Shown: positions 1-64,000 of the stretch, piece by piece
Numbering within the stretch: the first letter of the stretch is position 1
Layout of the letters: each line of letters begins with the position of its first letter
Assembly: GCA_034180415.1 (NCBI GenBank)
Contig: JAXFOK010000015.1
Span: 2,205 to 66,204 of the forward strand
Length of the DNA: 64,000 nt
DNA from: Bdellovibrionota bacterium
GTDB taxonomy: Bacteria; Bdellovibrionota_C; UBA2361; CAKMMH01
Reading direction: 5' to 3'
Notes under the pieces: model-generated
Told to the model about the DNA's origin: nothing
Databases searched by the model: none
The model's input: only the letters and a program-made list of their open reading frames with translations
Translations under genes and position numbers: made by a program

Positions 1-21
1 AGAGTTGATGTTCTTGGTGAA

Positions 22-516
22 ATGAATCCATTTGAAGAAGGTGATCTTGCAAATACTGATGATTTAGCTATCAACGTTGGTTCTGCTTATGGCTACTCTG
101 ATATGAACTCACTTGATAAGACATATGCAAATCAATCTGTAAGTGCTGACGCTAACTTAAAGTGGAAAGGATTCTCACTAGCTGGTGAATACTTCTTTGA
201 TAGATTAGATCCAGAAGGCGAGGGAGAGAATGCTGACTTTAATGGTATGTATGTTCAAGCTGGTTACTTTGTATTACCTCAACAATTAGAACTTGCTTCT
301 CGTTTCAGTTATGCTGATTGTGACGACGGTAAAGTTTTGGGACAATGTGCAGGCAATGACAATATTAAGCAAGCTTCTGTTGTAGCTAACTACTACTTCT
401 GGGGACAACACCTAAAAGCACAAGTTGGTTATGATATAGTAAGAGAAAAAGATTACGAAACAAGAGATAATGAAAACACTAATAAGTGGATGGTAGGTAT
501 TTCTACTTGGTGGTAA
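22..516 (+). CDS. C-terminal fragment of an outer-membrane beta-barrel/porin-like protein (5' end lies outside the window)
   Basis: The reading frame is open from the window edge. Amphipathic beta-strand-like segments and a C-terminal ...GISTWW aromatic end are typical of OM beta-barrels. No specific family was recognised. Confidence 0.4.
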   Translation: MNPFEEGDLANTDDLAINVGSAYGYSDMNSLDKTYANQSVSADANLKWKGFSLAGEYFFDRLDPEGEGENADFNGMYVQAGYFVLPQQLELASRFSYADCDDGKVLGQCAGNDNIKQASVVANYYFWGQHLKAQVGYDIVREKDYETRDNENTNKWMVGISTWW

Positions 517-520
517 TCGA

Positions 521-716
521 AAAAAGGCCGATACGCTAAAAAATACTGCGTTATTTTGAAAAAGGTTTCGCTCGCTGTACAACTTAGTACACCGTCGCTC
601 ACCTTTTTCAAAATGCCTTGTCTTTTTTGCGTCTCGGCCTTTTTTTATCTACAATACGCTAAAAAATACTTATGTTGTTTTAAAAAAAGTTTCGCTCGCT
701 GTATATTTCTTAAACG
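521..716. repeat. Family-A palindromic intergenic element: one full variant copy (521–647) plus a partial second copy (655–716)
   Basis: The termini aaaaaggccgatacgc ... gcgtctcggccttttt are inverted complements. Internal gtttcgctcgctgtac and caaaatgcctt modules are shared with the family-A copies at 4735, 21004 and 39357. The annotated ORF 556..747 lies wholly inside the repeat. Confidence 0.6.
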
Positions 717-759
717 TGTTCTTTGTCTTTTATGTTTTTACAACTAACTGCTTTTTTTA

Positions 760-860
760 AAGTCTGTCATCTGAAACCCGAAGATAGATATCTGTTTCCT
801 AAAGCTTATTACCCGTTACTTGAAACCTGCCTCTTGAAATATATTTTTCCCTCTTGAATA
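760..860. repeat. Cluster of CTGAAAC/CTTGAAA(C) short motifs upstream of the HIT gene (family-C-like)
   Basis: tctgaaaccc, ctgtttcc (inverted), cttgaaacc, cttgaaat and cttgaata sit at roughly 10–25 nt spacing. The same motif family recurs downstream of several other genes. Confidence 0.4.
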
Positions 861-1234
861 TTCAACAATTTAATTTTACTATACAAATTATGAGTGAAAC
901 AATTTTTTCAAAAATTATAAATAAAGAAATCCCTGCGACAATCGTCTATGAAACTGATACAGTTTTAGCATTTAAAGATATTAATCCTGTCGCCCCTGTT
1001 CATATTCTTGTAATTCCTAAAAAGGAAATTAAAAACGTAAATTTTTTAACAGGTGATGATAAAGATATACTAAGCAATATGTTTGAGGCTGTAAAAATTA
1101 TCGTAGAAGAACAGGGAATTAAAGAATCTGGTTATAGGCTCGTTATTAATAACGGTAAAGATGCACTGCAATCAGTTGAACACTTACATATCCATATAAT
1201 AGGTGGTAAAGAGCTTAAATGGCCTCCATGCTAA
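854..1234 (+). CDS. HIT-family (histidine triad) nucleotide hydrolase
   Basis: The C-terminal HLHIHIIGG histidine-triad motif is present. Length is about 126 aa. The N-terminal FSKIINKEIPA is typical of HinT-like proteins. Confidence 0.8.
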   Translation: MNIQQFNFTIQIMSETIFSKIINKEIPATIVYETDTVLAFKDINPVAPVHILVIPKKEIKNVNFLTGDDKDILSNMFEAVKIIVEEQGIKESGYRLVINNGKDALQSVEHLHIHIIGGKELKWPPC

Positions 1235-1279
1235 AAATTTTTATAGTGGCTTTTTTATAAAAAAGGATAAATTAAAAAT

Positions 1280-1726
1280 ATGTTAAAAAAATTTAGTGCA
1301 AGGATACTTTTATCATTTTTTATTTTGGTTCTTTGCTTAGATGCATGCGTTCTAGTGCCATTCATTGATTCATATAAAGAAATGGGAGTGACGGAAGGTG
1401 ACAGGCAAGCACTTCTAGTAAAAACATTAAAAAATTTCCAAGACTACATTTATTGGGGGCAATATAATAATGCTTTATCTTTTGCTGACGAAGAAAGGGG
1501 ATTAGATATTAAGAAATCATTTAATAGATATAAAGAAGTAAAAATTGTTACTATGAAAACAGATGATGTTACATTCCTAAATTCTTCAAAAGAAGCAAAT
1601 GTTAATGTTATTGTAAAATATTATAAAATTCCACAATACATCGTAGTAGATGAAGTGGTAAATGAAACATGGTACTTTAATATGGGGAATTGGAAAATAA
1701 AAGAGAGGTTTATAGTAAGTGAATAA
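1280..1726 (+). CDS. Small lipoprotein, function unknown
   Basis: Signal peptide with an LDAC lipobox. Overlaps the next gene by 8 nt (translational coupling). Confidence 0.5.
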   Translation: MLKKFSARILLSFFILVLCLDACVLVPFIDSYKEMGVTEGDRQALLVKTLKNFQDYIYWGQYNNALSFADEERGLDIKKSFNRYKEVKIVTMKTDDVTFLNSSKEANVNVIVKYYKIPQYIVVDEVVNETWYFNMGNWKIKERFIVSE

Positions 1727-2579
1727 GTTTAGTATTAAAATAATCTTTTTTAGTTTGGTAGTAATTTTACTTTTTTGCTTATCAGCATGTAATTTTAATG
1801 GTTTTTTTTATAAACAAAATAATATAAATGAGAATTTTACTGAAGCTACGTTCTCATTAAAAATTTTGGAAAAAATTAATGATGGGGAAAAAATTTATAT
1901 ATTAGGTGAAGCATCATCAAGTCAAAAATTTCCTGTAAGCTTAGTTTTGTTAAAATTAGGATTAATGGGACAAAATGGTGATATTATAAATGAGGAAACT
2001 TACAAATTTGCTAACTTGATGGGAAAAGATAAAAGTGAATTTTTTGAAAAAAATGAACCTAAAAAATTCTTAATCGTTATAGATTCTACATTATATACTT
2101 TTAATAATCCTACAGATTTTCAATTAGAGCTTTCTTGGGGAAATAAGAATATTTTAGCTCAAAATACTGAAGCTAATTTAACTAATAATGTTATTGGTGA
2201 AAATAATAAGATTGAGGTTAATTCTAATATAACTACACCTAGCAATATAAATCGTAGTGAAGCTTTTAAAATGGTAAATTTACAATTTGAGAAAAAAATA
2301 GCAAAAGTTAATGCTAAAGATCCGCAATATTATTTTGTAATTACTGGAGAATTTGAAAATTTATCAGATAAAGTTATAAATGATATTTCACTAGCTGTTT
2401 CTTTTAAGAGTAAATTAAGTGATAATAAATTAAATAATGAAGATGAATTTCTAGATATAAAAAGCGTAGGTCTTAATCCTAAAAGTTCTAAGAAATTTGA
2501 AATGGAGCTTGAAACTATCTTAAATAGCCAAGATGCCAATATTTATAAACCAGTAATTAAAATAGTAAGTTTTAATTAA
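1719..2579 (+). CDS. Lipoprotein, function unknown
   Basis: Signal peptide with an LSAC lipobox. N/K-rich. No motif recognised. Confidence 0.5.
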   Translation: MNKFSIKIIFFSLVVILLFCLSACNFNGFFYKQNNINENFTEATFSLKILEKINDGEKIYILGEASSSQKFPVSLVLLKLGLMGQNGDIINEETYKFANLMGKDKSEFFEKNEPKKFLIVIDSTLYTFNNPTDFQLELSWGNKNILAQNTEANLTNNVIGENNKIEVNSNITTPSNINRSEAFKMVNLQFEKKIAKVNAKDPQYYFVITGEFENLSDKVINDISLAVSFKSKLSDNKLNNEDEFLDIKSVGLNPKSSKKFEMELETILNSQDANIYKPVIKIVSFN

Positions 2580-2606
2580 TTAAATTTTTTAATTTCAAAA
2601 TAGTAT

Positions 2607-3908
2607 ATGAAAAAAAAATTATATGTAAGAACGTATGGTTGCCAAATGAATGCATACGATTCTGTAAGAATCAAACAAATGCTTTCTCAGGATTATGAAG
2701 AAACAGATACAACACTAGATGCAGATCTTATAATTATTAATACTTGTAGTGTTAGAAAGAAACCTGAAGAAAAACTTTTTGCAGTCTTAGGAACACTAAA
2801 ACCATTAAAACAAAAAAATAAAAATCTAATAATAGGAGTAGGGGGATGTGTCGCGCAACAATATGGAAGTGAAATAATAAAAAGAGTCCCTCATGTCGAT
2901 TTTGTTTTCGGGACGCATAATTTATCGTTAATTCCTGAATTTATAAAAGATAGTCAATGTGCTAATAATGTAAAAGTTGATTATAGGGAAAAATGGGAGG
3001 ATCTGCCTGTAACTAACCCTTATAACGGAGCATTGTCAATTTCTGTTGCAATAAGTAGAGGATGTAATAATAGATGCGCTTATTGTATTGTCCCTCAAAC
3101 AAGAGGCCCTGAGGTTTCAAGACCATCAAGTCAAATTATAGATGAAATTTCACTATCAGTTGAGCAAGGAACAAAAGAAGTCCTTCTTTTAGGTCAATGT
3201 GTTAATTCTTATGGAAGTGATTTAGAGGAGGATATTACATTTGAGAAACTTCTTGATAAAATCTCCAAAATTAATGGACTTGAAAGAATAAGATTTACTA
3301 GCCCTCATCCAAAACATATTACAGATGAATTCATTGATTTAGTATGTTCTAATCCTAAAATTTGTAGACATGTTCATCTTCCACTTCAGGCGGGAAGTAA
3401 TAGAATTTTAGAGTTAATGAATAGAAAATATACAAAGGAACATTATCTAGAAATTATTGAAAAAATAAGAAGGAAAGTTCCTGATATGGCTTTTACTACT
3501 GATATTATAGTTGGTTTTCCAACTGAAACAGAAAGTGATTTTTTAGAAACAGTTGGAGTTGTTGAAAAGGTTGGATTTGTAAATAGCTACTCTTTTGTGT
3601 ATTCACCTAGACCTAATACAAAATCGCTAGAACTTAAAGATGATATCTCTTATAGTGAAAAACTTGGTTGGCTTAATTTTTTACAAGATAGACAATATGA
3701 GGTTTCAGCTAGAGTGTTAAAAGATTTTATTGGTAAAACTACTAGTATTTTAGTAGATGGTTATTCTAAAAAAGATAAAACATGTTTAAAAGGGACAAAC
3801 TCTCAGAATATTACAGTTAATCTTTCTAAAGACTATTCAAATGTTAAACTTGGTAGTATCATAGATGTTGAAGTTAAAGATATTTCAAGATTGACGTTAA
3901 AAGCATAA
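2607..3908 (+). CDS. miaB: tRNA-2-methylthio-N6-isopentenyladenosine synthase (MiaB-family radical-SAM methylthiotransferase)
   Basis: N-terminal YVRTYGCQMNAYDS (MTTase domain Cys), radical-SAM CNNRCAYC (CxxxCxxC), C-terminal TRAM-like domain. 433 aa. Confidence 0.9.
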   Translation: MKKKLYVRTYGCQMNAYDSVRIKQMLSQDYEETDTTLDADLIIINTCSVRKKPEEKLFAVLGTLKPLKQKNKNLIIGVGGCVAQQYGSEIIKRVPHVDFVFGTHNLSLIPEFIKDSQCANNVKVDYREKWEDLPVTNPYNGALSISVAISRGCNNRCAYCIVPQTRGPEVSRPSSQIIDEISLSVEQGTKEVLLLGQCVNSYGSDLEEDITFEKLLDKISKINGLERIRFTSPHPKHITDEFIDLVCSNPKICRHVHLPLQAGSNRILELMNRKYTKEHYLEIIEKIRRKVPDMAFTTDIIVGFPTETESDFLETVGVVEKVGFVNSYSFVYSPRPNTKSLELKDDISYSEKLGWLNFLQDRQYEVSARVLKDFIGKTTSILVDGYSKKDKTCLKGTNSQNITVNLSKDYSNVKLGSIIDVEVKDISRLTLKA

Positions 3909-3918
3909 TTTTAAATTT

Positions 3919-4734
3919 TTGTATAAAGGATTTTTGTTTATGAATAAAAAAAATATTATAGAAAATAATAATGTCGATATAAAAAAAACAAATGAACCAC
4001 AATCAGAAATTGAAATAACATTTGTTGAAGATCCTTTATTTAGATTTTTTAAAAAATGGCAGAATGTTATTTTCTGGGGTCTTGTTGTTATAATTGCTTG
4101 CTATTTTGGTTATAATAAATATTCTGATATTAGAATAAATGAACAAAAAAGTGATGCAGATTTATTTGAAGAGTTTAGACCTATATACGCAAATATTATT
4201 ACCTTAAGTAAGGATATTAAGCAAAAAGAGTTAGAAATTCAAAAAGATACTAATGAGAAGAAAGATACTAAAGGAAAAGAAAAAGATTTAAATGAGCTAA
4301 AAGAACGTTTAACAAAATCATTAAGTGAGGCACAAAGTCGTATTAAGCCATTAGCTACAAGTAAATATTATAGCACTATTTCTAAGTTGTATTCTGCTTT
4401 ATTAAAGAAAAATGCAGGAGACCAAAAAGGTTTTGAAGAAGATATAAATAAAATAGATTTTAATAATTATAAAAATGAAAGTAATGAACAATCAAGATTT
4501 TACAAGGAGCTAGCGAGTATTATTATTGCAAAGGCCTACTTAGATGATGAAACGAAAATTTCAAATGCTAAAGAACTACTAACTAATTTAATAAAAGATG
4601 GTAAATATTTTAACGTGGTAGCTTTTAATACATTGTCAATAATTGCTAAAGGTGAGGAAGAAGAAGCGCTTAAGAAGTTAAAAGAAGAGTTGTTGAGTAA
4701 GGCTCCTGAACAATCTGAACTATTAAAAAATTAG
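3919..4734 (+). CDS. Membrane-anchored coiled-coil/TPR-like protein (possibly a YfgM-like translocon-associated protein)
   Basis: Single N-proximal transmembrane segment (VIFWGLVVIIACYFGY) followed by a charged helical region. The family assignment is tentative. Confidence 0.4.
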   Translation: MYKGFLFMNKKNIIENNNVDIKKTNEPQSEIEITFVEDPLFRFFKKWQNVIFWGLVVIIACYFGYNKYSDIRINEQKSDADLFEEFRPIYANIITLSKDIKQKELEIQKDTNEKKDTKGKEKDLNELKERLTKSLSEAQSRIKPLATSKYYSTISKLYSALLKKNAGDQKGFEEDINKIDFNNYKNESNEQSRFYKELASIIIAKAYLDDETKISNAKELLTNLIKDGKYFNVVAFNTLSIIAKGEEEEALKKLKEELLSKAPEQSELLKN

Positions 4735-4852
4735 TGATGTATCCAAGATTGCTTTGTTATATTAAGGGGGGGCAATGCTCATCGTAGCATGAGTACGCTT
4801 CCGATTGCCCCCCTTAAAATGCCACGCACTCTTGGCGTCTCACTAATTTTTT
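4735..4852. repeat. Family-A palindromic element (single copy) immediately after the stop codon of 3919..4734
   Basis: The 5' module gatgtatccaagattgc and 3' module aaatgccacgcactcttggcgtctcactaatttt match the family-A termini. The internal 14-bp inverted repeat is ttaagggggggcaat...attgccccccttaa. Confidence 0.65.
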
Positions 4853-4892
4853 AATCGCCAATGCATCTAAGATAACTATCAAAAGTTTATAT

Positions 4893-5080
4893 GGTCATTA
4901 CCCGAAGGGTAAACTAGAGCGAGCGTAAGCGAAGCGGCATAGGGCGTTACGTAGACACACGAATGTGTGGATGGCCAAGTAGACGAGCAATTTTGCGATA
5001 GTAAAATTGTGAAGGATACTTGGTTGTATGAGAATCACCATCAAAACAGCACCCCTTGCGGGTGCCCTAAGTAAAAAAAA
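4893..5080. ncRNA. GC-rich, highly structured intergenic element: candidate small RNA or structured repeat (strand undetermined)
   Basis: About 50% GC in a 30% GC genome. Perfect hairpins at ttacccgaagggtaa, cacacgaatgtgtg, ccaagta...tacttgg and gcaccccttgcgggtgc. No credible ORF: the 61-aa minus-strand ORF 4898..5083 is rejected. No RNase P, tmRNA or SRP signature motif. Confidence 0.3.
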
Positions 5081-5233
5081 CATAAACAGTATTTAGTACG
5101 ACGCATATAAGAGTTAGGGGGCTGATACTCGTTGCTACATCCCTGATTTAGCTCATTTTTCTTACCACTTATTGAAAATTATGCTTATCTTTTTTATAAT
5201 CTTTCTATTGTTTATAGGAGTTTAATTTTAGTC

Positions 5234-7924
5234 GTGACTACCGCATTTAACCTTAATTCATACAGTAATATTCCTCCGATGCTTGAGCAATATATAGAAT
5301 ATAAAAATGAGCATCCAGATTGCCTCATTTTTTGTCAAGTAGGTGATTTTTATGAATTATTCTTTGATGATGCGAAGGTCGTTGCAAAAACTTTAAATTT
5401 AACTTTAACTTCTAGAGATAAAAATTCTGAAAACCCAATCCCAATGTGTGGTGTGCCAATTGTCGTGATAGATGGATATATAGATAGACTCGTCGATCTT
5501 GGTTTCTCTGTAGCGATAGTTAGTCAAGCAGAGCTTGCCTCTGAAGCTAAAGGAATGGTTAAACGAAAACTAGAAAGAATTATAACACCAGCTGTTAGAC
5601 TTCTTGGAAGTGATAAATCAGAATCATCAATTGTTGCTTGCTTGTATTTTGATAACGAAAAAAATATTTCAATTGTTTTTTCAGATATCCAAAGCGCAAA
5701 ATTATATTATAGAGAAAATATTAATATAGAAAATTTAAAATCAGAACTTAGCCGAATTTCTCCAAAAGAAATAATTCTTCTTCAAAACTTAGGTGGTAAA
5801 AAGATCGACAGACGTGCTCTTTGGTTTAGAGATATAGAAAGAAACTTAAGCGACGCAGTTATAAAGATTAAACCAGAAACTTACATAAGCATTGATTTAA
5901 ATCCACTTAGAAAATTCGGAGATATAAAAGGTTACGCAAGCTTATCAAACGTTACTAAAAAAGCTACAAGATTGTTTTTTAACTATATTGATGAAGTAAC
6001 TGTAGAGAAAACATTACAAATTGAAGAAATAACAAAATGTAACTATGAAAGCATTATGGGGCTTGATGCAAGCGCTAGGATGAACTTAGAGCTTATTTCT
6101 AATCAAAAAGATGCAAGTAAAAAAAATACCCTTTTTGATTATATGGATATGACTGTAACAAAAGGGGGAGAAAAACTTTTAAGAAGTTGGATCTTAGCAC
6201 CTCTTTTAAATAAAGATGAAATATGTAAAAGACAAGATAGTGTAAAATTTTTACTAGATGAAGTTTCTATTCGTTATGAAATAAGAAATATTTTTAAATA
6301 TATATGTAATTTTTCTAAAATTGCATCAAGACTAGAAATGTCAATAGTTACACCAAGAGAACTAGGGGCGTTAAGAGATAGTTTAAGTGATATTCCAAAG
6401 ATCTTATTATTATTTAAAAATGATATTGATGAATTAGAAAATAAATTACCTGACAATTTAAAACGTATTCTAGAAAATTTAAATTATCCCAAAGAACTTT
6501 TAACACTTTTAAGGGATACACTTATTGAGAATCCAAGTAATTCTATAAATGAGGGAAATATAATAAGAGAAGGGTATGACGAAGAAGTTGATAGGCTTCG
6601 CTATGTAAGACAAAATGGGTGTTCTTGGATTTTAGACTTAGAAGCAAAAGAAAGAGAATTAAGTAAAATAAACTCACTTAAAATAAAGTTTAATAATGTT
6701 ATTGGTTATTTTATAGAAGTTACAAAAAGTAATGCAAATAAGGTTCCAAGTAATTATATTTTAAAGCAAAACACAACAAATACTACAAGATTTATTACAA
6801 GTGAATTAAAAGAACGAGAAAAAGAAGTTTTAGGTGCTGAAGCAAAGCTTTTCTCTTTAGAAAGAGATATCTTTTCAAAACTAAAAGATGACTTAATGAA
6901 GTATCTTCCGATCTTAAGAAGTCTTTCAGAAACTATATCACTTCTTGACCTTTACGCTTCTCTTTCTGAACTTGCAGAACAAGAAGCGTTAACTAGACCT
7001 CAAATAGTCGATGAAGAAATACTAGAAATTAAAGATGGCGTGCATCCAATTTTAAAAAGAGTATTAAAAAGTGATTTTATTCCAAATTCACTATCATTAT
7101 CTACTTTGCAAACTTTAGCTGTCCTTACAGGTCCTAATATGGGTGGAAAATCTACCTATTTAAGACAATGCGCACTTATTGTGATTATGGCGCAAATTGG
7201 AAGCTTTGTTCCTGCAAGAGAAGGAACAAAGATAGGAATTGTCGATAAAATTTTTGCCCGTCTTGGCGCATCTGATGATATGGAAGAAGGCGAGTCTACT
7301 TTTATGGTAGAAATGAGAGAAGCTTCTAATATTTTATCAAATGCTACAAATAGGTCTTTTGTCCTTATAGATGAAATAGGGAGGGGAACTGCGACCACTG
7401 ATGGTCTTTCAATTGCTGAGGCAATTTTAGAATACTTGCTTTTAAAAATAAAATGTCGAACGATATTTGCAACACATTTTCATGAGCTTACAGAGCTTGC
7501 TTACAAATATAAACAATTAAAAAATTTGTCGGTCGGTTCGATAGAGACAAGTGGTGAGGTCGTTTTTACTCATGAAATTGTTTCTGGGGCTGCAAAAAAA
7601 TCTTATGGTATCCATGTAGCAAAACTTGCAGGTATAAACAAAGGGATTTTAAATCGTGCTTCGCAAATATTAAATGATATGGAAAGAAAAAGTAATATAT
7701 CTTCAAATTCTCAGTTATCATTTTTTGAGCTTCAAGGGAATAATAATGAAAATATAACGGAATTATTTAAAGAAGATGAAAAGTTAGAGCTTCCTGAGGA
7801 TTATGATGCATTAAAAGAGCTTGCAAGAAATATAAAAAATGTAGATATTAATTCTATGACACCTTTAAACGCATTGGAGTTTTTAAATAATTTAAAAAAT
7901 AACGTAACTTTAATAAAAGAATAA
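5234..7924 (+). CDS. mutS: DNA mismatch repair protein MutS
   Basis: 896 aa. Walker A GPNMGGKSTYLRQ. Mismatch-binding N-terminal domain (FYELFFDDA). C-terminal HTH/dimerisation region. GTG start. Confidence 0.95.
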   Translation: MTTAFNLNSYSNIPPMLEQYIEYKNEHPDCLIFCQVGDFYELFFDDAKVVAKTLNLTLTSRDKNSENPIPMCGVPIVVIDGYIDRLVDLGFSVAIVSQAELASEAKGMVKRKLERIITPAVRLLGSDKSESSIVACLYFDNEKNISIVFSDIQSAKLYYRENINIENLKSELSRISPKEIILLQNLGGKKIDRRALWFRDIERNLSDAVIKIKPETYISIDLNPLRKFGDIKGYASLSNVTKKATRLFFNYIDEVTVEKTLQIEEITKCNYESIMGLDASARMNLELISNQKDASKKNTLFDYMDMTVTKGGEKLLRSWILAPLLNKDEICKRQDSVKFLLDEVSIRYEIRNIFKYICNFSKIASRLEMSIVTPRELGALRDSLSDIPKILLLFKNDIDELENKLPDNLKRILENLNYPKELLTLLRDTLIENPSNSINEGNIIREGYDEEVDRLRYVRQNGCSWILDLEAKERELSKINSLKIKFNNVIGYFIEVTKSNANKVPSNYILKQNTTNTTRFITSELKEREKEVLGAEAKLFSLERDIFSKLKDDLMKYLPILRSLSETISLLDLYASLSELAEQEALTRPQIVDEEILEIKDGVHPILKRVLKSDFIPNSLSLSTLQTLAVLTGPNMGGKSTYLRQCALIVIMAQIGSFVPAREGTKIGIVDKIFARLGASDDMEEGESTFMVEMREASNILSNATNRSFVLIDEIGRGTATTDGLSIAEAILEYLLLKIKCRTIFATHFHELTELAYKYKQLKNLSVGSIETSGEVVFTHEIVSGAAKKSYGIHVAKLAGINKGILNRASQILNDMERKSNISSNSQLSFFELQGNNNENITELFKEDEKLELPEDYDALKELARNIKNVDINSMTPLNALEFLNNLKNNVTLIKE

Positions 7925-7929
7925 TTTTT

Positions 7930-9231
7930 ATGAAAAAGATAAAATCAATATTTTTAACTTTAATATGTCTTCTTTGTCTAGTTTTATCCTTTAATTCTAC
8001 ACCATCATATGCATTAAGTGATATTACTTCATATAACAATGCAAATATTAGCATTAAAGTGTTTGAAAATTTAGAAAATGAATTTTTAAAATTAAGAAAT
8101 GAGGATCCACAAGTTGAAAGAATTAATGAGTGGGAAACATTAGCAAGAAAGTTTGAGATATTTTTTGACAAAAATGAAAGATTAAGCCAAAGTGCTCAAG
8201 GAATGTATGACGCTACAATATTGTACGAAGAGTTATATAAAAAAGTTAAATCTGAAAAATATTTAGATAGAACATTTATTATTATAGAAAAATTTTTAAA
8301 AGATTACTCTAATCATTATTTAGCAGATGATATATTAATTAAAAAAGGTGATATATATCTTTTTTTGCTAAATGATTATGAAAAGTCTAAAGATTGTTAC
8401 GATGAGGTAATGGAAAATTATCAGCAAGGTGATATGTATGAACTTGCAAAAGCAAGAATTAAATTAATTTTAGATAAAAAGAATAATAACACTACTTCAA
8501 ATTTTATTGGTCAACAGGTAAGAAATAATGGTGGAGAGGATAAATTTACAAATTCAAATTTCGTAATTGTAATTGACCCAGGTCATGGTGGAGAAGAAGG
8601 CGGTGCAAAAAACAATTCTGGCCTTATGGAAAAGGATTTAACGCTAGATATGGCTCTAAAACTTGAAAGGATTTTAAAGCAAAACACAGGATTTAATGTA
8701 TATCTTACAAGAAGAACAGATAAATTCGTTTCTTTAGGTGAAAGAACAGAATTTGCAAATGCAAAGCAAGCAGACCTTTTTATAAGCTTACACATAAACG
8801 CAAGTCCTAATAAGAGCGCGTATGGAATAGAAACATATTATCTTGATAATACAGACGATAAATCTAGTAGAAAATTAGCAGAGAGAGAGAATAAGTCGTT
8901 AACATTTGGAAATGGAAAAATTGATGATTTACAGTTCATGCTTAGTGATTTAATTCAAAGTGCTAAGCAAGAAGAATCAATAGTACTTGCAAATAATGTT
9001 CAAAGAGAATTAATAAAGCATTTAGATAAAAGATGGCGTGGAATAAAAAATTTAGGTGTTAAAAAGGCACCTTTTTATGTACTTGTTGGCGCGCACATGC
9101 CATGCATATTAGTTGAAACATTATTTATTGATAATTATCAAGATGCCAAGAAGTTATCAAATGAAAATTTTAGACAGGATGTCGCGCATGCTCTTTATGT
9201 TGCAATCCTTCGCTTTTTTGACGAGAAATAA
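7930..9231 (+). CDS. N-acetylmuramoyl-L-alanine amidase (Amidase_3 family) with an N-terminal helical/TPR-like domain
   Basis: Signal peptide. The C-terminal Amidase_3 core is VIVIDPGHGGEEGGA ... TRRTDKFVSLGERTEFAN ... SLHINAS. The N-terminal about 200 aa is helical with repeats. Confidence 0.8.
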   Translation: MKKIKSIFLTLICLLCLVLSFNSTPSYALSDITSYNNANISIKVFENLENEFLKLRNEDPQVERINEWETLARKFEIFFDKNERLSQSAQGMYDATILYEELYKKVKSEKYLDRTFIIIEKFLKDYSNHYLADDILIKKGDIYLFLLNDYEKSKDCYDEVMENYQQGDMYELAKARIKLILDKKNNNTTSNFIGQQVRNNGGEDKFTNSNFVIVIDPGHGGEEGGAKNNSGLMEKDLTLDMALKLERILKQNTGFNVYLTRRTDKFVSLGERTEFANAKQADLFISLHINASPNKSAYGIETYYLDNTDDKSSRKLAERENKSLTFGNGKIDDLQFMLSDLIQSAKQEESIVLANNVQRELIKHLDKRWRGIKNLGVKKAPFYVLVGAHMPCILVETLFIDNYQDAKKLSNENFRQDVAHALYVAILRFFDEK

Positions 9232-9253
9232 AGTTAGTCTTTTATAAATAAAA

Positions 9254-10024
9254 TTGAAAATGTGCTATAAAGAGTTTAAAAATTTTTTTAACAGCATATA
9301 TGAATTTTCGAGCGATGAAAATCTAGAGATTTATCTTGTTGGAGGATTTTTGAGAGATTGGTTTATAAATAATGAGTTTCGTTCAAATGATGTAGATTTT
9401 GCAGTAAAAGGCGATGCTAAAAATTTAGTAAATAAATTTATAAAAGAATATGGTGGTAAAGTTACAGAGTTTAAATCTTTCTTAACATCTAAAATTTCAG
9501 ATATTCCTTCATTAAATATTATTAATCAAATTGATTTTGCAGGGTTAAGAAAAGAAGTCTATGAAAAAGATGGAGCTTTTCCAAAAGTTGAAAGTACAGA
9601 TGATATTTTAGAGGATTTAAAAAGAAGAGATTATAGTATAAACACTCTTGCCATTAAACTAAAGGACTTTTTAAAGTCTTTTAATGATGATACAAAAAAT
9701 TTAGATAAGGGACTTCTTAGCAAGTTTATCATTAATAGTCAAAAAGGTTTAGAAGATTTAGAAAATAGAGTATTAAGAGTGCTTCACTTTAGAAGTTTTT
9801 ATGATGATCCAACAAGGATTTTAAGAGGATATAGATATAAGTATAAAATTAATGGAGATTTTGATAATGATACAAAAGAGCTTTTAAAAGATGCAAAGGA
9901 TAAAAAGTTACTTAATAATATTTCTAAAAGTCGCATATTAAAAGAAATTGAAAAGATTAGAAATGAACAAAATGCGGAATTAATTTTACAAGATTTTGAA
10001 AGTTTTTTTGGTGCAGTAATTTAA
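9254..10024 (+). CDS. Short nucleotidyltransferase of the poly(A) polymerase / CCA-adding head-domain family
   Basis: YLVGGFLRDWFI ... NDVDFAV matches the GG(x)RD...DxD pol-beta-type motif of PcnB/CCA enzymes. At 256 aa it lacks the usual C-terminal body domains. Confidence 0.5.
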   Translation: MKMCYKEFKNFFNSIYEFSSDENLEIYLVGGFLRDWFINNEFRSNDVDFAVKGDAKNLVNKFIKEYGGKVTEFKSFLTSKISDIPSLNIINQIDFAGLRKEVYEKDGAFPKVESTDDILEDLKRRDYSINTLAIKLKDFLKSFNDDTKNLDKGLLSKFIINSQKGLEDLENRVLRVLHFRSFYDDPTRILRGYRYKYKINGDFDNDTKELLKDAKDKKLLNNISKSRILKEIEKIRNEQNAELILQDFESFFGAVI

Positions 10025-10034
10025 AGGATAAATC

Positions 10035-11255
10035 ATGTTAAATATTTCAGATATTACCAATAAGCTTATAAAAAGTGCAAAGAATTTTTATGATGTTTCA
10101 AATATTGATATTGTATTTAAACCTTCTTTAAATTTATCAATAGGAGATTTCTATTCTGATTTTTTGATTTTATTAGCAAAAAAATATAAAAAAAATGTAA
10201 ACGAAATATTTGATAATATTACAAAGGACTTTACTTGTGAGAATTGTGATATATCTTTAGTCGGGGATTATGTAAATATAAGACTTAAAAGTTTTAAGTT
10301 AAAAGATATAACGCCAATGAATCCTGATGTAAAAATTAATCATTCGATTGTTTATGTTCCTGTACTTAATACATATTCTAAATCTTTGTTTTATAGACTA
10401 GCTTTTAAAGGATTTCTTAATAGTATTTTATTTAAAAATTTTAATGTTAATTCAAAGTTATATTTAGGAAATGAGCAGTATTGTATTAATTTTGATGACT
10501 ATAAGAGTTTTCTTAATACCTTAGAGGATGTTTATAATAAATGTATAAGTGATAAAGATATCATTAATATAATTAATACAATAACTAAAAATAACAATGA
10601 AGATTTATTTATTACTCTTTTAGGCCCTAATACCTATTATCAAAGGGAGTTATCTAAAGAATTTTTTAAAACAATACAAGGACAAAATCATTTTGTTTTT
10701 AAATTTCATTCAAAAGATTGGGGAAATGTTTATAAGGAAGATGAGCATAAGCTATGTGATTTTATAAAGAGTATCGATAGTTACACTACATTTATGAATT
10801 TAACATATATGCTTTCAAAAGATTTAGATTTTAAAGAAATAAACTTTGAAGATTCACGAATTAATACTCAAGAGAATTTTATATATTTTTTAAATTTAAC
10901 CTATAATAGGATTAACAAATTTTTTACAAAGATTGATAATACCTCATCAAGTGAATTTGAATTTTTAAGAGATGATAAATTAAGAAACATAATACTTAGA
11001 AGTTATTTATTCAAGGTTACATTGTATGACTCTTTGATTTCTGGGGATATTGGGAAATGGATTCTGGGGGTAGATAATCTTTTAAGGGAAGTTAATTTTG
11101 TCTTAAATAGTCCTAATTTTCGCTATAAACTTACTAATAATTCAAAGGTAAATACTGGTTTGTTAATTACTGATTCTCAATCAAATACTGTTAGTATTAA
11201 GGATAAGTTTGTCTTTAATTTTATTTTAGACCTATTTCAAGATTTCTTAAAGTAG
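10035..11255 (+). CDS. Hypothetical protein (406 aa), no recognisable motif
   Basis: Long uninterrupted ORF with typical N/K-rich composition, placed 10 nt after the previous gene. Confidence 0.4.
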   Translation: MLNISDITNKLIKSAKNFYDVSNIDIVFKPSLNLSIGDFYSDFLILLAKKYKKNVNEIFDNITKDFTCENCDISLVGDYVNIRLKSFKLKDITPMNPDVKINHSIVYVPVLNTYSKSLFYRLAFKGFLNSILFKNFNVNSKLYLGNEQYCINFDDYKSFLNTLEDVYNKCISDKDIINIINTITKNNNEDLFITLLGPNTYYQRELSKEFFKTIQGQNHFVFKFHSKDWGNVYKEDEHKLCDFIKSIDSYTTFMNLTYMLSKDLDFKEINFEDSRINTQENFIYFLNLTYNRINKFFTKIDNTSSSEFEFLRDDKLRNIILRSYLFKVTLYDSLISGDIGKWILGVDNLLREVNFVLNSPNFRYKLTNNSKVNTGLLITDSQSNTVSIKDKFVFNFILDLFQDFLK

Positions 11256-11384
11256 TGTAATATTTAAATAAATATGTATTTTTTATGAAAATTTTTATTG
11301 TCGTACCTTTTTTAAAAATTTTATAGTGAGGTTTCCTTTCTTTTTGTTACTTTAAAAAATTTTTTGCAAGGAGTCTATTGTTAA

Positions 11385-12743
11385 ATGGTACCTTTTAAAG
11401 AGTATAGAATGAGTATGTTCCAAGTAGTGTCACTAAGTGGAATTGTAATGGGGTGCATGTTACTTGCGTTTTATTTAGGTGTCTATTTCGGAAATAAAAT
11501 TGGTTTCGAAAATGCGATGAATGAAAGTAGAGAAAATTTAGCTAAGGTTCCTATTGATTTATCAGATACAGGAAAAGATGATGTTGATGAAAAAACTGTA
11601 AATCAAGTTTATGAGAAATTGAAAAAAGATAGTTTAAATGAAGATTTTGATAATGATCTTCCAACACTTGCTAAAATTGCAGAAGATATTAATCAAAATG
11701 AAGATAATGGTAAAAATGATAAAGGAGATAAAATAAATATTCTTGGTAATGATGAAGTACCTGATGTGGTTGGTGGAAATAAAAAGGCTATCGGGGAATA
11801 TGTAGAAGATATCAATTTTGCAGGTGGTGATGATGGCCAAAAAGTTAAAAAAGATATTATTAAAGGAAGTGATGAAGATAAAGAGGATGTAGCTTTAGTA
11901 GTAGATGGCGTTGACACAGAGAGTGAGGATATTAAAGCAGAGATTAAAGATGTAAAGAAAAAAATCGATGAACATTTAGAAAAGGAAAAAGATGTTAATA
12001 AAGATGATATTAAGCCAGTTTTGCCTAAGATAGATAGTCAAAAGGAGCAGAAATTAATAGATGAAAAAGAAGCTTCAATAAAAATTGTTGCAAAAGATAA
12101 TAAGATTATTGAAGTTCAGAGGCCAAATGGAAATAATTTAAAGTTACCTGTAAATCAGGATGGAAAAGCAAAGGTTGAAAAAATAGAAACAATTGCTATT
12201 AATGAAAATGATACAAAAATTAAACTTGAGCCTACAAATGTTATTGTTCCAAATAATGATATCAAGCGTCCTGAGGTACAACATTTAAATATTCAAGAAA
12301 AGCCAAGTAATCCAAATACGCAAAGTGGAATTCTACCAAAATTGCCAAGTGGAAATAGTGTTAATAGTGTTCCTGGTAACAATCTACCAAATAATAATAA
12401 CCAAGCTGATATTAATCGACCAATGGGGTATCAAGGTGCTATTAATCAAGGAAATCAGGGAGAAGTAAATGTACCTACTGCTTCAAGTACATCTCATATT
12501 CCTAGAGGATTTTATGTTCAAATAGCAGCAACAACTAATGAGGGAGAGGCTGCGTTATTATCTAGAAAAGTTAGAGAGTCTGGTTTTAAAGTGGTAGTTG
12601 AACAATCAGTAGTTGGAGGTTCGAGATATTATAGGGTTCTTGCTGGTCCTGAAGATACTAGGGAACATGCAACTAGAATGGTTGATCAAATACGAAGGGA
12701 ACCTTATATTAATTCTCAGCCATTCGTAAGAGATGTTAAGTAG
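11385..12743 (+). CDS. SPOR-domain, septal-peptidoglycan-binding membrane protein (FtsN/DedD-like)
   Basis: N-terminal TM helix, long acidic/Lys-rich and Pro/Asn-rich linker, C-terminal SPOR domain (FYVQIAATTNEGEAALLSRKVRESGFKVVVEQSVVGGSRYYRVLAGP). RBS caaggag upstream. Confidence 0.7.
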   Translation: MVPFKEYRMSMFQVVSLSGIVMGCMLLAFYLGVYFGNKIGFENAMNESRENLAKVPIDLSDTGKDDVDEKTVNQVYEKLKKDSLNEDFDNDLPTLAKIAEDINQNEDNGKNDKGDKINILGNDEVPDVVGGNKKAIGEYVEDINFAGGDDGQKVKKDIIKGSDEDKEDVALVVDGVDTESEDIKAEIKDVKKKIDEHLEKEKDVNKDDIKPVLPKIDSQKEQKLIDEKEASIKIVAKDNKIIEVQRPNGNNLKLPVNQDGKAKVEKIETIAINENDTKIKLEPTNVIVPNNDIKRPEVQHLNIQEKPSNPNTQSGILPKLPSGNSVNSVPGNNLPNNNNQADINRPMGYQGAINQGNQGEVNVPTASSTSHIPRGFYVQIAATTNEGEAALLSRKVRESGFKVVVEQSVVGGSRYYRVLAGPEDTREHATRMVDQIRREPYINSQPFVRDVK

Positions 12744-12897
12744 TTGTTATTAAAGATAATTTTAAATATTATTAATTTTTAAAAAATTGGTATTAAGTAT
12801 TTTTTGTAAAATATCCGAAATAATATTTAATGATGTTTTGTAGTTTTTAGTGATATAAGAATTAAGGCTTTAAGAATTTTATTATGTTTTACTTTAA

Positions 12898-14640
12898 ATG
12901 AGCAACTCTTTATTAGAACCTAACAAAGACATATTATCACGTATTGGTCATTACGTAGTAACAGATATTGGCGCAAAGAGAGAAACTAATCAAGATAATT
13001 TTATCGTCGTTTATGGTGAAAATTTCATATACTATGTCGTTTGTGATGGTATGGGCGGAACTGATGGCGGAGAAATCGCTTCCCAAATGACGGTTTCCTA
13101 TATAGATTCTGAATTAAAAGGTAAAAAAATAAGTGACATTGAAGATGTAAAAAAAGTAGTATATGAAGCTAATGAGAGAGTTTTCGAATATGGCATGGAA
13201 CATAAAGAAGTTCAAGGCCTAGGTACAACAATAACAAGTTTACTTGTGATGCCAAAAAGTTCATGGACTTTAAATGTTGGTGATTCAAGAGTTTATAAAA
13301 TCTTTGGCGATACGATAAGTCAAATTACAGAAGATGATACAGTTTTAAATGAGCTTATAAAATCTGGTGTTATATCTCAGGAAAAAGCAAAAAGTCATCC
13401 CATTTCAAATATGCTTACTAAGACTATCGGACAGGGAAAAAGTCTTGAGATTGAAACAACGAGACTCGGATTTTTAGATTATAGGGAAAGATTTATTTTA
13501 TGTTCAGATGGCTTATATAATATGGTTTCTGATAATGAAATCATGGAAATAATAAGCAATAATGATGTTAAAGAAGGTGTCAGAGGGTTAATAAAAAAGG
13601 CTAATGATAATGGTGGAATAGATAATATTACTGCGATGCTTGTAGGTGTATTTAACCAAAGAATATTATCTGATGAAGAAGAAAATAGCTTAATTGAACA
13701 ATCAAAAGCAAGGGTCGTAAAACCACAAGAGATATCAAATAATATAGATTACAATAAGCTTACTCAAAGGTTTGAGGAATTTAAAAATAGTGATGATGGC
13801 AAATATAAGAAATTATGGAATAAAACAGTTACTGACCACAATAACAATGAAAAAGTTGATGTGTCTAGTAGTGATTTAAGAGTATTAAGCCATTTAATTA
13901 TTTTAGTTGTATTGATAGTTTTAGGTTGTATTTTTGTAATTCCTAATAACAGTGTTAAACTTTCTAGGCAAATTCAAGAAGATAAATTTGAGGATAAAAT
14001 AGGCAATATTAAAGTTACAGAAGATGATTATAAGTTTAGGTTGAATTTTGAAGATAAAAAGTATGACGATAATGATAAGTTTATAGATTATTCTAAAAGA
14101 GAAATTATAGCTTATAATGAGATATTGGATATTGTTAAAAAAAGAGAAAGTTTATCAGAAGAAAAATTGTTAAGGCAAAAAAAAATATTATTAGATAGTA
14201 ATAAGGCTATAGAATCACAAATTAATAAATTGTCAGAAAAGATAAATGATATTAGAGAATATAATAACAAGAATTTATTAGATATTGCACGCGAGATATC
14301 AGAAAATGATGAAAATGTTAAAAAATTATCAGATGATTTTTTAAGTTTTTCATATGATATTCTTAATAATGATTTAAATCAAAATGATTACAATAAAATC
14401 AAAGAAGAAAAATTAAATAGGTTATATAAGCAAGTTGAGAGCTATTTTTATGATAAGATTTCTAAATATGAAATTCAAATAAAGTCTATGCAAGATAAAT
14501 TGCTTAGTAATCAATTTAATCTTTCAATTGTTGATTTAAAAATGCAATATGCAAAATTATTAGTTGATAATGAAGAAGAAAAATTAAAAGATTTTGAGGC
14601 AAAAATTAATACATTAAAGCAAAGAGTAAGCAAATCTTAA
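12898..14640 (+). CDS. PP2C-family Ser/Thr phosphatase with a C-terminal TM segment and a long coiled-coil domain
   Basis: N-terminal PPM motifs (YVVCDGMGGTDGGEIAS, ...CSDGLYNMVSDNE..., DNITAMLV). TM helix LSHLIILVVLIVLGCIFVI. The C-terminal about 230 aa is heptad-like. Confidence 0.8.
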   Translation: MSNSLLEPNKDILSRIGHYVVTDIGAKRETNQDNFIVVYGENFIYYVVCDGMGGTDGGEIASQMTVSYIDSELKGKKISDIEDVKKVVYEANERVFEYGMEHKEVQGLGTTITSLLVMPKSSWTLNVGDSRVYKIFGDTISQITEDDTVLNELIKSGVISQEKAKSHPISNMLTKTIGQGKSLEIETTRLGFLDYRERFILCSDGLYNMVSDNEIMEIISNNDVKEGVRGLIKKANDNGGIDNITAMLVGVFNQRILSDEEENSLIEQSKARVVKPQEISNNIDYNKLTQRFEEFKNSDDGKYKKLWNKTVTDHNNNEKVDVSSSDLRVLSHLIILVVLIVLGCIFVIPNNSVKLSRQIQEDKFEDKIGNIKVTEDDYKFRLNFEDKKYDDNDKFIDYSKREIIAYNEILDIVKKRESLSEEKLLRQKKILLDSNKAIESQINKLSEKINDIREYNNKNLLDIAREISENDENVKKLSDDFLSFSYDILNNDLNQNDYNKIKEEKLNRLYKQVESYFYDKISKYEIQIKSMQDKLLSNQFNLSIVDLKMQYAKLLVDNEEEKLKDFEAKINTLKQRVSKS

Positions 14641-14666
14641 GTAATGTGGTAGACTCACAATATTTC

Positions 14667-14695
14667 TAAGGAAACACTGATTAATTTAAAATATC
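14667..14695. repeat. Family-B half-element (aaggaaacactgattaat)
   Basis: Shares aaggaaacactgattaat with 14798..14870 and, in inverted form, with 40014..40052. Confidence 0.5.
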
Positions 14696-14797
14696 TCGCA
14701 GAAGCCTATTATCTAAAATCCTATTCCTATATAGCAACATAAATTATATTTTTTTCGAAGAATTTTATATGAAGCTATTTTATTTTTTAGTAATTTA

Positions 14798-14870
14798 AAG
14801 AAAACACTGATTAATTCAAAATATCGTGTAAGGAGTCGACTAAAATTTTGCATTAATCAGTGTTTCCTTA
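14798..14870. repeat. Family-B palindromic element (14-bp perfect inverted repeat aaacactgattaat ... attaatcagtgttt)
   Basis: Perfect inverted repeat with an about 40-nt spacer. The 3' module gtcgactaaaattttgcattaatcagtgtttcctta is almost identical to ggcgactaaaactttgcatcagtgtttcctta at 40014..40052. Confidence 0.6.
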
Positions 14871-14888
14871 ATTTTAATTTTCTATTAA

Positions 14889-15995
14889 TTGGTTTTTATT
14901 ATGAAAAATTTTTATGATTATTTATGTTTATCATTAATTGCTATGGAATTAAAGCCTAGCGAAAGTAGGGAGTTTAGTTTGTTTTTATCAAATGAAAATA
15001 TTTATGAAAAGGAAAATAGTATAAATTTAATTTCAAAAAATTTTCCTAAAATAATTGAAAAGTTTCAGAATAAATTAGTTAAAGAAACTATAATGAATAA
15101 AATATCAAAATGGGAAAGCCAAGGGATAAAATTTTTATTATTAGGTACTAATGATTATCCAATATCATTAAAAAGTATTTTTAATCCGCCACTAGTTTTA
15201 TTTTATAAAGGAATATGGAAAAAGGATTATGATTATAATAACTCGGTTGCTATTGTCGGGTCTAGGAAGGCTTGTTTGATGCAATCTAAATTTGTTAGTG
15301 AGCTTGCAAAAAGTTTAAGTTATTCTAACATTTGTATAGTTAGTGGTTTAGCTCAAGGGATTGATGCGGCATCTCATATAGGAGCTCTTGGTAATCCTTC
15401 AAATTTATTTCCAACAATTGCAGTTTTAGGAAGCGGGGTAAATTATATTTATCCATCTGTGCATAAATATTTAGCACATAAAATAATTGAAGAAGGTGGG
15501 GTAATATTAAGTCATTTTTTACCCGACACTTCGCCACTTCCATATAATTTTTTAGATAGGAATAGAGTGATCTCAGGTCTTTCAAAAATTATAATTGTTG
15601 CACAAGCTGCTATGAAAAGTGGTGCGCTTTCTACAGCTAGATATGCTCTTGAACAGGGAAGGGATCTTTTAGCTGTTCTTGGCCCAGTGTATGACGAAGG
15701 ATTTGAAGGTTCAAATAATTTAATTACTCAAGGAGCAATCCCTATTGCTAATATAGATGATTTTTATAAGTTATATCCTGAGTATTTAAAAGATATGAAT
15801 CTTGATAATATTGAAAGTACCATTACTAATGAACCTGAAAAAACAGTTTATGAATATATAAAAAAACGAAAAAAAGTTACACGAAGTGAATTATATGAAA
15901 AATTTATAGATCTTGATTTACCATTAATAATTATTAATTTACAAGCTGAAAATTATATAGATTCACTGCCTGGTGAGGAATATGTGGTAAGGTGA
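14889..15995 (+). CDS. dprA: DNA processing protein DprA (Smf)
   Basis: Rossmann-like core with SGLAQGIDAASHIGAL and RNRVISGLS motifs. The C-terminal winged-helix extension is typical of DprA. An alternative start at 14901 (MKNFYD) is possible. Confidence 0.85.
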   Translation: MVFIMKNFYDYLCLSLIAMELKPSESREFSLFLSNENIYEKENSINLISKNFPKIIEKFQNKLVKETIMNKISKWESQGIKFLLLGTNDYPISLKSIFNPPLVLFYKGIWKKDYDYNNSVAIVGSRKACLMQSKFVSELAKSLSYSNICIVSGLAQGIDAASHIGALGNPSNLFPTIAVLGSGVNYIYPSVHKYLAHKIIEEGGVILSHFLPDTSPLPYNFLDRNRVISGLSKIIIVAQAAMKSGALSTARYALEQGRDLLAVLGPVYDEGFEGSNNLITQGAIPIANIDDFYKLYPEYLKDMNLDNIESTITNEPEKTVYEYIKKRKKVTRSELYEKFIDLDLPLIIINLQAENYIDSLPGEEYVVR

Positions 15996-16062
15996 CAGGG
16001 AACAGGTTTCAAGTGTTTCCTGAGACCCGAACTCTGAAACCTATTTTCTGAAATTTAATTTA
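15996..16062. repeat. Family-C element (GGTTTCA / CTGAAAC motifs) immediately after the dprA stop
   Basis: ggaacaggtttcaagtgtttcctgagacccgaactctgaaacctattttctgaaat. Related motif strings occur at 18502, 31838, 40080 and 43925. Confidence 0.5.
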
Positions 16063-16106
16063 ATCATTAGCAACTTTTTAAATATTTCTTCGATAAACTT
16101 TATAGT

Positions 16107-16670
16107 ATGAGTGTAATAATATCTTATCAGAACAATTTATCGCTAAAAAATGAATATCTAGAAATTAGAGGTTTAGGTAGTAAAATAGGATTAGATAGAA
16201 CAGGAACTATAACAAATAGTAATGTTATTGAAGATTATTTTTCAATTTATTCAATAAATGAAGAATATGTACTAAATGTTAATGATGAAAATATATTACT
16301 TCCTAAATACTATAAAATGAATATCAATAATATGGATTTCTTTTTTTATACTATTTCACCTACATGTGAAAGTTTATCGTATGCTTGTTTTGATAAAGAT
16401 TTATCTCAAGTAAAAGAAAGAGATTTTATTACGTTAACTATTAATCATAATCTTAAAATATTAGATATAAAACTATATGAAGGGGTTGAGTATTATTTAG
16501 GCTCATCTAAAGTTTCTTCTATCTTTCTTGATGAAAATTTTGTTGCGCCTTATCATACTAAAATTAAGTATATAGATAAGAAAATACAAGTTATCGATGT
16601 TGCTGGAAGTCTTAAAAAAGAAGACGACTATTCTTACATATTAAATGATATTTTATTAAGATTTTCTTAG
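16107..16670 (+). CDS. Hypothetical protein with a possible C-terminal FHA-like domain
   Basis: The C-terminal segment ...LGSSKVSSIFLDENFVAPYHTKIKYIDKKIQVIDVAGS... weakly resembles the FHA core (G-R..D..L.D..VSR.HA.I......V.DLGS.NG). Weak call. Confidence 0.3.
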   Translation: MSVIISYQNNLSLKNEYLEIRGLGSKIGLDRTGTITNSNVIEDYFSIYSINEEYVLNVNDENILLPKYYKMNINNMDFFFYTISPTCESLSYACFDKDLSQVKERDFITLTINHNLKILDIKLYEGVEYYLGSSKVSSIFLDENFVAPYHTKIKYIDKKIQVIDVAGSLKKEDDYSYILNDILLRFS

Positions 16671-16708
16671 TTGCAAATATGCGAATAAAAGAAACTATTT
16701 TAAACTTT

Positions 16709-17050
16709 TTATTTTGAATTATTACTTGCTGCAGCTAGTGCGTCTAATTCACCGTCTGGAGAAACTATCTGAGTTACCCTTATACCAAATTTATCATTTA
16801 CTACTACTGCTTCACCTTGTGCTAATAATTTATTATTAACTCTAATATCTAAAGGTTCTTCTGGAAGTTTATTTAATTCTATAATTGAACCTTTTCTTAA
16901 TTTTATAAGTTTATCAAGAGTGCACTCAACTCTTCCTAGCTCTACAGATACTATGAGTTCTACATCATAAAAGAATTGAAGTGTACCAACTTTATCTTGA
17001 ATTGAAGCTGATTCAACAATATTCTCTTTTTCTTTTTTTTGCTCTTCCAT
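16709..17050 (-). CDS. FliN/SpoA (SctQ C-terminal) domain protein, orphan
   Basis: ELIVSVELGRVECTLDKLIKLRKGSIIELNKLPEEPLDIRVNNKLLAQGEAVVVNDKFGIRVTQI is a clear SpoA/FliN fold signature. 113 aa. No other flagellar or T3SS switch genes are adjacent. Confidence 0.75.
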   Translation of the reverse strand: MEEQKKEKENIVESASIQDKVGTLQFFYDVELIVSVELGRVECTLDKLIKLRKGSIIELNKLPEEPLDIRVNNKLLAQGEAVVVNDKFGIRVTQIVSPDGELDALAAASNNSK

Positions 17051-17235
17051 AAATTTAACCTAAGTAAAAAACTTTTCTTAGCTTATTTGATGCAAATTAT
17101 ATGAAAAAAGACTAAAAAAAGTCACAATTTTTAATATTTACTTAAAATTTTCTTCGAATTTTACCGATAAATGAAATAATCAAGGTTTATAGGTATTATA
17201 AAAAATTAGTTTTAATTGATAGATTTACGACAAAT

Positions 17236-18501
17236 ATGGAACAAATAGCTGGAAAATATAATATTATTAGGTTGTTAGGTAAAGGAGCTACTGGGGAAGT
17301 GTACCTTGTAGAGCATAATGACCTAAAGTTAGAATATGCACTAAAACTTTTGTCAAAGGAAGTTTCAAATAACGATGTGGTCGTAGAAAGATTTATAAAA
17401 GAGGCAAGATTACTAGAAAAATTTTCCCATAAAAATACTGCAAGATTAAGAGATTTTGGAAAAAATGATGATGGCCGTTATTACATGACTACTGATTTTT
17501 GTAAGGGGATTACATTAAGCGAGCTTGTAAAGAAAAGAGGGGCTATTAATTATAATTTAGCTCTTAAAATCATGATTGATATTTTAGATGTTCTATCTTG
17601 CGCACATAAAGAAGGGGTAGTTCATAGGGATATAAAATCTGAAAATGTGATAGTAAATTTTAATGAAAATTTTGATGATTATGATGAGTTAAAAGTGCTT
17701 GATTTTGGTATAGCCAAAATGAAGCAAGATATTAAATTAAATGATACAAAGACCATAGATGGTTCTGCATTAGGGACTCCTCAATATATGGCTCCAGAAC
17801 AAGCAGCTGGTGAACCTAATCTTGATCATAGGATTGATATTTATTCGGCTGGAATTGTTTTATATGAGCTTCTTGCTGGAAAAGTTCCTTTTTTTGGGGA
17901 AACTATAGTTCAAACGCTTTTAATGCATTTAACTCAGCCGATTCCTCCTTTTGATGAATCATTAAACATTCCAGAAGATGTTTCTAATATTGTTAATAAA
18001 GCATTACAAAAAATCCCTAACAATAGATATCAAACTGCTGAAATGTTTATGCAAGATTGTAAAAAGATTTTAAATTGTGAAAACGTTGGGGAAGTTTCAG
18101 GTGATAATGGTGCGTATGTTATAAATGATGAAAAAAAAGAGAAAACGAAAATTCTATGTATTGATGATAATCAGATGATTTTAAATATAATTAGCCATAT
18201 TTTAACAAAAGAGGGATTTGAAGTATTTACTACAAATGATCCGAGTACACTTCATAGTTATTTATTCCAAGAAAGAATAGATTTGTTGATTTCAGATATA
18301 AATATGCCAAGTATTAACGGTAATGATTTGTGTAAAATGTTAAAACAAACCATGCCAAGCCTTAAAATAGCACTTTTTTCGAATATTCCAGAACAAGACT
18401 TAGAAGCGCTTGCAAAAGATGCGTCAGCAGATGCTTGGATTTCAAAAAACGAAAAGCCAAATGTGTGGCTTGAAGGGATATATAAACTACTAGGAAGATA
18501 A
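17236..18501 (+). CDS. Hanks-type Ser/Thr protein kinase fused to a C-terminal response-regulator receiver (REC) domain
   Basis: Kinase motifs are intact: GKGATGEV, ALKLL (VAIK-like Lys), HRDIKSENV, DFG, APE. The C-terminal about 120 aa is KILCIDDNQMILNIISHIL ... DLLISDINMP ... IALFSN (REC with phospho-acceptor Asp). Confidence 0.85.
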   Translation: MEQIAGKYNIIRLLGKGATGEVYLVEHNDLKLEYALKLLSKEVSNNDVVVERFIKEARLLEKFSHKNTARLRDFGKNDDGRYYMTTDFCKGITLSELVKKRGAINYNLALKIMIDILDVLSCAHKEGVVHRDIKSENVIVNFNENFDDYDELKVLDFGIAKMKQDIKLNDTKTIDGSALGTPQYMAPEQAAGEPNLDHRIDIYSAGIVLYELLAGKVPFFGETIVQTLLMHLTQPIPPFDESLNIPEDVSNIVNKALQKIPNNRYQTAEMFMQDCKKILNCENVGEVSGDNGAYVINDEKKEKTKILCIDDNQMILNIISHILTKEGFEVFTTNDPSTLHSYLFQERIDLLISDINMPSINGNDLCKMLKQTMPSLKIALFSNIPEQDLEALAKDASADAWISKNEKPNVWLEGIYKLLGR

Positions 18502-18625
18502 TCTCTATAATCTGTTCCCAGTTTATTGAAAGCTGACCCTTGTTTTCTGAAACCTGTTCCCTACACCAGAAACCTTTTTCTTGTTATCTGATTCCTGAAA
18601 CACGACTCTTAGTTTCCTAATTTTT
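18502..18625. repeat. Family-C element after the kinase stop
   Basis: ctgttcccagtttattgaaagctgacccttgttttctgaaacctgttccctacaccagaaacctttttcttgttatctgattcctgaaacac. Repeated ctgaaac / ctgttccc motifs. Confidence 0.5.
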
Positions 18626-18692
18626 TATATTGTCGAAATTCTTATTTCTTGTTAATTTTGTAATAGTTTCGTAAATATTTTGTAAAGGAATT

Positions 18693-21002
18693 ATGAAAAT
18701 GTTACAAAGAGAAAAATTATTTTTAAGTTGTGTTTTTAGTCTTGCATTTATTGTTTTAACAAATAATGGAAATGCATTGTTAATTGATGATTTTAAGGAT
18801 GTTGATAATAATGGAAATCCTCTTGGACTGCAATCAAGCGTAAATTCAACTAATAGTACAAGTTGGAATGATGTTGGGTTAGCAAATGTAGTGGGCGGTT
18901 GTCGTAAAGTTGTTTTGAGTGGAGATGGAAGTGGAGTTTTTTCAGCTGGAAAGTATTCTCACAACCAAGATGATGCAAAAACTGCAAAGTCAATAATAAC
19001 ATGGGGGGAATGTGAAGACGGTACAGTGATGTCTGAAGTAGATTTCACAAAAGATGGTTCTAAATATTTTGTAGTCAAGTATAATAGTAATGATAGCGTG
19101 GATTATAGAGGAAAAATATATTTAAGATTATGGGATAGCTCTGATCATGAAGCAAATGTTCAGTGTGATCGTTATGAATCCGAGGAAGTGTACAAATGTA
19201 TGTACAAAAAATATACAGATGTTGATGTCGAGCTAGATAAGATTGTAAAGATTCAGTTGATAATGGATGGTTCAAGTGCATCTGGTTGGGATTTCGGTAT
19301 TGAGTCAGTTTTGACTGGAAATAGCCAAAATACAGTTTGTGGTGTTGTTCCTACTGCATCAAATAATTATGGTGCTAAAGATGAATGTGGATTCTGTCCA
19401 AATGATATAATGCCTGATAAATATCAATATGGTCAAGGAAAAGATGAGTGTGATTATTGTCCAAATGATACTTTGCCTGCTAACTATCAATATGGTGATG
19501 GAAAAATTTGTCGTAATTCATGTGATGTAAATCAAAATTGCGGATGGTGTCCAACAATCGATAATCCAGGAAAAGCTCATCAGAGGTATACTTGTAAGCA
19601 ATGTGATGATGGAATGGATAATGACGGAAAGGGTGATATTGACTGTGCTGATCCTCAATGCTTAAAGGGGGTTAATGGAAGCTGTGATCCTAACTATAAT
19701 AGTGAAGCACCACAGTGTAGCAATAAGAAAGATGATGATAATGATGGTAAGGTAGATAAAAACGATCCAGCATGTCTTGATGAAAATGGCAATTATAACC
19801 CAGACCTTGATGATGAATCAGATGAACCTGCTTGTTCTGATAAAGCAGATAATGATGGTGATGGTTTGATTGATTCAAAAGATCCTGGTTGCTATGCGAA
19901 AAATCCAAATACTGGAAAATATGAATATAAGCCAAATAAAAAGAGTGAAGAAGGACCAAATACTGAATGTTCAGATTCAAAAGATAATGATGGTGATGGA
20001 TATATTGATAGTAAAGATCCTGATTGTTGGTATACTGATTCAATTAAGTTAGGTGGAACTAAAGACTATTCAAATGAATCACCTTTTTATGATTGGAATC
20101 CTTGGGATCTTTCAGAAAGTGGTGCAAGAAAGTATCAATGTTCAGATGGAAAGGATAATGATGATGATGGGTTAGTTGATGCGCAAGATCCTGGATGTTT
20201 AGATGATAGTGGTAATTGGAATCCTAAGAAAGATAGCGAAATTAATTCAGATGATGGAAAACCAGAATGTTCAGATGGTAAGGATAATGATAAAGATGGA
20301 TATATAGATTATCCTGATGATCCAGGTTGCACATCAAAGGATGATGATTCTGAAAATGACAACATTACAAAGCCTGAATGTTCTGATGGTATTGATAATG
20401 ATAAAGATGGAAAAATTGATGAAGCTGATACTTCATGTTGGGTTTATGATAATAATGGAAATCCAATTAAGTACGATCCTAATATCGATGATGAATCAGG
20501 ATGTACAACAACTTCTAATGTAAGTAACTTAGATGTTGATAATGAAAGATTAGCTACAATTGGTTTAAATGCTGCTTTATATTTAAAGAGATTCCATGCT
20601 AATTCAAGTAATGAATATAAGAGAACTACTCTTTCTGCAAAACGTGCTGGAACTAAGATTAGTAAGGAAATTAATAAGGTGGTGACAGATTTGAAATCTT
20701 ATTCAGTTTCTTGTAATAGTCAGACAGGTTCTTCATGTAGAAATAACAATAATACAGAGCTTAACAAGTTTTCACAACAAGTTAGTCAATTAAATAAACT
20801 TGTTCGTCGTGCACAAAGAAGAGGTTTGTTCTTTAAGAAGAATTTTGAAAGCAAGGCAATTTCAAAAGCTAAGCAACAAAAAGCAGGTTACAAAAATGCA
20901 AAAGCTACTATGACTAATAACAGAAAGGCTGGAACAAGAATAACTGTTTATAATAATATAAATGCCAAGGTTAGTAGTATTAAGTCATTAGCTATTTGCT
21001 AA
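18693..21002 (+). CDS. Secreted protein (769 aa) with tandem Cys-bounded Asp-rich calcium/metal-binding-type repeats (TSP3/MopE-like) and a basic Lys/Arg-rich C-terminal domain
   Basis: Signal peptide. CPND-containing units (CGFCPNDIMPDKYQYGQG, CDYCPNDTLPANYQYGDG). At least 7 units of C-S-D-x-K-D-N-D-x-D-G-x-(I/V)-D-x-x-D-P-x-C (e.g. CSDKADNDGDGLIDSKDPGC, CSDSKDNDGDGYIDSKDPDC). Basic tail rich in K/R/N/S. Confidence 0.8.
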   Translation: MKMLQREKLFLSCVFSLAFIVLTNNGNALLIDDFKDVDNNGNPLGLQSSVNSTNSTSWNDVGLANVVGGCRKVVLSGDGSGVFSAGKYSHNQDDAKTAKSIITWGECEDGTVMSEVDFTKDGSKYFVVKYNSNDSVDYRGKIYLRLWDSSDHEANVQCDRYESEEVYKCMYKKYTDVDVELDKIVKIQLIMDGSSASGWDFGIESVLTGNSQNTVCGVVPTASNNYGAKDECGFCPNDIMPDKYQYGQGKDECDYCPNDTLPANYQYGDGKICRNSCDVNQNCGWCPTIDNPGKAHQRYTCKQCDDGMDNDGKGDIDCADPQCLKGVNGSCDPNYNSEAPQCSNKKDDDNDGKVDKNDPACLDENGNYNPDLDDESDEPACSDKADNDGDGLIDSKDPGCYAKNPNTGKYEYKPNKKSEEGPNTECSDSKDNDGDGYIDSKDPDCWYTDSIKLGGTKDYSNESPFYDWNPWDLSESGARKYQCSDGKDNDDDGLVDAQDPGCLDDSGNWNPKKDSEINSDDGKPECSDGKDNDKDGYIDYPDDPGCTSKDDDSENDNITKPECSDGIDNDKDGKIDEADTSCWVYDNNGNPIKYDPNIDDESGCTTTSNVSNLDVDNERLATIGLNAALYLKRFHANSSNEYKRTTLSAKRAGTKISKEINKVVTDLKSYSVSCNSQTGSSCRNNNNTELNKFSQQVSQLNKLVRRAQRRGLFFKKNFESKAISKAKQQKAGYKNAKATMTNNRKAGTRITVYNNINAKVSSIKSLAIC

Positions 21003-21003
21003 T

Positions 21004-21388
21004 AAAATTGACGATGCATCCAAGATTGCGTCGTTATTCGAGAGAGATGCCGTCCTCGCTGTACTTAATAGTACAGCTGTGGGTGCATCCTCTCGAATGC
21101 CTAGCACTCTTGGCGCCTCGTCAATTTTATATATTAAGACGATGCATGTGATGATGCTACGTTCATTTTGAGGGATAAACGGTCCTTGCTGTACTTAATA
21201 GTACAGCTGTGGGAGCATCCTCCCGAATGCCTAGCACTCTTGGCGCCTCGTCAATTTTATATATTAAGACGATGCATGTGATGATGCTACGTTCATTTTG
21301 AGGGATAAACGGTCCTTGCTGTACTAATCGTACAGCTGTGGGAGCATCCTCTCGAATGCCTAGCACTCTTGGTGCCTCGTCAATTTTA
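21004..21388. repeat. Tandem array of three family-A palindromic elements (units about 121 nt)
   Basis: Copy 1 is 21004–21128. Copies 2 and 3 (21129–21249, 21250–21388) form a 121-nt direct repeat (atattaagacgatgcatgtgatgatgc...). Each has a central hairpin gctgtacttaatagtacagc and a 3' module gaatgcctagcactcttggcgcctcgtcaatttt. Termini are inverted complements. The ORF 21163..21408 is a repeat artefact. Confidence 0.8.
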
Positions 21389-21514
21389 TAAAATGGACCT
21401 TTTAACAACCCCTAAAAGGTAAAAGTTTTAATGGGTTGGTGCGTAATTAAAGTTTGCTGTGAAAAATTTCGATATTGAGTATAGGTTGGATTATATTTTT
21501 TTAAGTTTTAAGCT

Positions 21515-22762
21515 ATGAAATTATTAATTATTGATGTTTCAACAGAAGCTCAAGCAAAGTGTGCTAAAAAAATAGAGCCTTTTAATAGAAGTGATGTCGA
21601 AATGCTTGATTTAAAAATCAAGCTTGCAAACGAGCAAACTTATAAAGATATTCTAGAAGGAGCAGATGTTGCAATACTTGGTGCAGGGTTAGGTGAGTCT
21701 GCAATAGTGGTCGCAAGAGAGATTGCAAGCGTGTGCCCTTGGATGAATATTATAATGTTTGTTAAAGAGTCATTATACGGTGGAAGCTCTTTTAGAAGCG
21801 CACATTCAGTGGGCGTAAGAAAAGTTTTTTCTGATAACGCAAGTCCTCTTGATTTCTTGCAAGAACTTGTAGCAATTCACAGTGAATTTAGAAAAGAAGG
21901 TCGAGCCAGGGAAGGTATAGTTGTCGCGGTGAATCATGCCAAGGGAGGCGTCGGAGCAACTTCAATTTGCGCAGCTCTTGCAGAGGTTTGTGGAGTTTAT
22001 AATAAAAGGACACTTCTTTGGGATTTAGATGTCGAGACAAGAGATTTAAGTCGCTCTCTTACTGCAAGTGGAACAGAAGCCAAAGTAGTTTCATCGTGGG
22101 TTAATGGTTCAAGAGAAATTTCAAGAGAATCTTTAAAAGATGCACTTTTACCTATAAGTAATGAAGTTTCAATATTAATTCCACCAGATTGTATGGCTGA
22201 GTCTATGGATTTAGTGTGTCATACAGATAGTATAGCTCTTTGTAGTAGAATTTTAGAGCTTTCAAGAGTGCTTTTTGACGTAATTATTATTGATACTGGT
22301 GGAAGAATGGGACCTGCTACTGGAGCAGTAGTAAGAAATAGTGATAAAACTTTAATTGTTATTGATGATACGATTTTGGGACTAACAGCTGTCGATCTTT
22401 ATTTAAATTTTATTAAGAGTTTAGTTGGAACTCCAGATAGAATTAATTTTTTAATAAATCAATATACTGGAAATCTTCTTACAAAAAATCAGATTGAAGC
22501 TGAGTTAGAACCTATTCATAGGTTAGGACATGAGGTTTGGAGCTTAGATCCAGTGTATATGGACCCAAAAGCTAGCCTTTGGTCAGCAAGTGGTAAGACG
22601 CTTTATAGTTTAGGTAATAGAAATACAAGAGTTGCTCTAGAAAAGATGGCTGTAATTCTAGGACTTACTATTCAACATGGCGTAGTAAAGAGAGAAAACC
22701 AAGCAAATAATAACCAAAAAGAAAAAGGACATAAGTTTTTGAATTTTTTTAATAAAAAATAA
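21515..22762 (+). CDS. tadZ: TadZ/CpaE-type pilus-assembly ATPase (ParA/MinD-like, N-terminal degenerate receiver domain)
   Basis: N-terminal MKLLIIDVSTEAQAK REC-like fold. Deviant Walker A AVNHAKGGVGATSICAALA. 415 aa. Located at the head of the flp operon. Confidence 0.8.
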   Translation: MKLLIIDVSTEAQAKCAKKIEPFNRSDVEMLDLKIKLANEQTYKDILEGADVAILGAGLGESAIVVAREIASVCPWMNIIMFVKESLYGGSSFRSAHSVGVRKVFSDNASPLDFLQELVAIHSEFRKEGRAREGIVVAVNHAKGGVGATSICAALAEVCGVYNKRTLLWDLDVETRDLSRSLTASGTEAKVVSSWVNGSREISRESLKDALLPISNEVSILIPPDCMAESMDLVCHTDSIALCSRILELSRVLFDVIIIDTGGRMGPATGAVVRNSDKTLIVIDDTILGLTAVDLYLNFIKSLVGTPDRINFLINQYTGNLLTKNQIEAELEPIHRLGHEVWSLDPVYMDPKASLWSASGKTLYSLGNRNTRVALEKMAVILGLTIQHGVVKRENQANNNQKEKGHKFLNFFNKK

Positions 22763-22935
22763 TGTTTGTTATTTTTGTTAATATTTGAATCTTTTTTTAA
22801 AAAAAAGAATCTTAATACTTAAATATATGAGGTTTGTATTTGCTGATTTTTTAGTTTTAGTTTAAGTTGTAGTTATAAATAGCTATATTTGTAAACTAAA
22901 AATTTAAATAATATATATATTAAGGAGAAAGTAAA

Positions 22936-23109
22936 ATGTTAAGAATTTTTAGTAAGAAAGAAAAAGGTGCTTCACTCGTTGAGTACGCGTTACTAGTTGC
23001 TTTAATTGCATTAGGATCAATGGCTGCTATGAGATTACTATCAAATAATATTTCAGGTGCATTCTCTCAATCAGGTAGTATATTACAAGATGTAAGTAAA
23101 GCAGGTTAA
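22936..23109 (+). CDS. flp: Flp-family pilin precursor (57 aa), absent from the supplied ORF track
   Basis: MLRIFSKKEKGASLVEYALLVALIALGSMAAMRLLSNNISGAFSQSGSILQDVSKAG carries the Flp signature (G/ASLVEYALLVALIAL: prepilin-peptidase site G|A, conserved E and Y). Strong RBS aaggagaaagtaaaATG. Sits directly upstream of cpaB/tadA/tadB/tadC. Confidence 0.8.
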   Translation: MLRIFSKKEKGASLVEYALLVALIALGSMAAMRLLSNNISGAFSQSGSILQDVSKAG

Positions 23110-23127
23110 TTTATTAAGTATTTTATT

Positions 23128-24039
23128 ATGAAGCCACTTAGTTCTCAACCAGATAGTAATTCTAAGCTAATTTTTTTAGTTGCAATTGTTGTAATGCTTT
23201 TGCTAGGTGGCTTTCTTTTAATTTTTTTCGGATTTAGTAATAAATCTAATAATACCGGACAAAATTTTGATAATCCACAAAGTGAATTGAATGATAATAT
23301 AAATACTAGAGCAGAAAATAATGCAAATGTTGAAAGAACAGTTCAGGTTTTAGTTACAATAAGAGATATTAAAAATGGCGAAAAATTAGATCCTACAATG
23401 TTTAGGAAAGAAACAAGGCCAGAAAATTTTGTTAAACCTGATGATTATAGAGATTTTTCACAGATAGATGGTTTTTTTGCAAAATCAGATATTGGATTTA
23501 GAGAAACTATAGACCCAAATAAAGTATCAAGAAAAAAACCAGTAAATACTATAACGGCTAATATTCCTGAAGGTTACAGAGCTGTTACAATTAATGTTGA
23601 TGTGACAAGTAGTGTAGAAGGTTGGGCAAGAGCAGGAGCGTTTGTTGATGTTGTATGGAATTCAGTGATAAATGGAAAACCAGCTGCTACTGTAATTATT
23701 CAAAATGCAAAAATTTTATCAGCAGAAAGGCAAATTGAGGCTAATCCACAAGAGGGACAGGCTCCTGTTCCTAGTACTGTAACACTTCTTGTGCTTGCGG
23801 ATGATGCAACAAAAATTCATCTTGCAGAAACCACTGGTAAGTTAAGTTTACAGTTAAGAGGGGACGATGCTGAAAAAGGATTTGGGGCAAGAACTTCCCT
23901 TACAATAGATGATTTACTTGATAAGAATAATGGTAAAAAAGATAATAAAAAGTATGATGCTATTGTAAAAATTAAAGGTAAAAATGGTAAAATGGAAAGG
24001 TGGGGATTAAAGGATGGAAGTCTTGTTCTAATTGAGTAA
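23128..24039 (+). CDS. cpaB: CpaB/RcpC-family Flp pilus assembly protein
   Basis: N-terminal TM anchor, then a SAF-like region (VQVLVTIRDIKNGEKLDPTMFRKETRPENFVKPD) and a beta-rich C-terminus, at the canonical position between flp and tadA. Confidence 0.65.
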   Translation: MKPLSSQPDSNSKLIFLVAIVVMLLLGGFLLIFFGFSNKSNNTGQNFDNPQSELNDNINTRAENNANVERTVQVLVTIRDIKNGEKLDPTMFRKETRPENFVKPDDYRDFSQIDGFFAKSDIGFRETIDPNKVSRKKPVNTITANIPEGYRAVTINVDVTSSVEGWARAGAFVDVVWNSVINGKPAATVIIQNAKILSAERQIEANPQEGQAPVPSTVTLLVLADDATKIHLAETTGKLSLQLRGDDAEKGFGARTSLTIDDLLDKNNGKKDNKKYDAIVKIKGKNGKMERWGLKDGSLVLIE

Positions 24040-24057
24040 TTTTAAAAGAAGTTATAA

Positions 24058-25515
24058 ATGGCAAGAAATGAGACTAATGATGATTTAACAAGTTTGTTTT
24101 CTACAAGAAATAAGATGATAAATGAATCATCGCAAGGGGAGAATAATTCGTTAATGCCATCTGTATCTGGTGGAACTTCTTCTCGAGGTATTGCAAAAAC
24201 TAATAAAAATGATTCAAAAGATTATTCTCAAGGAAATGATAGTTTTAAAAAGGAACTTTCAGAGACAGGTAATAGGGTATTAAAAGAAGCAAGAAGTGAG
24301 CTAGGGGAACTTTTAAACAAACAAAAAGAATCTAACAAAGCTATTGATGAGTCAACGATTATTAAAGCTGTAGAAAAGGTTATTGAAAAAAATGAAGTTT
24401 CACTTCCTGACTTAGAAAAGGCTACTATTATTATTCATCTTCAAAAGGATTTGCTTGGTTGGGGAGTTTTACAGCCTCTTATAGATAATCCAGAAGTTAC
24501 AGATATTCACGTTTATGATTATGCTACAGTCGTGCTTCAACGTGGTAAAGTTAGTGAAAGAACTCAGTATCGATGGCCATCCAAACAAGTTTATATAGCA
24601 TTTATTGATAGGCTTCTTTTAAGACTTGGAAAATCACTATCTACTCAGCAACACACGGTTGATGCTGCGCTTCCAAATGGAATAAGAATTTGTGCAATTC
24701 ACGAGAGTGTTTGTGGTTCAAGAGGCCCACTTTTAAGTATTCGTGTACCAAGAGTTAGTAAAGTATCACTTGAAAGTATCGTATCATACCAAATGGCACC
24801 ACCATTAATTGTTAGGTATTTAGCAGCACTTGTAAAATGTGGTATTTGTACATTTATGATAGCAGGAGAAACTGGTACTGGTAAAACGACTATTATGAAA
24901 TGTCTTGCAACTCAATTTGGTGAAACTGAGTCAATCGTAGCTGTTGAAGATACTCCAGAACTTAATTTACAACATGAGTATTTTAGATCCCTTGTATCTC
25001 GTCCACCAAACACCGAGGGAAAAGGTGAAGTTACACTTCAAGAGCATATAAAAACTACTCTTCGTATGACACCAAACAGGGTACTACTTGGTGAAATGAG
25101 AACTCCATTTGCTGCAGAAGCTTTCTTAGAAGGTGTCCAAACAGGTCACGTTGGAATGAGTACAATTCACGCTCGTAATGCTAGAGAAACTCTTACAAGA
25201 CTTGAAGGACTTTTAGGACGTGCTCAACAGTCAGTTTCTACTGAGATTTTAAGGCAGCAAATCGCGCTTGCTGTAGATGTTGTTGTTTGGCTTTTTAGAG
25301 AAAAAGAAACGGGAAAACCAAGAGTAGGGGAAATAATTGAAGTTGGACACTGTGTTGAAGGTGTAATTCAAACGCGTCCTATGTTTTCAATTTTAAAAAC
25401 AGGAAAGGATCCTCTTTGGAGAGTCGACTCTTGGGCAAGTTTCTTTGATGAAGAGCTAGCAGAATACGGAATATTTCTAGGAGATGCGCCTCCTGAGATT
25501 AGTTTAAAAGACTAG
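24058..25515 (+). CDS. tadA: TadA/CpaF pilus-assembly ATPase (T2SS/T4SS secretion ATPase superfamily)
   Basis: Walker A IAGETGTGKTTIMKCL, Asp box, Walker B and His box (GHVGMSTIHA). The N-terminal about 140-aa extension is unusually long. Locally higher GC is typical of a conserved ATPase. Confidence 0.9.
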   Translation: MARNETNDDLTSLFSTRNKMINESSQGENNSLMPSVSGGTSSRGIAKTNKNDSKDYSQGNDSFKKELSETGNRVLKEARSELGELLNKQKESNKAIDESTIIKAVEKVIEKNEVSLPDLEKATIIIHLQKDLLGWGVLQPLIDNPEVTDIHVYDYATVVLQRGKVSERTQYRWPSKQVYIAFIDRLLLRLGKSLSTQQHTVDAALPNGIRICAIHESVCGSRGPLLSIRVPRVSKVSLESIVSYQMAPPLIVRYLAALVKCGICTFMIAGETGTGKTTIMKCLATQFGETESIVAVEDTPELNLQHEYFRSLVSRPPNTEGKGEVTLQEHIKTTLRMTPNRVLLGEMRTPFAAEAFLEGVQTGHVGMSTIHARNARETLTRLEGLLGRAQQSVSTEILRQQIALAVDVVVWLFREKETGKPRVGEIIEVGHCVEGVIQTRPMFSILKTGKDPLWRVDSWASFFDEELAEYGIFLGDAPPEISLKD

Positions 25516-25555
25516 CATAATATATATGTTTTTTAAAAAAAGGTTTTAAGAAAAA

Positions 25556-26485
25556 GTGTCTATTGAGGTTATACTAGGAATAATATTAATTCTTTTGTCA
25601 ATAATTGTCGCTTGTGTGCTATTATTGTCTAATAATAATTCTAGTCATTCAAATTTTAAAAGTTTAAGTTCTCAAAAGAATAACAATGATAATAATTTAG
25701 AAGATATTGATTTTGTAAAAGTAGAAAGAACTAGCAATGGAAAATATACTTTAAGACAAAAAATGATATATGCAAATTGGAAATTTCCTCCAATCCTATT
25801 TAATATGTTTAGGTTTTCATTAGCAATTTTATGCTTTATGATAGCAAAGACCTATTTTAAGATTTTTTTATCTACTATTATTGCCTTTTTAGCTTTTAAC
25901 TTTGCAAATGGTTTTTTAAACAGGGCAATAAAGAAAAGATTCGATGCGTTTGATAAAGACTATCCAACATTTTTACAAACAATAGTAAGTTTATTAAAAT
26001 CTGGTATGAATGTACTTACTGCTATAGATTCAGCATCTGAGGGGCTAGAAGATACGTCACTTTTAAAAAGTGAAGTTAAGGTCATGATGGAAAGATTAAG
26101 AGCAGGAGTCGGTGAAGAAAAAGCTATTGGAAATTTTGGAGCAACAATTGATCATCCAGAAATTGAATTATTTATCCAAACTATAATTTTAGGAAAAAGC
26201 CTAGGTGGTTCTTTATCTATGACCCTTGATAGGCTTGCAGAACAAGTAAGAAAAAGACAATATTTTAGAGGCTCAGCAGTTGCTTCTATAGCACAGCAAA
26301 AAGGATCTTTATGGGTTATTTTATATTTATTATCAGGTTTAATTATTACAATTGGATGTAAAGCTCCAGATTTATTTGCTGTTGGATTGCATAGCAATGG
26401 TGGTAGAATGGTCTTGGAAATAGGAATATGTATTATATTGCTTGGAATATTTTGGATTAAGAAAGTTATAAATATTAAGGTATAA
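25556..26485 (+). CDS. tadB: TadB (GspF-like inner-membrane platform protein)
   Basis: T2SSF domain (PTFLQTIVSLLKSGMNVLTAIDSASEGL ... IQTIILGKSLGGSLSMTLDRLAEQVRKR) with flanking TM helices. GTG start. Confidence 0.75.
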   Translation: MSIEVILGIILILLSIIVACVLLLSNNNSSHSNFKSLSSQKNNNDNNLEDIDFVKVERTSNGKYTLRQKMIYANWKFPPILFNMFRFSLAILCFMIAKTYFKIFLSTIIAFLAFNFANGFLNRAIKKRFDAFDKDYPTFLQTIVSLLKSGMNVLTAIDSASEGLEDTSLLKSEVKVMMERLRAGVGEEKAIGNFGATIDHPEIELFIQTIILGKSLGGSLSMTLDRLAEQVRKRQYFRGSAVASIAQQKGSLWVILYLLSGLIITIGCKAPDLFAVGLHSNGGRMVLEIGICIILLGIFWIKKVINIKV

Positions 26486-27346
26486 ATGAATTTATTAATT
26501 GGTTTTATCATAATTTTTGCGATTATAACTTTTGTGTTATTTGTAGTAATTGTTTATTCGAATAAGAAAAATCAAGAAAAATCTACTCCTAAATATTTAT
26601 CAAATTCTTCTAAAAAAAATGTAGCAAAAAATAATACTAAATCAAAGAATGGTAAAGATGAAAGTTTAGAATCACTTTTTTATAGAGCTGGAATCTTTGA
26701 TGAAAAAGACAAGGCGGCTTTTAATAGGAAAAAAGTGCTTTATCCATTAATTTTTGGAATTATAGGAGCCATATTAGGGATTTATTATGGAGGATATTCA
26801 CTTTTTCTAATGCCTACCTTAGGTGCATATCTTGGTTTAAAATTTCCAGGAAGAATACTAAATAAAAGAATAAAAGAAAGAGATGAAGATATCTTATACT
26901 ATTTACCACTTGTAATAGAGCAATTAGTTGTAGGAGTAAGTAGCGCACTTGATATAGGCCCATGTATAGCTTATGTCGTCGATATGGCAGAAAAAAGAGG
27001 AACACATAATCCTGTCACAATTCTTTTAAAACAAGTACAAATTTTAGTTAGATTTGGTGCATCATTAGATGACGCACTTGTAGATGTTGGTAAGCAATCA
27101 GGTCATAATGAACTTAAAAATAGCTTTTTACAACTTTCACAGGTTACAAAGCATGGTGGTGAAATTACGAAACAATTACAAGATCTTGGAACAACAGTTA
27201 CAAGACAACGTGAGATTATAATTGATGAACGTATAAAAAGATTGGAATTAAAAGCAACAGGCCCTGTATTTTTAGTATTTGCCGGCCATATGGCTATATT
27301 ATTAGCATTCTTATTTATGGGGCTAGCAAAATCTCTTAGTAATTAA
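26486..27346 (+). CDS. tadC: TadC (second GspF-like platform protein)
   Basis: T2SSF-like region (ILYYLPLVIEQLVVGVSSALDIGPCIAYVVDMAEK ... QVQILVRFGASLDDALVDVG) plus TM helices. The start abuts the tadB stop. Confidence 0.75.
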   Translation: MNLLIGFIIIFAIITFVLFVVIVYSNKKNQEKSTPKYLSNSSKKNVAKNNTKSKNGKDESLESLFYRAGIFDEKDKAAFNRKKVLYPLIFGIIGAILGIYYGGYSLFLMPTLGAYLGLKFPGRILNKRIKERDEDILYYLPLVIEQLVVGVSSALDIGPCIAYVVDMAEKRGTHNPVTILLKQVQILVRFGASLDDALVDVGKQSGHNELKNSFLQLSQVTKHGGEITKQLQDLGTTVTRQREIIIDERIKRLELKATGPVFLVFAGHMAILLAFLFMGLAKSLSN

Positions 27347-27411
27347 ATAGAACAATGTTATTGTTTTATTTAGATCTAAATAAAATTTATTAAAAATCCG
27401 ACATAATAGGC

Positions 27412-29496
27412 ATGAAGAAATTTCAGATTCAAGGGCAAGATTTTGTATTAGCACTTTTTGTGCTATCAATTACCGCAATGCTTGTAATACCACTTCCTAC
27501 AAGTATGCTTGATTTCTTGCTTGTTATTAACATTTCATTTTCATTGCTTCTTTTACTTGCTGGATTATATATGCCAAATGCGTTGGCATTAATTTCTTTT
27601 CCTTCACTTCTTTTATTAACAACACTTTTTAGATTAGGTTTAAATGTAGCATCTACAAGATTAATTTTGAGCCAAGGAGATGCAGGCCATGTTATTGAGG
27701 CTTTCGGTACATTCTTAATTAGAGGTGAAGTAACAATTGGTGTTATTATATTTTTAATAATAACAATTGTAAATTTTATAGTTATCGCAAAAGGTGCAAA
27801 TCGTGTATCAGAGATTACAGCAAGATTTTCACTAGAATCGCTTCCTGGAAAACAAATGGCAATAGACTCTGATCTTCGTTCAGGAGTCATTGATGTTAAT
27901 CAAGCTAGAAAAAGAAGAGATGACTTAAGAAAAGAATCACAGCTTTATGCTGCTATGGACGGAGCGATGAAATTTATTCAAGGTGATGCAATTGCGGGCT
28001 TCTTTATAACACTTACAAATATTATAGGTGGTTTGTATATAAGTTTAAGAGGTGGAATGAGCCTTGGTGAAGCTGTAGAAACTTATACAACGTTAACTGT
28101 AGGTGATGGATTAGTTAGTCAAATTCCTGCGCTTTTAATATCAATATGCGCTGGTATCGTTGTTACAAGAGTTAGCTCAGGTGAAAATTCAACACTTGGT
28201 AAAGAACTTCAAGGACAACTTCTTAGTAGTCCAAGTATTATAATTTTTACAGGTTCTGTACTATTTTTCTTTGCTATACTCCCAGGACTTCCTGCATTAC
28301 AATTTATAAGTGTTGGTACGTTCTTAATAAGTGTTGGTTTATATTTAAATTACAAAAAAAGAGAAAGTACAAGAAATGTGGAGTTTCTTCCAATATCAGT
28401 TCTAAAGGCAAATCGAGAATTGTTAGAAAGCGATAATAGTAAAATACAAAATGTATTTCAAATATTTATAGATAAAGAGTTTGGAAGTTACGTAAATGAT
28501 AACTCACTTTCTATTTTACAGAAATGTAATGAGTATAAGGAAAATTTTAAAAAAATGACAGGTTTCGAGTTTCCTCAATTTAAATTTGTCATAAAAAATG
28601 AAATATTAAAAAATGCATTTAAAGTTTATAAATTGAACACGCTTGTCGTAGAATCTAGTTTTAAAGATGACATGATATATTTAAATATTAATAAATCTGA
28701 GCTTCCAATTTTGGGATTAAAAGATTTTGTTGAGGATTATCATCCTATATATGGAAATAAACTTTATGGCGTTATTAAAAATACATATACAAGTTTGTTA
28801 TGTGAAGAAACGGATTTAATGTATTATGATAAAATCGATTGGATTTTATTAAATATTGCAAGTTTTTGCATTGATAATCCAATAGAGTTTTTTAGCATTT
28901 CGGATATTACAAAAGTGTTGAAAGATATAGAAAAAGATTATCCAGAGATAATAAAAGATTTGTTTTCTATACCCAAAGTTAATAGTGCAAAAATTTTCAA
29001 AGTATATGCTGAGCTCATGAGACAAGAGATATTTTATATATCACATAAAGAAATTTTAGAAGGTATTATTTCATATTTTAATGGTTATAATGTATCTGAC
29101 GAATCTGATTTTGATGTATTTAATATTGTAAGTTATATAAGGCAAAGTAAAAAATTACATGTTACGTATAATTCAATTTATAAAGATAAAAGAATAAAAC
29201 TTTGTAGTATTTCAGATGAACTTCAAGAAACTTTTGAAGAAATGATACCACAAGTTTATGAGGGAAGTGTTAATTTAGATTTAAAAGATTTTGGGGTAAT
29301 TAAGAATAATATTGTGGCACTTCAAAGACCATATTTAGAAAAAGGTGTAACAAGCTTTTCGATAGTTAGTTCTAAAGAGTTAATACCTGTTATATATAGT
29401 GTACTTAAGATTTTTCAATTAAAGATTAATATAGTAGAATTTGATGAGTTAACATCTGATTTAAAAATAGAACATATTGGAATTTGGAGAAAATGA
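27412..29496 (+). CDS. FlhA/SctV-family (FHIPEP) type-III export-gate protein paralog, encoded at the 3' end of the tad operon
   Basis: The N-terminal 330 aa align almost residue-by-residue with the FlhA membrane domain (LLLTTLFRLGLNVASTRLIL, ITARFSLESLPGKQMAIDSDL, MDGAMKFIQGDAIAG, TVGDGLVSQIPALLISICAGIVVTRV). The C-terminal cytoplasmic domain is divergent but retains an FlhA-like stretch (KENFKKMTGFEFPQFKFVIKN, cf. RKKFAQDMGFLPPVVHIRDN). Confidence 0.85.
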   Translation: MKKFQIQGQDFVLALFVLSITAMLVIPLPTSMLDFLLVINISFSLLLLLAGLYMPNALALISFPSLLLLTTLFRLGLNVASTRLILSQGDAGHVIEAFGTFLIRGEVTIGVIIFLIITIVNFIVIAKGANRVSEITARFSLESLPGKQMAIDSDLRSGVIDVNQARKRRDDLRKESQLYAAMDGAMKFIQGDAIAGFFITLTNIIGGLYISLRGGMSLGEAVETYTTLTVGDGLVSQIPALLISICAGIVVTRVSSGENSTLGKELQGQLLSSPSIIIFTGSVLFFFAILPGLPALQFISVGTFLISVGLYLNYKKRESTRNVEFLPISVLKANRELLESDNSKIQNVFQIFIDKEFGSYVNDNSLSILQKCNEYKENFKKMTGFEFPQFKFVIKNEILKNAFKVYKLNTLVVESSFKDDMIYLNINKSELPILGLKDFVEDYHPIYGNKLYGVIKNTYTSLLCEETDLMYYDKIDWILLNIASFCIDNPIEFFSISDITKVLKDIEKDYPEIIKDLFSIPKVNSAKIFKVYAELMRQEIFYISHKEILEGIISYFNGYNVSDESDFDVFNIVSYIRQSKKLHVTYNSIYKDKRIKLCSISDELQETFEEMIPQVYEGSVNLDLKDFGVIKNNIVALQRPYLEKGVTSFSIVSSKELIPVIYSVLKIFQLKINIVEFDELTSDLKIEHIGIWRK

Positions 29497-29497
29497 T

Positions 29498-31828
29498 ATG
29501 GCTGATAATAATAATAGTTTAATAATTATTAATTCTATAAATGAGCTTTATAAAATAGAGTCTAGTATAGCTATTACAAATAGTTCTGAAAGTTTTAAAG
29601 CTGTCGAGATTAGTACAGGAAGAAGTGTGATTTTATCTGTATTAAAAAGAAAATTTAACGTTTATTTAGATCCTAAAGAAATCTCACAATTTTTAGATAG
29701 ACTTAATAAGATTCAAACTTTTGGAAGTTCGCTTTCTTCATTAATTAGTTTTGGTGTTGATAAGGATGGAGTAGGGTATTCGGTATGTGCTATTTCCTCG
29801 GTTAACTCGGTCTTATCTGGAACTATCAACTATGGTGAGGCAACTAGACGTTTAGAAGCTGTTTTGCAGATTCTTATGAAAATGCATAAAGCAGATATAG
29901 CTTGTGGTGATATATGTAATGATTCATTTTTTATAAGTAGAGAAGGGAATATCGGATTATTAGCTATAAATGGGACTTACCCTAGAAAAAGTGATGAAAA
30001 CTTAACAAACAGTCATTATGCACTTCCTAATATTCATGAACCAATATCAATATTAAGTGATATCTATAGATTAGGAATACTTAGCTATAAATTATTTTTA
30101 AATGATTATGATGCATATCCTTTTGATGAAAATAATAATTATATTCAATTAATTTCTTTAAATTGTGATATACCAAGTTATATCGATTTAGCAATAAAAA
30201 CATGTTTAAGTGTAAATCCAGAGGGAAGATTTAGTAATGCTGAAGAGCTTTTTAATTATATTAAATCAGAGCGAGAAAAAGATTCATCAAACGATAACTC
30301 CTTAACTTCTATAAATCCTACAAATGATGAGTTTTCAAAAGTTAAGGTGCTTAATGAAATAGCACTTAGAGAAGAAGTAAATAGTAAAAATAAAAAGATG
30401 AAGGCTACATTAGGCATTGTGGGAGTAGTCTTAATTGTATTTTTTGTGATTATCTTTTTAAGCCAAAATCGAGGAAGAGGTAATAATGGTGTATTAAATA
30501 TGAGAAGAAACACCCAAACAAGTGAAAGCCAGTTAAGAGAGCAAGAAGAAAAATTAAAAAGAATATACGATAGTGAAGATCCGCTAATGTATGTTGCAAT
30601 GGTTAATATGGCAAATAAAGCCTTAAATCCTCAACAAAGAAAATTAGTAGAAAAATATATTGTAAAAAGATTTAAAAATTATCAATATGATAATCTTGTA
30701 GTTATATTAGAAGATTTTTTATCAAGTATAGTTGGTAATGAGATTCCAGAGTTTTATGAAAAATTATTACTTGCTCTTGATAAAAAATATCCGATTGAGA
30801 AAAGGGGAGTTATTTTTAAAGAGCTTTCTAAAAACAATAAAAGTTTAATTGTCGATTTAGCAATAGCTTTATCGTTAGATGATAATAATGAAAAAAGTTA
30901 TAGAGATGTTTTTGTAAGTTTTCTTGATGATGAGTTTAAAAAAGATATTCAGAGGAGATCTTTTGATGCACTATTAATTGCAGAATACTTCTCATGGCAA
31001 AAATATGAGAGCTTACTAAAAGAAAAACTTACAAAATTATCTGATGAAGATTTAGTATGGATTGTTCCAATTTTTGTTAAAAGAAATGATAAATACCTTG
31101 AAAATGTTATCGATTTAATTACAAAAAGACATTTACTTGATGATGTACAGTCAAGCTTTTTATCGCTTATTAATGAATTAAATCCTCCAAAAGAAATTAA
31201 GGATATCTTATTAAAAGCTAGTACATCTCAGATTACACAAAATGACATTCAAGTAGTTTCAAATTGGATTAATATTAATAAAGAAAAAATATTATATGTG
31301 ATGATATTAGCGTTAAAAACAGATATTTCGCTTAAAAGAGAAATATTTGATATATTTTCAGTAACTAGAGTTCAAGATGAGTTAATTAATAAATATGTCA
31401 AATTTGTTAAAGAAAATTTATGGAATAATAGAGGTGAGCTTACTACTTTGATACCATATTTATTAAAATCAAAAGATTATTCTGAGGATAAACTATTAAA
31501 TGCTATTAAATATAGTATAAAGAAATTAAGTAGTTCGGATAAAAGTAAAATATTAACAGAACTTGTTGAAATCGCTGATGATAAAATTAAAACAATTATT
31601 TTTGAAAATTTCTATGAAGATTTAGGAGTAGGGGTCTTAGTAAATTATCTTTCTTATGATGATAAAAATATTAAGAAACTTGCACTAAAAGGATTAAAGG
31701 AATCAGGTATTGATGACATCATTATCTCAAATCTAATTATTGAAAAGTATGATGAAGAAGATGATGACGAAATAAGAAATATGTATAAATCAAATTTCTG
31801 GTTTATAAGAAAAAGAGAATTAGAATAA
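29498..31828 (+). CDS. Membrane pseudokinase: N-terminal degenerate protein-kinase-like domain, TM helix, C-terminal helical-repeat (HEAT/ARM-like) domain
   Basis: The kinase fold is recognisable (YKIESSIAI..., HKADIACGDICNDSFFI in place of HRDLKxxN, ING in place of DFG, ...SDIYRLGILSYKLF) but G-loop, HRD and DFG are degenerate. TM segment ATLGIVGVVLIVFFVIIFL. The start sits 1 nt after the FHIPEP stop (tgatATGg). The track start 29477 is in-frame upstream, but the coupled ATG at 29498 is preferred. Confidence 0.5.
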   Translation: MADNNNSLIIINSINELYKIESSIAITNSSESFKAVEISTGRSVILSVLKRKFNVYLDPKEISQFLDRLNKIQTFGSSLSSLISFGVDKDGVGYSVCAISSVNSVLSGTINYGEATRRLEAVLQILMKMHKADIACGDICNDSFFISREGNIGLLAINGTYPRKSDENLTNSHYALPNIHEPISILSDIYRLGILSYKLFLNDYDAYPFDENNNYIQLISLNCDIPSYIDLAIKTCLSVNPEGRFSNAEELFNYIKSEREKDSSNDNSLTSINPTNDEFSKVKVLNEIALREEVNSKNKKMKATLGIVGVVLIVFFVIIFLSQNRGRGNNGVLNMRRNTQTSESQLREQEEKLKRIYDSEDPLMYVAMVNMANKALNPQQRKLVEKYIVKRFKNYQYDNLVVILEDFLSSIVGNEIPEFYEKLLLALDKKYPIEKRGVIFKELSKNNKSLIVDLAIALSLDDNNEKSYRDVFVSFLDDEFKKDIQRRSFDALLIAEYFSWQKYESLLKEKLTKLSDEDLVWIVPIFVKRNDKYLENVIDLITKRHLLDDVQSSFLSLINELNPPKEIKDILLKASTSQITQNDIQVVSNWININKEKILYVMILALKTDISLKREIFDIFSVTRVQDELINKYVKFVKENLWNNRGELTTLIPYLLKSKDYSEDKLLNAIKYSIKKLSSSDKSKILTELVEIADDKIKTIIFENFYEDLGVGVLVNYLSYDDKNIKKLALKGLKESGIDDIIISNLIIEKYDEEDDDEIRNMYKSNFWFIRKRELE

Positions 31829-31837
31829 GCAAAGCTA

Positions 31838-31945
31838 CTACTTGCTATCTGAATTCAAGTTTTTGGTGGCAGCTCTCTGGCTCCTGTTTCAGATTTCCGG
31901 TTTCGGGTAGCTGGTAGCAGATTTGCTGAATGCTCGAAAACAGAG
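31838..31945. repeat. Family-C element after the pseudokinase stop
   Basis: ctgtttcagatttccggtttcgggtagctggtagcagatttgctgaatgctcgaaaacag. Shares gctgaatgct and agcagatt with the element at 43925..44012. Confidence 0.5.
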
Positions 31946-32037
31946 AAAAAAGAAAATTATTTAAAATCGATAATTTTATTGCATAAATCAACACAAGTAA
32001 AACGTGTGTTAGAAAAATATGGAGGTTAAAAACAGCT

Positions 32038-32268
32038 TTACTGTTTATTTTTAACAAGATTGTTATCGTTATGATTTTCTTTAAGAGTTGAATCTAAACA
32101 CTCAGTAGTGTTCTCTAGTGGACTTTCCATCGGCGTTGATATGACGTATTCTTCATTTGCCCAAGCACCTAAATCAATAAGTTTACATCGTTTCGAACAA
32201 AAAGGAAGATAGTCTAAACTTTCAATAGTATTTTCGACAATCTCTTTTTTACAATTAGGACATTTCAT
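32038..32268 (-). CDS. yacG: DNA gyrase inhibitor YacG (zinc-finger)
   Basis: [10 protein letters not shown] ... [20 protein letters not shown] matches the YacG CPxC...PFCSxRCxxIDLGxW signature. Confidence 0.8.
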
Positions 32269-32298
32269 ATATAAAAACTTCTAAATTTTTATAAATCT

Positions 32299-32340
32299 CC
32301 TAAAAACAGTACACAAGTTATATTCTGTACTGTTTTTAGG
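32299..32340 (-). terminator. Hairpin (15-bp perfect inverted repeat) between the 32385..32675 gene and yacG; candidate intrinsic terminator or operator
   Basis: cctaaaaacagtaca-caagttatattc-tgtactgtttttagg. On the minus strand it is followed by an A/T-rich tract. It contains the ctgtac/gtacag core also seen in the family-A central hairpins. Confidence 0.45.
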
Positions 32341-32384
32341 TAAAATTTGTTTATTTTGAAAATAAAAGAAAAAAGTTTTAAGGT

Positions 32385-32675
32385 CTAAATAGCCAATTCT
32401 TTTAAGCTATTTAAATTAGAATTTTCCATTTCGCCTTGAGATATTATGGCGCGTTGTAGGCTATCTGAGTCTAAATCTAATGCTTCACAGATAAAAGCAA
32501 AAGTTAGGGGAGTTTCAAGATCTTCTCCCATAATCCAAAGTTTGGCAGCTTCTCGCAAATCACCTTCACCACTAACAAAGTCAGTTATTGCTCTTTGAAG
32601 GACAGCAGCAAGTAACTTCTTCTCTGGAAGATATTGATTTTGAGATGGGATTTCAGAATTTGACCAACCTTTCAT
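32385..32675 (-). CDS. Hypothetical small acidic protein (96 aa)
   Basis: ORF with a plausible start. No motif recognised. Confidence 0.4.
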   Translation of the reverse strand: MKGWSNSEIPSQNQYLPEKKLLAAVLQRAITDFVSGEGDLREAAKLWIMGEDLETPLTFAFICEALDLDSDSLQRAIISQGEMENSNLNSLKELAI

Positions 32676-33634
32676 ACAAGATTCCTTTTATTTAATAAAG
32701 TTAATTACAATAATCAAATTTTACACACACATTCTCTTTGCTAGCTAGTTAACTAAAAAGTCAACTTATAGTCTGCTAGCACTGATTCACTAGCGTTAAT
32801 GATATGTATAAAGTTAAGAATATACAAAAATATTAAATTATGAAAAATTAAAACTCCAATTTATAGAAAAATGCTTTGTAATCTTAAAACAACCTAAATA
32901 AACATAAGCTCCCTAAATAAATACGAGCTTTAAGCGTAAGACTAACTTAAAGGCTATTAAAAGACTACACGCTAAGCCTTAAAAACTCATAATAAAATAT
33001 TTTTACAACATTTAAAAACGATACTAATTTTAACGACTAAATAAGTCCTAAATTTTTTCAATCGTAAAAGAATATTTTGATATTCTACTAAAAAAAAAAT
33101 CTTACTCAATATAAAAAGGATTAATAAAGCAAAAAATCCTTTTTGAAAGATTCTTTAAGTAAAATATAAATGAAACCTATATAGAAAAATCGCCTTAAAT
33201 TTTGAAATAGAAACTTCAAAATAGCGAATCCACACAAGCTTAATAATACTAAACTTAAAAGTAACCCAAATTTAGCTTGTTTGTTTAGCTTGTTTGTTTA
33301 GTTTGTTTTTAAGCTTTATCTTTAAGCTTATATTGTGTTATATCTTATATAAGCTTGTCTGAATTTGCTACTTATTCTACTAAAAAATTTAACTTCTAAC
33401 CTTAAAAAACTATATTCTTTCAAACCGATTGCACACGATTATATGAAAAAGAAATTCAAACTTCAAGAAAAAAATACATTAGCGATAAAAAAAATAAAAA
33501 AATAGAATAATGTTTAAAAATTACTTGACTTAGATAAAAAATTGGGTCTTAAATTTTGAAAAATATCAAGGCTTTAACTTAATTTTTACGTAAAAACTTC
33601 ATGTATTTTATAGTGTGAATTATTACTAATATTT

Positions 33635-34603
33635 TTATTTATTTAATGCAAGGATTAACTTTGAGATATTTTCATCAATATCAAATTTCTTATTTTGAAT
33701 AGCATCTTTAGTTTGAATTTTTTCCTTATCAAGTAAAGTAATACTTTTTATAGCTTGCTCATATTCATTTCTGATTTGTTTACTACTATCTTTTAATGAT
33801 AATAATCTTCCTGTAAAAATTTCGTATGCATTTGGTGCTTGAATATTAACACTTCCGCCAATCTTATCTAATTCTTCCTTTAATAATGGAAGCGTAGCAA
33901 TATCATCTTTTAAATCTTTAAGTACAGGTAATCCTTCTAACACGCCACTTTTGTAAACTTCAAGTTCTTTACCTTTTTCATTTAATGGCTTTAGCGACAA
34001 GAAAATACCAAATTCTTCAGCTAGCAGCACGTGTCGCCTTTTTAATCTAATTTCTTTACTTTTTAAATCTTCTTTGTCAGTATCAAATGTGCCATAATTT
34101 GCGCTTTCAATTCTTAATGAATCTAACAATTCATAGGTATTGTTAATAGATTCATTTATATCTTTGTTTTTTAATAGACCTAGAATACTTAAGGACTTTT
34201 TAATATTTTTTAGTTCTAATAATGCTTCTTCAAAATCTCCTCTTTTTGCAAGAGAACCAATACTAAAAATTTGATTTTGAATTTTTGATGATAAGAGATT
34301 GTGTGGTAAATGCTTTTGCTTCGCTACTTGTGTAAGTGAAGGAAAAGAAGAGTAAAAAATTAAACTTAACATTTTATTAGGAATGTTTGGCTCTAATCTA
34401 TGAATACTAACCTTTAACGCGTTATCATATGATTTTTTATTAATTTCTTGCCTTAAAAGCTCAAAACTTACGCTAGATTCGCAATAATTTATGATTATTT
34501 CAAAAAAAGTTGAAAATAAAAAGATTAATACTAAGCTTATTCCAGACACGAAATAACCCGATTTTAAAGTTAAAGTATTATTGGGTAGCTTGTAGTAATT
34601 CAT
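33635..34603 (-). CDS. Hypothetical membrane-anchored protein (322 aa)
   Basis: N-terminal TM helix (YFVSGISLVLIFLFSTFF). The rest is helical and charged. No motif recognised. Confidence 0.4.
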   Translation of the reverse strand: MNYYKLPNNTLTLKSGYFVSGISLVLIFLFSTFFEIIINYCESSVSFELLRQEINKKSYDNALKVSIHRLEPNIPNKMLSLIFYSSFPSLTQVAKQKHLPHNLLSSKIQNQIFSIGSLAKRGDFEEALLELKNIKKSLSILGLLKNKDINESINNTYELLDSLRIESANYGTFDTDKEDLKSKEIRLKRRHVLLAEEFGIFLSLKPLNEKGKELEVYKSGVLEGLPVLKDLKDDIATLPLLKEELDKIGGSVNIQAPNAYEIFTGRLLSLKDSSKQIRNEYEQAIKSITLLDKEKIQTKDAIQNKKFDIDENISKLILALNK

Positions 34604-34694
34604 TTAAAATTAATGTATATTATAGAAACCTTAAAATAAACTAAAATTTTATTGAATTTTACCAAAATAAATATTTAAAAACAATAGGAATATT

Positions 34695-35963
34695 ATGAAC
34701 TTAGATGAAGAAAACAGAGTTAATAATTTAAGAAAAGTTTTACTTGGTGATTCTATAAGAGATACTTTTCCTATTTTTGCTAAATATGAGCAAAAAAGGC
34801 TTTGCTTTCTAGATTCTGCTGCAAGTACTCAAAAGCCAAAATGTGTAATTGACAGATTAACAGATTTTTATTCAAACGAGTATTCAAATATTTTAAGAGG
34901 TGCATACGAATTAAGTGCCAATGCAACCATACGATACGAAGAAGCACGGAGCGGAATTTCTAATTTTATAGGTTCTAAGTCATCAGATAGTATTGTGTTT
35001 ACAAGAGGTACAACAGAAAGTATAAATTTAGTATCTTATGCTCTTGAAGATTATTTTAATGAAGGAGATGTAATTTTATTAACAATAGCTGAGCATCATA
35101 GTAATATCGTTCCATGGCAATTTCTAGCTAAAAGAAAAAACTTAAAATTAGTTTATGCAAAAATTAATAATAATTACAATTTAGATATTGAAGATTTTTA
35201 TAATAAAGTTAAAGAATTTAAACCAAGATTAATTGCAGCTACTATGTGTTCAAATGTTTTAGGTTCTGTTTTTCCAGTAAAAGAAATTATATCGGGTGCA
35301 AAAAGTGTAAATGCACTTGTTCTTTTAGATGGTGCGCAATATGTTGCTCATAATAAAGTTAATGTAAATAAACTTGATGTAGATTTTCTATGTTTTAGTG
35401 GACATAAAATGTACGGACCTACAGGAATAGGGGTTCTTTATGCTAAAAGAGAACTTTTAGAAATGATGAAACCATTTCAAGGTGGGGGAGAAATGATATC
35501 AGAAGTTACATTAGACGATACAACTTTTGCCGATATCCCGTATAAATTTGAGGCGGGTACTCCAGCAATAGCTGAAGTTATGGCGCTAGGTGAGGCAGTT
35601 AATTTTATAAACCAAGTTGGAATCGAAAATATTTATGAACATGAAAAGAGTGTTTTTGAATATGCTATATCAAGGTTATCTTCTATAAGTTATGTAGATA
35701 TGTATTCTTCAAAATCTTCAAATGATAGTGGTAGCGTAATATCTTTTAATATAGATGGTGTACACCCTCATGATTTTGCAAGTATAGCTGATAATTTTGG
35801 TGTACAAATTCGCTCAGGTTTCCATTGTGCTATGCCACTTCTAAATTATTTAAAAGTTAATGCTACAAATAGAATAAGCTTAGGTATGTATTCTGATAAG
35901 CAAGATATTGATATGTTAATTGATGCAATATTAGAAAGTAGAAAGATTTTTAAAGTTAATTAA
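34695..35963 (+). CDS. Cysteine desulfurase (SufS/CsdA, class-V aminotransferase family)
   Basis: The PLP-lysine region ...FLCFSGHKMYGPTGIGVLYAKRELLE... and the C-terminal active-site Cys loop (RSGFHCAMP) are characteristic of group-II cysteine desulfurases. Confidence 0.85.
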   Translation: MNLDEENRVNNLRKVLLGDSIRDTFPIFAKYEQKRLCFLDSAASTQKPKCVIDRLTDFYSNEYSNILRGAYELSANATIRYEEARSGISNFIGSKSSDSIVFTRGTTESINLVSYALEDYFNEGDVILLTIAEHHSNIVPWQFLAKRKNLKLVYAKINNNYNLDIEDFYNKVKEFKPRLIAATMCSNVLGSVFPVKEIISGAKSVNALVLLDGAQYVAHNKVNVNKLDVDFLCFSGHKMYGPTGIGVLYAKRELLEMMKPFQGGGEMISEVTLDDTTFADIPYKFEAGTPAIAEVMALGEAVNFINQVGIENIYEHEKSVFEYAISRLSSISYVDMYSSKSSNDSGSVISFNIDGVHPHDFASIADNFGVQIRSGFHCAMPLLNYLKVNATNRISLGMYSDKQDIDMLIDAILESRKIFKVN

Positions 35964-35993
35964 GTTTTTTATTTTTATAAAAGAGATAAATAT

Positions 35994-37076
35994 ATGACAT
36001 CAGATTTTATAAGAAAGACTTTAATTCCTAATAATGAAGATATGCAATCTTGGAGTAATTTATCAAGTCTTGCTGGCGATTCTAGTAGTGATGATGAACA
36101 AGAAGGAAGCAGTATAAAATCTTTAAGACCAAATGCGTTTTTAGAGTATATAGGTCAAGATAGGGTAAAGGAAACAGTAAAAATTGCATGTAGCGCAGCA
36201 TTAAAAAGAGAGGATACATTAGATCATATTTTGTTTCATGGGCCTCCAGGACTTGGAAAAACTTCAATGGCAAGATTAATTGCAAATGAGCTTGGAGTAG
36301 GGTTTAAGACCACATCTGGTCCTGTTATCGAAAAACCAGGGGATTTGGCTGCAATTTTAACAAGTCTAAATGAAAATGATGTATTATTTATAGATGAAAT
36401 TCATAGGATTCCAAGAGTTGTAGAAGAAGTTTTATATCCAGCTATGGAAGATTTTGAAATTGACATTATGATAGGAAACGGTCCTGCTGCAAAATCAATA
36501 AAAATCGATTTAAAACCATTTACTTTAATAGGTGCTACAACTAGGACAGGGCTTTTAACTTCCCCTCTAAGGGATAGATTTGGGCTAATTTTAAGACTTG
36601 ATTTTTATAAGATTGAAGAGCTTAGAGATATAGTTCTTCGTTCAGCTAGCATACTAAATTTAAAAATTGATGATTTAGGCGCTTTAGAAATTGCAAGACG
36701 CTCTAGGGGAACACCAAGAATTGCAAATAAGCTTTTAAAGCGCGTTAGAGATTATGCTCAAACGAATAACTCTGATGTTATCAATAAAGAGATTGCTAAA
36801 AAAGCGTTAGATTTTCTTCAAATTGATAATCTTGGTCTTGATGAGATGGATAGGTTTATTTTAAAAACTATAATTGAAAAATTTCAAGGAGGTCCTGTAG
36901 GTATAGAAACTATATCATCAGCAATAGGTGAAGAAAAAGACACAATTGAAGATGTTTATGAACCATATTTAATCCAAGAAGGATTTCTTATAAGAACAAA
37001 AAGGGGACGTGTCGTAACAGAGCAAGGTTATAAACATCTAGGAATAAAATTTAACGGTGAATTATTGTTTGTTTAG
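35994..37076 (+). CDS. ruvB: Holliday-junction branch-migration ATPase RuvB, with an about 55-aa Ser/Asp-rich N-terminal extension
   Basis: Walker [21 protein letters not shown], Walker [10 protein letters not shown], sensor motifs and the C-terminal winged helix. The N-terminus ([40 protein letters not shown]) is longer than in canonical RuvB. Confidence 0.95.
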
Positions 37077-37115
37077 ATAATTTAATTCGTTGATAATAAA
37101 AAAGAAAAATAGTTT

Positions 37116-39356
37116 ATGGTTACTAAAAGATTACGATTAGCTGTTTGGTGGGAAAGGCTTGAGATGCCTTTAAAACTAGCACTTTTTGTGCTTGGAGCTT
37201 CGCTTTTAGCATTAGTTATCTATTGGCAAAAACCTCGGTTTGAAATTGAGAATTTTGGAAGTAATTTAACTTTTTTTATCCTTATTAATTTAAATATTGC
37301 ACTTCTTTTTGTTTTTGTTTTTCTAGTAGCAAGAAATATCGTTAAACTTATTTTTGAACGAAAACAAAATATACTAGGTTCAAAGTTAAAAGAAAAATTA
37401 ATTTTTGCATTTGGTGGTTTAACTCTTGTTCCTACAATTATCATTTTTATTCTTTCTAGCACAATGCTTAGTCATTCAATGGAAGAAATTTTTTCGAAAA
37501 ATATTTTGGAAGCTATTACTGGGGCTAATGAACTTGCACAAAATTACTACGGGAGTGTTGAGAAGGATTATGAAAGTTTAGGAAGTGAGATAGAAAAAGA
37601 AATAGGAAAAGAAATTAATAATCTAAATATTAATAATCCTGAAAATAAAAAGGAAATTCTTAAAGGTTATTTTTCTTCAGTAATTCAAGATGAGAATGTG
37701 TTTGATGTAACATTAGTTGATGATAAAGATAATGTTGTAGCCGATTTTACAAAGCAAAATATAAAGAGCAAATATAAACTTAGTCTAGATGGCGAGTCAA
37801 TAAAAGAAATAATTAAAAAACATGTTTCTAGGTCTATTGTAGAGGAAGTCGGTAAAGACCAGGTGATGAGGATTTATTATCCAATAAGAATTAATAATGA
37901 ATATTATGCTCTGGTTTTAACAGGTATTATCGATAAAAGTATGAATGAATCTTTACTTCAAGTAGAAGATGCATATAAAGATTACGAAAATTTATTGTTT
38001 CACAAAAATCCTGTTCGTTCAAGTTATTTGTTGACGCTTGCTATGATGACAATGCTTATTTTATTTGCCGCAATTTGGGTAGCATTTTATATCGCAAAAG
38101 AAATTACTGTACCAATTGAAAAGCTTGCAAATGCAACAAAACAAGTAGCTCATGGTGATTATGATTGCGTTATTAAAACTGTTGGAAGTGATGAGATTTC
38201 TTATTTAAGTCGTTCATTTAATATGATGCTTTCTGATTTAAAGCAATCAAAAAATGAAACCGAACGTCATCGTCTTTTTATGGAAACTGTACTTTCAAAC
38301 CTTGCAGTAGGTGTTATTACTCTTAATAAAGATAGAAAGCTTATTGCTGTAAATACCGCAGCATCTGACATTTTAAATCTAACAGCCGGGGAGCATAATG
38401 GGAGTAAATCATTGTATGATATTTTTGATAAACAAATAGCAGATAAACTTATAAGCTTACTAAATAATTCCTCTTTAATATTAGATGAATTTAGTTCAGG
38501 TATGACAGACACTGAGTTTACTATAAGATCTGAAGGGCGTGAATATCAAATAGTTTGCACAGCCGGCGTTATAGTTGATAGCACGGGAGATACTTTAGGA
38601 AGCGTTCTTATATTTGATGATGTAACGGACTTATCGCATGCACAAAAAATGGCTGCATGGCGAGAAGTCGCAAGAAGAATCGCTCATGAAATAAAAAATC
38701 CATTAACTCCTATTAGGCTATCTGCTCAGCGTATTCAACGAGATGCAAAGCTTAATAATCTTCCGTCGTTATATAATGAGTCAAGTTCAATGATTGTAGA
38801 GCAAGTAGATATCATTAAAAGATTAATTGATGAGTTCTCAAATTTCGCAAGAATGCCGACATCATCTTTTGAAAAAGTAGATATTGTTGCTTTCTTAAAA
38901 GATATTATTCAATCATTTTCTGAAAATAATGAAGATATTGAATTTAATGCTGATATAGAAGAAGATGCATTAGAAACATCTGTAGATATTGGGCAAATGA
39001 GACTTGTCCTCCTTAACTTATTTGAAAATGCAATGCAAGCCTTAAGGAATGCGAAAATAGAAGACCCTAAAATTAATGTTAAACTTTCTTATTTAAAAAA
39101 GATTAAATCTTTTTCAATTGAAATTGCAGATAATGGCCCTGGAATTTCTGATATTGATAAAACAAGAATTTTTGAACCTTATTATACGACAAAAGAAACA
39201 GGAACAGGACTTGGACTTGCAATCGTTACTTCAGTTATTTCTGACCATCGAGGGCGAATTAGAATATTTGACAACAAGCCAAGAGGCGCGAAATTTATTA
39301 TTACACTTCCGCTTTCGCAAGGCGATGCTAGGGCTAAGACTCAACGTTTCAATTAA
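37116..39356 (+). CDS. Membrane sensor histidine kinase (NtrY-like: TM region, HAMP, PAS, HisKA, HATPase_c), no cognate regulator adjacent
   Basis: Multiple N-terminal TM helices. HAMP (...VPIEKLANATKQVAHGDYD...). The PAS-like segment has no strong signature and is inferred from the HAMP–HisKA spacing. H-box RIAHEIKNPLTPI. G-boxes DNGPGISD and GTGLGLAIV. Confidence 0.85.
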   Translation: MVTKRLRLAVWWERLEMPLKLALFVLGASLLALVIYWQKPRFEIENFGSNLTFFILINLNIALLFVFVFLVARNIVKLIFERKQNILGSKLKEKLIFAFGGLTLVPTIIIFILSSTMLSHSMEEIFSKNILEAITGANELAQNYYGSVEKDYESLGSEIEKEIGKEINNLNINNPENKKEILKGYFSSVIQDENVFDVTLVDDKDNVVADFTKQNIKSKYKLSLDGESIKEIIKKHVSRSIVEEVGKDQVMRIYYPIRINNEYYALVLTGIIDKSMNESLLQVEDAYKDYENLLFHKNPVRSSYLLTLAMMTMLILFAAIWVAFYIAKEITVPIEKLANATKQVAHGDYDCVIKTVGSDEISYLSRSFNMMLSDLKQSKNETERHRLFMETVLSNLAVGVITLNKDRKLIAVNTAASDILNLTAGEHNGSKSLYDIFDKQIADKLISLLNNSSLILDEFSSGMTDTEFTIRSEGREYQIVCTAGVIVDSTGDTLGSVLIFDDVTDLSHAQKMAAWREVARRIAHEIKNPLTPIRLSAQRIQRDAKLNNLPSLYNESSSMIVEQVDIIKRLIDEFSNFARMPTSSFEKVDIVAFLKDIIQSFSENNEDIEFNADIEEDALETSVDIGQMRLVLLNLFENAMQALRNAKIEDPKINVKLSYLKKIKSFSIEIADNGPGISDIDKTRIFEPYYTTKETGTGLGLAIVTSVISDHRGRIRIFDNKPRGAKFIITLPLSQGDARAKTQRFN

Positions 39357-39730
39357 AAAATTGGCGATGCATCGCGAAGATTGTTGCGTTATTTGAATGT
39401 AAGTCTTGCTAGCTGTACAAAAGTACAGCGTCGCTTCGAGTTCATTCAAATGCCTTGCACTCTTCGCGCCTCGCCAATTTTTTATAGGCAAAGAGAAGAG
39501 AAAGATTTTGGCGATGCATCGCGAAGATTGCTGCGTTATTTGAATGTAAGTCTTGCTAGCTGTACAAAAGTACAGCGTCGCTTCGAGTTCACTTAAATGC
39601 CTTGCACTCTTCGCGCCTCGCCAATTTTTTATAGGCAAAGAGAAGAGAAAGATTTTAGCGATGCATCGCGAAGATCGCTGGTTATTTGAATTTAACTCTT
39701 GCTAGCTGTACAAAAGTACTGCTACATACC
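39357..39730. repeat. Tandem array of family-A palindromic elements (two full units of about 149 nt plus a truncated third)
   Basis: Each unit is aaaattggcgatgcatcgcgaagattg ... gctgtacaaaagtacagcg ... caaatgccttgcactcttcgcgcctcgccaatttttt, separated by the spacer ggcaaagagaagagaaagatt. The termini are inverted complements. ORFs 39231..39638 and 39381..39596 are repeat artefacts. Confidence 0.8.
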
Positions 39731-39848
39731 TGACCCGTAAGGGTAATGGTACCTGCAGGTCTAAATTTTTGCACAAAATGTGATTTGATTCGAGAAATTA
39801 TGGGATATTTGCGATTTGATTCTGAATCGTAAGAATTTTAAGGAAAAA

Positions 39849-40018
39849 CCCCGTTAGAGGTTTATTAGAGCATGCGTTAGCATGCGGCGCTAGGGCAGAA
39901 TGTAGATGAACGAAGTGAGGCTGCCGGTGTAGACTCGGGAATGTTCGCGTTAGCGACATTCACGAGGATACTCCGGTGTGTGTAATAACCTCATAAATTC
40001 CGCCCACGTAGGGGGCGA
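39849..40018. ncRNA. GC-rich structured intergenic segment: candidate small RNA or decayed element
   Basis: About 50% GC. Hairpins at gcatgcgttagcatgc, gaatgttcgcgttagcgacattc (about 10-bp stem) and cgcccacgtagggggcg. No ORF. Flanked by a family-B module at 40014..40052. Confidence 0.25.
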
Positions 40019-40052
40019 CTAAAACTTTGCATCAGTGTTTCCTTAAAATTAC
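40014..40052. repeat. Family-B module (ggcgactaaaactttgcatcagtgtttcctta)
   Basis: Near-identical to the 3' module of the element at 14798..14870. Confidence 0.55.
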
Positions 40053-40079
40053 TTTTTTGTTCGATGGGGAAAAAATGTT

Positions 40080-40160
40080 CACTTTATTTTCTGGTCTTAG
40101 GGTTCAGATATTAGGGTTTCAGACGTTTCGAATCAGGTTTCGTGTAACAGGTTAAAAGCT
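40080..40160. repeat. Family-C element downstream of the minus-strand HD-domain gene
   Basis: ggtcttagggttcagatattagggtttcagacgtttcgaatcaggtttcgtgtaacaggtt. Repeated GGTTTCAG-type motifs. Confidence 0.45.
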
Positions 40161-40163
40161 TTA

Positions 40164-41006
40164 TTATATCTCAAACCCATCTTTTTTTAATACATCTTTA
40201 ACTATTTCTAGTTTTTTAAAAAGATCGTTTATTTTAACTTCTGTAGCTAGGTTTTGATTTATTGAATTTTCTAAAAATTTGTCTACGTGATTTAATACAA
40301 ATTTTATGAAGCCAATTTTATTACAAATTTTTTTAGAATAATCAAAGTTTAATAATCGTACAAGCGCAAGCTTTACAAATAAATCATTATATGCTGAAGG
40401 TATAAGAATTTTTCCGTTAAAATGTCGCTTGTTAACAATTGCATCAATAATTTCATCAGATATTACAATATTATAATCAATGTCTTTAAAAGTTAAAAAT
40501 CGATTATTTTTTATCATTATTTTCATATTTGATACGATATCAGAATCTTCTGTTGCGTTAAGTCCTAGCTTTAAAAAATTTTTTCTTTCGTCATTTGAAG
40601 ATTTATAAAAAGGTTCATCTTCAATTTTAAATCTGCCATCGTGAAGTTTTATAAAAAGAAGAGTTGCTTCATCATCAAAATTATCACTATTTATTAAAAT
40701 ATTTTTTCCCATATCTCCATGATTTAATTCTTTTTGGATTTCACCATTTTTCATCTGATAAAATCTTCCTACATCGTGAAGCATAGCGCCAATTTTTAAT
40801 CTGATTTTGTCTTCATCGTTAAAATCTTTAAGTTTATTTTCATTTTCTATTAATTCACACATCGCATTAAAAACATCAATGCTATGAGAATACTTAACAT
40901 TATACCATTTAATTTCTTTTTCATTTATAGTAGCTTGAAATTGGTTGTGGAAATGCTTTTCTAAAATTTTATAACTATCAACTATTAAATCATTAGTTAA
41001 ATTCAT
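40164..41006 (-). CDS. HD-domain phosphohydrolase-like protein
   Basis: HD motif ...IGAMLHDVGRFYQ... with an upstream His (HSIDVFNAM). 280 aa. Confidence 0.65.
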   Translation of the reverse strand: MNLTNDLIVDSYKILEKHFHNQFQATINEKEIKWYNVKYSHSIDVFNAMCELIENENKLKDFNDEDKIRLKIGAMLHDVGRFYQMKNGEIQKELNHGDMGKNILINSDNFDDEATLLFIKLHDGRFKIEDEPFYKSSNDERKNFLKLGLNATEDSDIVSNMKIMIKNNRFLTFKDIDYNIVISDEIIDAIVNKRHFNGKILIPSAYNDLFVKLALVRLLNFDYSKKICNKIGFIKFVLNHVDKFLENSINQNLATEVKINDLFKKLEIVKDVLKKDGFEI

Positions 41007-41221
41007 AGATCAAACCTTGCAATAAAAATAATACTACTATTAAAAATAGTTAAAATGAATATGTATAAATGAATATTAGTTTCCTAAAACATTCCACTTG
41101 TTAACTTATCAATCTTTGCCTGGTAATAGGAATCAGATTTTTTATATTCATCAAAGACATCATATAAAGTAACAAATATTTTTGCAATATTACTTCGAAC
41201 GACATGAACGATGATATCACT

Positions 41222-41320
41222 GAAGCTTAAAAAAATAACAAGACGCAAAAAAGGCGAGGCATTTGAGGGGGACCAACCGGAGGCGTGCTTTTGTACGTTG
41301 AGGATTGGTCCTCTTTGGAA
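41222..41320. repeat. Family-E element, truncated copy (5' half)
   Basis: gcttaaaaaaataacaagacgcaaaaaaggcgaggcatttgagggggaccaaccggaggcgtgcttttgtacgttgaggattggtcctc matches 41458.. over about 95 nt. ORFs 41084..41326 and 41448..41642 are repeat artefacts. Confidence 0.7.
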
Positions 41321-41457
41321 AAACAAAAATAAAGTTTTAGGTATTAAATATGGTTGAAGAATATGTTAAAAGTGTATGCTTGATTCCGGAAAAAGGATGA
41401 GGCACCGGCAATGATAGGCATTTTCATAAAAAGCGAGAGAAAGAGGGATGATTTATA

Positions 41458-41600
41458 AGAAGCTTAAAAAAATAACAAGACGCAAAAAAGGCGAGGCATT
41501 TGAGGGGGACCAACCGGAGGCGTACTTTTGTACGTCGAGGATTGGTCCTCCCTCAAATAACGAAGCATTTTTTGATGTATTGTTATTTTTTTTAAGCTTG
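41458..41600. repeat. Family-E palindromic element, complete copy (about 140 nt)
   Basis: Outer inverted repeat gcttaaaaaaataacaa ... ttgttattttttttaagc. Inner inverted repeats gcatttgagggggaccaa ... ttggtcctccctcaaata and ggaggcgtacttttgtacgtcgagg. It abuts the stop of the minus-strand gene 41592..42149. Its aaaaaaggcgaggcatttga module is the reverse complement of the family-A 3' module with the central part deleted. Confidence 0.7.
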
Positions 41601-42149
41601 GATGCGGTCAAGCATAATAGCACATGCCGCACGCACCGATAAGTGATTATAATCCGTAGGCCCTTTAATAGGCTCTAAAAAATAATCTGCTCTTGCTAGC
41701 AATTCGTCACTCATTCCCCAACCAGTCCCAAGCATAAGCATATATGGGGTATTTGGGTCATCATTCATCATTTTCTTCATTTCTTTAAAAGAAATTCTTT
41801 TTCCGCCATCTCTTGCAGAGCTAGCGATAAGTTTTGGAAGGGTACCGTATTGTTCATCAAGGATTGTTATTGCTTCATCAATTTCTCTTACAATGTGTAC
41901 TTTTGTTAAAGCGTCTTTTCTATTTCCGTTATATTTTTCGCCGAAACCTGTCATCCAGTGTGCCTTTAAAGTGCTTGCAAGTTTTCTAAGAGATGGGGAA
42001 GAGTGGCAAACAAAGGTGTTGTTTACGCCATAAGTTCTTGCGCTTCTTGCAATGTCGTGTAAATCAATCATAGTTAAAGATGTGGTCACGATATTTTTTT
42101 GTTTATCGACCATATTATCGTGAAGTAATATTACGTTTAAATTTGCCAT
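41592..42149 (-). CDS. SPOUT-superfamily (SpoU/TrmH-like) RNA 2'-O-methyltransferase, small form
   Basis: Motif-1-like LTMIDLHDIARSARTYGV (cf. xxDPHNxGAIxRTAxAFGV). Motif-2-like YMLMLGTGWGMSDELL. Motif-3-like EPIKGPTDYNHLSVRAACAIMLDRI (cf. IPMxGxxxSLNVSVAAxIxLYE). It sits where rplS normally follows trmD. Confidence 0.5.
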   Translation of the reverse strand: MANLNVILLHDNMVDKQKNIVTTSLTMIDLHDIARSARTYGVNNTFVCHSSPSLRKLASTLKAHWMTGFGEKYNGNRKDALTKVHIVREIDEAITILDEQYGTLPKLIASSARDGGKRISFKEMKKMMNDDPNTPYMLMLGTGWGMSDELLARADYFLEPIKGPTDYNHLSVRAACAIMLDRIQA

Positions 42150-42170
42150 GATTTCCTTAATATAAAAATT

Positions 42171-42884
42171 TTATACTCTACCTAATAATTCAGGTTTTAT
42201 ATTTTTAGTTTTTTCTAGTGCTTTTTCTTTACGCCATTTTTTTATATTTTCATGATGACCTGAAATAAGAACATTAGGAACTTTTAATCCTCTAAATTCC
42301 TCAGGTCTTGTATATTGTGGAGCTTCAAGAAGATTTTCTTGAAAAGATTCTGTAATTACAGACTCGCTATTTCCAATAACATTTGGAATAAGTCTAGTGG
42401 TCGCTTCAATAATAGCCATAGAGGGGATTTCTCCCCCCATTAGAACATAATTTCCGATAGAGATTTCTTCATCAACTGCTAAATCTATAACTCTCTGATC
42501 GACTCCTTCATATCTTCCACATATGAATATTAAATTTTCTTTTTGAGAATATTCTTTTGCTTTTTCTTGAGTAAAAGTTGTTCCTGATGCACTTAGTAAT
42601 ATTACATGCGCATCTTTCATTGTTTCTTTAACTTTTTCTACTGCATAAACAATAGGTTCAGGCTTTAAAAGCATACCAGCTCCGCCTCCGTATGGTTCAT
42701 CATCAACTTTATAGTGTGGAGGAGATGCAAAATCTCTAAAATTAATAACATCAATAGAGAGAATATTATTTTTAATTGCTTTGCTTAAAAGGCTTGTGTT
42801 TAGAAAACTTTGGAATATCTCTGGAAAAATTGTAAGAACAGCAATCTTCATTTTAACTTTGAATAAAACTTTTCCACTTAACAC
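42171..42884 (-). CDS. trmD: tRNA (guanine37-N1)-methyltransferase TrmD
   Basis: MKIAVLTIFPEIF... N-terminus, SPOUT knot region (DDEPYGGGAGMLLKPEP, ...ICGRYEGVDQRVI...), C-terminal tRNA-binding domain. Confidence 0.9.
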   Translation of the reverse strand: MLSGKVLFKVKMKIAVLTIFPEIFQSFLNTSLLSKAIKNNILSIDVINFRDFASPPHYKVDDEPYGGGAGMLLKPEPIVYAVEKVKETMKDAHVILLSASGTTFTQEKAKEYSQKENLIFICGRYEGVDQRVIDLAVDEEISIGNYVLMGGEIPSMAIIEATTRLIPNVIGNSESVITESFQENLLEAPQYTRPEEFRGLKVPNVLISGHHENIKKWRKEKALEKTKNIKPELLGRV

Positions 42885-42961
42885 AACGTGTTAAGTGGAT
42901 ACATGAAGCAATATTTTAAGCTTAGAAAAATTGAGCTAATAAAATTAAATATTAAAAATTC

Positions 42962-43288
42962 TTATGCTCTTTCTTTAGCTCTGTCTTTTCTTGCTCTACG
43001 TGCTTCTTTAATCTTAGCAAGTCTTGCCTCTTCTTTGTCTTCAAAAATATTTGATATATTATTTTTGATTAAAGTTCTAACAAGAGCGCTAGGTTTTGCA
43101 CCATTTTCGATCCAAGATTTTACTCTTTCTTCTTTTAAAACTACTAAAGGAGGATCTTGCATAGGGTTATATGAACCAACAATCTCGATATATTTTCCAT
43201 CTCTTCTAAAACCAGTTTCTGTTGCTACTATTCTATAAAACGGATTTTTTTTCTTTCCATGTCTTGAAAGTCTTAGTGTAACTGCCAC
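42962..43288 (-). CDS. rpsP: 30S ribosomal protein S16
   Basis: (M)AVTLRLSRHGKKKNPFYRIVATETGFRRDGKYIEIVGSYNPM... is canonical S16. The track ORF (to 43336) over-extends. The GTG at 43288, preceded by ggag about 10 nt upstream, gives the proper N-terminus. The basic C-terminal tail (RRARKDRAKERA) is an extension. Confidence 0.85.
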   Translation of the reverse strand: MAVTLRLSRHGKKKNPFYRIVATETGFRRDGKYIEIVGSYNPMQDPPLVVLKEERVKSWIENGAKPSALVRTLIKNNISNIFEDKEEARLAKIKEARRARKDRAKERA

Positions 43289-43513
43289 GTTTTTTTTTCT
43301 CCAAATAAAAATAAAAAATAAAAATTTATTACACACTTAAATGCTATAAGTTAAGAAAACAAATCTTCTTAATTTATGTTAACTAGAGAAGTATAAACTT
43401 AACTTATTGTAAATGAAAGTGTTATCGATAAAAAAATAAAATTTTTTACTAGATGTCCTATAAAATTTTGTTCACAAATTTATCATATTATTGTATAATT
43501 TGCAAATAGTTAG

Positions 43514-43891
43514 GTGGTATTTATTAGATATTTTAAAGAGAATGCTTATATGAAAAATATTAAAATATTCATACTTTTCCTAGTTTTTTTAGTAATTTAT
43601 CCTTTTTTAAGTGTTTTTTGTCAAGATTTAGCGATAGCTTCAGATGATATTAATTTAGATAGCCCTGATGATGTTGTGTTTTGTGCTGCTGTAATGCCAT
43701 GCGATGAGCAAGGGAATGTTCTTAAAGAATATTTAGATAGTGATTGTTTAAGCGTATATCAAGAAAGATGCCTTAGATATAAGTTGAACGATATTTCAGA
43801 GAAAGAATGTAACTGTAATAAGACATTAAAGAAAAAGAATAGAAAAATTAAAAAATTGAAAGCAAAAATAAAATTTTTGCAAAGGAGATAA
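43514..43891 (+). CDS. Small secreted Cys-containing protein with a basic C-terminal tail, unknown function
   Basis: Signal-peptide-like MKNIKIFILFLVFLVIYPFLSVFC (the likely true start is the second Met near 43550). Six Cys. The tail is KKKNRKIKKLKAKIKFLQRR. Confidence 0.4.
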   Translation: MVFIRYFKENAYMKNIKIFILFLVFLVIYPFLSVFCQDLAIASDDINLDSPDDVVFCAAVMPCDEQGNVLKEYLDSDCLSVYQERCLRYKLNDISEKECNCNKTLKKKNRKIKKLKAKIKFLQRR

Positions 43892-43924
43892 CTTTCAATT
43901 TATTTTTGATATTATTATTTAGTA

Positions 43925-44012
43925 ATCATCAAGTCAAAATTACGAGTCAGGTATTAAGGTTTCAAGCGTCAGATAACTGGTTGCAGAATCCTGAATGCTG
44001 ATAGCAGATTGA
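43925..44012. repeat. Family-C element between two convergent genes (43514..43891 + and ffh -)
   Basis: gtcaggtattaaggtttcaagcgtcagataactggttgcagaatcctgaatgctgatagcagattg. Shares tgctgaatgct / agcagatt with 31838..31945. Confidence 0.5.
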
Positions 44013-44026
44013 TGTCACTTATTTTA

Positions 44027-45367
44027 TTAAAACCTAAAATTCCTAAACGACTTCATTAAATTTCCCATACCCATACTATTAATTTTTTTCATCATTTGCT
44101 TCATTTGGGTAAATTGTTTTAAAAGTTGGTTAACATCTTCAATTCTTGTGCCAGAACCTAATGCAATTCTTTGCCTTCTACTACCATTTATAATATCACT
44201 ATTTCGTCTTTCTTTTTTAGTCATAGAAAGAATTATAGCTTCAACTTTTTTCATTTCTTTATTTGCATCATCATCATTTACTTTTTTTGTAAGTTCGCCC
44301 ATGCCAGGAATCATTCCAAGTATTGATGAAAAACTTCCCATCTTCTTTATCATTTTTAATTGAGATAAAAAGTCATCAAATGAAAACTCGTTTTTCTTAA
44401 ATTTTTGTTCTAGTTTTTTACTTTCTTCTAAATCAAAATTTTCTGTTGCCTTTTCAATTAATGTTAAGACATCTCCCATACCTAAAATTCTAGAAGCCAT
44501 TCTATCAGGGTGGAATACTTCAAGTGCATCACCTTTTTCACCAACACCAATAAATTTGATAGGAACTCCTGTAACTTTTTTCATTGAAAGTGCAGCACCG
44601 CCTCTTGCGTCACCATCGAGCTTTGTAAGAATTAAACCAGTAAGAGGTAATGTTTCTAAAAATCCTGTTGCAACATTTACTGCCTCTTGTCCGGTCATTG
44701 CGTCAGCTATAAGTAAAATTTCTTGAGGTGTAAATTTTTTGTTAATTAAAGAAAGCTCTTTCATAAGCTCTTTATCAATTTGAAGTCTTCCTGCAGTATC
44801 AATAATCATCACAGGAATACCCTTGTTTTCAGCTAGCTTTTTAGCTTCTTTTACAATTTTTACAGGATCTTGCTTAGGGTTTGAATCAAAGACTTCAATG
44901 TTATTTTGATTTCCAAGTGTTTTTAACTGCTCAATTGCTGCTGGCCTATAAACATCAGCTGGCACTAAAAGAGATGATTTCTTAAATTCTTTTTTTATAT
45001 ATTTTGCAAGTTTTACAGATGTAGTAGTTTTACCTGAACCTTGAAGGCCAACAAGCATAATAATGGCCGGAGGGGCTGCGTTTAATTTTAAGTCTTCACT
45101 ATTTTCTCCCATTACCTTTGTAAGTTCTTCATTTACTATTTTAATAATTTGTTTATCGGGAGTTAAGCATTTTAAAACATCTTCTCCAAGAGCTTTTTGA
45201 GCCACACTATCACAAAATTCTTTTGCAACTTTAAAGTTAACATCTGCTTCAAGCAGAGCCATTCTTACTTGTCTTAATGCATCATCTAATTCTTTTTTGG
45301 TTATTACGCTTTTTCCTCTAATAAGATTAAAAGCATTTTTCATTTTTGAGTGTAGTGAATCGAACAT
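44027..45367 (-). CDS. ffh: Signal recognition particle protein Ffh
   Basis: N domain. G domain with LVGLQGSGKTTTSVKLAKY, DTAGR and TKLDGDARGGAALS. Met-rich C-terminal M domain (…MKKMGSFSSILGMIPGMG…). 446 aa. Confidence 0.95.
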   Translation of the reverse strand: MFDSLHSKMKNAFNLIRGKSVITKKELDDALRQVRMALLEADVNFKVAKEFCDSVAQKALGEDVLKCLTPDKQIIKIVNEELTKVMGENSEDLKLNAAPPAIIMLVGLQGSGKTTTSVKLAKYIKKEFKKSSLLVPADVYRPAAIEQLKTLGNQNNIEVFDSNPKQDPVKIVKEAKKLAENKGIPVMIIDTAGRLQIDKELMKELSLINKKFTPQEILLIADAMTGQEAVNVATGFLETLPLTGLILTKLDGDARGGAALSMKKVTGVPIKFIGVGEKGDALEVFHPDRMASRILGMGDVLTLIEKATENFDLEESKKLEQKFKKNEFSFDDFLSQLKMIKKMGSFSSILGMIPGMGELTKKVNDDDANKEMKKVEAIILSMTKKERRNSDIINGSRRQRIALGSGTRIEDVNQLLKQFTQMKQMMKKINSMGMGNLMKSFRNFRF

Positions 45368-45410
45368 ATATTTCCTTAAGTTATTATTTTGTAAATTATT
45401 AAATCATATC

Positions 45411-46556
45411 TTAAAAGCTTTCAAAAGCATTAGGGTCTGTAGTCGGTTTCATTTCTACAGGCTTTCTATTATTATTTTCTAGAGAATATTTAGACTTAAT
45501 ATATTGAGGCCAAACTCTTAATGCGTCAAGACATTTAGGGGAATAAATTCCGTTTTGTTCGCATATTGAACTTGGGTAGGTCTCTTCAAAACTGCTAATT
45601 TCCTTTAAAAAATCTTGGCAATCTCTTGATAAATAAATAATTTTGTCAACTTGCTTTAAATTTTGATTTGTATCTTCGTTTTTTTTGCTTTTTGACTTTT
45701 CTTCATCTGAGATGGTGTTAAAGATATCAAAATCACCAAGTTCTAAATTATTTTGATTTTTGCATGTTATACATTTGTCTGAATATCTTTCTTTTTTTTC
45801 TCTACAAAGATTTCTCACTATTTTATCTCCAATTGAGATAACTTTCATAAAATTATTTATTGAGTTTTGAGTCTTGTATAAATTTTTAGCATTAAAATAA
45901 TCTGTTTTTAATTTTGGAATTTTGATATTATCAATCTTTTTAAAAAAATCTTTAAGTTCGGGAATTTCTTTCTTATCATTAGAGCTACTTTCTTTTGCAT
46001 TTGAAATAATAATGTGAGAATAACCTTCTATACATCGCTTATCTTTATATCCATATTTTGCACATAATCCAATAGGGGAGTAGGGATAAAGAGCAAGAAG
46101 TTCTTTAACAATATCTTCACATTTTGTATTTTGTGGATCTGGTTTGTAATTTAAGTCTTTGTGAAAATTTGGCATGCAAATTAATGGCACAGTTTTTTCA
46201 AGTTCGTTTAATAAAACTTTTTTAGCATTAGAGATAATATCTTTATCATTTGTTTTTAAAGAGTTAGTGTAATCGCTTTTGGCTTTAGCAACTGACAACT
46301 CTTGAACTTTCACAAAAGTGTCATTATCTCCATGTTCATTTTTGCCTTTAATATGATTAATTGTATCATCGATATTAACTAAAGTTTCTAAAGTATCTTT
46401 TTGAGATTTCTCTAATTTCTCTAAATTTTTATTAAACTCTTCATTAATTTTTAATGAATCATTATTGACATTATCTTCACCATAAGAAATCGTTGAAAAA
46501 CATAAACTAAAAATTATAAAAGTAATTGATATTTTTTTTAAAATATTTTTTGACAT
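45411..46556 (-). CDS. Secreted Cys-rich protein (381 aa), unknown function
   Basis: Signal peptide MSKNILKKISITFIIFSLCFSTISYG. About 14 Cys in paired arrangements, probably disulfide-rich. No catalytic motif recognised. Confidence 0.5.
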   Translation of the reverse strand: MSKNILKKISITFIIFSLCFSTISYGEDNVNNDSLKINEEFNKNLEKLEKSQKDTLETLVNIDDTINHIKGKNEHGDNDTFVKVQELSVAKAKSDYTNSLKTNDKDIISNAKKVLLNELEKTVPLICMPNFHKDLNYKPDPQNTKCEDIVKELLALYPYSPIGLCAKYGYKDKRCIEGYSHIIISNAKESSSNDKKEIPELKDFFKKIDNIKIPKLKTDYFNAKNLYKTQNSINNFMKVISIGDKIVRNLCREKKERYSDKCITCKNQNNLELGDFDIFNTISDEEKSKSKKNEDTNQNLKQVDKIIYLSRDCQDFLKEISSFEETYPSSICEQNGIYSPKCLDALRVWPQYIKSKYSLENNNRKPVEMKPTTDPNAFESF

Positions 46557-46739
46557 ATAAAACCAAATCCTTTTATTAATATTTTGAAAAACAATTATAC
46601 AAATTCTATTTTATCATAAAAGAATATAGAAAAATACTGTAGATCTAGTAAAAATAGCTACCTAGTAAGATAGGTTAAAATTAGCATTTATGCTTATGTG
46701 CATCATGTTTTATAATAATTGAATTAAATATTTAAAGAT

Positions 46740-47495
46740 TTATACTAAATATTTAGTAAAGTTTGCGACATTACTAGCGTTAGCATCAAGTGCTTTTTGA
46801 GGTTCATCAACAATTTCGTTTTGAAGAGTATTAGTTAGCTTTATTGCTTCTTCAAAATTATTTAATTTATTTCCGACATCTAAATTTTTGTCTGTTTCGT
46901 TTTTAACTTCTTCGAAATTCTTTGAAATAGTATGTTTTAGTAATGTAATTCTTGCTTCTGCTGTTTTTACTGTTGCTAGTGTGTTTATAATATTCTCTTT
47001 TTTTGATAATTCAATTTTTTCTATTCCAAAGCCATCTTTTATGTCGTCTGGAAATATTATGTCTAGTGTTTGACCAATTTTATTTTCGACATAAATCTTG
47101 GCTTCTTCATCAGTTAATGGTTTTATACTATCGAAATCGGTTTCATCAGTTAAAGTTTTCATTCCAGAAAGAAGATCGTTTGCTTCTTTTTGTAAAACTT
47201 GAACTTTCTTTGGTACGATTTCTGCATTACTGTTTGCAACTTGTTCAACGATACCTTTTATACTTTCAAACATATCGCTTATTTTTTCTGTTGCATCGTT
47301 TGCAAGATTTAGTATAGAAATTGTTTTATTAGTTTCTTCTGTACGTTTTAGATTTGATTCTTTAGGTTTAGAAGATACAGAAACTACGTCAACTAGCGTA
47401 TTGATTGCGCTTTGTACTTTATTGGTAACTGCTTCGCCCGTAGGCCTGTTTACCTTTTCAAGTATTATGTTGTTATTAGTTCCTTCTATTTTCAT
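46740..47495 (-). CDS. Hypothetical helical protein (251 aa)
   Basis: No signal peptide. Heptad-rich, charged. No motif recognised. Same strand as its neighbours. Confidence 0.4.
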   Translation of the reverse strand: MKIEGTNNNIILEKVNRPTGEAVTNKVQSAINTLVDVVSVSSKPKESNLKRTEETNKTISILNLANDATEKISDMFESIKGIVEQVANSNAEIVPKKVQVLQKEANDLLSGMKTLTDETDFDSIKPLTDEEAKIYVENKIGQTLDIIFPDDIKDGFGIEKIELSKKENIINTLATVKTAEARITLLKHTISKNFEEVKNETDKNLDVGNKLNNFEEAIKLTNTLQNEIVDEPQKALDANASNVANFTKYLV

Positions 47496-47581
47496 TTTTT
47501 TTATTAATTAATTTCCTTTTTTTCTCCTTGCGAGGTTATATGTCGACACTATGTTTAAAAACTTTAGTGTTTTTTTTATAA

Positions 47582-48457
47582 CTATAAGAAAATTTTCTTA
47601 AATTTGTTGTTTTTGCTCTCAACGTGCTCATTTGGAGCAAAAATTTTCTTTAAATTTTCAAAACGAAGGATATTCGGGTCTTCCTTTGATAGATAAGAAA
47701 TGACATCACCTAGGCTTCTTCCTAGCAAAAATTTAGGCAAATATTCATATTTTACGCACTCATAGACGTATTCTGAGGCTATTCTTGATGATTGACTAAT
47801 AGCCCTATCTAAATGAAGTGCTATATGAAAACTTGTTACTTTTGGATTATAACGCTCTAAACTTATTGAAAATTCTTCCCCAGAAACGGAGGCTAGGGCC
47901 TTTAATCTTAATATCTTCATAGTAATTTTAGGGTCAGGTTGCCTAAATCTGTCAAGTACGTGTTCAGTTGGTCTTAAAACCTTATTGTAAAGATCAGTTA
48001 AACATGAAATCGTAAAATATATAGAATTATTTAGGATAAGTATTTCATTTATTGTGATATCTCTTGTTTGAAAATACTTTTCGGTACTTTCTAAAACTTC
48101 TATTCCGTGTCCATGTTTAGAATCATCTTTCATAAAAGCAAGTTCTAGCTCTTTGTCGATTTTTGATGTTTTTTTATCACCAAATCTAACAATATCAATA
48201 TCTCTTGGGCGTCTAAATGAAAAATTGTAATTTAACGCAAATCCTAGTGCTAATCTTGCGGCTCCTCCTTTAAAACCGTATTGAGGGGGAATTGTTGGGA
48301 GTAAATCAATTTGAGGAAGTTTTATTGATAAAATGTTATCTACAAATGACTCGAATTTTACTTTTGGTGCTAATTTTAAAATATCATTAGGTATATTTAA
48401 AAAATTGTAAGATTGCTTTATTAGTTTGATTTTATTAATATTTTCGTTTTGACTCAT
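47582..48457 (-). CDS. Putative nucleotidyltransferase-fold protein (pol-beta / minimal NTase-like)
   Basis: FKGGAARLALGF ... RRPRDIDIVRF fits the G[GS]-(x)n-[DE]h[DE]h pattern of pol-beta-superfamily NTases. A third acidic residue is possible in ...RDITINE. The exact family (CD-NTase/SMODS-like, MNT, other) cannot be decided by eye. Confidence 0.35.
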   Translation of the reverse strand: MSQNENINKIKLIKQSYNFLNIPNDILKLAPKVKFESFVDNILSIKLPQIDLLPTIPPQYGFKGGAARLALGFALNYNFSFRRPRDIDIVRFGDKKTSKIDKELELAFMKDDSKHGHGIEVLESTEKYFQTRDITINEILILNNSIYFTISCLTDLYNKVLRPTEHVLDRFRQPDPKITMKILRLKALASVSGEEFSISLERYNPKVTSFHIALHLDRAISQSSRIASEYVYECVKYEYLPKFLLGRSLGDVISYLSKEDPNILRFENLKKIFAPNEHVESKNNKFKKIFL

Positions 48458-48625
48458 ACTACATAAACCTTAAATAAAAATCATACAGAAAGATAATCTT
48501 GTGAATAAACAAAAATGCTTCACTTAGTTTTGTTATTTTAAGCATAAAAAATTTTTGGTTAAGATTTTAATTTGCGTTAACATGAAAGAGTTGTGACTTA
48601 AAAACCTAAAAAAAGGAGAACTCTT

Positions 48626-48811
48626 ATGGCTAATAATAAAAATCAAATTAAATTTAATGGTAGCGAATATGCATGGAATGGAAATTTTTGGTATGATACT
48701 AAGACTTTTATGATTCCTTCTACAATTATTGCTGAAAACTTAACAAGAGAGCTTAGCAAAAAGCTTGGTGTTAAACCAAATATTGTGATTGAAAATAATC
48801 ATGCTCAATAA
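48626..48811 (+). CDS. Small hypothetical protein (61 aa)
   Basis: Good RBS aaaggagaactcttATG. Trp/Asn-rich. No motif. Confidence 0.3.
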   Translation: MANNKNQIKFNGSEYAWNGNFWYDTKTFMIPSTIIAENLTRELSKKLGVKPNIVIENNHAQ

Positions 48812-49336
48812 TTAAATGTATGCTTAGTTCCTTTAAAAATGTTTATATGTAAGATTTTTAAAGGAATCTAGGTCTAATATTCATAATTCTTTAAATTCAT
48901 ATAAGTCTGCTTCATGTCTCTTTAACACTAATAATTTCATATTCGTTTCATGTTAGTTTTATAATATTTATTAAATTTCACATCATAACAATTTGTAGTT
49001 ATATTTTTATTTTTGTTTTTAGAATTTAATAATGTGGTAGAAAAATGCCCAATTAACATATAACAAATGATAATTTTTGCAAAACAAAGAAGCTAGCTTG
49101 TCCAGTTGCTACGCAATCAATAGTTCTTGTCTCACATCATTTTAATTCATTTGAAAATATAAGGGAAAGTTTCATTAATATTAATAAAATGATTAAAAGT
49201 TTATTAATAAAAACGAAATTTGAAAATGTTGATATGCAATTAGAAATTTTAGAAAAAGGGGATATTCGCAAGATTCGATAAAACAATATTATCTGATGCA
49301 TAAAAAAATACTTTAGAAACATTATTTAAAAATAAT

Positions 49337-49687
49337 ATGTTAAAGTTAGCTGTAATAAGAAAAGTTGCAGGTTTTGTGAAAGCAAGATTTGGTAAAAAAG
49401 AGTTAATAGATATCTTAACTGACAAAGATGTTAATAAAAATATAGAAAATTCAATGAAAGTATTATTGATAAAAGGTAATTTAAATGAATTGTCAAATCT
49501 TATTGAAACGTTAAAGAAAAGTGGTGTTAAAGTAGAAGTTATATTAAATGGGTTAAAAAATGTTTCAAAAGGCGTAATAAATTATTTAATTGATAATTAT
49601 GATGAAAATCAGTTAAAAAAAAATTCTATGTTTTCTGGGGGCAGATCGTTTGTCAGAGAAGGATTCATTAATTATATTAAAAGATAG
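49337..49687 (+). CDS. Hypothetical protein (116 aa)
   Basis: ORF in an otherwise gene-poor AT-rich stretch. No motif. Confidence 0.3.
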   Translation: MLKLAVIRKVAGFVKARFGKKELIDILTDKDVNKNIENSMKVLLIKGNLNELSNLIETLKKSGVKVEVILNGLKNVSKGVINYLIDNYDENQLKKNSMFSGGRSFVREGFINYIKR

Positions 49688-50049
49688 TGAAGTCTAAAGT
49701 AAAATCATTAATACTATTTAAAAAATGTTGGTAATAATATAAGACAATAAAAAGATGATTTGCATTTAGGAAAATATAATTACAATAAAGCAAGTATGAA
49801 TTCTTTAATAGCTTTAAATAATATTTTAAAAAGCTATTTTGATGAACAAGAAATAGCAGAGATGATGGTATAGCTTGATATTGATTATCATAAAATAATT
49901 TATATAATATCATGTATTTTAAAAGACTAAATATTTAAGATTTAAGGTTTTTAATAATATTTTAATAAGTTTCCATTGTGATATAAGAAGTTGTTTCATT
50001 GTTTTTTCCTTGATTGATTTATATTTTTTAGGCTACCTTAATCTTTTTC

Positions 50050-50094
50050 TAAGTAGCGTTAAGGTATTTTTATAAAAGATATCTTAACGCTACT
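50050..50094. promoter_or_regulatory. Perfect 13-bp inverted repeat (operator-like) about 55 nt upstream of the 50150 gene, with a -10-like tataaa in the spacer
   Basis: aagtagcgttaag-gtatttttataaaagatat-cttaacgctactt. The arms are exact reverse complements. GC content of the arms is well above the local background. Confidence 0.5.
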
Positions 50095-50149
50095 TACAAC
50101 AGGGTAAGATAGCAAAAAAAATTCCCGAAAAATAAATAAAGGAATAAAA

Positions 50150-50656
50150 ATGAAACACTATAATTTCTCTTGGCGTATCAGCGATACTAATTCGGGTAAG
50201 CAAGTTCTTTCGCCGATTTCTGCTGAGGATAGGGAGTATAATCCATTAACTGACATCGCAGTACAAGGAGATGCGCTAACGCTTAAAACCCGTTCGGAGC
50301 TTAAGTGCTTTGAATATGACGAAGATAAAACTTTTCATGACATGAGTGAGACGCTTAGCCTGTCTTTGCCGATCGATAAATTTGCGGTACAGTTTTTTAA
50401 TAACCGTGCGAAAATTAAAGCGGCGAAAGATAGGACGAAAAGGGCGCTCTTAACGCTTACTCTTCCTGGTAATGCCAAAATTTATAGGGCTAACAATGTC
50501 CTTATTAAATTTTATAGGGGCATTTACCTTTACTTTGCCGCCATCATGAATGATGGCGATGAAGTAAAGGTTGCCTTTAATAATGAAGATGGAGCAAAGC
50601 TCAAACTTCGCACGTACGCCTTCAAAGATGGGTGTATGAATATCTACAATAATTAA
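50150..50656 (+). CDS. Hypothetical protein (168 aa) encoded by a compositionally anomalous (about 42% GC) gene; likely horizontally acquired
   Basis: Codon usage is GC-richer than all neighbours (gcg, ccg, cgc, ggc codons are frequent). No motif recognised. Preceded by an operator-like IR and followed by a GC-rich structured element. Confidence 0.5.
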   Translation: MKHYNFSWRISDTNSGKQVLSPISAEDREYNPLTDIAVQGDALTLKTRSELKCFEYDEDKTFHDMSETLSLSLPIDKFAVQFFNNRAKIKAAKDRTKRALLTLTLPGNAKIYRANNVLIKFYRGIYLYFAAIMNDGDEVKVAFNNEDGAKLKLRTYAFKDGCMNIYNN

Positions 50657-50889
50657 GGTTTTATACCTTAGACCTATCAATCACATGAGGGAAGGTCTTT
50701 TTAACAAGGTTTTCTCTCATAATATTTTTAATCAATGAATTCTACACTCAATATAAATTTGTATCCTACGTTGTGTTATTAAGATTGTTAACTTTCAAGA
50801 ATTGTTTTTAAGAAACTTGTATCAAATGAAAAAATGAATTAAAGAATAAAGATTTTTAAGTTAATAAGAAAAAGAAAGAAGAAAGATTG

Positions 50890-51092
50890 AGAAAGCCTTC
50901 TCAATAACTTCCTAACCCCAATCAGTAATAACTTCATGGGGCTAGGTGAGTCGGAGGGAGGGCTTTAGTCTTCTTTAGTTCCCCCTTGTAGTTGAAGAAC
51001 TAGGAGGTCTATAGCATCCTCTTTTTGAACCAACAGCGGGGCTAGATATCTATCTGCGCCCCACAGGCAGCCTGAAGTCGGCTGCTATTTTT
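50890..51092 (+). ncRNA. Candidate small RNA (about 200 nt, 47% GC) ending in an intrinsic terminator
   Basis: GC-rich island without an ORF. Hairpins ggggctagatatctatctgcgcccc and gcagcc-tgaagtc-ggctgc followed by tattttt (plus-strand Rho-independent terminator). Located 230 nt after the 50150 gene and 185 nt before the Fic gene. Confidence 0.35.
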
Positions 51093-51275
51093 AAGATTAT
51101 ATGTAAGATTCTGATGTTGTTTTAAATTTTTTTAGTTGCCCCATAATAAGGCCTTAATATTAATAAAATTAAAGGAGTAATGTTTCATGTATTTATTTCC
51201 TTTTGTCCTCATAAAACTTTTCATGTATAATACAACCTGGTGTTATCTTAGAATTTAAATATATTATTTGTTATT

Positions 51276-52463
51276 ATGGATAAAAAAAAGAAAAGTAATA
51301 TTAAAAATTTAACTACCGATCCATTTAAAGAATATCTAAAAGTTAAAAATCCTAGTAAAGAAGAAAAGGTTTATGCTTGGCAAACAGCTATAGGCCTTCA
51401 AGATGTTGATGGACTTTCAGTTTCAAAATATTTGTTAAGTGTTGCAAAAGAAAATATCGATGGAATTATTAATCTAAATGAGGCTAAAAAACGTATAGAT
51501 TCATATTATGAAGAAGTAACACATCGTAAACTTGAAACTACAAAAGAGTCTGATAAAGTTTCTGTAAGGATTACTAAAATTCTTGGAGAAAAGTCTTTTG
51601 TTTTTTCACCTTCGCAATATATTTCAATTCATAGACGTTTGTTTCAAGGAGTTTATAAGCATGCTGGAAAAGTTAGAAAATATGATATATTAAAAAAAGA
51701 ATGGATATTAAACGGTGCTTCCATTATCTATGGTGGTAAAAAAGAGCTTATGGAAACTCTTGAATATGATTTTAAAGTTGAGAAGGAATTTTGTTATAAA
51801 AATTTAACAAAAAATAAAATGATAACTCATCTTGCGCGTTTTATAGCAAACTTATGGCAAATACATATTTTTGAAGAAGGAAATACTCGAACAACAGCTG
51901 TATTTTTAATTAAATATCTTAAGTTCTTGGGATTTAATGTAACTAATGATATCTTTGCCAAGAATGCATGGTATTTTAGAAATGCACTTGTTAGGGCAAT
52001 TTATAAAGATGCTTCTAAAGGAATTTTTGAAGATTTATCATTTCTAGAATTATTTTTAAGAAACCTAATATTAAATGAAAAGAATGTATTAAAAAATAGA
52101 TATTTACATTTAAATTGGAAAAATAAAGATAACAAAAAACAGCACAAAAAACAGCACAATAAACAGCACATTGAAAATGGAAAAATAGAAGATTTAAAAG
52201 GAAAATCTAAGGCTTCTTGTAATAAAAAGCTTCAAAATACTTTAGAAAAAAATATGCTTTCTGATAAGACAAGTAAAAATATCTTGAAACTTTATAATGA
52301 ATTTCAGAATAAAAAGATATTTTCGAGAAAAGATATTATGGCTATTCTTAATATTACACAAAGACCTGCATCAACTCTTATTAAAAAAATGTATTTATTA
52401 AAATTTATAGATAAAGTTCATGGGGCAGGAAAGGGCAAATATAAGTTTTATAAATTAAATTAG
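51276..52463 (+). CDS. Fic/Fido-family protein with a non-canonical active-site motif and a C-terminal winged-helix domain
   Basis: The Fic motif is present as HIFEEGNTRTTA, against canonical HxFx(D/E)GNGRxxR: G to T at position 8 and no terminal Arg. Low-complexity KQHKKQHNKQH repeat. C-terminal wHTH-like ...ILNITQRPASTLIKKMYLLKFID... Confidence 0.7.
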   Translation: MDKKKKSNIKNLTTDPFKEYLKVKNPSKEEKVYAWQTAIGLQDVDGLSVSKYLLSVAKENIDGIINLNEAKKRIDSYYEEVTHRKLETTKESDKVSVRITKILGEKSFVFSPSQYISIHRRLFQGVYKHAGKVRKYDILKKEWILNGASIIYGGKKELMETLEYDFKVEKEFCYKNLTKNKMITHLARFIANLWQIHIFEEGNTRTTAVFLIKYLKFLGFNVTNDIFAKNAWYFRNALVRAIYKDASKGIFEDLSFLELFLRNLILNEKNVLKNRYLHLNWKNKDNKKQHKKQHNKQHIENGKIEDLKGKSKASCNKKLQNTLEKNMLSDKTSKNILKLYNEFQNKKIFSRKDIMAILNITQRPASTLIKKMYLLKFIDKVHGAGKGKYKFYKLN

Positions 52464-52548
52464 TAATTGCCATAAGTAATTTATTAAATATGTAAAGAGA
52501 TAGCTATCTTATTTTGAGATGATTAACCGTCGAAAACAGGAAAATACA

Positions 52549-52605
52549 AAAAAAGCACGAAAAACTTAACCTTTGTTTAAGCCTTACTTTTCGTGCTTTT
52601 TTTTT
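52549..52605. terminator. Bidirectional intrinsic terminator between the convergent Fic (+) and PFOR (-) genes
   Basis: aaaaaagcacgaaaa...cttttcgtgcttttttttt: an 11-bp stem flanked by an A-run on one side and a T-run on the other. Confidence 0.6.
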
Positions 52606-52614
52606 GCATATAAA

Positions 52615-52646
52615 ACGATGATAAATTTAAAAATTCATCATCGTTT
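52615..52646 (-). terminator. Hairpin immediately after the PFOR stop codon
   Basis: aacgatgat-aaatttaaaaatt-catcatcgtt, about 10-bp stem. Confidence 0.4.
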
Positions 52647-52653
52647 CTATATC

Positions 52654-55600
52654 CTATAAATTAGCAAGCTTCTTATAATAATCATATCTTGCGTTAACAT
52701 TCTCTTGAGCAATCTTAGCAAGTTCTTCTGCACGCTCAGGATTAGATTTAACAAGCATCTTATAACGGTTCTCACCGTAAATATAATCTGAAAGTGGAAT
52801 ACTTGGTTCTTTTGAATCAAGTGTAAGAGGGTTTTTACCTTCTTTAGCATTTTCTGGATTATATCTGTAAAGAAGCCAGTGTCCAGAATTTACCGCTTTC
52901 TTTTGTTCATTTAATCCATTTCTTAAGTCAATACCATGAGCAATACAGTGAGCATAACAAATGATTAATGATGGTCCATCATAGTTTTCAGCTTCAAGTA
53001 AAGCCTTAACTGCATGAGCATCATTTGCACCAAGTGAAATGCTTGCAACATATACATTCTTATAACTCATTGCATGAAGTCCAATGTCTTTCTTGCCTGT
53101 TGATTTACCAGCAGCAGCAAATTGAGCAACAGCACCTGTTGGAGTTGACTTAGACATCTGTCCTCCTGTATTTGAATATACTTCAGTATCAAGAAGTAAT
53201 ACATTTACATTTTGTCCAGAAGCAAGCACGTGGTCTAATCCACCGTATCCAATATCGTATGCCCAACCATCACCTCCAAAGATCCAAACGCTTTTCTTAA
53301 CAAGATAATCAGCAAGAGATACAAGCTCTAAAGCTTCATCGCTAGAATCGTTCTTTAACGCATCTTTTAACTTAGCAACTCTTTCTCTTTGAGCATTGAT
53401 TTCTTCCTCTGTGCTTTGAGAAGCAGTAAGAATTTCTTCTACTAAAGCGCTTCCTGCTTTATCTTTTAAAGCTTCAAGAAGTTCTTTTGCTTGAGCGTTT
53501 TTCTTATCTACTGTTAATCTAAATCCTAGACCAAACTCTGCGTTATCTTCAAATAGAGAGTTTGCCCAAGCAGGACCTCGTCCATCTTTGTTCTTAGCAT
53601 AAGGAGTAGTAGGTAAGTTACCACCATAAATAGAAGAACAACCTGTTGCATTTGCTACAAGCATTCTGTCACCAAAAAGCTGAGTTACAAGTTTGATGTA
53701 TGGAGTTTCACCGCAACCTTGGCAAGCCCCAGAGAACTCAAATAATGGTTCAAGAAGTTGTGAACCTTTGACAGTGTTGTGCTGAACTTTATTTCTATCA
53801 GTGTAATCAATAGTGTTAAAGAAATCCCAACATTCTACTTCTTGCTTTCTAATTGGTTCAAATGGTACAAAGTTAAGAGCTTTACCGCCTTCAACTTTCT
53901 TACTCTTAGCAGGGCAGTTTTCTACGCATAGTCCACAACCTGTGCAGTCTTCACATGAAAGTTGTAAAGTAAACTTAGTTCCCTCTGGGAATGTCTTATC
54001 TTTAATATCAGCAGACTTAAATCCAGCTGGTGCATTTTTTAGTTTATCTTCACTATATGCTTTCATTCTTATTACAGCGTGAGGACAAACTATTGAACAC
54101 TTACCACATTGAATACAAGTTTCTGGATCCCACTCTGGAACTGAAAGTGCAATAGCTCTCTTTTCCCATTTTGTTGTTGCACTTGGGAATGTACCATCTG
54201 CAGGAAGGTCGCTAGTTTTTAAGCTTTCGCCTTCAAACGCCATCATTGGAGCAATTACTTTCTTTACGAACTCTGGAGCTTTGTCTGATACAACTTGACG
54301 TCTTGTAATTGTGCTTGTAACTTGTTTTGGATAATCAATCTTATGTAAGTGTACAAGGCTTTCATCAACAACTTTGTAGTTCTTTTGAACGACTTCATCA
54401 CCTTTCTTACCAAAAGTCTTTTTGATTGCAGCTTTAATTTTTTCAATAGCTTCATCTTTTGGTAAGATATTTGCAATTGCAAAGAAACAAGTTTGCATGA
54501 TTGTATTTGTTCTTGTACCCATTCCATTTTTAAGTGCTACATCATAAGCATTAATTGAATAGAATTGAATATCCTTATCAATTATTTCTTGTTGAAGCTC
54601 ACGAGGAAGTTTATCCCAAACTTCATCTGCTTCATATGGAGCATTTAACAAGAAAGTTGCACCTTTTGCAGCTTCTTTTAGTACGTCTAGTTTTTCAACA
54701 AAACTAAATTGGTGACAAGCAACAAAGTTTGCATGATCAATTAAATAAATTGATCTAATCTTGTTTTTACCAAAACGAAGGTGAGACTTTGTAAGACCTC
54801 CAGATTTCTTTGAGTCATATACAAAGTATCCTTGAGTGTAGTTGTCAGTTTCGTTACCGATAATCTTAATAGAGTTTTTGTTAGCACCAACTGTACCATC
54901 AGAACCAAGACCAATGAAAATACCTCTAAATGTGCTTTCATCTTCAGTTCTAAAGTTAGGGTCATAAGTTAAGCTAGTGTTTGTTAAGTCATCTGTGATA
55001 CCAACAGTAAAGTGATTCTTAGGAGTATCTTTCTTAAGTTCATCAAATACTGCTTTAATCATAGCAGGTGTGAATTCTTTTGAAGATAGACCGTAACGAC
55101 CACCGATGATTTTTACTTTTCTATCAGTTTCTGCAAACGCAGCAACTGTGTCTAAGTAAAGAGGTTCACCTAAGGAGCCAGCTTCTTTTGTTCTATCTAA
55201 AACTGCGATGCTCTTAACAGTTGTAGGGATTGCGTCAATAAAATCTTTAACGCTAAATGGTCTAAATAGATGTACTTTTAATACACCAACTTTTTCGCCC
55301 ATTTTTGAAGACATGTAATCTACGACTTCTTCAGTTGTCTCTGCACCAGATCCCATAAGAATTAAAATTCTTTCAGCATCTTTTGCTCCATAGTAATCGT
55401 AAAGGTCATAATGACGTCCTGTAACTTTCTCAAGTTTTTTCATTGCTTCTTTTACAATCTCTGGAGTTTTTTGATAATAAACGTTTGCTGCTTCTCTTGA
55501 TTGGAAGAATACGTCAGCGTTTTGTGCAGTACCACGAATAAATGGTCTATCAGGAGATAAACCTCTTTCTCTATGAGCTATAACATCTTTAATATCAATT

Positions 55601-56181
55601 AATGAACGAATTTCCTCTGGAGAAATAACTTCAATTTTATTAATTTCGTGAGATGTTCTAAAGCCATCAAAAAAGTGCATAAAAGGAACTCTAGCTTTTA
55701 GAGTTGACATATGAGCAACCATTGCCATATCCATGCTTTCTTGAACTGAGCTTGAAGCTAACATTGCAAAACCAGTTTGTCTGCAAGCGTAAATATCACT
55801 ATGATCGCCAAATATTGAAAGAGCGTGAGTTGCAAGAGTTCTTGCTGCTACATGGAAAACTGCTGATGTAAGCTCACCTGCAATTTTGTACATATTTGGG
55901 ATCATTAAAAGAAGCCCTTGAGATGCGGTAAAAGTTGTACTTAATGCTCCTGCTTGAAGTGCTCCGTGAACTGCACCTGCTGCACCTCCTTCACTTTGCA
56001 TTTCGTAAACTCTAGGAACTGTTCCGAAAACATTTTTAACATTTTTGGCACTCCAGCTATCTGAATGTTCTCCCATAGGAGAAGATGGAGTAATTGGGTA
56101 AATAGCAATTACCTCACTTAAATTAAACGCCACATGAGCAGCAGCCTCATTAGCATCCATGATTGCTTTTTGATTAGTCAT
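52654..56181 (-). CDS. nifJ: Pyruvate:ferredoxin (flavodoxin) oxidoreductase, single-chain (NifJ/PFOR)
   Basis: 1175 aa. Two 4Fe-4S ferredoxin motifs (CIQCGKCSIVCPHA, CTGCGLCVENCP). TPP-binding C-terminal domain (GGDGWAYDIGYGG). Characteristic N-terminus MTNQKAIMDANEAAAHVAF. Confidence 0.95.
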   Translation of the reverse strand: MTNQKAIMDANEAAAHVAFNLSEVIAIYPITPSSPMGEHSDSWSAKNVKNVFGTVPRVYEMQSEGGAAGAVHGALQAGALSTTFTASQGLLLMIPNMYKIAGELTSAVFHVAARTLATHALSIFGDHSDIYACRQTGFAMLASSSVQESMDMAMVAHMSTLKARVPFMHFFDGFRTSHEINKIEVISPEEIRSLIDIKDVIAHRERGLSPDRPFIRGTAQNADVFFQSREAANVYYQKTPEIVKEAMKKLEKVTGRHYDLYDYYGAKDAERILILMGSGAETTEEVVDYMSSKMGEKVGVLKVHLFRPFSVKDFIDAIPTTVKSIAVLDRTKEAGSLGEPLYLDTVAAFAETDRKVKIIGGRYGLSSKEFTPAMIKAVFDELKKDTPKNHFTVGITDDLTNTSLTYDPNFRTEDESTFRGIFIGLGSDGTVGANKNSIKIIGNETDNYTQGYFVYDSKKSGGLTKSHLRFGKNKIRSIYLIDHANFVACHQFSFVEKLDVLKEAAKGATFLLNAPYEADEVWDKLPRELQQEIIDKDIQFYSINAYDVALKNGMGTRTNTIMQTCFFAIANILPKDEAIEKIKAAIKKTFGKKGDEVVQKNYKVVDESLVHLHKIDYPKQVTSTITRRQVVSDKAPEFVKKVIAPMMAFEGESLKTSDLPADGTFPSATTKWEKRAIALSVPEWDPETCIQCGKCSIVCPHAVIRMKAYSEDKLKNAPAGFKSADIKDKTFPEGTKFTLQLSCEDCTGCGLCVENCPAKSKKVEGGKALNFVPFEPIRKQEVECWDFFNTIDYTDRNKVQHNTVKGSQLLEPLFEFSGACQGCGETPYIKLVTQLFGDRMLVANATGCSSIYGGNLPTTPYAKNKDGRGPAWANSLFEDNAEFGLGFRLTVDKKNAQAKELLEALKDKAGSALVEEILTASQSTEEEINAQRERVAKLKDALKNDSSDEALELVSLADYLVKKSVWIFGGDGWAYDIGYGGLDHVLASGQNVNVLLLDTEVYSNTGGQMSKSTPTGAVAQFAAAGKSTGKKDIGLHAMSYKNVYVASISLGANDAHAVKALLEAENYDGPSLIICYAHCIAHGIDLRNGLNEQKKAVNSGHWLLYRYNPENAKEGKNPLTLDSKEPSIPLSDYIYGENRYKMLVKSNPERAEELAKIAQENVNARYDYYKKLANL

Positions 56182-56272
56182 ATATATATTCCTTTTAATA
56201 AAACACGCTCATACGCTTTAATTGTTTAAATTAGAGCGTATGAAACTAAAAACTATGTATAAAATTTTTTAT

Positions 56273-56971
56273 TTATTTGAAGTCTAGAAGTTCAACTTCA
56301 AAGATTAAAAGAGAGTTTGGCTCGATTGCAGCGCCTGCACCGTTTTCTCCATAAGCAAGTTCTGGCTTAATGTAAAACTTAAATTTTGAGCCTTTATTCA
56401 TAAGCTGAACACCTTCTGTCCACCCTGGGATTACACCGCTAAGAGGAAATTCGATAGGTTCATTTCTCTTATAAGAGCTATCAAATTCTTTTCCATCAAT
56501 TGTTGTTCCCTTATAGTGAACTTTTACAGTGTTATCTTTTGTAGGTTTTGCACCTTGTCCTTCTTGTAAGATTTCGTATTGAAGCCCTGAAGCTGTCTCT
56601 TTAACATTTTTATTTTTCTTGTTTTCTTCTAAGAATTTTTTTGCGGCTTCTAAGTTTTTAGTTTTCATTTCTTCTATCATTTTTGTCTGATTTTCACGAA
56701 GTTTTGTGCTAACTCTATCTCTAATTTCATTCATCTCGTCTTCTGTAAGAGCAAGCTCTTTTCCATCAAATGCGTCATTTAACCCCTTTAAAAAGAAATC
56801 CTTGTTAATTTCCATAGGGATTGCTTTTAAAGATTGCATAGTGTTTACGCCAACCATATAGCTAAATTTTTCTTCATCTGTATTCAATTTTATCTCCTTT
56901 TTATCGTTTAGACCTTTATTACAAGCAAATAGTAATAAGGTGGCAGTAAGTAAAACTAGTGTTTTTTTCAT
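56273..56971 (-). CDS. FKBP-type peptidyl-prolyl cis-trans isomerase lipoprotein (FkpA/FklB-like)
   Basis: Lipoprotein signal (LLFAC). N-terminal dimerisation helix. C-terminal FKBP domain (VKVHYKGTTIDGKEFDSSY ... GVIPGWTEGVQLMNKGSKFKFYIKPELAYG). Confidence 0.85.
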   Translation of the reverse strand: MKKTLVLLTATLLLFACNKGLNDKKEIKLNTDEEKFSYMVGVNTMQSLKAIPMEINKDFFLKGLNDAFDGKELALTEDEMNEIRDRVSTKLRENQTKMIEEMKTKNLEAAKKFLEENKKNKNVKETASGLQYEILQEGQGAKPTKDNTVKVHYKGTTIDGKEFDSSYKRNEPIEFPLSGVIPGWTEGVQLMNKGSKFKFYIKPELAYGENGAGAAIEPNSLLIFEVELLDFK

Positions 56972-57103
56972 TATTAAAACTCCTTTAAAAAAGAATTTAC
57001 TTTAAGTATTCTAATAAGTTATATATTACTATATTTAAAAAAAGATAAAAATAGCTTGAAATGAAAATCGCAACTTTTGATTAAAGCAGGAGAAGATAGA
57101 AAA

Positions 57104-57418
57104 TTAGCCTTTAAAAGCCTTATTTTTTAATATTTCATAAATTACATCCATATTATCATTTTCTGAAATTTTATTTAGTTTTTGTGTGCCACATTTTATG
57201 CACTCATGTAAAATGTACTCTTTTCCGTTTTTTTTAATAAAATCAATAGGTTCCATAAGCCCTTTACAAGGGTTATCGCGATCCCCTGGGTTAATATCTA
57301 CGTGTTTTGAGTAAAGGCACTTTGGGCAATGATTTGTAAATCCATTTCCTTTGACAAATTCCCCACAATTTTCGCATGTAAAATCTTCGATGTATTTTGT
57401 AAATAGTTGTTTTTTCAT
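57104..57418 (-). CDS. RNHCP-domain zinc-ribbon protein
   Basis: FTCENCGEFV ... FTNHCPKCLYSKH ... CIKCG. Spacing of Cys/His ligands matches the RNHCP family. Confidence 0.6.
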   Translation of the reverse strand: MKKQLFTKYIEDFTCENCGEFVKGNGFTNHCPKCLYSKHVDINPGDRDNPCKGLMEPIDFIKKNGKEYILHECIKCGTQKLNKISENDNMDVIYEILKNKAFKG

Positions 57419-57633
57419 GATATTTAAATGAAATGAAAAAATTTTTTATTATTTTATTTTATTTAGCTAAAAAAGTGAAGCATTTTCATATTGTGTGACG
57501 ATTTAGGAATGAGAAGTAGTATGAGGTTTAATATAATAAATTTTGCAAATTTGATTTGAATATGAGAGGTTTTAGTATTAATATATTTCTAATTATATAA
57601 AATTAGTTTAAAAAATTTGGAGAACATTAATTC

Positions 57634-58326
57634 ATGGTAAAGATTGCAAAGCAACCAACAATTACAAATACTAAAACACAAAAAATCGATCCTAAAGATA
57701 CCGAGTATTCTATAAGAAATAATAGTGATCTTAATATTTCGGTTTCGGTTGGTAAAAAAGAAGAACCTCGAAAAGTTGAGACTAAGATAGCAAGAGATAG
57801 GGAAAATATAAATAATCAACAAAGACTTGATACAGAACGCGCAAATAGAACTAATATCAATGTTAAAAACCAAGAGACTCAGAATCAGCAAAAATCTATT
57901 ACGGTAGATGCAGCAAGTAATTCTGTTTCAAAAAATGAAAACATTGAAGCTTCAAATTCAGTATCAAAAAACGAGACAATTAAAGCATCAAATTCGCTTG
58001 AAGGTGAAGTTAACTTTAAAATAGAAGTTGATGATTCTTTAACAGTATCAGTAGATCCTAAAAAGTTACAAAGAAATGATGTTGTAATTGAAGGAAAAGT
58101 TTATAAGTTAAAAGATTTTACTTTACCTAAAACTGATCCAGATGCGATAACTATTAGTGTCGATATGATACGTGGGCTTGCAAAAAAATTTTTAAATATT
58201 TCTATAGGTGGAGGCGATAGTTATGTAGCGCAAGCTAAATTAAAAGGGAGCGTTTCTAGTTTGTATGGTAGTGAAATGCATAAAAGTAATAAAAAAGAAC
58301 CTGATCTTATTATTATGGCTTCTTAA
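57634..58326 (+). CDS. Hypothetical protein (230 aa) with a basic N-terminal region and a short tandem repeat
   Basis: Repeats ASNSVSKNENIE / ASNSVSKNETIK. No motif recognised. The overlapping minus ORF 57589..57891 is rejected. Confidence 0.4.
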   Translation: MVKIAKQPTITNTKTQKIDPKDTEYSIRNNSDLNISVSVGKKEEPRKVETKIARDRENINNQQRLDTERANRTNINVKNQETQNQQKSITVDAASNSVSKNENIEASNSVSKNETIKASNSLEGEVNFKIEVDDSLTVSVDPKKLQRNDVVIEGKVYKLKDFTLPKTDPDAITISVDMIRGLAKKFLNISIGGGDSYVAQAKLKGSVSSLYGSEMHKSNKKEPDLIIMAS

Positions 58327-58392
58327 TATTTAATTTAGTATTTAATGCTAAAGTTTTTTCTTTTTTAGGATTTTATAAAGGTATTTTTAATA

Positions 58393-58788
58393 ATGACGCT
58401 TGGAACATATAAACAAGATATATTTGATTTAGAGATACAGGCGTGGTGCTACGGATTAAAAAATTACCCTGGCCAAATCAATACAGATTTAGTGGCTGCA
58501 GTGTTAAATGAAGTTGCGCCCTGTTTCAAAGAGGCATTAAAAGCAAATTTACAATTTAGAGTTGTTGATATTGCTGAACAATTTGTCGAAGCTAGCCATT
58601 ATGTAGTAGATCATTACACAATCACAAAGTTAATATGTCAAAGTTTTCCAAATCCTAATGATTTATCAGACGATATGGACGAGTTATATTTAATTGCAAA
58701 TATACTTGATGAAATCGAAGGTCAATATGTGGGATTTCATACAGTAATGGAAAATTATTGGAGTAATACTTCAAAAAGTGCTGCTTAA
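58393..58788 (+). CDS. Hypothetical acidic protein (131 aa)
   Basis: ORF with a plausible start. No motif. Confidence 0.4.
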   Translation: MTLGTYKQDIFDLEIQAWCYGLKNYPGQINTDLVAAVLNEVAPCFKEALKANLQFRVVDIAEQFVEASHYVVDHYTITKLICQSFPNPNDLSDDMDELYLIANILDEIEGQYVGFHTVMENYWSNTSKSAA

Positions 58789-58955
58789 AAATTTCTTCCT
58801 TGTCAATCTTACCATATATAACCTATTAATTTTTATTACAATCAATTACGAATAATTATTACTAAAACTATTTGAAGCTATTTTTTCAATATAAACATCT
58901 AATTATCAAGTAAAGTTTGTATTTATAAAGTTTTATTTTAGGGTGTAGTTTTAAA

Positions 58956-59261
58956 GTGGCAAAAAGTAGTGAATTTTCAGAAAATTATTATGTTAAAGAA
59001 TTCTTAACTTATTATGCTGGTTTTCTTGCAAATTTAACAGAAGACATGAAAAAAGAAGCTGATGAAAATTTAAATGAATTATGTTTAATTGATGAGAAAG
59101 CTAAGAATTTATTAACCACTCCCGTTTATACAAAGTTTAAAAAGAAAAAATCAAACTTAATAAAATCTTTTAATGAAAAATTATTACAGAATATAGACGA
59201 TAAAAAAGTTTTAAAGTCGCTTGATGTAGCAAAAGAATCACTTGAAAAATTTAATATTTAA
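58956..59261 (+). CDS. Hypothetical protein (101 aa)
   Basis: ORF. No motif. Confidence 0.35.
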   Translation: MAKSSEFSENYYVKEFLTYYAGFLANLTEDMKKEADENLNELCLIDEKAKNLLTTPVYTKFKKKKSNLIKSFNEKLLQNIDDKKVLKSLDVAKESLEKFNI

Positions 59262-59274
59262 TTTGGGGATAAAA

Positions 59275-59646
59275 ATGTTATTAGCTTATACATACAATTA
59301 TAATATTAGACAAGATAAGCCATTTTTAGCAATAATGCCTGATTTGGCAATCGATAGATTGGCACTTCCTGTACCAATTGATAAATTAGCGATTTCAGAT
59401 GTTGCGATTTTTTATGTGAGTAATCAAGAAGCAGTTACAGTTAGAAAAGAAGATAATGGTCTAGTTATAAAACCACTTTCTGGGCAAAATCTTTACATAA
59501 CAACAAACCTGGCAGATCGCCCTGGTGTTTCGGCAAGAGAATTGAAAATTATAAGAGATCCTAAAACTTCAGCGTATATTTGTAATTATAAAAAAGAAAA
59601 AGATACGACTTGGAGGGAATGGACACCATATGCAGTACAATTATAA
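59275..59646 (+). CDS. Hypothetical protein (about 123 aa)
   Basis: The track start (59242) overlaps the previous gene. The ATG at 59275 is preceded by ggggataaaa (RBS), lies just after the upstream stop, and is preferred. Confidence 0.35.
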   Translation: MLLAYTYNYNIRQDKPFLAIMPDLAIDRLALPVPIDKLAISDVAIFYVSNQEAVTVRKEDNGLVIKPLSGQNLYITTNLADRPGVSARELKIIRDPKTSAYICNYKKEKDTTWREWTPYAVQL

Positions 59647-59773
59647 ATATTTTATAAGTTCCTTTTAATACTATGTAAAATTTTTATTAAAAAATCTTGA
59701 ATTTTGTCTATTGATGGTTACTTTTCAAATATGCAGAAGACGTATTAAGATAAAATTTTAGGGTTTATGTAAA

Positions 59774-60814
59774 GTGGAATATCAAGATTATTATAAAACA
59801 TTAGGAGTCGATAGAAAGGCAACAAGCGCTGAAATTACAAAGGCGTATAGAGCGCTAGCAAGAAAGTACCATCCGGATGTAAATAAGGAAAAAGGAGCTG
59901 AAGAAAAGTTTAAACAGATAAATGAAGCCTACGAGGTCTTAAAAGATCCCGAAAAAAGAAAACTTTACGATTCACTTGGCTCAAACTGGAAAGCAGGGCA
60001 GCAATTTGGTGGATTTGATGGTGCGAATTTTGGTGGGGGAGCTAATGGGGGGTTTAGTGAAGCCTTTAAAAGCTTTATGGGAGGAGCTGGAAAAGCCCAA
60101 GGAAATCGTACTACTTATAGGACATCTACTAATTTTGATACAGGTACTTTTAGCGATTTTTTTAGCACCCTTTTTGGAGGAGGTGGCTTCTCGGAAGGGT
60201 TTGGGGGGGGAGTCCACTCAGATATTTTCTCAAATATGAGCGGGTTCTCTGCTTCAAGACAAGGGTGTAACGCGTCAAATTTTAATGCAGCTCAAAGTGA
60301 AAAAAGTCAAGATTTTGACATCACAATAACAGCTAAGGAATGCATCTTAGGGACTGAAAAAATCTTAAATATATCAAAAGGTAGTGTTAATAAAAAGCTT
60401 AAAATAAAGATTCCAAAAGGTACGACGCAAGGAAAATTTATTCAAATAAAAGATAAGGAACTAGGTACTATAAAAATAAAAGTTAATGTTATAGATGACG
60501 CAAATATTTCTATTAAAGGAAAAGATATTTATTTAACAGTACCTGTTGAATGCTATGAAGCTGTACTTGGAACAACGCTTGAGTTTAATTCATTCTTTGG
60601 AAAGATAAATGTAAAACTTCCAGAAGGCTCTAGTAGTGGTGCAAAGTTAAAGCTAAAAGGAAAGGGGCTTGAAGGTAAAGATGGTGCGGGAGATTTATAT
60701 ATTGTTATTCAAATAAAAGTTTCAAAAGGCTTAAGTAAAGAACAAAAGGAGCTTTACAAACAATTAGAGAAAATTTCTGAAAATCAAAGTAAAAAAGAGA
60801 GGATATCATTATGA
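59774..60814 (+). CDS. DnaJ-family co-chaperone lacking the zinc-finger domain (CbpA-like curved-DNA-binding protein)
   Basis: J domain with HPD (YHPDVNK). Gly/Phe-rich linker. C-terminal CTD I/II beta domains. No CxxCxGxG repeats. GTG start. The stop overlaps the clpB start (ATGA). Confidence 0.8.
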
Positions 60815-63444
60815 TAAACTTTAATAATTATACTGTAAAAGCAAGAGAGTGTTTTGAGCTTGCACAAAAAACTTTAGCTAGGATGTCACATCAGCAACTT
60901 TCAGTAGAACATCTTTTTTATGCAATGCTTGAACAAAATGAAGATATTATAAAAGATATTTTTGAAAATAATAAAATTAATATTAAGTCTTTAAAAAGTG
61001 ACACGCAGAAACTATTGGACAGAATTCCAAGTGTTAGAGGTGTTACTCAAGAACTTGATAAGGTGTATGTTACACAAGAACTTCAAAAAGTTTTTCTTGA
61101 AGCTGAGAATGTAAAATTAAGATTTAAAGATGAATATGTATCATTAGAACATATTTTACTTGCTATTTTTGAGGTTGAAAATCCAGTAAAGGAACTTTTA
61201 AAAAGTAAAGGATTAGATCAAAATAAAATTTTACTTTCCCTTGAAACAATAAGAGGAAATCAAAAGATTACTTCTGATAATCCTGAAAGCACGTATAACG
61301 CACTTAAAAAATACGGAAGAGATTTACTAGAAGAAGCCAAAAGAAATAAACTAGAGCCAATTATAGGGCGTGATGAAGAGATAAGACGTGCTATACAAAT
61401 TCTTTCAAGAAAAACTAAAAATAATCCTGTGCTTATTGGTGAACCAGGTGTCGGTAAGACTGCAATTGTTGAAGGGCTAGCTCAAAGAATTCTTAATAAA
61501 GAAGTTCCTGAGAGTTTAAAAAATAAAACAATCTTTGCTCTTGATATGGGAGCACTTGTCGCAGGAGCTAAATATAGAGGTGAATTTGAAGAGAGGTTAA
61601 AAGCAGTTTTAACTGAAGTTAAAAAATCAAATGGTAATATTATTTTATTTATAGATGAACTTCACTTAATAGTTGGTGCTGGAAAAACAGATGGTGCAAT
61701 GGATGCAGGAAATATGCTAAAACCAATTCTTGCTCGTGGTGAACTTCACTGTATTGGTGCTACGACTCTTGATGAGTATAGGCAATACATTGAAAAAGAC
61801 AAGGCACTAGAAAGACGTTTTCAGCCAATTATTGTAAAAGAGCCAAGCATTGAAGATACAATTTCAATCTTAAGAGGTATAAAAGATAGATACGAACTTC
61901 ATCATGGAGTTATGATAAAAGACTCTGCATTAATAAGTGCAGCTAAGATGTCTGCTAGATATATTGGAGATCGATATTTACCTGATAAAGCAATCGATTT
62001 GGTTGATGAAGCTTGTGCAAGAATTAGAACTGATATCGATTCTATGCCTTATGAACTTGAGGAGGTAAATAGAAAAATAATTGAACTTCAAATTGAGGAG
62101 GCTGCACTAAAAAGAGAAACAGAAACTGATAATCAAATAAGATTACAAGAAATTAAAAAAGAACTTGTAGAATATAAAGAAAAGTTTACAAAATTAAATT
62201 CTCAGTGGAGTACTGAAAAAACTATAATTTCTGAGGTTAGAGAAATTAAGAAAGAAATTGAGAATGTAAAATTTGAAATTGAAAATGCACAGCGTGCTTA
62301 CGATTTAAATAAAGTTGCTAAACTTCAACACGGTACTTTGCCTGAGCTTAAAGCTAAGTTAAAAGAAAAAGAAGCACAAATTGAAAACTTCGATACTAAG
62401 CTTTTAAGAGAAACAGTAGGTGAAGAAGAAATCGCAAATGTAGTTTCTAAATGGACAGGTATTCCACTAGATAGACTTATAGAAACTGAAAGACAAAAAC
62501 TTTTAAAATTAGAAGAAAGACTTCATAAGCGAGTTATAGGACAAGATGAAGCTGTAACACTTGTTTCAAATGCAATAATTAGAGCAAGAAGTGGTATAAA
62601 AGACCCGCAAAAGCCAATAGGAAGTTTTATGTTTTTAGGCTCAACTGGTGTTGGTAAAACTGAGCTTGCAAAAGCACTTGCTGAATGTTTGTTTGATAGT
62701 GATAAAAATATTGTAAGAATTGATATGAGTGAATATATGGAAGCTCATACGGTTTCAAGGCTTATTGGTGCGCCTCCAGGATACATTGGTTTTGATGAAG
62801 GAGGACAACTTACCGAGGCTGTAAGAAGAAACCCATATTCAATTGTGCTTTTTGATGAAATTGAAAAAGCACATAGTGATGTTTTAAATATTTTACTTCA
62901 AGTATTAGATGATGGGCGTTTAACAGATTCAACAGGTAAGCTTGTTGATTTTACAAATACAATTGTAATTATGACATCTAATTTTGGAGCAGAATACTTA
63001 ACTGAAGTTATAAATGGAAATGGTTCTTTAGATGAAGCGAAAGATAATTTAACAAAGAGTTTAAGGACTAAGTTTAAACCTGAGTTTTTAAATAGGATTG
63101 ATGAAATTATAGTCTTTAATCCATTAACTAAAAATGAAGTTCTTGCGATCGTTGATAAGATTTTAAATGAAACGAGAAAACGTTTAAAGGAAATGGACTT
63201 ACTTTTGGATGTATCACAAGGTGCCAAAGAATATATTGCCAGGGTTGCTTTTGATCCAATATATGGTGCTAGGCCAATAAAGAGATATATTCAAAATACG
63301 CTTGAAACACTTATTGCTAAAACACTTATTAAAGAATCAGTTCCTAAAGGTGCTACGCTTTGTGTTCTTCTTAAAAATAATAATGGAGATAATGCTAACA
63401 ATACAGAAGATATGCTAGAAGTCGTAGTAAGATTAGAGAATTAA
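60811..63444 (+). CDS. clpB: Chaperone disaggregase ClpB
   Basis: 877 aa. Two AAA+ modules ([32 protein letters not shown]). Long middle coiled-coil domain (present in ClpB, absent from ClpA). N-terminal Clp_N repeats. Confidence 0.95.
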
Positions 63445-63517
63445 TAATGTTGGATTTATGAAGCATGCGTTGTCAAGGGCTATAGTAGAAGTACGAACGT
63501 ATGGCGGGCCGAGTGAT

Positions 63518-63560
63518 ACTTGAAAAGCAAAGCTTTTCAAGGGAACTCGGTTGTCTTTTT
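63518..63560 (+). terminator. Intrinsic terminator after clpB
   Basis: cttgaaaagc-aaa-gcttttcaag hairpin, followed downstream by ttgtcttttt. Confidence 0.5.
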
Positions 63561-63831
63561 ATCATCTTTTCTATCCATTAATTTTAAAAGCTTTTTAATT
63601 TGTTGTCTTTATTATTTATTTTACATTTATAGTTCATTCATTATTTACTTTACTGAAACAAAACAAAAGCTTAAAACATCATACTAATAAAGGATCAGGG
63701 TATTATTTTCCTTGGATACATAAAGTTAATTTATTTTAGAGGTAATAGTATGCTGAACCATTCATCAATTTTATCAATTATTAAAAGCTTATACATATAT
63801 ATTAATTGAGCATAATTTTCATCTTTAATGA

Positions 63832-64000
63832 AAGTGCATATTCAGCTGTAATGCAAAGTCAGGACAAACATGTAATGATGATAGAGAATGTTGCGGTGGG
63901 GCTTGCATGTATGATAATTAAGGTAATAAAGTTTGTAGTTTGCTTTTATGTCAATATGGTACACCTTGTAATAATGACAGTGATTGTGCTACAGGAATAC
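63832..64000 (+). pseudogene. Tandem Cys-rich (knottin/conotoxin-like) peptide units with no start codon and an internal in-frame stop; possibly a disrupted secreted-peptide gene running off the window
   Basis: Translation KCIFSCNAKSGQTCNDDRECCGGACMYDN* then GNKVCSLLLCQYGTPCNNDSDCATGI... in the same frame. The Cys spacing is repeated between units. A 19-codon ORF with a good RBS (63750..63809) lies upstream in a different frame. Confidence 0.25.

Follow-up and report, generated by a model that had tools for sequence, protein, structure and literature searches.

What is a kinase-like membrane protein with degenerate catalytic motifs doing next to the gene for a type III-type export gate? The question arises from a gene of an uncultured Bdellovibrionota bacterium that the initial annotation had read as encoding a catalytically dead membrane pseudokinase translationally coupled to the FHIPEP gene. 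We call the product of 29498-31828 PsK, and the features that bear on its role are collected in Table 1, in which the window is the whole 64-kb stretch of DNA analysed. The longest mechanical open reading frame is TTG-initiated (29477-31828). Because the homologues all begin at the Met of ATG 29498, the gene was assigned to 29498-31828 and the longer frame from TTG 29477 was rejected.

Table 1. Coordinates of PsK, its predicted parts and its neighbouring genes in the window.
Feature	Positions	Strand	Evidence
PsK gene (776-aa membrane pseudokinase/HEAT-solenoid protein, predicted)	29498..31828	+	ORF and homologue N-termini
Kinase-fold domain, predicted cytoplasmic, without ATP-/Mg-binding residues (residues 14-263)	29537..30286	+	AF2, Foldseek, hhalign, motif counts
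Degenerate catalytic loop HKADIACGDICNDS and DFG-equivalent A-I-N-G	29885..29974	+	Translation, column mapping to kinases
Single TM helix (residues 303-322), ATLGIVGVVLIVFFVIIFLS	30404..30463	+	Hydropathy, family conservation
Predicted periplasmic all-alpha HEAT/ARM-like solenoid (residues ~345-776, ~28 helices)	30530..31825	+	AF2, Pfam, Foldseek
FHIPEP stop/PsK start junction, GGAGAAAATGAtATG	29485..29500	+	Direct sequence reading
FHIPEP (SctV/FlhA-type export-gate) gene	27412..29496	+	Pfam FHIPEP E 3e-156
TadZ	21515-22762	+	Pfam; order as in related loci
Flp pilin	22936-23109	+	Pfam; order as in related loci
CpaB/RcpC	23128-24039	+	Pfam; order as in related loci
CpaF/TadA	24058-25515	+	Pfam; order as in related loci
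TadB	25556-26485	+	Pfam; order as in related loci
TadC	26486-27346	+	Pfam; order as in related loci
Intact Hanks-type Ser/Thr kinase fused to receiver domain	17236..18501	+	Pfam Pkinase 9e-47, Response_reg 7e-19
PP2C-type Ser/Thr phosphatase, one TM helix (residues 322-356)	12898..14640	+	Pfam PP2C_2 2e-12
Stand-alone FliN/SctQ-type SpoA-domain protein, 113 aa	16709..17050	-	Pfam FliMN_C 4e-23

Taken singly, the PsK sequence has no match in Pfam at E≤1, and its best phmmer match in the PDB (PknA, E 0.5) is not significant. This negative outcome of the HMM comparison is overturned by profile and structure evidence, which bears out the kinase-like fold that had been proposed. The family was defined as 158 cluster representatives at E≤1e-30, alike in length and architecture. 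Its profile retrieves StkP (2.6e-5) and PknA (1.3e-4) from the PDB, nearly all of the 60 matches listed being kinases, and hhalign aligns the family with 24 real Hanks kinases at a probability of 99.96% (E 3e-39); Pfam Pkinase is matched individually by 39 of 52 members. The AF2 model of the domain (pLDDT 77, pTM 0.79) has PknB (1o6y) as its best Foldseek match, with E 2.5e-11 and a TM-score of 0.63-0.68; over 1900 structures match at E≤0.001, and the 50 of them that were listed are kinases without exception. PsK belongs by structural and family-profile criteria to the protein kinase-like (Hanks/ePK) fold superfamily, and the model and alignments together show its N-terminal domain to have the protein-kinase fold. 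A word-indexed protein search with PsK returned only 7 close relatives, and one with a 69-sequence PsK alignment returned ordinary kinases and not distant family members. The broad alignment lacks a conserved stretch of 7-10 columns, and related loci were found with a clade-specific alignment.

The state of the catalytic motifs was read from the 145 full-length sequences among the 158 representatives. The family has no glycine loop, the region reading S-T-R-x-A-D/E; the β3 Lys position is occupied by Trp in 115 of the 145 and by Ser in the query clade, the αC Glu position is hydrophobic (Leu, Met or Ile), and the DFG Asp position holds Gly, Ser or Ala. At the Lys and Asn positions of the catalytic loop stand Cys or Ser and Ser (128 sequences) or Thr (16), respectively. 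In the query, HKADIACGD covers residues 130-138 and ING residues 157-159, with HRD changed to CGD, Lys to Cys and Asn to Ser. The HRD Asp is the sole survivor among the canonical kinase residues checked, kept as D138 in a (C/L)GD motif in 134 of 145 sequences, and its retention leaves the catalytic loop degenerate in part only. The initial description of the motifs as degenerate is right family-wide for the glycine loop, for DFG and for the Lys and Asn of the catalytic loop, and needs qualifying for its Asp. A basic residue (R/K50) is also conserved three positions past the lost β3 Lys.

By the criteria for active Ser/Thr kinases, the family (145 sequences) falls outside that class. Two of the three residues (VAIK Lys, HRD Asp and DFG Asp) of which the loss of at least one operationally defines a pseudokinase are missing family-wide. 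Judging from this distribution, the ATP- and Mg-binding residues, and those that orient phosphate, were evidently lost before the family diversified, which supports the prediction that PsK is a catalytically dead pseudokinase. The residues conserved in at least 85% of sequences are H130, G137, D138, S143, F144, D188, R244, W590, E754 and W768, and by this pattern a non-catalytic residue set is under purifying selection. The strong conservation of D138, the equivalent of the catalytic base, is not accounted for by a pure scaffold role.

Two further elements complete the architecture that was proposed initially. The single TM helix (hydropathy 3.1) is the one hydrophobic helix of the query, and a helix lies at the equivalent place in 68 of 69 members, with a hydrophobic core averaging 21.7 residues. 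Lys and Arg are richer on its N-side flank in 103 of 140 sequences and on the C-side in 13 (mean 3.67 versus 1.96); the query has four on each flank and no bias. By the positive-inside rule, this charge pattern predicts a cytoplasmic pseudokinase domain and a periplasmic solenoid, a tentative answer to the question of topology left by the initial annotation. The solenoid of about 430 aa is all-alpha in the AF2 model (pLDDT 93.3) and carries a conserved C-terminal motif, YExExDxE..Y...FW. Foldseek against the PDB gave solely weak generic ARM/HEAT matches (best E 0.011), and Pfam HEAT_2 matches 35 of the 52 members scanned (E down to 2e-11) and not the query itself; the helical-repeat character of the C-terminal domain is upheld by model and matches alike.

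The FHIPEP protein matches its Pfam family over the full length (positions 1-656 of 657). Its scores for NCBIfam SctV (521 bits, cut-off 692) and FlhA (472 bits, cut-off 772) are below the cut-offs, which places it in the superfamily and in neither curated equivalog. FHIPEP lies directly 5' of PsK in all 28 distinct loci whose upstream region could be read, as well as in the window, and the adjacency holds down to 22% identity and in differing surroundings. The pair recurs in two loci reached starting from FHIPEP, and in one locus (L010) it stands without kinase or Tad genes in the available sequence. FHIPEP seemed to be missing from another locus (L030), an exception that was rejected on finding a C-terminal fragment overlooked by tblastn. 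In the window, a single base separates the FHIPEP stop TGA (29494-29496) from the PsK ATG, and GGAG occurs 8-10 nt 5' of this ATG, within the 3' end of the FHIPEP gene; the junction is likewise 0-3 nt in several relatives, and the spacer is 30-300 nt in others. PsK is thus invariably the immediate 3' neighbour of FHIPEP, often translationally coupled, and the coupling claimed at the outset agrees with both the tight junction and the gene order of related loci. A scan for an operon promoter gave nothing better than shuffled sequence, a terminator scan found nothing at the operon end, and Rfam and tRNA scans of the 64-kb window had no matches.

The usual order in related loci is PP2C, FHA protein, active kinase, TadZ, Flp, CpaB, CpaF, TadB, TadC, FHIPEP, PsK. 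The window contains the six Tad/Flp (type IVc) genes from TadZ to TadC (21515..27346). RcpA/CpaC secretin, prepilin peptidase TadV and TadE/F minor pilins were not found among ORFs of at least 100 aa in the 64-kb window; Tad genes are dispersed in Bdellovibrio (bioRxiv 10.64898/2026.07.08.737194), and their absence from the window therefore need not be genome-wide. In distant loci, PP2C is the first gene of a conserved module, 5' of the FHA protein and the kinase, and in the active kinases a disordered linker joins the kinase domain to a C-terminal tail-anchor, without an extracytoplasmic domain. The kinase of the query clade is a soluble kinase-receiver fusion, in the query 3 kb 5' of tadZ, with VAxK, HRD and DFG all readable, and corresponds to the active kinase 5' of tadZ in the distant loci. 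The query locus has no recognisable FHA protein and no tail-anchored kinase.

The SpoA-domain protein (TIGR02480, 93.7 bits, cut-off 84) is the sole type III-related gene of the window besides FHIPEP; further type III export-apparatus genes were not found in the 64 kb. In L030, a type III core stands directly 3' of PsK, comprising an SctD-like FHA protein, SctJ, SctQ, SctR and SctU, with probable SctS and SctT. A second locus (L012) likewise has the gene for an SctD-like FHA protein 3' of PsK, and in both PsK lies between SctV and this FHA/YscD-cytoplasmic-domain protein, which apparently has no periplasmic domain. In the majority of distant loci, the stop codon of PsK lies within the start of the next gene, whose product is a thioredoxin-fold protein of secreted or lipoprotein-like type. 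A disulfide between that protein and PsK was considered and rejected, the solenoid having one half-conserved Cys and the query clade lacking this neighbour.

Co-evolution with the FHIPEP protein had been suggested as a check, and a partial Mantel test over 22 loci, with CpaF as control, gives it qualified support. PsK covaries with FHIPEP (r 0.40, p 0.016) and with TadB and TadC (r 0.55 and 0.61; p 0.0005), and FHIPEP does not covary with TadB/TadC (r about 0.1, p about 0.3). This is the pattern that a bridging protein would give, as a modest signal, and the covariation with FHIPEP weakens once the query clade is removed (p 0.058). PsK is the fastest-evolving member of the operon by mean distance (1.53, with 0.91 for FHIPEP and 0.37 for CpaF). 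Mirror-tree signals of PsK are open to inflation by rate heterogeneity.

The initial annotation had called pseudokinases of secretion machines poorly described in bacteria. This does not hold for EssB/YukC, the well-studied pseudokinase of type VIIb secretion, which has a cytoplasmic pseudokinase domain, a TM helix and an extracellular domain and serves as a non-catalytic assembly hub with degraded catalytic motifs and glycine loop (PMC9600267, PMC12599244). PsK resembles EssB/YukC as a pseudokinase with one TM helix, a C-terminal domain predicted by the positive-inside rule to be extracytoplasmic, and a gene in a secretion operon. The two differ in host (diderm Bdellovibrionota versus Bacillota), in partner machine (FHIPEP and Tad versus EssC) and in the C-terminal domain, which in PsK is a 430-aa HEAT-like solenoid. 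Membership of PsK in the EssB/YukC family was rejected: Pfam YukC has no match in 52 members at E≤0.01, and the top listed PDB sequence and Foldseek matches do not include EssB/YukC, the closest being PknB, PknA and StkP.

A second comparison is MviN (MurJ) of Mycobacterium tuberculosis, whose membrane-tethered pseudokinase domain of the ActPs3 family is phosphorylated by PknB and then recruits an FHA-domain protein; bulky aromatic side chains occupy its pocket and prevent ATP binding (PMC12599244). PsK loci likewise encode an active Hanks kinase and an FHA protein, together with PP2C, but PsK is a protein in its own right, with a single membrane pass and FHIPEP as its partner, whereas the MviN pseudokinase is fused to a 14-TM flippase and regulates cell-wall synthesis. 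The GLW pseudokinases, a proteobacterial family of the bacterial Ser/Thr kinase atlas, are named for the motif that replaces HRD (PMC12599244). PsK shares with them Trp at the β3 Lys position (consensus V-L-L-W; Ser in the query) and the TM helix. Compared by description, however, its HRD columns read (C/L)-G-D with the Asp kept, and PsK was rejected as a GLW family member on the absence of the name-giving motif there.

From these observations, PsK is probably, though by no means securely, an adaptor without catalytic activity that crosses the inner membrane once and is dedicated to a divergent FHIPEP gate in uncultured Bdellovibrionota, a reading built on sequence comparisons and structure models. 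Its pseudokinase domain, predicted to be cytoplasmic, could offer a docking site to the cytoplasmic ring of FHIPEP, to the FHA protein, the Hanks kinase and PP2C, or to both, and the solenoid, predicted to be periplasmic, may contact the Tad platform or a periplasmic ring. PsK would then be a phospho-regulated scaffold in the manner of MviN-PknB-FhaA or EssB/YukC, coupling the type III-type gate to the Tad machine with Thr phosphorylation as the switch.

A role mainly as a signalling receptor is rather unlikely. The solenoid would sense a cue such as the prey envelope, peptidoglycan or the state of the pilus, and the pseudokinase domain would allosterically activate the co-encoded Hanks kinase, itself devoid of a sensor, through kinase-pseudokinase dimerisation; kinase and PP2C would then set the phosphorylation of FHA-binding targets. 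The lack of an extracytoplasmic domain in the active kinases of distant loci fits this, as do the PP2C and FHA genes conserved shortly 5', the position of PsK as the sole component with a large predicted periplasmic domain, and the back-to-back dimers known for PknB and the MviN pseudokinase (PMC12599244). Yet PsK adjoins FHIPEP while the kinase is six or seven genes off, L010 keeps the pair with neither kinase nor Tad genes in its available sequence, and the query-clade kinase is a soluble receiver fusion. An inverted or monotopic arrangement, in which a cytoplasmic solenoid clamps the cytoplasmic FHIPEP ring and the hydrophobic segment is a mere anchor, is very improbable. HEAT/ARM solenoids are typically cytoplasmic protein binders, FHIPEP is mostly cytoplasmic, and the query's TM flanks are equally charged. 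The family's charge bias nonetheless favours N-in, the mean hydrophobic core is too short for a hairpin, no N-terminal signal sequence could export the 300-aa N-domain, and in the majority of distant loci the overlapping downstream gene encodes a protein of the secreted or lipoprotein-like kind.

Two other readings concern the kinase-like domain itself. That PsK is an atypical active enzyme using Asp138, with relocated catalytic residues or another chemistry such as SelO AMPylation or SidJ glutamylation, is improbable. D138 does persist beside the invariant-like G137, S143 and F144, R/K50 offers a basic residue at +3 from the lost β3 Lys, and kinase-fold proteins with unexpected chemistry are known (PMC12599244). 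But five elements (glycine loop, β3 Lys, αC Glu, catalytic Asn and DFG Asp) are lost family-wide, the bulky Trp that replaces the β3 Lys in most members is a substitution that fills the ATP pocket in MviN and GLW proteins (PMC12599244), and ordinary kinases, too, often have Lys or Arg at +3, as PknA does in VAVKVLK. It is scarcely credible that PsK is a decaying kinase gene whose adjacency to FHIPEP is functionally meaningless, even with its fast evolution and a query sequence without any Pfam match: the ORFs are intact with constant length and architecture over 158 clusters, non-catalytic residues are invariant, both domains have confident structure models, and the adjacency persists at 22% identity across different contexts.

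FHIPEP and PsK at the end of a Tad operon point to an undescribed pilus/secretion hybrid machine. A parallel exists in Myxococcus xanthus, where the Tad-like Kil system and the needleless T3SS*, a type III-type export apparatus that lacks both needle and secretin, co-localise and are mutually dependent in contact-dependent prey killing (PMC12075869, PMC10849154). Their gene sets occupy separate loci in Myxococcus, whereas Tad and type III genes are physically linked in PsK loci, with FHIPEP alone or, in some lineages, the whole type III core within the Tad operon. A pseudokinase partner of Kil/T3SS* is not mentioned in these two papers (PMC12075869, PMC10849154), and a 2024 review describes T3SS*/Tad co-occurrence as restricted to Cystobacterineae (PMC10849154). 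SctD (YscD/PrgH), an inner-membrane ring protein of injectisomes, resembles PsK in being bitopic, its one TM helix linking a phosphopeptide-module-like domain in the cytoplasm to a domain in the periplasm, and in being encoded among type III core genes; there is no homology, SctD having FHA and ring-building motifs and PsK kinase and HEAT domains. A functional analogy to SctD is our conjecture.

It is a speculative and somewhat doubtful extension that, throughout a clade of uncultured Bdellovibrionota, a Tad pilus machine and a type III export apparatus lacking a needle have become a single nanomachine with linked genes. PsK would there be a lineage-specific linker replacing the membrane and periplasmic part of SctD, joined to the tail-anchored, SctD-cytoplasmic-like FHA protein by a phosphothreonine that the co-encoded kinase writes and PP2C erases, and assembly of the export gate beside the pilus platform would be a phospho-switch.

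Our literature search found no published description of a Tad-FHIPEP-pseudokinase module, and a recent preprint on B. bacteriovorus Tad mentions no FlhA or Ser/Thr kinase near the tad genes. Bacterial pseudokinases are, to our knowledge, numerous and almost unstudied, EssB/YukC being the one clear case of a secretion-machine subunit. The PsK family would add an independent second example, from diderms, with a partnership that is unusually well defined by its consistent position 3' of FHIPEP, in an operon where a type III-type gate is embedded among Tad genes together with a kinase/phosphatase/FHA module. PsK loci extend the Tad/T3SS* pairing from one myxobacterial suborder to another predatory phylum. 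The merged machine, if true, would give physical form to the cooperation of Kil with T3SS* in Myxococcus, and with a single cluster it becomes directly testable how a pilus works together with a type III apparatus that has no needle.

PsK, the 776-aa product of the gene directly 3' of FHIPEP (a SctV/FlhA-type export-gate protein), was described in the initial annotation as having a kinase-like fold, a single transmembrane (TM) helix and a repetitive helical C-terminal domain. The query sequence (the window's copy) had no Pfam match at E ≤ 1 and, searched singly, gave only a hint of PknA (E 0.5) as its best result. A profile of 7 close relatives (45–99% identity) retrieved StkP (2.6e-5) and PknA (1.3e-4) from the PDB, and kinases, a Tribbles pseudokinase among them, made up nearly all of the 60 matches listed. 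At a threshold of E ≤ 1e-30, an exhaustive profile search recovered 158 cluster representatives; almost all are 750 to 850 aa long and match over both domains. While the Pkinase HMM failed to recognize the query alone, it matched 39 of 52 diverse family members individually, and hhalign of a profile of 143 PsK N-terminal domains against one of 24 genuine Hanks kinases gave a probability of 99.96% (E 3e-39). The AlphaFold model of residues 1–275 (pLDDT 77, pTM 0.79) returned more than 1,900 Foldseek matches at E ≤ 0.001, all 50 listed being kinases, with PknB at E 2.5e-11 and TM-scores of 0.63–0.68 to PknB and PknA. Family profile, hhalign and Foldseek thus all support the kinase-like fold.

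Catalytic residues were mapped through HMMER and hhalign alignments and counted over 145 full-length members.

Catalytic motifs of Hanks kinases and their counterparts in PsK
Motif	Canonical	Family	Query
Glycine-rich loop	GxGxxG	S-T-R-x-A-D/E	ITNSSES
beta3 Lys	VAIK	Trp in 115/145	Ser
alphaC Glu	E	L/M/I	L
HRD	H-R-D	(C/L)-G-D	CGD
Catalytic-loop Lys	K	C/S	C
Catalytic Asn	N	S (128) or T (16)	S
DFG Asp	D	G/S/A	A, within A-I-N-G

The degenerate motifs reported from the query are largely a family property, with the glycine loop, DFG and the catalytic Lys and Asn lost throughout, but the HRD Asp (D138) is kept in 134 of the 145. Structural positions persist as well: the alphaF Asp (D188) is invariant, the subdomain XI Arg (R244) is kept, and most members preserve the APE motif, which reads LPN in the query clade (the window's PsK and its close relatives). 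The domain also has conserved residues of its own (G86, D88, G91, H130, S143, F144, and W228), which shows that selection acts here on something besides phosphotransfer. A bulky Trp at the beta3 position is a substitution of the type by which the ATP pocket is filled in MviN and the GLW family (PMC12599244). Because the catalytic motifs are degenerate and a bulky Trp usually occupies this position, the PsK N-terminal domain is best classed from its sequence as a pseudokinase in which nucleotide binding is unlikely, though this does not account for the conserved D138. The catalytic degeneration of the family is ancient.

A single strongly hydrophobic segment (residues 303–322 in the query; hydrophobic core averaging 21.7 residues) keeps its position in 68 of the 69 members aligned, and the N-terminus has no signal sequence. 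In 140 members, the 15-residue flank preceding the helix averages 3.67 Lys and Arg versus 1.96 for the 15-residue flank that follows, the N-side being richer in 103 and the C-side in 13. The absence of a signal sequence and this family-wide charge bias predict an N-in/C-out topology, with the pseudokinase cytoplasmic and the C-terminal domain periplasmic, although the query itself is uninformative, with four Lys/Arg on either flank. The description of the C-terminal domain as repetitive and helical was right, since its AlphaFold model (32-sequence alignment) is all-alpha with about 28 helices (pLDDT 93.3), Foldseek against the PDB returned only generic ARM/HEAT/SLR solenoids, including designed armadillo proteins, importin-alpha, and CAND1 (best E 0.011, TM ~0.2), and Pfam HEAT_2 matched 35 of 52 members (best E 2e-11), though not the query. 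This makes it a HEAT-like solenoid without a closely related solved structure; its best-conserved features are an SxDP motif at its start and a C-terminal block, DKxVRxxAI...NDxxALKxI...YExExDPEVRxxYxxxFWxI.

The window DNA is chromosomal and AT-rich (~30% GC), and housekeeping genes (MutS, RuvB, SufS-like, Ffh, TrmD, ClpB, PFOR) flank the PsK row on both sides. PsK is the last gene of this co-directional row, as the next gene, encoding a YacG-like zinc-finger protein, is convergent. The mechanical PsK ORF opens at TTG 29477, but all homologs open at the Met of ATG 29498; a single base separates this ATG from the FHIPEP stop codon, with GGAG just upstream, in keeping with the tight coupling of the two genes noted initially.

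Features of the window and of related FHIPEP/PsK loci in other genomes (L-numbers)
Feature	Sequence	Coordinates	Strand	Remarks
PP2C with TM helix	window	12898-14640		upstream of Tad row
187-aa ORF	window	16107-16670		upstream of kinase; no family match
Stand-alone FliN/SctQ-type SpoA-domain protein, 113 aa	window	16709-17050	-	above NCBIfam fliN cut-off
Intact kinase fused to receiver domain	window	17236-18501		upstream of Tad row
Secreted repeat protein, 769 aa	window	18693-21002		NF033662, E 7.6e-43
Tandem repeat, ~130-nt unit x3	window	21037-21400		66-nt cores begin 21066, 21196, 21325
TadZ/CpaE	window	21515-22762
Flp pilin	window	22936-23109
CpaB/RcpC	window	23128-24039
CpaF/TadA ATPase	window	24058-25515
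TadB	window	25556-26485
TadC	window	26486-27346
FHIPEP, full-length	window	27412-29496		Pfam E 3e-156; stop TGA 29494-29496
PsK	window	29498-31828	+
ORF-free stretch, ~960 nt	window	32676-33634		no ORF >=50 aa
ORFs beside Fic/DOC gene	window	45411-50656		no family matches
Fic/DOC-domain protein, 395 aa	window	51276-52463
PP2C/FHA protein/Hanks kinase (module start)	L093	1-3585
PP2C/FHA protein/Hanks kinase	L009	1-1617
PP2C/FHA protein/Hanks kinase	L012	353-1744
Thioredoxin-fold (AhpC-TSA/Redoxin) protein adjoining PsK	L093	14481-15095
Thioredoxin-fold protein	L008	12360-12893
Thioredoxin-fold protein	L009	12331-12795
Thioredoxin-fold protein	L011	9075-9554
Type III core 3' of PsK	L030	3207-10637
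Double-FHA protein gene after PsK	L012	12492-13568

Several other elements of the window were recorded. The secreted protein, with at least 7 acidic double-disulfide repeats, is an insertion that separates the kinase-receiver gene from tadZ, and it has a 68% identical counterpart in L001, the closest related locus. The tandem repeat (copies 93–97% identical) occupies the intergenic space between this protein and tadZ; copies 1 and 2 each contain a small hairpin with a T-run after it that scored as terminator-like, and the repeat had no Rfam match. The ORF-free stretch, which lies downstream of the operon with a minus-strand gene on each side, had no Rfam or tRNA match, and a gap of similar size is present in L001. 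Across the 64 kb, there were no tRNA genes and no Rfam families at gathering threshold. The Fic/DOC gene, flanked by several ORFs, stands amid otherwise housekeeping genes.

The association with FHIPEP was examined in loci whose PsK ranged from 57% down to 22% identity, reached by exact-protein look-up and a scan of species-representative genomes. FHIPEP lies directly upstream of PsK in all 26 distinct loci with usable upstream sequence (tblastn with the window's proteins). An apparent lack of FHIPEP in L030 was ruled out by a 233-aa ORF, missed by tblastn, that ends 3 nt before PsK and is the FHIPEP C-terminus (Pfam 1.3e-19). From the other side, 2 FHIPEP homologs on long contigs, chosen without regard to PsK, are each followed by a 792–793-aa protein, one of which matches Pkinase and HEAT_2, so that the adjacency holds in 28 distinct loci in addition to the window. 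Nearly all loci have Tad genes 5' of FHIPEP; in L010, the available sequence shows the pair without them. The order in distant loci is PP2C, FHA protein (FHA domain C-terminal, E 3.5e-5), Hanks kinase, TadZ, Flp, RcpC, CpaF, TadB, TadC, FHIPEP, PsK, thioredoxin-fold protein. Of the genes that open this module, the window still has a PP2C with a TM helix and an intact kinase, there fused to a receiver domain. The 187-aa ORF of the window occupies the same position as this FHA protein, and its C-terminal part, judged by eye, resembles a degenerate FHA domain. The secreted thioredoxin-fold protein is absent from the query clade; in distant loci its gene often overlaps the PsK stop, and in 3 of the 4 tabulated loci it lies 3' of PsK in the same orientation and either abuts or overlaps the stop codon (convergent in L011). 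In the L093 copy, the N-terminus is hydrophobic and ends in a Cys. In the species-representative scan, all 21 full-length genome matches were MAGs, one a closed 2.28-Mb genome, labelled Bdellovibrionota, Bdellovibrionales, Oligoflexia, 'Deltaproteobacteria', 'Pseudomonadota', or 'bacterium', and none came from a cultured organism.

The window's FHIPEP scores 521 bits as SctV versus 472 bits as FlhA, both under the curated cut-offs, and is part of a large clade of inconsistently annotated proteins, ~40% identical, that occur in the same MAG groups. Apart from it, the 64-kb window has a single type III-related gene, that for the FliN/SctQ-type protein, which adjoins the kinase-receiver gene 4.5 kb upstream of the Tad operon and may be a remnant or dispersed part of a type III-like apparatus. 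In L030, an uncultured Bdellovibrionales MAG, PsK is followed by genes for a double-FHA protein similar to the cytoplasmic domain of SctD (Yop-YscD_cpl, 7e-14), another FHA protein, SctJ, SctQ-like, SctR, probable SctS and SctT, SctU, and a TPR protein. L012 has a complete Tad-FHIPEP-PsK row, and its next gene product is 61% identical to the L030 double-FHA protein, after which the contig ends. Since the type III core follows PsK in L030 and its first gene follows PsK in the full row of L012, at least one lineage combines Tad genes and a type III core in a single cluster, where PsK separates SctV from the SctD-like gene. The available sequence of these loci contained no needle, translocon, secretin, or SctN ATPase genes.

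Covariation was assessed by partial Mantel tests on pairwise Kimura distances from 22 loci with complete CpaF, TadB, TadC, FHIPEP, and PsK, with CpaF as a proxy for shared phylogeny.

Partial Mantel correlations controlled for CpaF
Pair	All 22 loci	Without query clade
PsK ~ FHIPEP	r 0.40, p 0.016	r 0.39, p 0.058
PsK ~ TadB	r 0.55, p 0.0005	r 0.39, p 0.06
PsK ~ TadC	r 0.61, p 0.0005	r 0.52, p 0.0065
FHIPEP ~ TadB	r 0.11, p 0.26	r 0.10, p 0.28
FHIPEP ~ TadC	r 0.06, p 0.35	r 0.09, p 0.31
TadB ~ TadC (positive control)	r 0.82, p 0.0005	r 0.67, p 0.0005

Co-evolution with FHIPEP, raised in the initial annotation, is seen over all loci but becomes marginal once the query clade is removed. The pattern, a modest effect from a weak method, fits a PsK that connects FHIPEP to the Tad platform.

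We propose that the cytoplasmic pseudokinase would dock the FHIPEP ring and/or the FHA-kinase-PP2C module, while the periplasmic solenoid would reach the Tad platform or ring; together, these contacts would allow PsK to couple the type III-type gate with the Tad machine, subject to control by Thr phosphorylation. In the main rival reading, PsK would be the sensory arm of a kinase without a sensor of its own: the Hanks kinase of distant loci is intact, has a C-terminal tail-anchor as its sole membrane element and lacks an extracytoplasmic domain. An atypically catalytic PsK, for which the retained HRD Asp might speak, is less likely given the loss of the other motifs, as are an inverted topology, compatible with the query's evenly charged flanks but disfavoured by the family's charge bias, and a meaningless adjacency to FHIPEP, set against its recurrence at every usable locus.

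The closest analog in architecture and logic to such a coupling protein is EssB/YukC of the type VIIb system (PMC9600267); neither Pfam searches of 52 members nor the PDB and Foldseek matches listed revealed a sequence or preferential structural relationship. MviN-PknB-FhaA provides a precedent for a phosphorylated membrane pseudokinase recruiting an FHA protein (PMC12599244). Among the 7 bacterial pseudokinase families catalogued, GLW shares with PsK a beta3 Leu/Trp and a C-terminal TM segment, but the GLW-for-HRD motif that defines it is absent from PsK (PMC12599244). At the system level, the Tad-like Kil pilus of Myxococcus, which recruits a needleless T3SS* and depends on it (PMC12075869), parallels Tad-FHIPEP-PsK; a 2024 review restricts Kil/T3SS* co-occurrence to Cystobacterineae (PMC10849154). 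No description of a Tad-FHIPEP-pseudokinase module was found in the literature, with subscription journals partly covered. The original observation and interpretation of PsK were, overall, correct: PsK represents a new, well-populated family of membrane pseudokinases, and its main interest lies in an invariant partnership with a type III-type gate in the Tad operons of uncultured Bdellovibrionota.

Follow-up and report, generated by a model that had tools for sequence, protein, structure and literature searches.

Long imperfect-palindrome repeats with covarying stems at the 3' ends of genes in an uncultured gut bacterium related to Bdellovibrionota

An array of imperfect palindromes occupies positions 39357-39730 of the stretch studied here, directly behind a histidine kinase gene. 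Do the two arms of such copies vary in step, which strand would fold, and what kind of repeat is this? The initial annotation had described the copies as modular stem-loop elements under selection, of RPE/REP/Correia type, with compensatory substitutions in their terminal stems.

The window (the whole 64-kb stretch of DNA that was analysed, ~30% GC) carries core genes, including mutS, ruvB, an NtrY-like kinase, neighbours of trmD, a tad pilus locus and clpB. Its host is an uncultured gut bacterium related to Bdellovibrionota/Oligoflexia: the nearest GTDB representatives by RuvB are Oligoflexia and Bdellovibrionota MAGs (64-68% identity), and for the methyltransferase the closest match from another species, labelled Bdellovibrionota, shares 87% identity. 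Many gut-metagenome contigs, as well as the MAG GCA_028724725.1, encode proteins identical to those of the window. Several other features of the region were recorded along the way. Just beyond window position 63444, after clpB, lies a strain-variable region (L108 12996-14552; L110 14168-15034) that in some strains holds a gene for 518 or 288 aa without a Pfam match and in others two tiny ORFs. Beyond the right window edge, at L107 15100-15230 (minus strand), a GC-rich, structured-looking leader (GGGAGTCGGGTGAACCCGCGCGGCTGCAAG) sits just upstream of a GH3-family gene and may be a cis-regulatory RNA. Short tandem repeats occur at 33271-33316 (13 nt, 3.6 copies) and 52132-52170 (12 nt, 3.2 copies).

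The palindrome behind the kinase gene belongs to a family. Its ~130-nt unit is present at five loci in the window, namely 517-706 (+), 4724-4875 (+), 21001-21393 (+), 39354-39722 (+) and 41225-41593 (-), here called A to E, and in two further copies on metagenome contig L011. A covariance model (R1) with 132 positions was built from seven copies and used to scan the window; six full copies scored 115-141 bits, with lower scores for array members at 21135-21260, 21262-21393 and 41225-41356 (-). A pattern for the 3' module occurs nine times in the window, where 0.05 occurrences are expected. Weaker R1 matches at 50031-50117, 52547-52607 and 14794-14873 are other hairpins and were excluded from the family. 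The members are as follows.

517-650, plus strand: copy A1, full hairpin (R1 518-650, 114.7 bits; -53.4 kcal/mol, z -10.8), beginning 4 nt past the TAA stop (514-516) of a porin gene
651-705, plus strand: distal orphan 5' half-copy of array A, cut in the apical loop (repeat family D7, 75% identity to 539-582)
4724-4856, plus strand: copy B1, full hairpin (R1 127.3 bits; fold z -6.6), whose outer stem contains the TAG stop (4732-4734) and final codons of the upstream TPR-like gene
4855-4875, plus strand: short orphan 5' fragment TCGCCAATGCATCTAAGAT after B1, found by alignment and abutting an X element (see below)
21001-21134, plus strand: copy C1, full hairpin directly past a TAA stop (21000-21002) (R1 136.8 bits; -63.4 kcal/mol, z -9.5)
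21135-21393, plus strand: copies C2 and C3, hybrid units with a period of 130 (R1 46.5 and 54 bits; z ~-3.9; TRF 2.6 copies)
39354-39487, plus strand: copy D1, full hairpin (R1 129.2 bits; fold z -7.0), the first triplet of its outer stem being the TAA stop (39354-39356) of the NtrY-like histidine kinase gene (Pfam)
39501-39634, plus strand: copy D2, full hairpin, second unit of an array with a 147-nt period (R1 118.9 bits; TRF 2.4 copies, 96% match)
39648-39722, plus strand: terminal orphan 5' half-copy of array D (repeat family D8, 93% identical), cut just past the apical hairpin and followed by an X region
41462-41593, minus strand: copy E1, full hairpin (R1 141.1 bits), whose outer stem holds the TAA stop (41594-41592) of an RNA methyltransferase gene
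41210-41461, minus strand: remainder of array E, period 237 (repeat family D6, 89% identical; R1 42.7 bits at 41225-41356), consisting of a spacer with a decayed 3' module (~41394-41427), then a second inner-stem/apical/3' half unit (41210-41327)

The X elements that adjoin some of these copies form a second non-coding repeat family, GC-richer and full of hairpins, with no match in Rfam. Long copies of X lie at window 4893-5080 and 39843-40045, at L130 1118-1310 and at L107 15283-15447 (minus strand), and three of these four adjoin copies of the hairpin family. Motifs common to them include an AYCCCG-loop-GGGRU hairpin, GGYGYUAGG preceded by a GC hairpin, and another GC hairpin at the end. Strain L130 carries X as a ~280-nt insertion right after C1, bounded by the inverted repeats GGAAACGCTGATTAAT and ATTAATCAGCGCTTCC; the insertion is absent in the nine other strains examined. 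A short, internally deleted X copy at window 14797-14873 has the same inverted repeats, GAAAACACTGATTAAT and ATTAATCAGTGTTTCC, around ~45 nt. Its right end recurs in the X tail at 40027-40042, and a solo X left end lies 130 nt upstream of it, at 14670-14685. The gene upstream of array C (18693-21002) has repeats of its own, in this case coding: it encodes a 769-aa protein, for which no record was found on look-up, with tandem repeats at 19377-20440 made of 63-nt units and of spaced 111-171-nt units rich in GATAATGATGGTGATGG (Asp/Asn/Gly-rich, calcium-binding-like). Versions of this protein in other strains have 762-767 aa.

Full copies of the hairpin family fold well below their own shuffles (z -4.4 to -10.8), and each folds over its whole length into a single long, rod-like hairpin with four helices. 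D1 and D2, separated by 13 nt between their extreme ends and by ~22 nt between their well-paired cores, each fold independently as a single long and irregular hairpin (-46 to -54 kcal/mol, z -4.4 to -7.0). Read from the outside inwards, the hairpin begins with an outer stem in which a 5' A-run pairs with a 3' U-run; the element ends are AAAATTGRYGA (5') and TCRYCAATTTT (3'), and the stem has a GC core, then 4-7 U able to pair with the A-run. A 2-bp helix beside an AUC bulge comes next, then a second stem, a U/C mismatch and a 2-3 bp stem. Midway, a 3x3 internal loop lies beside the invariant 5' YGUUAU / 3' AAUGCC, which pair as G-C, bulged U, U.G and A-U. A variable inner stem of ~12 bp leads to the conserved apical domain, composed of a 2-bp helix, an internal loop and a short helix ending in GUAC-N4-GUAC. 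The AUC bulge, the 3x3 internal loop, the bulged U, the U.G pair and the apical GUAC-N4-GUAC are thus conserved across loci, and the stems are the variable part.

The stems covary between loci. The outer stem, for instance, reads GGCGA:UCGCC in the copy at 39357, GACGA:UCGUC at 21004, AGUGA:UCACU at 4735, GGCCGA:UCGGCC at 521 and AACAA:UUGUU at 41590 (minus strand). RNAalifold on seven copies gave 48 pairs, 26 of them changed on both sides yet still pairing. In a set of 12 sequences, which comprises eight copies from seven loci plus strain variants and represents only 7-8 independent loci, 96.5% of 515 cells were paired, and 25 of 43 pairs had changes on both sides. The terminal helix taken alone (22 pairs) was 97.3% paired, with 14 pairs double-changed. 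None of 500 column shuffles matched the observed pairing, double-change counts or covariation score, and when partners were slid by 1-3 columns as a control, pairing fell to 40-55%. Copy-to-copy identity is only ~60-75% despite this pairing. The compensatory substitutions first noticed in the terminal stems are therefore real and reach far beyond the two examples then quoted: substitutions in the two arms are correlated across the alignment, and the data support the conclusion that the hairpin has been maintained while its sequence diverged, also beyond the terminal stems.

Some details of the earlier description need correction. The terminal strings that it quoted are found in the sequence, except on the 3' side of the copies at 39357, where cactcttCGCgcctcgccaatttt stands in place of atcttCGC. 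Complementary differences between the 39357 and 21004 arrays hold up, but the 5' arms also differ by a 2-nt indel, so that in the second stem the exchange of G:C for C:G is accompanied by a register shift. A central core thought to have been swapped in the 4735 and 521 copies does not in fact depart from the other copies in architecture or in apical motif (GUAC-loop-GUAC and its flanking internal loop); it is the inner stem that differs, and it covaries. As to the wider claim that the copies are functional elements under selection, maintenance of the structure is borne out, but not every copy is constrained. C2 and C3, in which a divergent 5' half of another variant is fused to a C1-type 3' half, pair poorly (z ~-3.9, compared with -9.5 for C1), and in strains L093 and L094 only a half hairpin, an orphan 5' half, is apparent after the stop codon at locus D. 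Selection could act on the spread of the element itself rather than on a benefit to the host, and correction of palindromes at the DNA level is conceivable.

Could such complementarity arise without any selection on structure? The copies might be neutral relics of an extinct palindromic repeat, with complementarity of the arms produced by DNA repair or template switching in palindromes together with local gene conversion. Neither function nor mobility has been demonstrated for the family, recombination clearly shapes its arrays, and hybrid and half copies persist, all of which would sit well with relics. Palindrome correction should, however, remove mismatches, whereas the same bulges and internal loops are kept at all loci and it is the paired positions that vary, a pattern unlike the outcome of correction at the DNA level. 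Nor would neutrality predict pairing of 96.5% across copies that are ~60-75% identical, or the shared orientation and stop-codon placement at seven of seven loci described next, and we regard neutral origin as very improbable.

All seven loci are co-oriented with the upstream gene (two-sided p ~0.016), and at each of them the element starts at or overlaps the stop codon of that gene. At D1 and E1 the outer stem has the stop TAA as its first triplet; the element begins directly past the stop at C1 and in the minus-strand copy on L011, and 4 nt past it at A1. At B1 and in the plus-strand L011 copy the reading frame enters the element, which supplies the last three and eight codons, respectively, along with the stop. 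The copy adjoining the stop codon is the intact one at every locus, with its A-rich 5' end on the stop. A small peptide encoded by the hairpin was considered and rejected, the ATG in GATGCATC being missing from A1 and E1. On L011, two convergent genes each have their own co-oriented copy, which places both orientations within 200 bp, and E1, like the gene ahead of it, is on the minus strand; the copies are therefore oriented by transcription and not by replication.

Two further observations bear on which strand folds. Scores with R1 are strongly asymmetric (sense, 115-141 bits vs. antisense, 49-56 bits). Among paired cells of the seven independent copies there are 16 G.U vs. three A.C, seven of the G.U falling in one invariant column; in variable columns the count is nine G.U vs. 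three A.C (p = 0.15), which is not significant alone, and the excess is only suggestive of folding at the RNA level. Position and orientation are the stronger argument.

Conserved loops flanked by covarying stems are the signature of functional RNAs, and this raises the possibility that the element is a structured 3' UTR module selected by the host, whose loops and apical hairpin bind a dedicated RNA-binding protein or RNase. The copies would then be regulatory parts of mRNAs, kept by selection on RNA structure, rather than selfish DNA. Strict co-orientation with genes and placement at stop codons fit this proposal, as does the fixation of the elements in all strains sampled, and the fact that each locus has its own variant suggests long residence rather than a recent burst. 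The upstream genes are functionally unrelated, however (a porin, a TPR-like protein, a repeat-rich secreted-type protein, a histidine kinase and an RNA methyltransferase), and the same genes occur in a related species without the element. The tolerance of hybrid and half copies also speaks against it, as do the lack of a known candidate binding protein and of any match to the family in Rfam. On balance we think a host regulatory module unlikely. Going further, the family might be an undescribed class of structured RNA at mRNA 3' ends, in which the terminating ribosome gates the outer stem and so couples translation to termination or decay, while a dedicated protein reads the loops; we would put this forward as a speculation with little probability behind it. 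In a bolder variant the copies would spread by a step guided by RNA or coupled to transcription, a route that would account for their strict co-orientation with genes.

While every strain sampled has the element at each locus, the number of units varies. Locus A has one, two or more units (strain L149 has one extra full unit), locus C has one, two or three (C1 being the only unit in L121, L123 and L128), locus D has zero or two full units ahead of the orphan half, and locus E has one, two or three. These comparisons use short-read contigs, and contigs assembled at k=141 should not skip units of this size. Many short-read contigs end inside hairpin arrays (L002, L003, L005, L008, L010 and L096-L099), as does a contig of the MAG GCA_028724725.1, and several scaffolds have N gaps in the arrays. 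The repeats thus fragment short-read assemblies of the host genome, and their variable unit numbers are possible strain markers.

The copies within an array are direct repeats. Arrays A, B and D have the form of a 5' half followed by n units of [3' half + spacer + 5' half], which leaves an orphan 5' half at the end; in array E the repeating unit measures 237 nt and includes the decayed 3' module of a copy of greater age. Breakpoints differ between arrays, falling at GCTGTA|T in A and after GTACAGC in D, and the idea that a site-specific recombinase acts at a single fixed position in the apical palindrome was rejected on this ground. Unequal recombination between neighbouring copies would account for the growth and shrinkage of arrays. 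Repeated insertion at the stop codon, by which older copies were shifted downstream to decay, is one possible source of the distal orphan 5' halves at three loci.

The layout of the arrays also bears on whether the hairpin might be read as DNA. A strand-specific enzyme acting on single-stranded DNA, such as an IS200/IS605-type or REP-associated tyrosine transposase, or else a recombinase acting at the GCTGTAC-N4-GTACAGC palindrome, could recognize the folded element, and covariation would then serve transposition or recombination and not RNA. Like the hairpins of single-strand transposases, these elements conserve structure more than sequence and keep their mismatches; array breaks frequently lie in or close to the apical palindrome; and some copies contain a CGTC motif, CGTC-tagged palindromic repeats being a known class (PMC3733652). 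Against this stand the orientation of the copies, which tracks the gene and not replication (E1; both orientations within 200 bp on L011), the variable breakpoints, a length of ~130 nt vs. 20-40 nt for REPs, and the lack of any such enzyme among the window proteins scanned with Pfam. We therefore consider a DNA-level role for the hairpin quite improbable.

Searches for mobility genes gave uniformly negative results. No transposase domain was found in 34 proteins of the window and its flanks scanned with Pfam, nor in precomputed Pfam listings of genes on the strain contigs, and no Y1 transposase or RAYT gene was seen among the window proteins scanned. The element is thus non-autonomous or no longer mobile. 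Its ends are equivocal in this respect. The dinucleotide TA is found at both ends of B1, C1, D1 and E1 (four of seven), and not of A1 or the L011 copies; TA is self-complementary, so the TA flanks may merely extend the stem. The flanks of E1 allow the reconstruction of an insertion into the TA of an original TAA, with the A-run of the element restoring the stop codon, although, TA being self-complementary, this is not decisive. The outermost inverted repeats are the most variable part of the element, the opposite of what a transposase that recognizes terminal inverted repeats would need, and the presence of a different variant at every locus is unlike a recent burst.

Outside the window, copies were sought in a range of collections. 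A strict pattern that matches all nine window copies had no matches in GTDB representative genomes or in IMG/VR, and in JGI metagenomes it recovered one true locus (L011) and one chance terminator. Ten matches in IMG/VR to a looser pattern for the 5' module were all rejected by R1, and plasmids searched by blastn gave no match. Rfam covariance models run over the whole window gave no match at the gathering score, and around arrays B and D only chance-level matches (E up to 10) were seen. A protein search with a spurious antisense ORF spanning array D returned the same locus only. No further copies were found in the 10 kb to the right of the window (L107); the left flank was covered by a 3.5-kb contig only. 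R1 also found no match over 41 kb from the relative with the 87% identical marker and from a second relative (86% identical marker). In the first of these the gap between the methyltransferase and HD genes is 6 nt and holds no element, though its flanks differ too, and no copy follows the kinase gene, where the flanks also differ, so that this is not a clean empty site. In the data searched, the family thus appears to be private to the host lineage.

Taken together, these observations lead us to favour, by a modest degree, a lineage-restricted, non-autonomous imperfect-palindrome repeat of ~130 nt, of the ERIC/Correia (bacterial MITE-like) kind, with a probable role as a hairpin at mRNA 3' ends. 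Transcription of the upstream gene would run on into the element, which would form the 3' end of the mRNA; flanked by an A-tract and a U-tract, the hairpin could there serve as a transcription terminator and/or as a barrier to 3' exonucleases, that is, a stabiliser. With the element on the stop codon, a ribosome halted there would cover the 5' arm of the outer stem, and translation could in this way modulate folding. Copies may have spread by insertion at TA/TAA sites by means of an enzyme encoded elsewhere, after which arrays would expand and contract through unequal recombination of adjacent copies. The work adds a well-supported structured repeat family, absent from Rfam, from a poorly known gut lineage. 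Clear covariation combined with a strict rule for stop codon and orientation makes this family well suited as a natural test for action of such repeats at the level of RNA, and R1 can be used to count its members in a complete genome.

How does the family compare with repeats already described? Bacterial genomes are known to contain small repeats (100-200 bp) that have TA termini and give transcripts forming long stem-loops, and TA flanks are a feature of Correia, ERIC and RUP (PMC2229807). The closest parallel is with ERIC/IRU (127 bp), which is of nearly equal length and likewise an imperfect palindrome, with a transcript that forms a single long stem-loop, as that of the present element would; ERIC has TA termini, and TA flanks four of the seven copies here. 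Both occur in intergenic regions near gene ends, which are transcribed in the case of ERIC and probably so here. ERIC is co-transcribed, with an effect on upstream mRNA that depends on orientation, and in Yersinia a conformational change induced by the ribosome has been proposed, for which orientation is crucial (PMC2229807). ERIC is reported to act differently in its two orientations, whereas the seven loci here all have one orientation. The present family also differs in that its stems have diverged strongly and covary, tandem arrays occur often and the host belongs to an unrelated lineage. E. coli genomes contain ERIC and REP, but a distant-mode blastn search of 5,426 of them returned no match.

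Correia/NEMIS elements of Neisseria (~100-155 bp) are small, non-autonomous palindromic repeats too, and have TA termini. They are described (PMC2229807; PMC2649163) as co-transcribed with neighbouring genes, with hairpins that RNase III can bind, and as able to alter gene ends. They are set apart, by their description, in having conserved terminal inverted repeats of 24-26 bp and, in the long form, an IHF site, whereas the termini of the present family are its most variable part and differ from copy to copy, the conserved parts being internal loops. REP/BIME elements resemble the family as extragenic palindromes at gene 3' ends for which roles in termination and mRNA stabilisation have been proposed (PMC3733652 and PMC2817692), but REPs are 20-40 bp long, alternate in BIMEs and are linked to RAYT, whereas the copies here are ~130 nt and form direct repeats. 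RPEs are palindromic repeats of ~100-150 bp that can add coding sequence to host genes (PMC2229807), and two copies here similarly supply C-terminal codons and a stop. RPEs are, however, inserted in frame within genes and translated through, whereas the present copies enter coding sequence only at its extreme 3' end and are otherwise noncoding.

Features shared with bidirectional intrinsic (Rho-independent) terminators include the A-tract, the GC-containing stem and the U-tract just past a stop codon. Ordinary terminator-shaped hairpins do occur elsewhere in the window (e.g., 52547-52607), but the family hairpin is far longer (~125 nt, four helices), has conserved internal loops and belongs to a repeat family with shared sequence. 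Integron attC sites were considered and rejected: the ends lack RYYYAAC/GTTRRRY boxes, and the flanking genes are core genes (mutS, ruvB and trmD neighbours). The RPE/REP/Correia-like label of the initial annotation is apt insofar as the element resembles ERIC, Correia and RPE in size, shape and setting; membership in REP, ERIC or Correia is not supported, given the lack of a match in E. coli and the ~130-nt direct repeats. The family does not appear to belong to any named family, and it is of the same kind as known small bacterial repeats rather than a new kind of system.

What the first reader, a model, noticed from the sequence alone, without database searches (positions are those of the whole stretch)
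50050..50656. Compositionally foreign gene (about 42% GC in a 30% GC genome) guarded by a perfect 13-bp operator-like inverted repeat
The 168-aa ORF uses GC-rich codons unlike any neighbour. That is a classic signature of recent horizontal acquisition. Its promoter region carries aagtagcgttaag-N19-cttaacgctactt with a -10-like tataaa inside the spacer, which is the geometry of a dimeric repressor site overlapping a promoter. The flanking DNA (48.8–50.1 kb) is gene-poor and AT-rich, consistent with a decaying accessory island.
Basis: seen in the sequence. Interest (0 to 1): 0.55.

Follow-up and report, generated by a model that had tools for sequence, protein, structure and literature searches.

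The report
Structured mRNA leader locking an orphan gene
The GC-rich gene and its perfect inverted repeat are real, but the repeat is most likely the tip of a long folded mRNA leader that hides the gene's ribosome-binding site, not a repressor site on a promoter, and it precedes every copy of a small orphan gene family found only in uncultured gut Bdellovibrionota.

Summary
Both observations hold. The 168-aa ORF (50150-50656) has the highest GC3 of 49 ORFs in the window: 0.41 against 0.18 +/- 0.05. The inverted repeat has perfect 14-bp arms and occurs once in 64 kb.

- The 'tataaa' -10 is not conserved.
- A near-consensus sigma-70 promoter (TTGAyT-N16-TAnnnT) lies 109-161 nt upstream of the repeat in all 10 family modules found. 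The repeat is therefore probably transcribed.
- Six stem pairs show compensatory changes. Every one-sided change is a G.U pair on the sense strand.
- The sense strand folds 4-12 kcal/mol better than the antisense strand in 9 of 9 copies.
- The repeat tops a ~170-nt predicted hairpin whose base pairs with the Shine-Dalgarno sequence and the AUG. Cognate 5' and 3' arms fit best in 1 of 720 permutations.

The family is not a recent arrival. Paralogs of 30-44% identity carry the same leader, and a related species holds one at the same variable locus. The GC excess stops at the start and stop codons, and it comes mostly from a loss of third-position A.

Best reading: a translationally locked leader, possibly opened by RNase III. 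Protein function is unknown. This is a new cis-regulatory RNA motif of a known mechanistic kind. It rests on computation only.

The parts
49881..49908 (+). Sigma-70-type promoter TTGATT-N16-TATAAT. The predicted transcription start is near 49915.
   Evidence: Listed by the promoter scan with 10 of 12 matches. One equivalent TTGAyT-N16-TAnnn[T/A] site lies 109-161 nt upstream of the palindrome in each of the 10 modules (and in the strain copy L003). The loose pattern occurs only 9 times per strand in 64 kb.
49915..50149 (+). Predicted 5' untranslated leader of about 235 nt, 14-26% GC.
   Evidence: Inferred from the promoter position.
49989..50159 (+). Long, nearly continuous leader hairpin that contains all the elements listed below.
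   Evidence: MFE -55.1 kcal/mol, z -8.5, 0 of 200 shuffles as good. The same architecture is predicted for 10 modules.
49992..49999 (+). Anti-start element UGUUUCAU. It pairs with AUGAAACA at 50150-50157.
   Evidence: P(AUG paired with the 5' arm) is 1.00, against 0.56 for shuffled 5' flanks; 2 of 100 shuffles reach it.
50004..50011 (+). Anti-Shine-Dalgarno element UUUUCCUU. It pairs with AAAGGAA.
50032..50043 (+). 5' strand of the middle helix, GCUACCUUAAUC. It contains an inverted copy of the motif TAAGTAGC.
   Evidence: Paired with 50102-50113 in the MFE and centroid structures.
50050..50096 (+). The perfect 14-bp arms are 50050-50063 and 50083-50096, inside a 22-bp stem with a 3-nt loop.
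   Evidence: Across 9 copies, 97% of cells pair, 6 pairs change on both sides, and 0 of 500 shuffles reach this. The covariance model scores 80.5 bits on + and 55 bits on -.
50102..50113 (+). 3' strand of the middle helix, the conserved box GGGUAAGAUAGC.
   Evidence: Conserved in the upstream alignment. Paired in the fold.
50138..50144 (+). Shine-Dalgarno sequence AAAGGAA, 6 nt before the ATG. It is sequestered in the basal helix.
   Evidence: Sequence. Pairing.
50150..50656 (+). CDS of the 168-aa orphan protein. NCBI lists it as hypothetical protein MDY6090004.1, locus tag SPJ04_01970, from a Bdellovibrionota MAG.
   Evidence: No Pfam, NCBIfam, PHROG, PADLOC or PDB match.
50685..50720 (+). 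Intrinsic terminator of the gene: a 15-pair stem followed by AATATTTTTA.
   Evidence: The stem shows compensatory changes in L001.
48814..52654 (.). Variable chromosomal island between a conserved 61-aa gene and the pyruvate:ferredoxin oxidoreductase gene.
   Evidence: A BLASTN comparison of the window with L030 shows that only the flanks and the 48-bp palindrome are shared. Gene content differs between the two.

Best explanation
The inverted repeat is the apex of a conserved, structured 5' leader RNA. It is not a DNA operator.

Proposed mechanism
- Transcription starts from a near-consensus sigma-70 promoter at 49881-49908, about 240 nt upstream of the ATG.
- The leader folds into one long hairpin (49989-50159).
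- Its top is the sequence-conserved 22-bp stem.
- Its middle tier pairs GCUACCUUAAUC with GGGUAAGAUAGC.
- Its base pairs an anti-SD (UUUUCCUU) and an anti-start (UGUUUCAU) with the Shine-Dalgarno sequence and the AUG.
- The mRNA is therefore made in a translationally closed form.
- Expression needs something that opens or cuts the hairpin. The most economical candidate is RNase III cleavage of the long perfect duplex, as in E. coli adhE and lambda cIII. A factor that recognises the invariant apex sequence is an alternative.

Context
- Promoter, leader, gene and terminator form one module.
- The module is repeated for every paralog of a small, fast-evolving family of mostly-beta orphan proteins. 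The family is known only from uncultured gut Bdellovibrionota.
- The modules sit in a variable chromosomal island next to a candidate defence gene.
- Copies are gained and lost by recombination between the repeated leaders.

Shown by computation: the promoter conservation, the compensatory and G.U-only changes, the sense-strand bias and the co-variation of the two arms.
Inferred: that the region is transcribed, that the lock works, and what opens it.
For: 1. One TTGAyT-N16-TAnnnT promoter lies 109-161 nt upstream of the palindrome in all 10 modules, about 6 of which are independent (for the window).
2. Apex helix over 9 copies: 97.1% of cells pair. Six pairs change on both sides (for example G-C to A-U and C-G to U-A in L051). 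No shuffle of 500 reaches this, and slid controls pair in only 36-50% of cells.
3. All one-sided changes are G.U or U.G on the sense strand, with no A.C. One U.G pair is invariant.
4. The sense strand folds 4.4-12 kcal/mol better than the antisense strand in 9 of 9 copies. The covariance model scores 15-26 bits higher on the + strand.
5. Loop length varies from 3 nt to about 23 nt while the stem is kept.
6. The MFE folds of the window, L030, L051 and L001 leaders all give a single long hairpin that pairs the SD and/or AUG with upstream leader sequence, although the sequences differ.
7. Native 5' flanks fold 1.5-3.9 sd better than shuffled flanks in 10 of 10 modules.
8. In chimeras of 5' and 3' arms from 6 independent modules, the cognate assignment is the best of 720 permutations: -116 against a mean of -81 kcal/mol.
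9. Between the window and the related species L030, the palindrome is the only part of the island still alignable. It is 94% identical, against 82-92% for the conserved flanks.
10. Precedent: RBS occlusion relieved by RNase III in adhE and lambda cIII (PMC5371410).
Against: - There are no expression data. The transcription start is predicted, not mapped.
- Background U-rich/A-rich complementarity already gives substantial SD/AUG pairing in shuffled controls (control P 0.1-0.76). Per-module significance is therefore modest, and two modules show no excess for the AUG.
- RNAalifold on a plain MAFFT alignment supports only the apex, because the outer arms do not align.
- The near-invariant stem sequence (9 of 19 outer pairs never vary) exceeds what a purely structural RNA helix or RNase III needs. 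It would fit sequence-specific recognition, including of duplex DNA.
- In one module (L051_next) the right arm plus a TAGAAT box makes a good promoter, TTAACA-N17-TAGAAT.
- RNase III was neither looked for nor tested.
Confidence: 0.6

Rival explanations
1. Duplex-DNA operator(s). A sequence-specific regulator binds the palindrome, or two adjacent palindromes of the type GCTACyTTA-N8-TAAGnTAGC at 50032-50057 and 50089-50113. It represses or activates all family members as one regulon. The complementarity of the arms then reflects two-fold protein symmetry.
For: - The stem sequence is nearly invariant across paralogs whose synonymous sites are saturated.
- The motif TAAGTAGC occurs four times in alternating orientation.
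- The right arm (TTAACG/TTAACA) followed by a TAAGAT/TAGAAT box 15-17 nt later resembles a weak -35/-10 pair. It scores 10 of 12 in L051_next.
- The extra 19-20 nt in the long-loop variants is close to two helical turns.
Against: - All one-sided changes are G.U on the sense strand, and the sense strand folds better in 9 of 9 copies. A duplex site predicts no such bias.
- Two palindrome variants, each internally compensated, coexist in one genome (L051). That is awkward for a single regulator.
- The centre between the half-sites is also self-complementary and conserved.
- Complementarity extends about 60 nt further on each side, to the SD and AUG, and co-varies.
- A much better conserved promoter lies upstream.
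- No DNA-binding protein gene was detected in the island.
Confidence: 0.17
2. Recombination site. The hairpin, folded as single-stranded DNA, is recognised by a recombinase or HUH-type enzyme that moves or swaps the gene modules. Comparable cases are integron attC sites and IS200/IS605 ends.
For: - There is module presence/absence polymorphism. L001 and L002 carry an extra 181-aa paralog, and the window looks like a crossover product within the repeated leader.
- A one-strand (top-strand) folding bias is also what an ssDNA site would show.
- The locus is a variable island.
Against: - The hairpin occurs only 5' of family genes, at a fixed distance from the ATG. It never follows the last module or flanks non-family genes such as the 96-aa ORF or Fic.
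- The attC outer boxes RYYYAAC...GTTRRRY are absent.
- No hairpin of the same kind lies at the 3' end. That end carries an ordinary terminator.
- No integrase, transposase or Rep hit was found among the ORFs scanned.
- The family stays at one chromosomal locus in two species.
- The gain and loss of modules is explained by ordinary homologous recombination between 100-300-bp repeats.
Confidence: 0.06
3. The composition reflects recent horizontal transfer from a GC-richer donor. The palindrome came in with the gene.
For: - GC3 is 0.41 against 0.18, and CpG observed/expected is 1.35 against 0.70.
- The location is a variable island beside a candidate defence gene.
- Other small island genes in L030 are also GC3-rich, at 0.31-0.49.
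Against: - No homolog exists outside this lineage among 1.84 billion cluster representatives, 185,579 species genomes or IMG/VR.
- The GC excess starts at the ATG and ends within 50 nt of the stop. The promoter, leader and 3' flank are host-like.
- The same leader precedes paralogs of 30-44% identity, including one with nearly host-like GC3 of 0.23.
- A family member occupies the same locus in a species whose flanks are 82-92% identical.
- The bias is a loss of third-position A only. T3 is unchanged and the two-fold codons are host-like, which a simply GC-richer donor does not predict.
Confidence: 0.15

Closest known systems
RNase III-activated, RBS-occluding 5' leaders (E. coli adhE; phage lambda cIII)
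   Same: A long 5' UTR whose secondary structure hides the ribosome-binding site. It contains a double-stranded segment long enough (22 bp) to be an RNase III substrate, and cleavage would free the SD (PMC5371410; folds).
   Different: - There is no sequence or Rfam relationship.
- The apex here is a perfect, sequence-invariant palindrome shared by a whole paralog family.
- Cleavage and activation are untested.
Fold-back inhibition and long-range SD sequestration in mobile or toxic genes (IS10 transposase 'fbi', hok and other type I toxin mRNAs). Recalled from memory.
   Same: An upstream segment complementary to the translation start keeps the full-length transcript translationally inert. Such elements are typical of genes whose leaky expression is harmful. 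The setting here is an accessory island.
   Different: - The product is a 168-aa soluble, mostly-beta protein, not a small hydrophobic peptide or a transposase.
- No antisense RNA is evident.
- The small mirrored ORF on the minus strand is not conserved in other modules, from reading.
   Same: Two-fold symmetric, sequence-conserved DNA upstream of a set of genes. CTTAC...GTAAG sub-motifs are present.
   Different: - The spacing is N6-N8, not N3.
- The site lies more than 100 nt downstream of the conserved promoter.
- It shows a strand-specific G.U bias.
Integron attC sites and gene cassettes
   Same: An imperfect inverted repeat that folds on one strand, lying beside small genes of unknown function and odd composition in a variable array.
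   Different: - It lies 5' of the gene, and only next to one protein family.
- It has no R''/R' consensus.
- No integrase was found.
- Each gene has its own promoter.

Membership tests
   The 'tataaa' in the spacer is replaced by TTTTTTTTAAAAAAG, TTTTTAAAAAAG or a 20-nt longer loop in other modules. The conserved promoter lies 109-161 nt upstream.
   All one-sided changes are G.U on the sense strand and none is A.C. The sense fold is better in 9 of 9 copies.
RBS-occluding leader opened by RNase III (adhE/cIII type) | SD and start codon base-paired within the 5' UTR | tested here: met
   This holds in silico only. The SD and/or the AUG is paired with the 5' arm in the MFE of all 10 modules. Cognate arms are the best of 720 permutations.
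RBS-occluding leader opened by RNase III (adhE/cIII type) | A double-stranded RNA segment of about 20 bp or more that RNase III can cut | tested here: met
   A 22-bp stem (26 bp in L030a) with only G.U irregularities.
RBS-occluding leader opened by RNase III (adhE/cIII type) | Translation depends on cleavage | not testable with these tools
   This needs in vitro cleavage and reporter assays, or mapping of processed 5' ends.
Any described RNA family (Rfam 15) | A match at the family's gathering score | tested here: not met
   No match at gathering threshold in the whole window. At E up to 1, the only matches are generic miRNA-precursor hairpin models far below threshold.
Integron gene cassette / attC | R'' RYYYAAC and R' GTTRRRY at the outer ends of the imperfect repeat | tested here: not met
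   GTTAAGG and TCTTAAC lie inside the arms, in the opposite order, and miss the consensus.
Integron gene cassette / attC | The site follows cassettes of any kind, and an integron integrase is nearby | tested here: not met
   The site is found only 5' of family genes. No integrase hit was found among the ORFs scanned, but not every ORF in the window was scanned.
Type I toxin-antitoxin | A small hydrophobic toxin peptide (under about 60 aa) plus an antisense RNA | tested here: not met
   The product is 168 aa, with no hydrophobic stretch apparent on inspection of the sequence, and is predicted to be mostly beta-strand. No antisense promoter or conserved minus-strand ORF was seen.
LexA (SOS) box of Bdellovibrio bacteriovorus | TTAC-N3-GTAA | tested here: not met
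   The motif is taken from PMC8565304. Here the form is CTTAC-N6-GTAAG, or CTTA-N8-TAAG. The LexA motif of this distant lineage is unknown.
Recently acquired genomic island | Atypical composition of the whole inserted segment, with mobility genes, a tRNA or flanking repeats, and absence from relatives | tested here: not met
   - The atypical composition is limited to the CDS.
- There is no tRNA and no mobility gene was seen.
- The family is present at the same locus in L030.
Known protein families (Pfam, NCBIfam, PHROGs, PADLOC, PDB) | A significant profile or fold match | tested here: not met
   No hit in any library. The AlphaFold models are weak (pLDDT 46 and 55) and Foldseek finds nothing with E below 0.03.

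The most novel reading that the evidence does not exclude
The module may be a new kind of 'locked effector'. The orphan beta-rich proteins would be harmful or defence-related effectors, kept silent by a sequence-specific leader lock. A dedicated trigger would recognise the invariant apex shared by all paralogs. Candidate triggers are a phage- or prey-derived factor, a dsRNA-binding protein, or regulated RNase III. The strand-specific loss of third-position A, with NCG, AGG and ATC codons replacing NCA, AGA and ATA, would be a second, codon-level gate, or the trace of a strand-specific editing or mutagenic process acting on these genes.
Probability: 0.12. Interest if true: 0.7.

Novelty: new variant of a known kind. 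Interest (0 to 1): 0.45.

Why it matters
If the model is right, this is an undescribed cis-regulatory RNA motif. It consists of a promoter and a ~235-nt leader with a perfect 22-bp apex that hides the RBS. The motif is conserved better than the proteins it controls, in a poorly known group of uncultured gut and rumen Bdellovibrionota.

It gives a concrete, testable example of post-transcriptional silencing of accessory-island genes. It also attaches a recognisable nucleic-acid signature to a protein family that has no annotation.

It is a cautionary case as well. A 'foreign-looking' gene with an 'operator-like' palindrome turned out to be a resident, lineage-specific family with an RNA-level element.

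The A-specific codon recoding confined to the CDS is unexplained and may be of interest in its own right.

Tried and rejected
Searches that found nothing
- Homology and fold. Pfam, NCBIfam, PHROGs, PADLOC and PDB sequence searches, and Foldseek against PDB and BFVD with two weak AlphaFold models, gave nothing usable.
- Family members elsewhere. None in GTDB species genomes or in IMG/VR. A third profile search added no members.
- Palindrome pattern in JGI metagenomes. It gave 16 loci, all unrelated long hairpins that share the 11-mer, and none encodes the family.
- A looser palindrome pattern in IMG/VR. It gave only non-palindromic chance matches.
- Organism by PFOR. The best hits were 65% identical (Anaerolineae), which is uninformative. 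The organism came instead from an exact protein look-up: a Bdellovibrionota MAG.
- Rfam. Nothing at gathering threshold, and only generic miRNA hairpin models at permissive E-values.
- RNAalifold on a MAFFT alignment of whole leaders. It recovered only the apex, because the outer arms do not align. I used per-module folds, flank shuffles and a cognate/non-cognate chimera test instead.

Explanations considered and rejected
- Intrinsic terminator or insulator: there is no U-tract on either strand.
- Invertible promoter: the spacer of 3-25 nt is too short.
- IS200/IS605 ends or a MITE: there is no matching 3' hairpin and no transposase.
- Leader-peptide attenuation: no conserved upstream ORF.
- A minus-strand 26-aa ORF mirrored upstream of the palindrome. 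It is not conserved, and it is an expected by-product of anti-SD and anti-AUG complementarity.
- LexA box: the spacing is wrong.
- Non-coding RNA instead of a CDS: rejected because indels are in frame and dN/dS is 0.3-0.4.
Full report
OBSERVATION

The ORF at 50150-50656 (+, 168 aa) has GC 0.398 and GC3 0.414. The window is 29.9% GC, and its 49 ORFs of at least 100 aa have a mean GC3 of 0.182 (sd 0.051). This ORF is the most extreme of them. CpG is also enriched: observed/expected 1.35 against 0.70, and 53 against 15 CG per kb.

The inverted repeat is TAAGTAGCGTTAAG at 50050-50063 with its exact complement at 50083-50096. The 19-nt spacer is itself self-complementary. The element is therefore a 22-bp stem with two G.U pairs and a 3-nt loop (RNA fold z -7.8).

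The repeat is not generic. With up to 3 mismatches, only chance-level matches occur elsewhere in the 64 kb. A covariance model of the hairpin scores 80.5 bits here and at most 17.5 bits anywhere else in the window.

THE GENE

It is a real protein-coding gene.
- Homologs differ by indels of 3 or 6 nt only.
- dN/dS among the closest alleles is 0.3-0.4.

It has no match in Pfam, NCBIfam, PHROGs, PADLOC or PDB sequences. Two AlphaFold runs gave only weak models, with pLDDT 46 and 55. They are mostly beta-strand, and only the C-terminal half reaches 63-78. Foldseek found nothing significant.

An exact look-up identifies the protein as 'hypothetical protein' MDY6090004.1 (SPJ04_01970) of an uncultured Bdellovibrionota MAG. 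A second record labels the organism Pseudomonadota. Neighbouring housekeeping proteins come from the same MAG.

The family is tiny. A word-indexed search of 5.8 billion proteins found alleles of 76-98% identity. An exhaustive HMMER profile search of 1.84 billion cluster representatives, plus a second word-indexed search with the enlarged alignment, added paralogs of 30-44% identity (P0006, P0007, P0008, P0010). All come from ENA or Logan metagenome assemblies. Nothing was found in 185,579 species genomes or in IMG/VR.

CONTEXT

Contig L030 (23 kb) comes from a related species. It shares the window's flanks:
- the 251-aa, 291-aa and 61-aa genes on one side, at 82% nucleotide identity;
- PFOR, FKBP and RNHCP on the other side, at 92%.

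Between those flanks nothing aligns except the 48-bp palindrome, at 94%.

The window's island (48814-52654) holds a 116-aa ORF, the 168-aa gene and a Fic protein. The Fic protein matches the PADLOC candidate defence family PDC-S72 at E 5e-157. The L030 island holds an RCC1-repeat giant protein, other small genes, a 185-aa family member and a disrupted third member.

L001 and L002 are the same species as the window; their upstream DNA is 97% identical. They carry an extra 181-aa paralog in front of the ortholog of the window gene. The window looks like the product of a crossover within the repeated leader.

No tRNA gene was found in the window, and the ORFs scanned gave no integrase, transposase or reverse transcriptase hit. 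Most of the surrounding genes that gave a Pfam hit are housekeeping, such as MutS, ClpB, DnaJ and PFOR.

THE PALINDROME GOES WITH THE FAMILY

The same element lies 55-75 nt upstream of the ATG of every family member found. This includes paralogs whose synonymous sites are saturated against the window gene. It is absent from non-family genes in the same islands.

Over nine copies:
- 97% of stem cells pair.
- Six pairs carry changes on both sides. The clearest are G-C to A-U and C-G to U-A in the two L051 modules.
- No shuffle of 500 reaches this, and slid controls pair in only 36-50% of cells.

DNA OPERATOR OR RNA HAIRPIN?

Four lines of evidence favour RNA.

1. A conserved promoter lies upstream. 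Every module instead has exactly one near-consensus promoter, TTGACT (TTGATT in the window)-N16-TATAAT/TAAAAT/TAGAAT. It lies 109-161 nt upstream of the palindrome and 225-281 nt upstream of the ATG. In the window it is at 49881-49908. The loose pattern occurs only 9 times per strand in 64 kb.

2. The changes are strand-specific. All one-sided changes in the stem are G.U or U.G on the sense strand, and none is A.C. One U.G pair is invariant. The sense strand folds 4.4-12 kcal/mol better than the antisense strand in 9 of 9 copies. The covariance model scores 15-26 bits higher on the + strand.

3. The loop varies from 3 nt to about 23 nt while the stem is kept.

4. Complementarity extends far beyond the palindrome. 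In the window, 49989-50159 folds into one long hairpin (MFE -55 kcal/mol, z -8.5). In it:
   - GCUACCUUAAUC (50032-50043) pairs with the conserved box GGGUAAGAUAGC (50102-50113);
   - UUUUCCUU (50004-50011) pairs with the SD AAAGGAA (50138-50144);
   - UGUUUCAU (49992-49999) pairs with AUGAAACA (50150-50157).

The leaders of L030, L051 and L001 differ in sequence but fold the same way. In each, the SD and/or AUG is paired to upstream leader sequence.

Controls for the outer arms are as follows.
- The 5' arm is U-rich and the 3' arm A-rich, so shuffled 5' flanks already give appreciable pairing. Single-module significance is modest.
- Native flanks still beat shuffles by 1.5-3.9 sd in 10 of 10 modules.
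- When the 5' and 3' arms of six independent modules are recombined in silico, the cognate assignment is the single best of 720 permutations.
- RNAalifold on a plain alignment recovers only the apex, because the outer arms do not align.

MECHANISM (INFERRED)

The gene is transcribed from its own strong promoter with a ~235-nt leader. The leader closes on the ribosome-binding site, so the mRNA is translationally locked by default.

A perfect 22-bp duplex is a natural RNase III substrate. RNase III cleavage that unmasks an occluded RBS is established for E. coli adhE and lambda cIII (PMC5371410). That is my preferred opening mechanism, at roughly 25% as a sub-claim.

The near-invariance of the apex sequence is not explained by structure or by RNase III alone. 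The same is true of the alternating arrangement of the motif TAAGTAGC at 50032-50040, 50050-50057, 50089-50096 and 50105-50113. Both suggest a sequence-specific partner. This is also the main point in favour of the operator rival.

COMPOSITION

The GC excess begins at the ATG and is gone within about 50 nt of the stop. The promoter, leader and 3' flank are 14-26% GC.

The excess is mostly a loss of A at third positions.

| Third-position base | Gene | Background |
|---|---|---|
| A | 0.17 | 0.39 |
| T | 0.41 | 0.44 |
| G | 0.23 | 0.10 |
| C | 0.19 | 0.07 |

- NCA, AGA, ATA and TTA codons are avoided.
- NCG, AGG, ATC and CTT codons are preferred.
- The two-fold A/T-ending codons remain host-like.

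Paralogs show the same tendency more weakly, and P0006 is nearly host-like with GC3 0.23.

Three points argue against recent transfer of a DNA segment from a GC-richer donor: the shared leader, the conserved locus and the absence of any homolog elsewhere. The cause of the recoding remains unexplained.

The coding sequence also diverges faster between strains than its 3' flank: 85.5% against 91.6% identity between the window and L001. This is consistent with a fast-evolving, recombining family.

COMPARISON WITH KNOWN SYSTEMS

The element works like RBS-occluding leaders (adhE and cIII; and, from memory, IS10 fold-back inhibition and type I toxin mRNAs). It belongs to no described RNA family. 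It fails the defining tests for each of these:
- a promoter-overlapping operator;
- an integron attC site;
- an IS200/IS605 end;
- a type I toxin-antitoxin locus;
- the Bdellovibrio LexA box, TTAC-N3-GTAA (PMC8565304).

VERDICT

The palindrome is a gene-specific regulatory element in a variable island. It is most likely an RNA element in a transcribed leader, and the gene is not a recent import.
- The finding is a new, lineage-restricted cis-regulatory leader motif attached to an orphan protein family. The mechanistic class is known and the motif itself is undescribed.
- All functional claims are computational.
- Interest is moderate (0.45).

Noticed in passing
window 21052-21390 and 39361-39719 (partial copies at 546-648 and 4727-4853): GC-rich (~42%) intergenic tandem repeats of 130 nt x2.6 and 147 nt x2.4. 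The two arrays are 67% alike. Each unit holds a hairpin of the form GCTGTAC...GTACAGC. There is no Rfam match. They look like a genome-wide structured repeat family.
   Followed up: partly
window 50875-51100: GC-rich non-coding stretch between the 168-aa gene and the Fic gene. It folds strongly (-80 kcal/mol, z -3.9) and ends in an intrinsic terminator at 51066-51086. There is no Rfam match. It is absent from L001 and L003. It may be a small RNA or a leader of the Fic gene.
   Followed up: partly
window 50793-50879 and 52041-52129: An 88-bp direct repeat at 79% identity. One copy lies downstream of the 168-aa gene and the other inside the 3' part of the Fic gene. The strain variant L003 lacks exactly the interval between them, which removes the GC-rich element and the 5' two thirds of Fic.
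   Followed up: partly
window 51276-52463: The neighbouring 395-aa Fic-domain protein matches the PADLOC candidate defence family PDC-S72 almost end to end (E 5e-157). It contains a 12-nt tandem repeat (ACAAAAAACAGC x3.2) at 52132-52170 that encodes KQH repeats.
   Followed up: partly
window 50150-50656: The codon bias is strand-asymmetric. Third-position A falls from 0.39 to 0.17 while T stays at 0.41. NCG, AGG and ATC codons replace NCA, AGA and ATA. The same holds in the allelic copies in L001, L002 and L004, and it is weaker in paralogs. This is unexplained.
   Followed up: partly
L030 9223-12308 (related species, same locus): A cluster of small GC3-rich genes of unknown function: 131 aa on the minus strand with GC3 0.49, a 96-aa gene, and a family member split into 55-aa and 99-aa ORFs that still carries the leader hairpin. 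Upstream lie a 1323-aa RCC1-repeat protein and a 669-aa protein that are absent from the window.
   Followed up: no
window 47582-48457 (minus strand) and 48626-48811: A 291-aa protein and a 61-aa protein border the island and are conserved in the related species. Neither has any family match. The 291-aa sequence contains a GG..R...DIDIV motif reminiscent of nucleotidyltransferases; this is by eye only.
   Followed up: no
P0005 (ENA contig, 145 aa): A chimeric family variant. The first 98 residues are 89% identical to the window protein and are followed by an unrelated C-terminus. This suggests recombination or truncation within the family.
   Followed up: no
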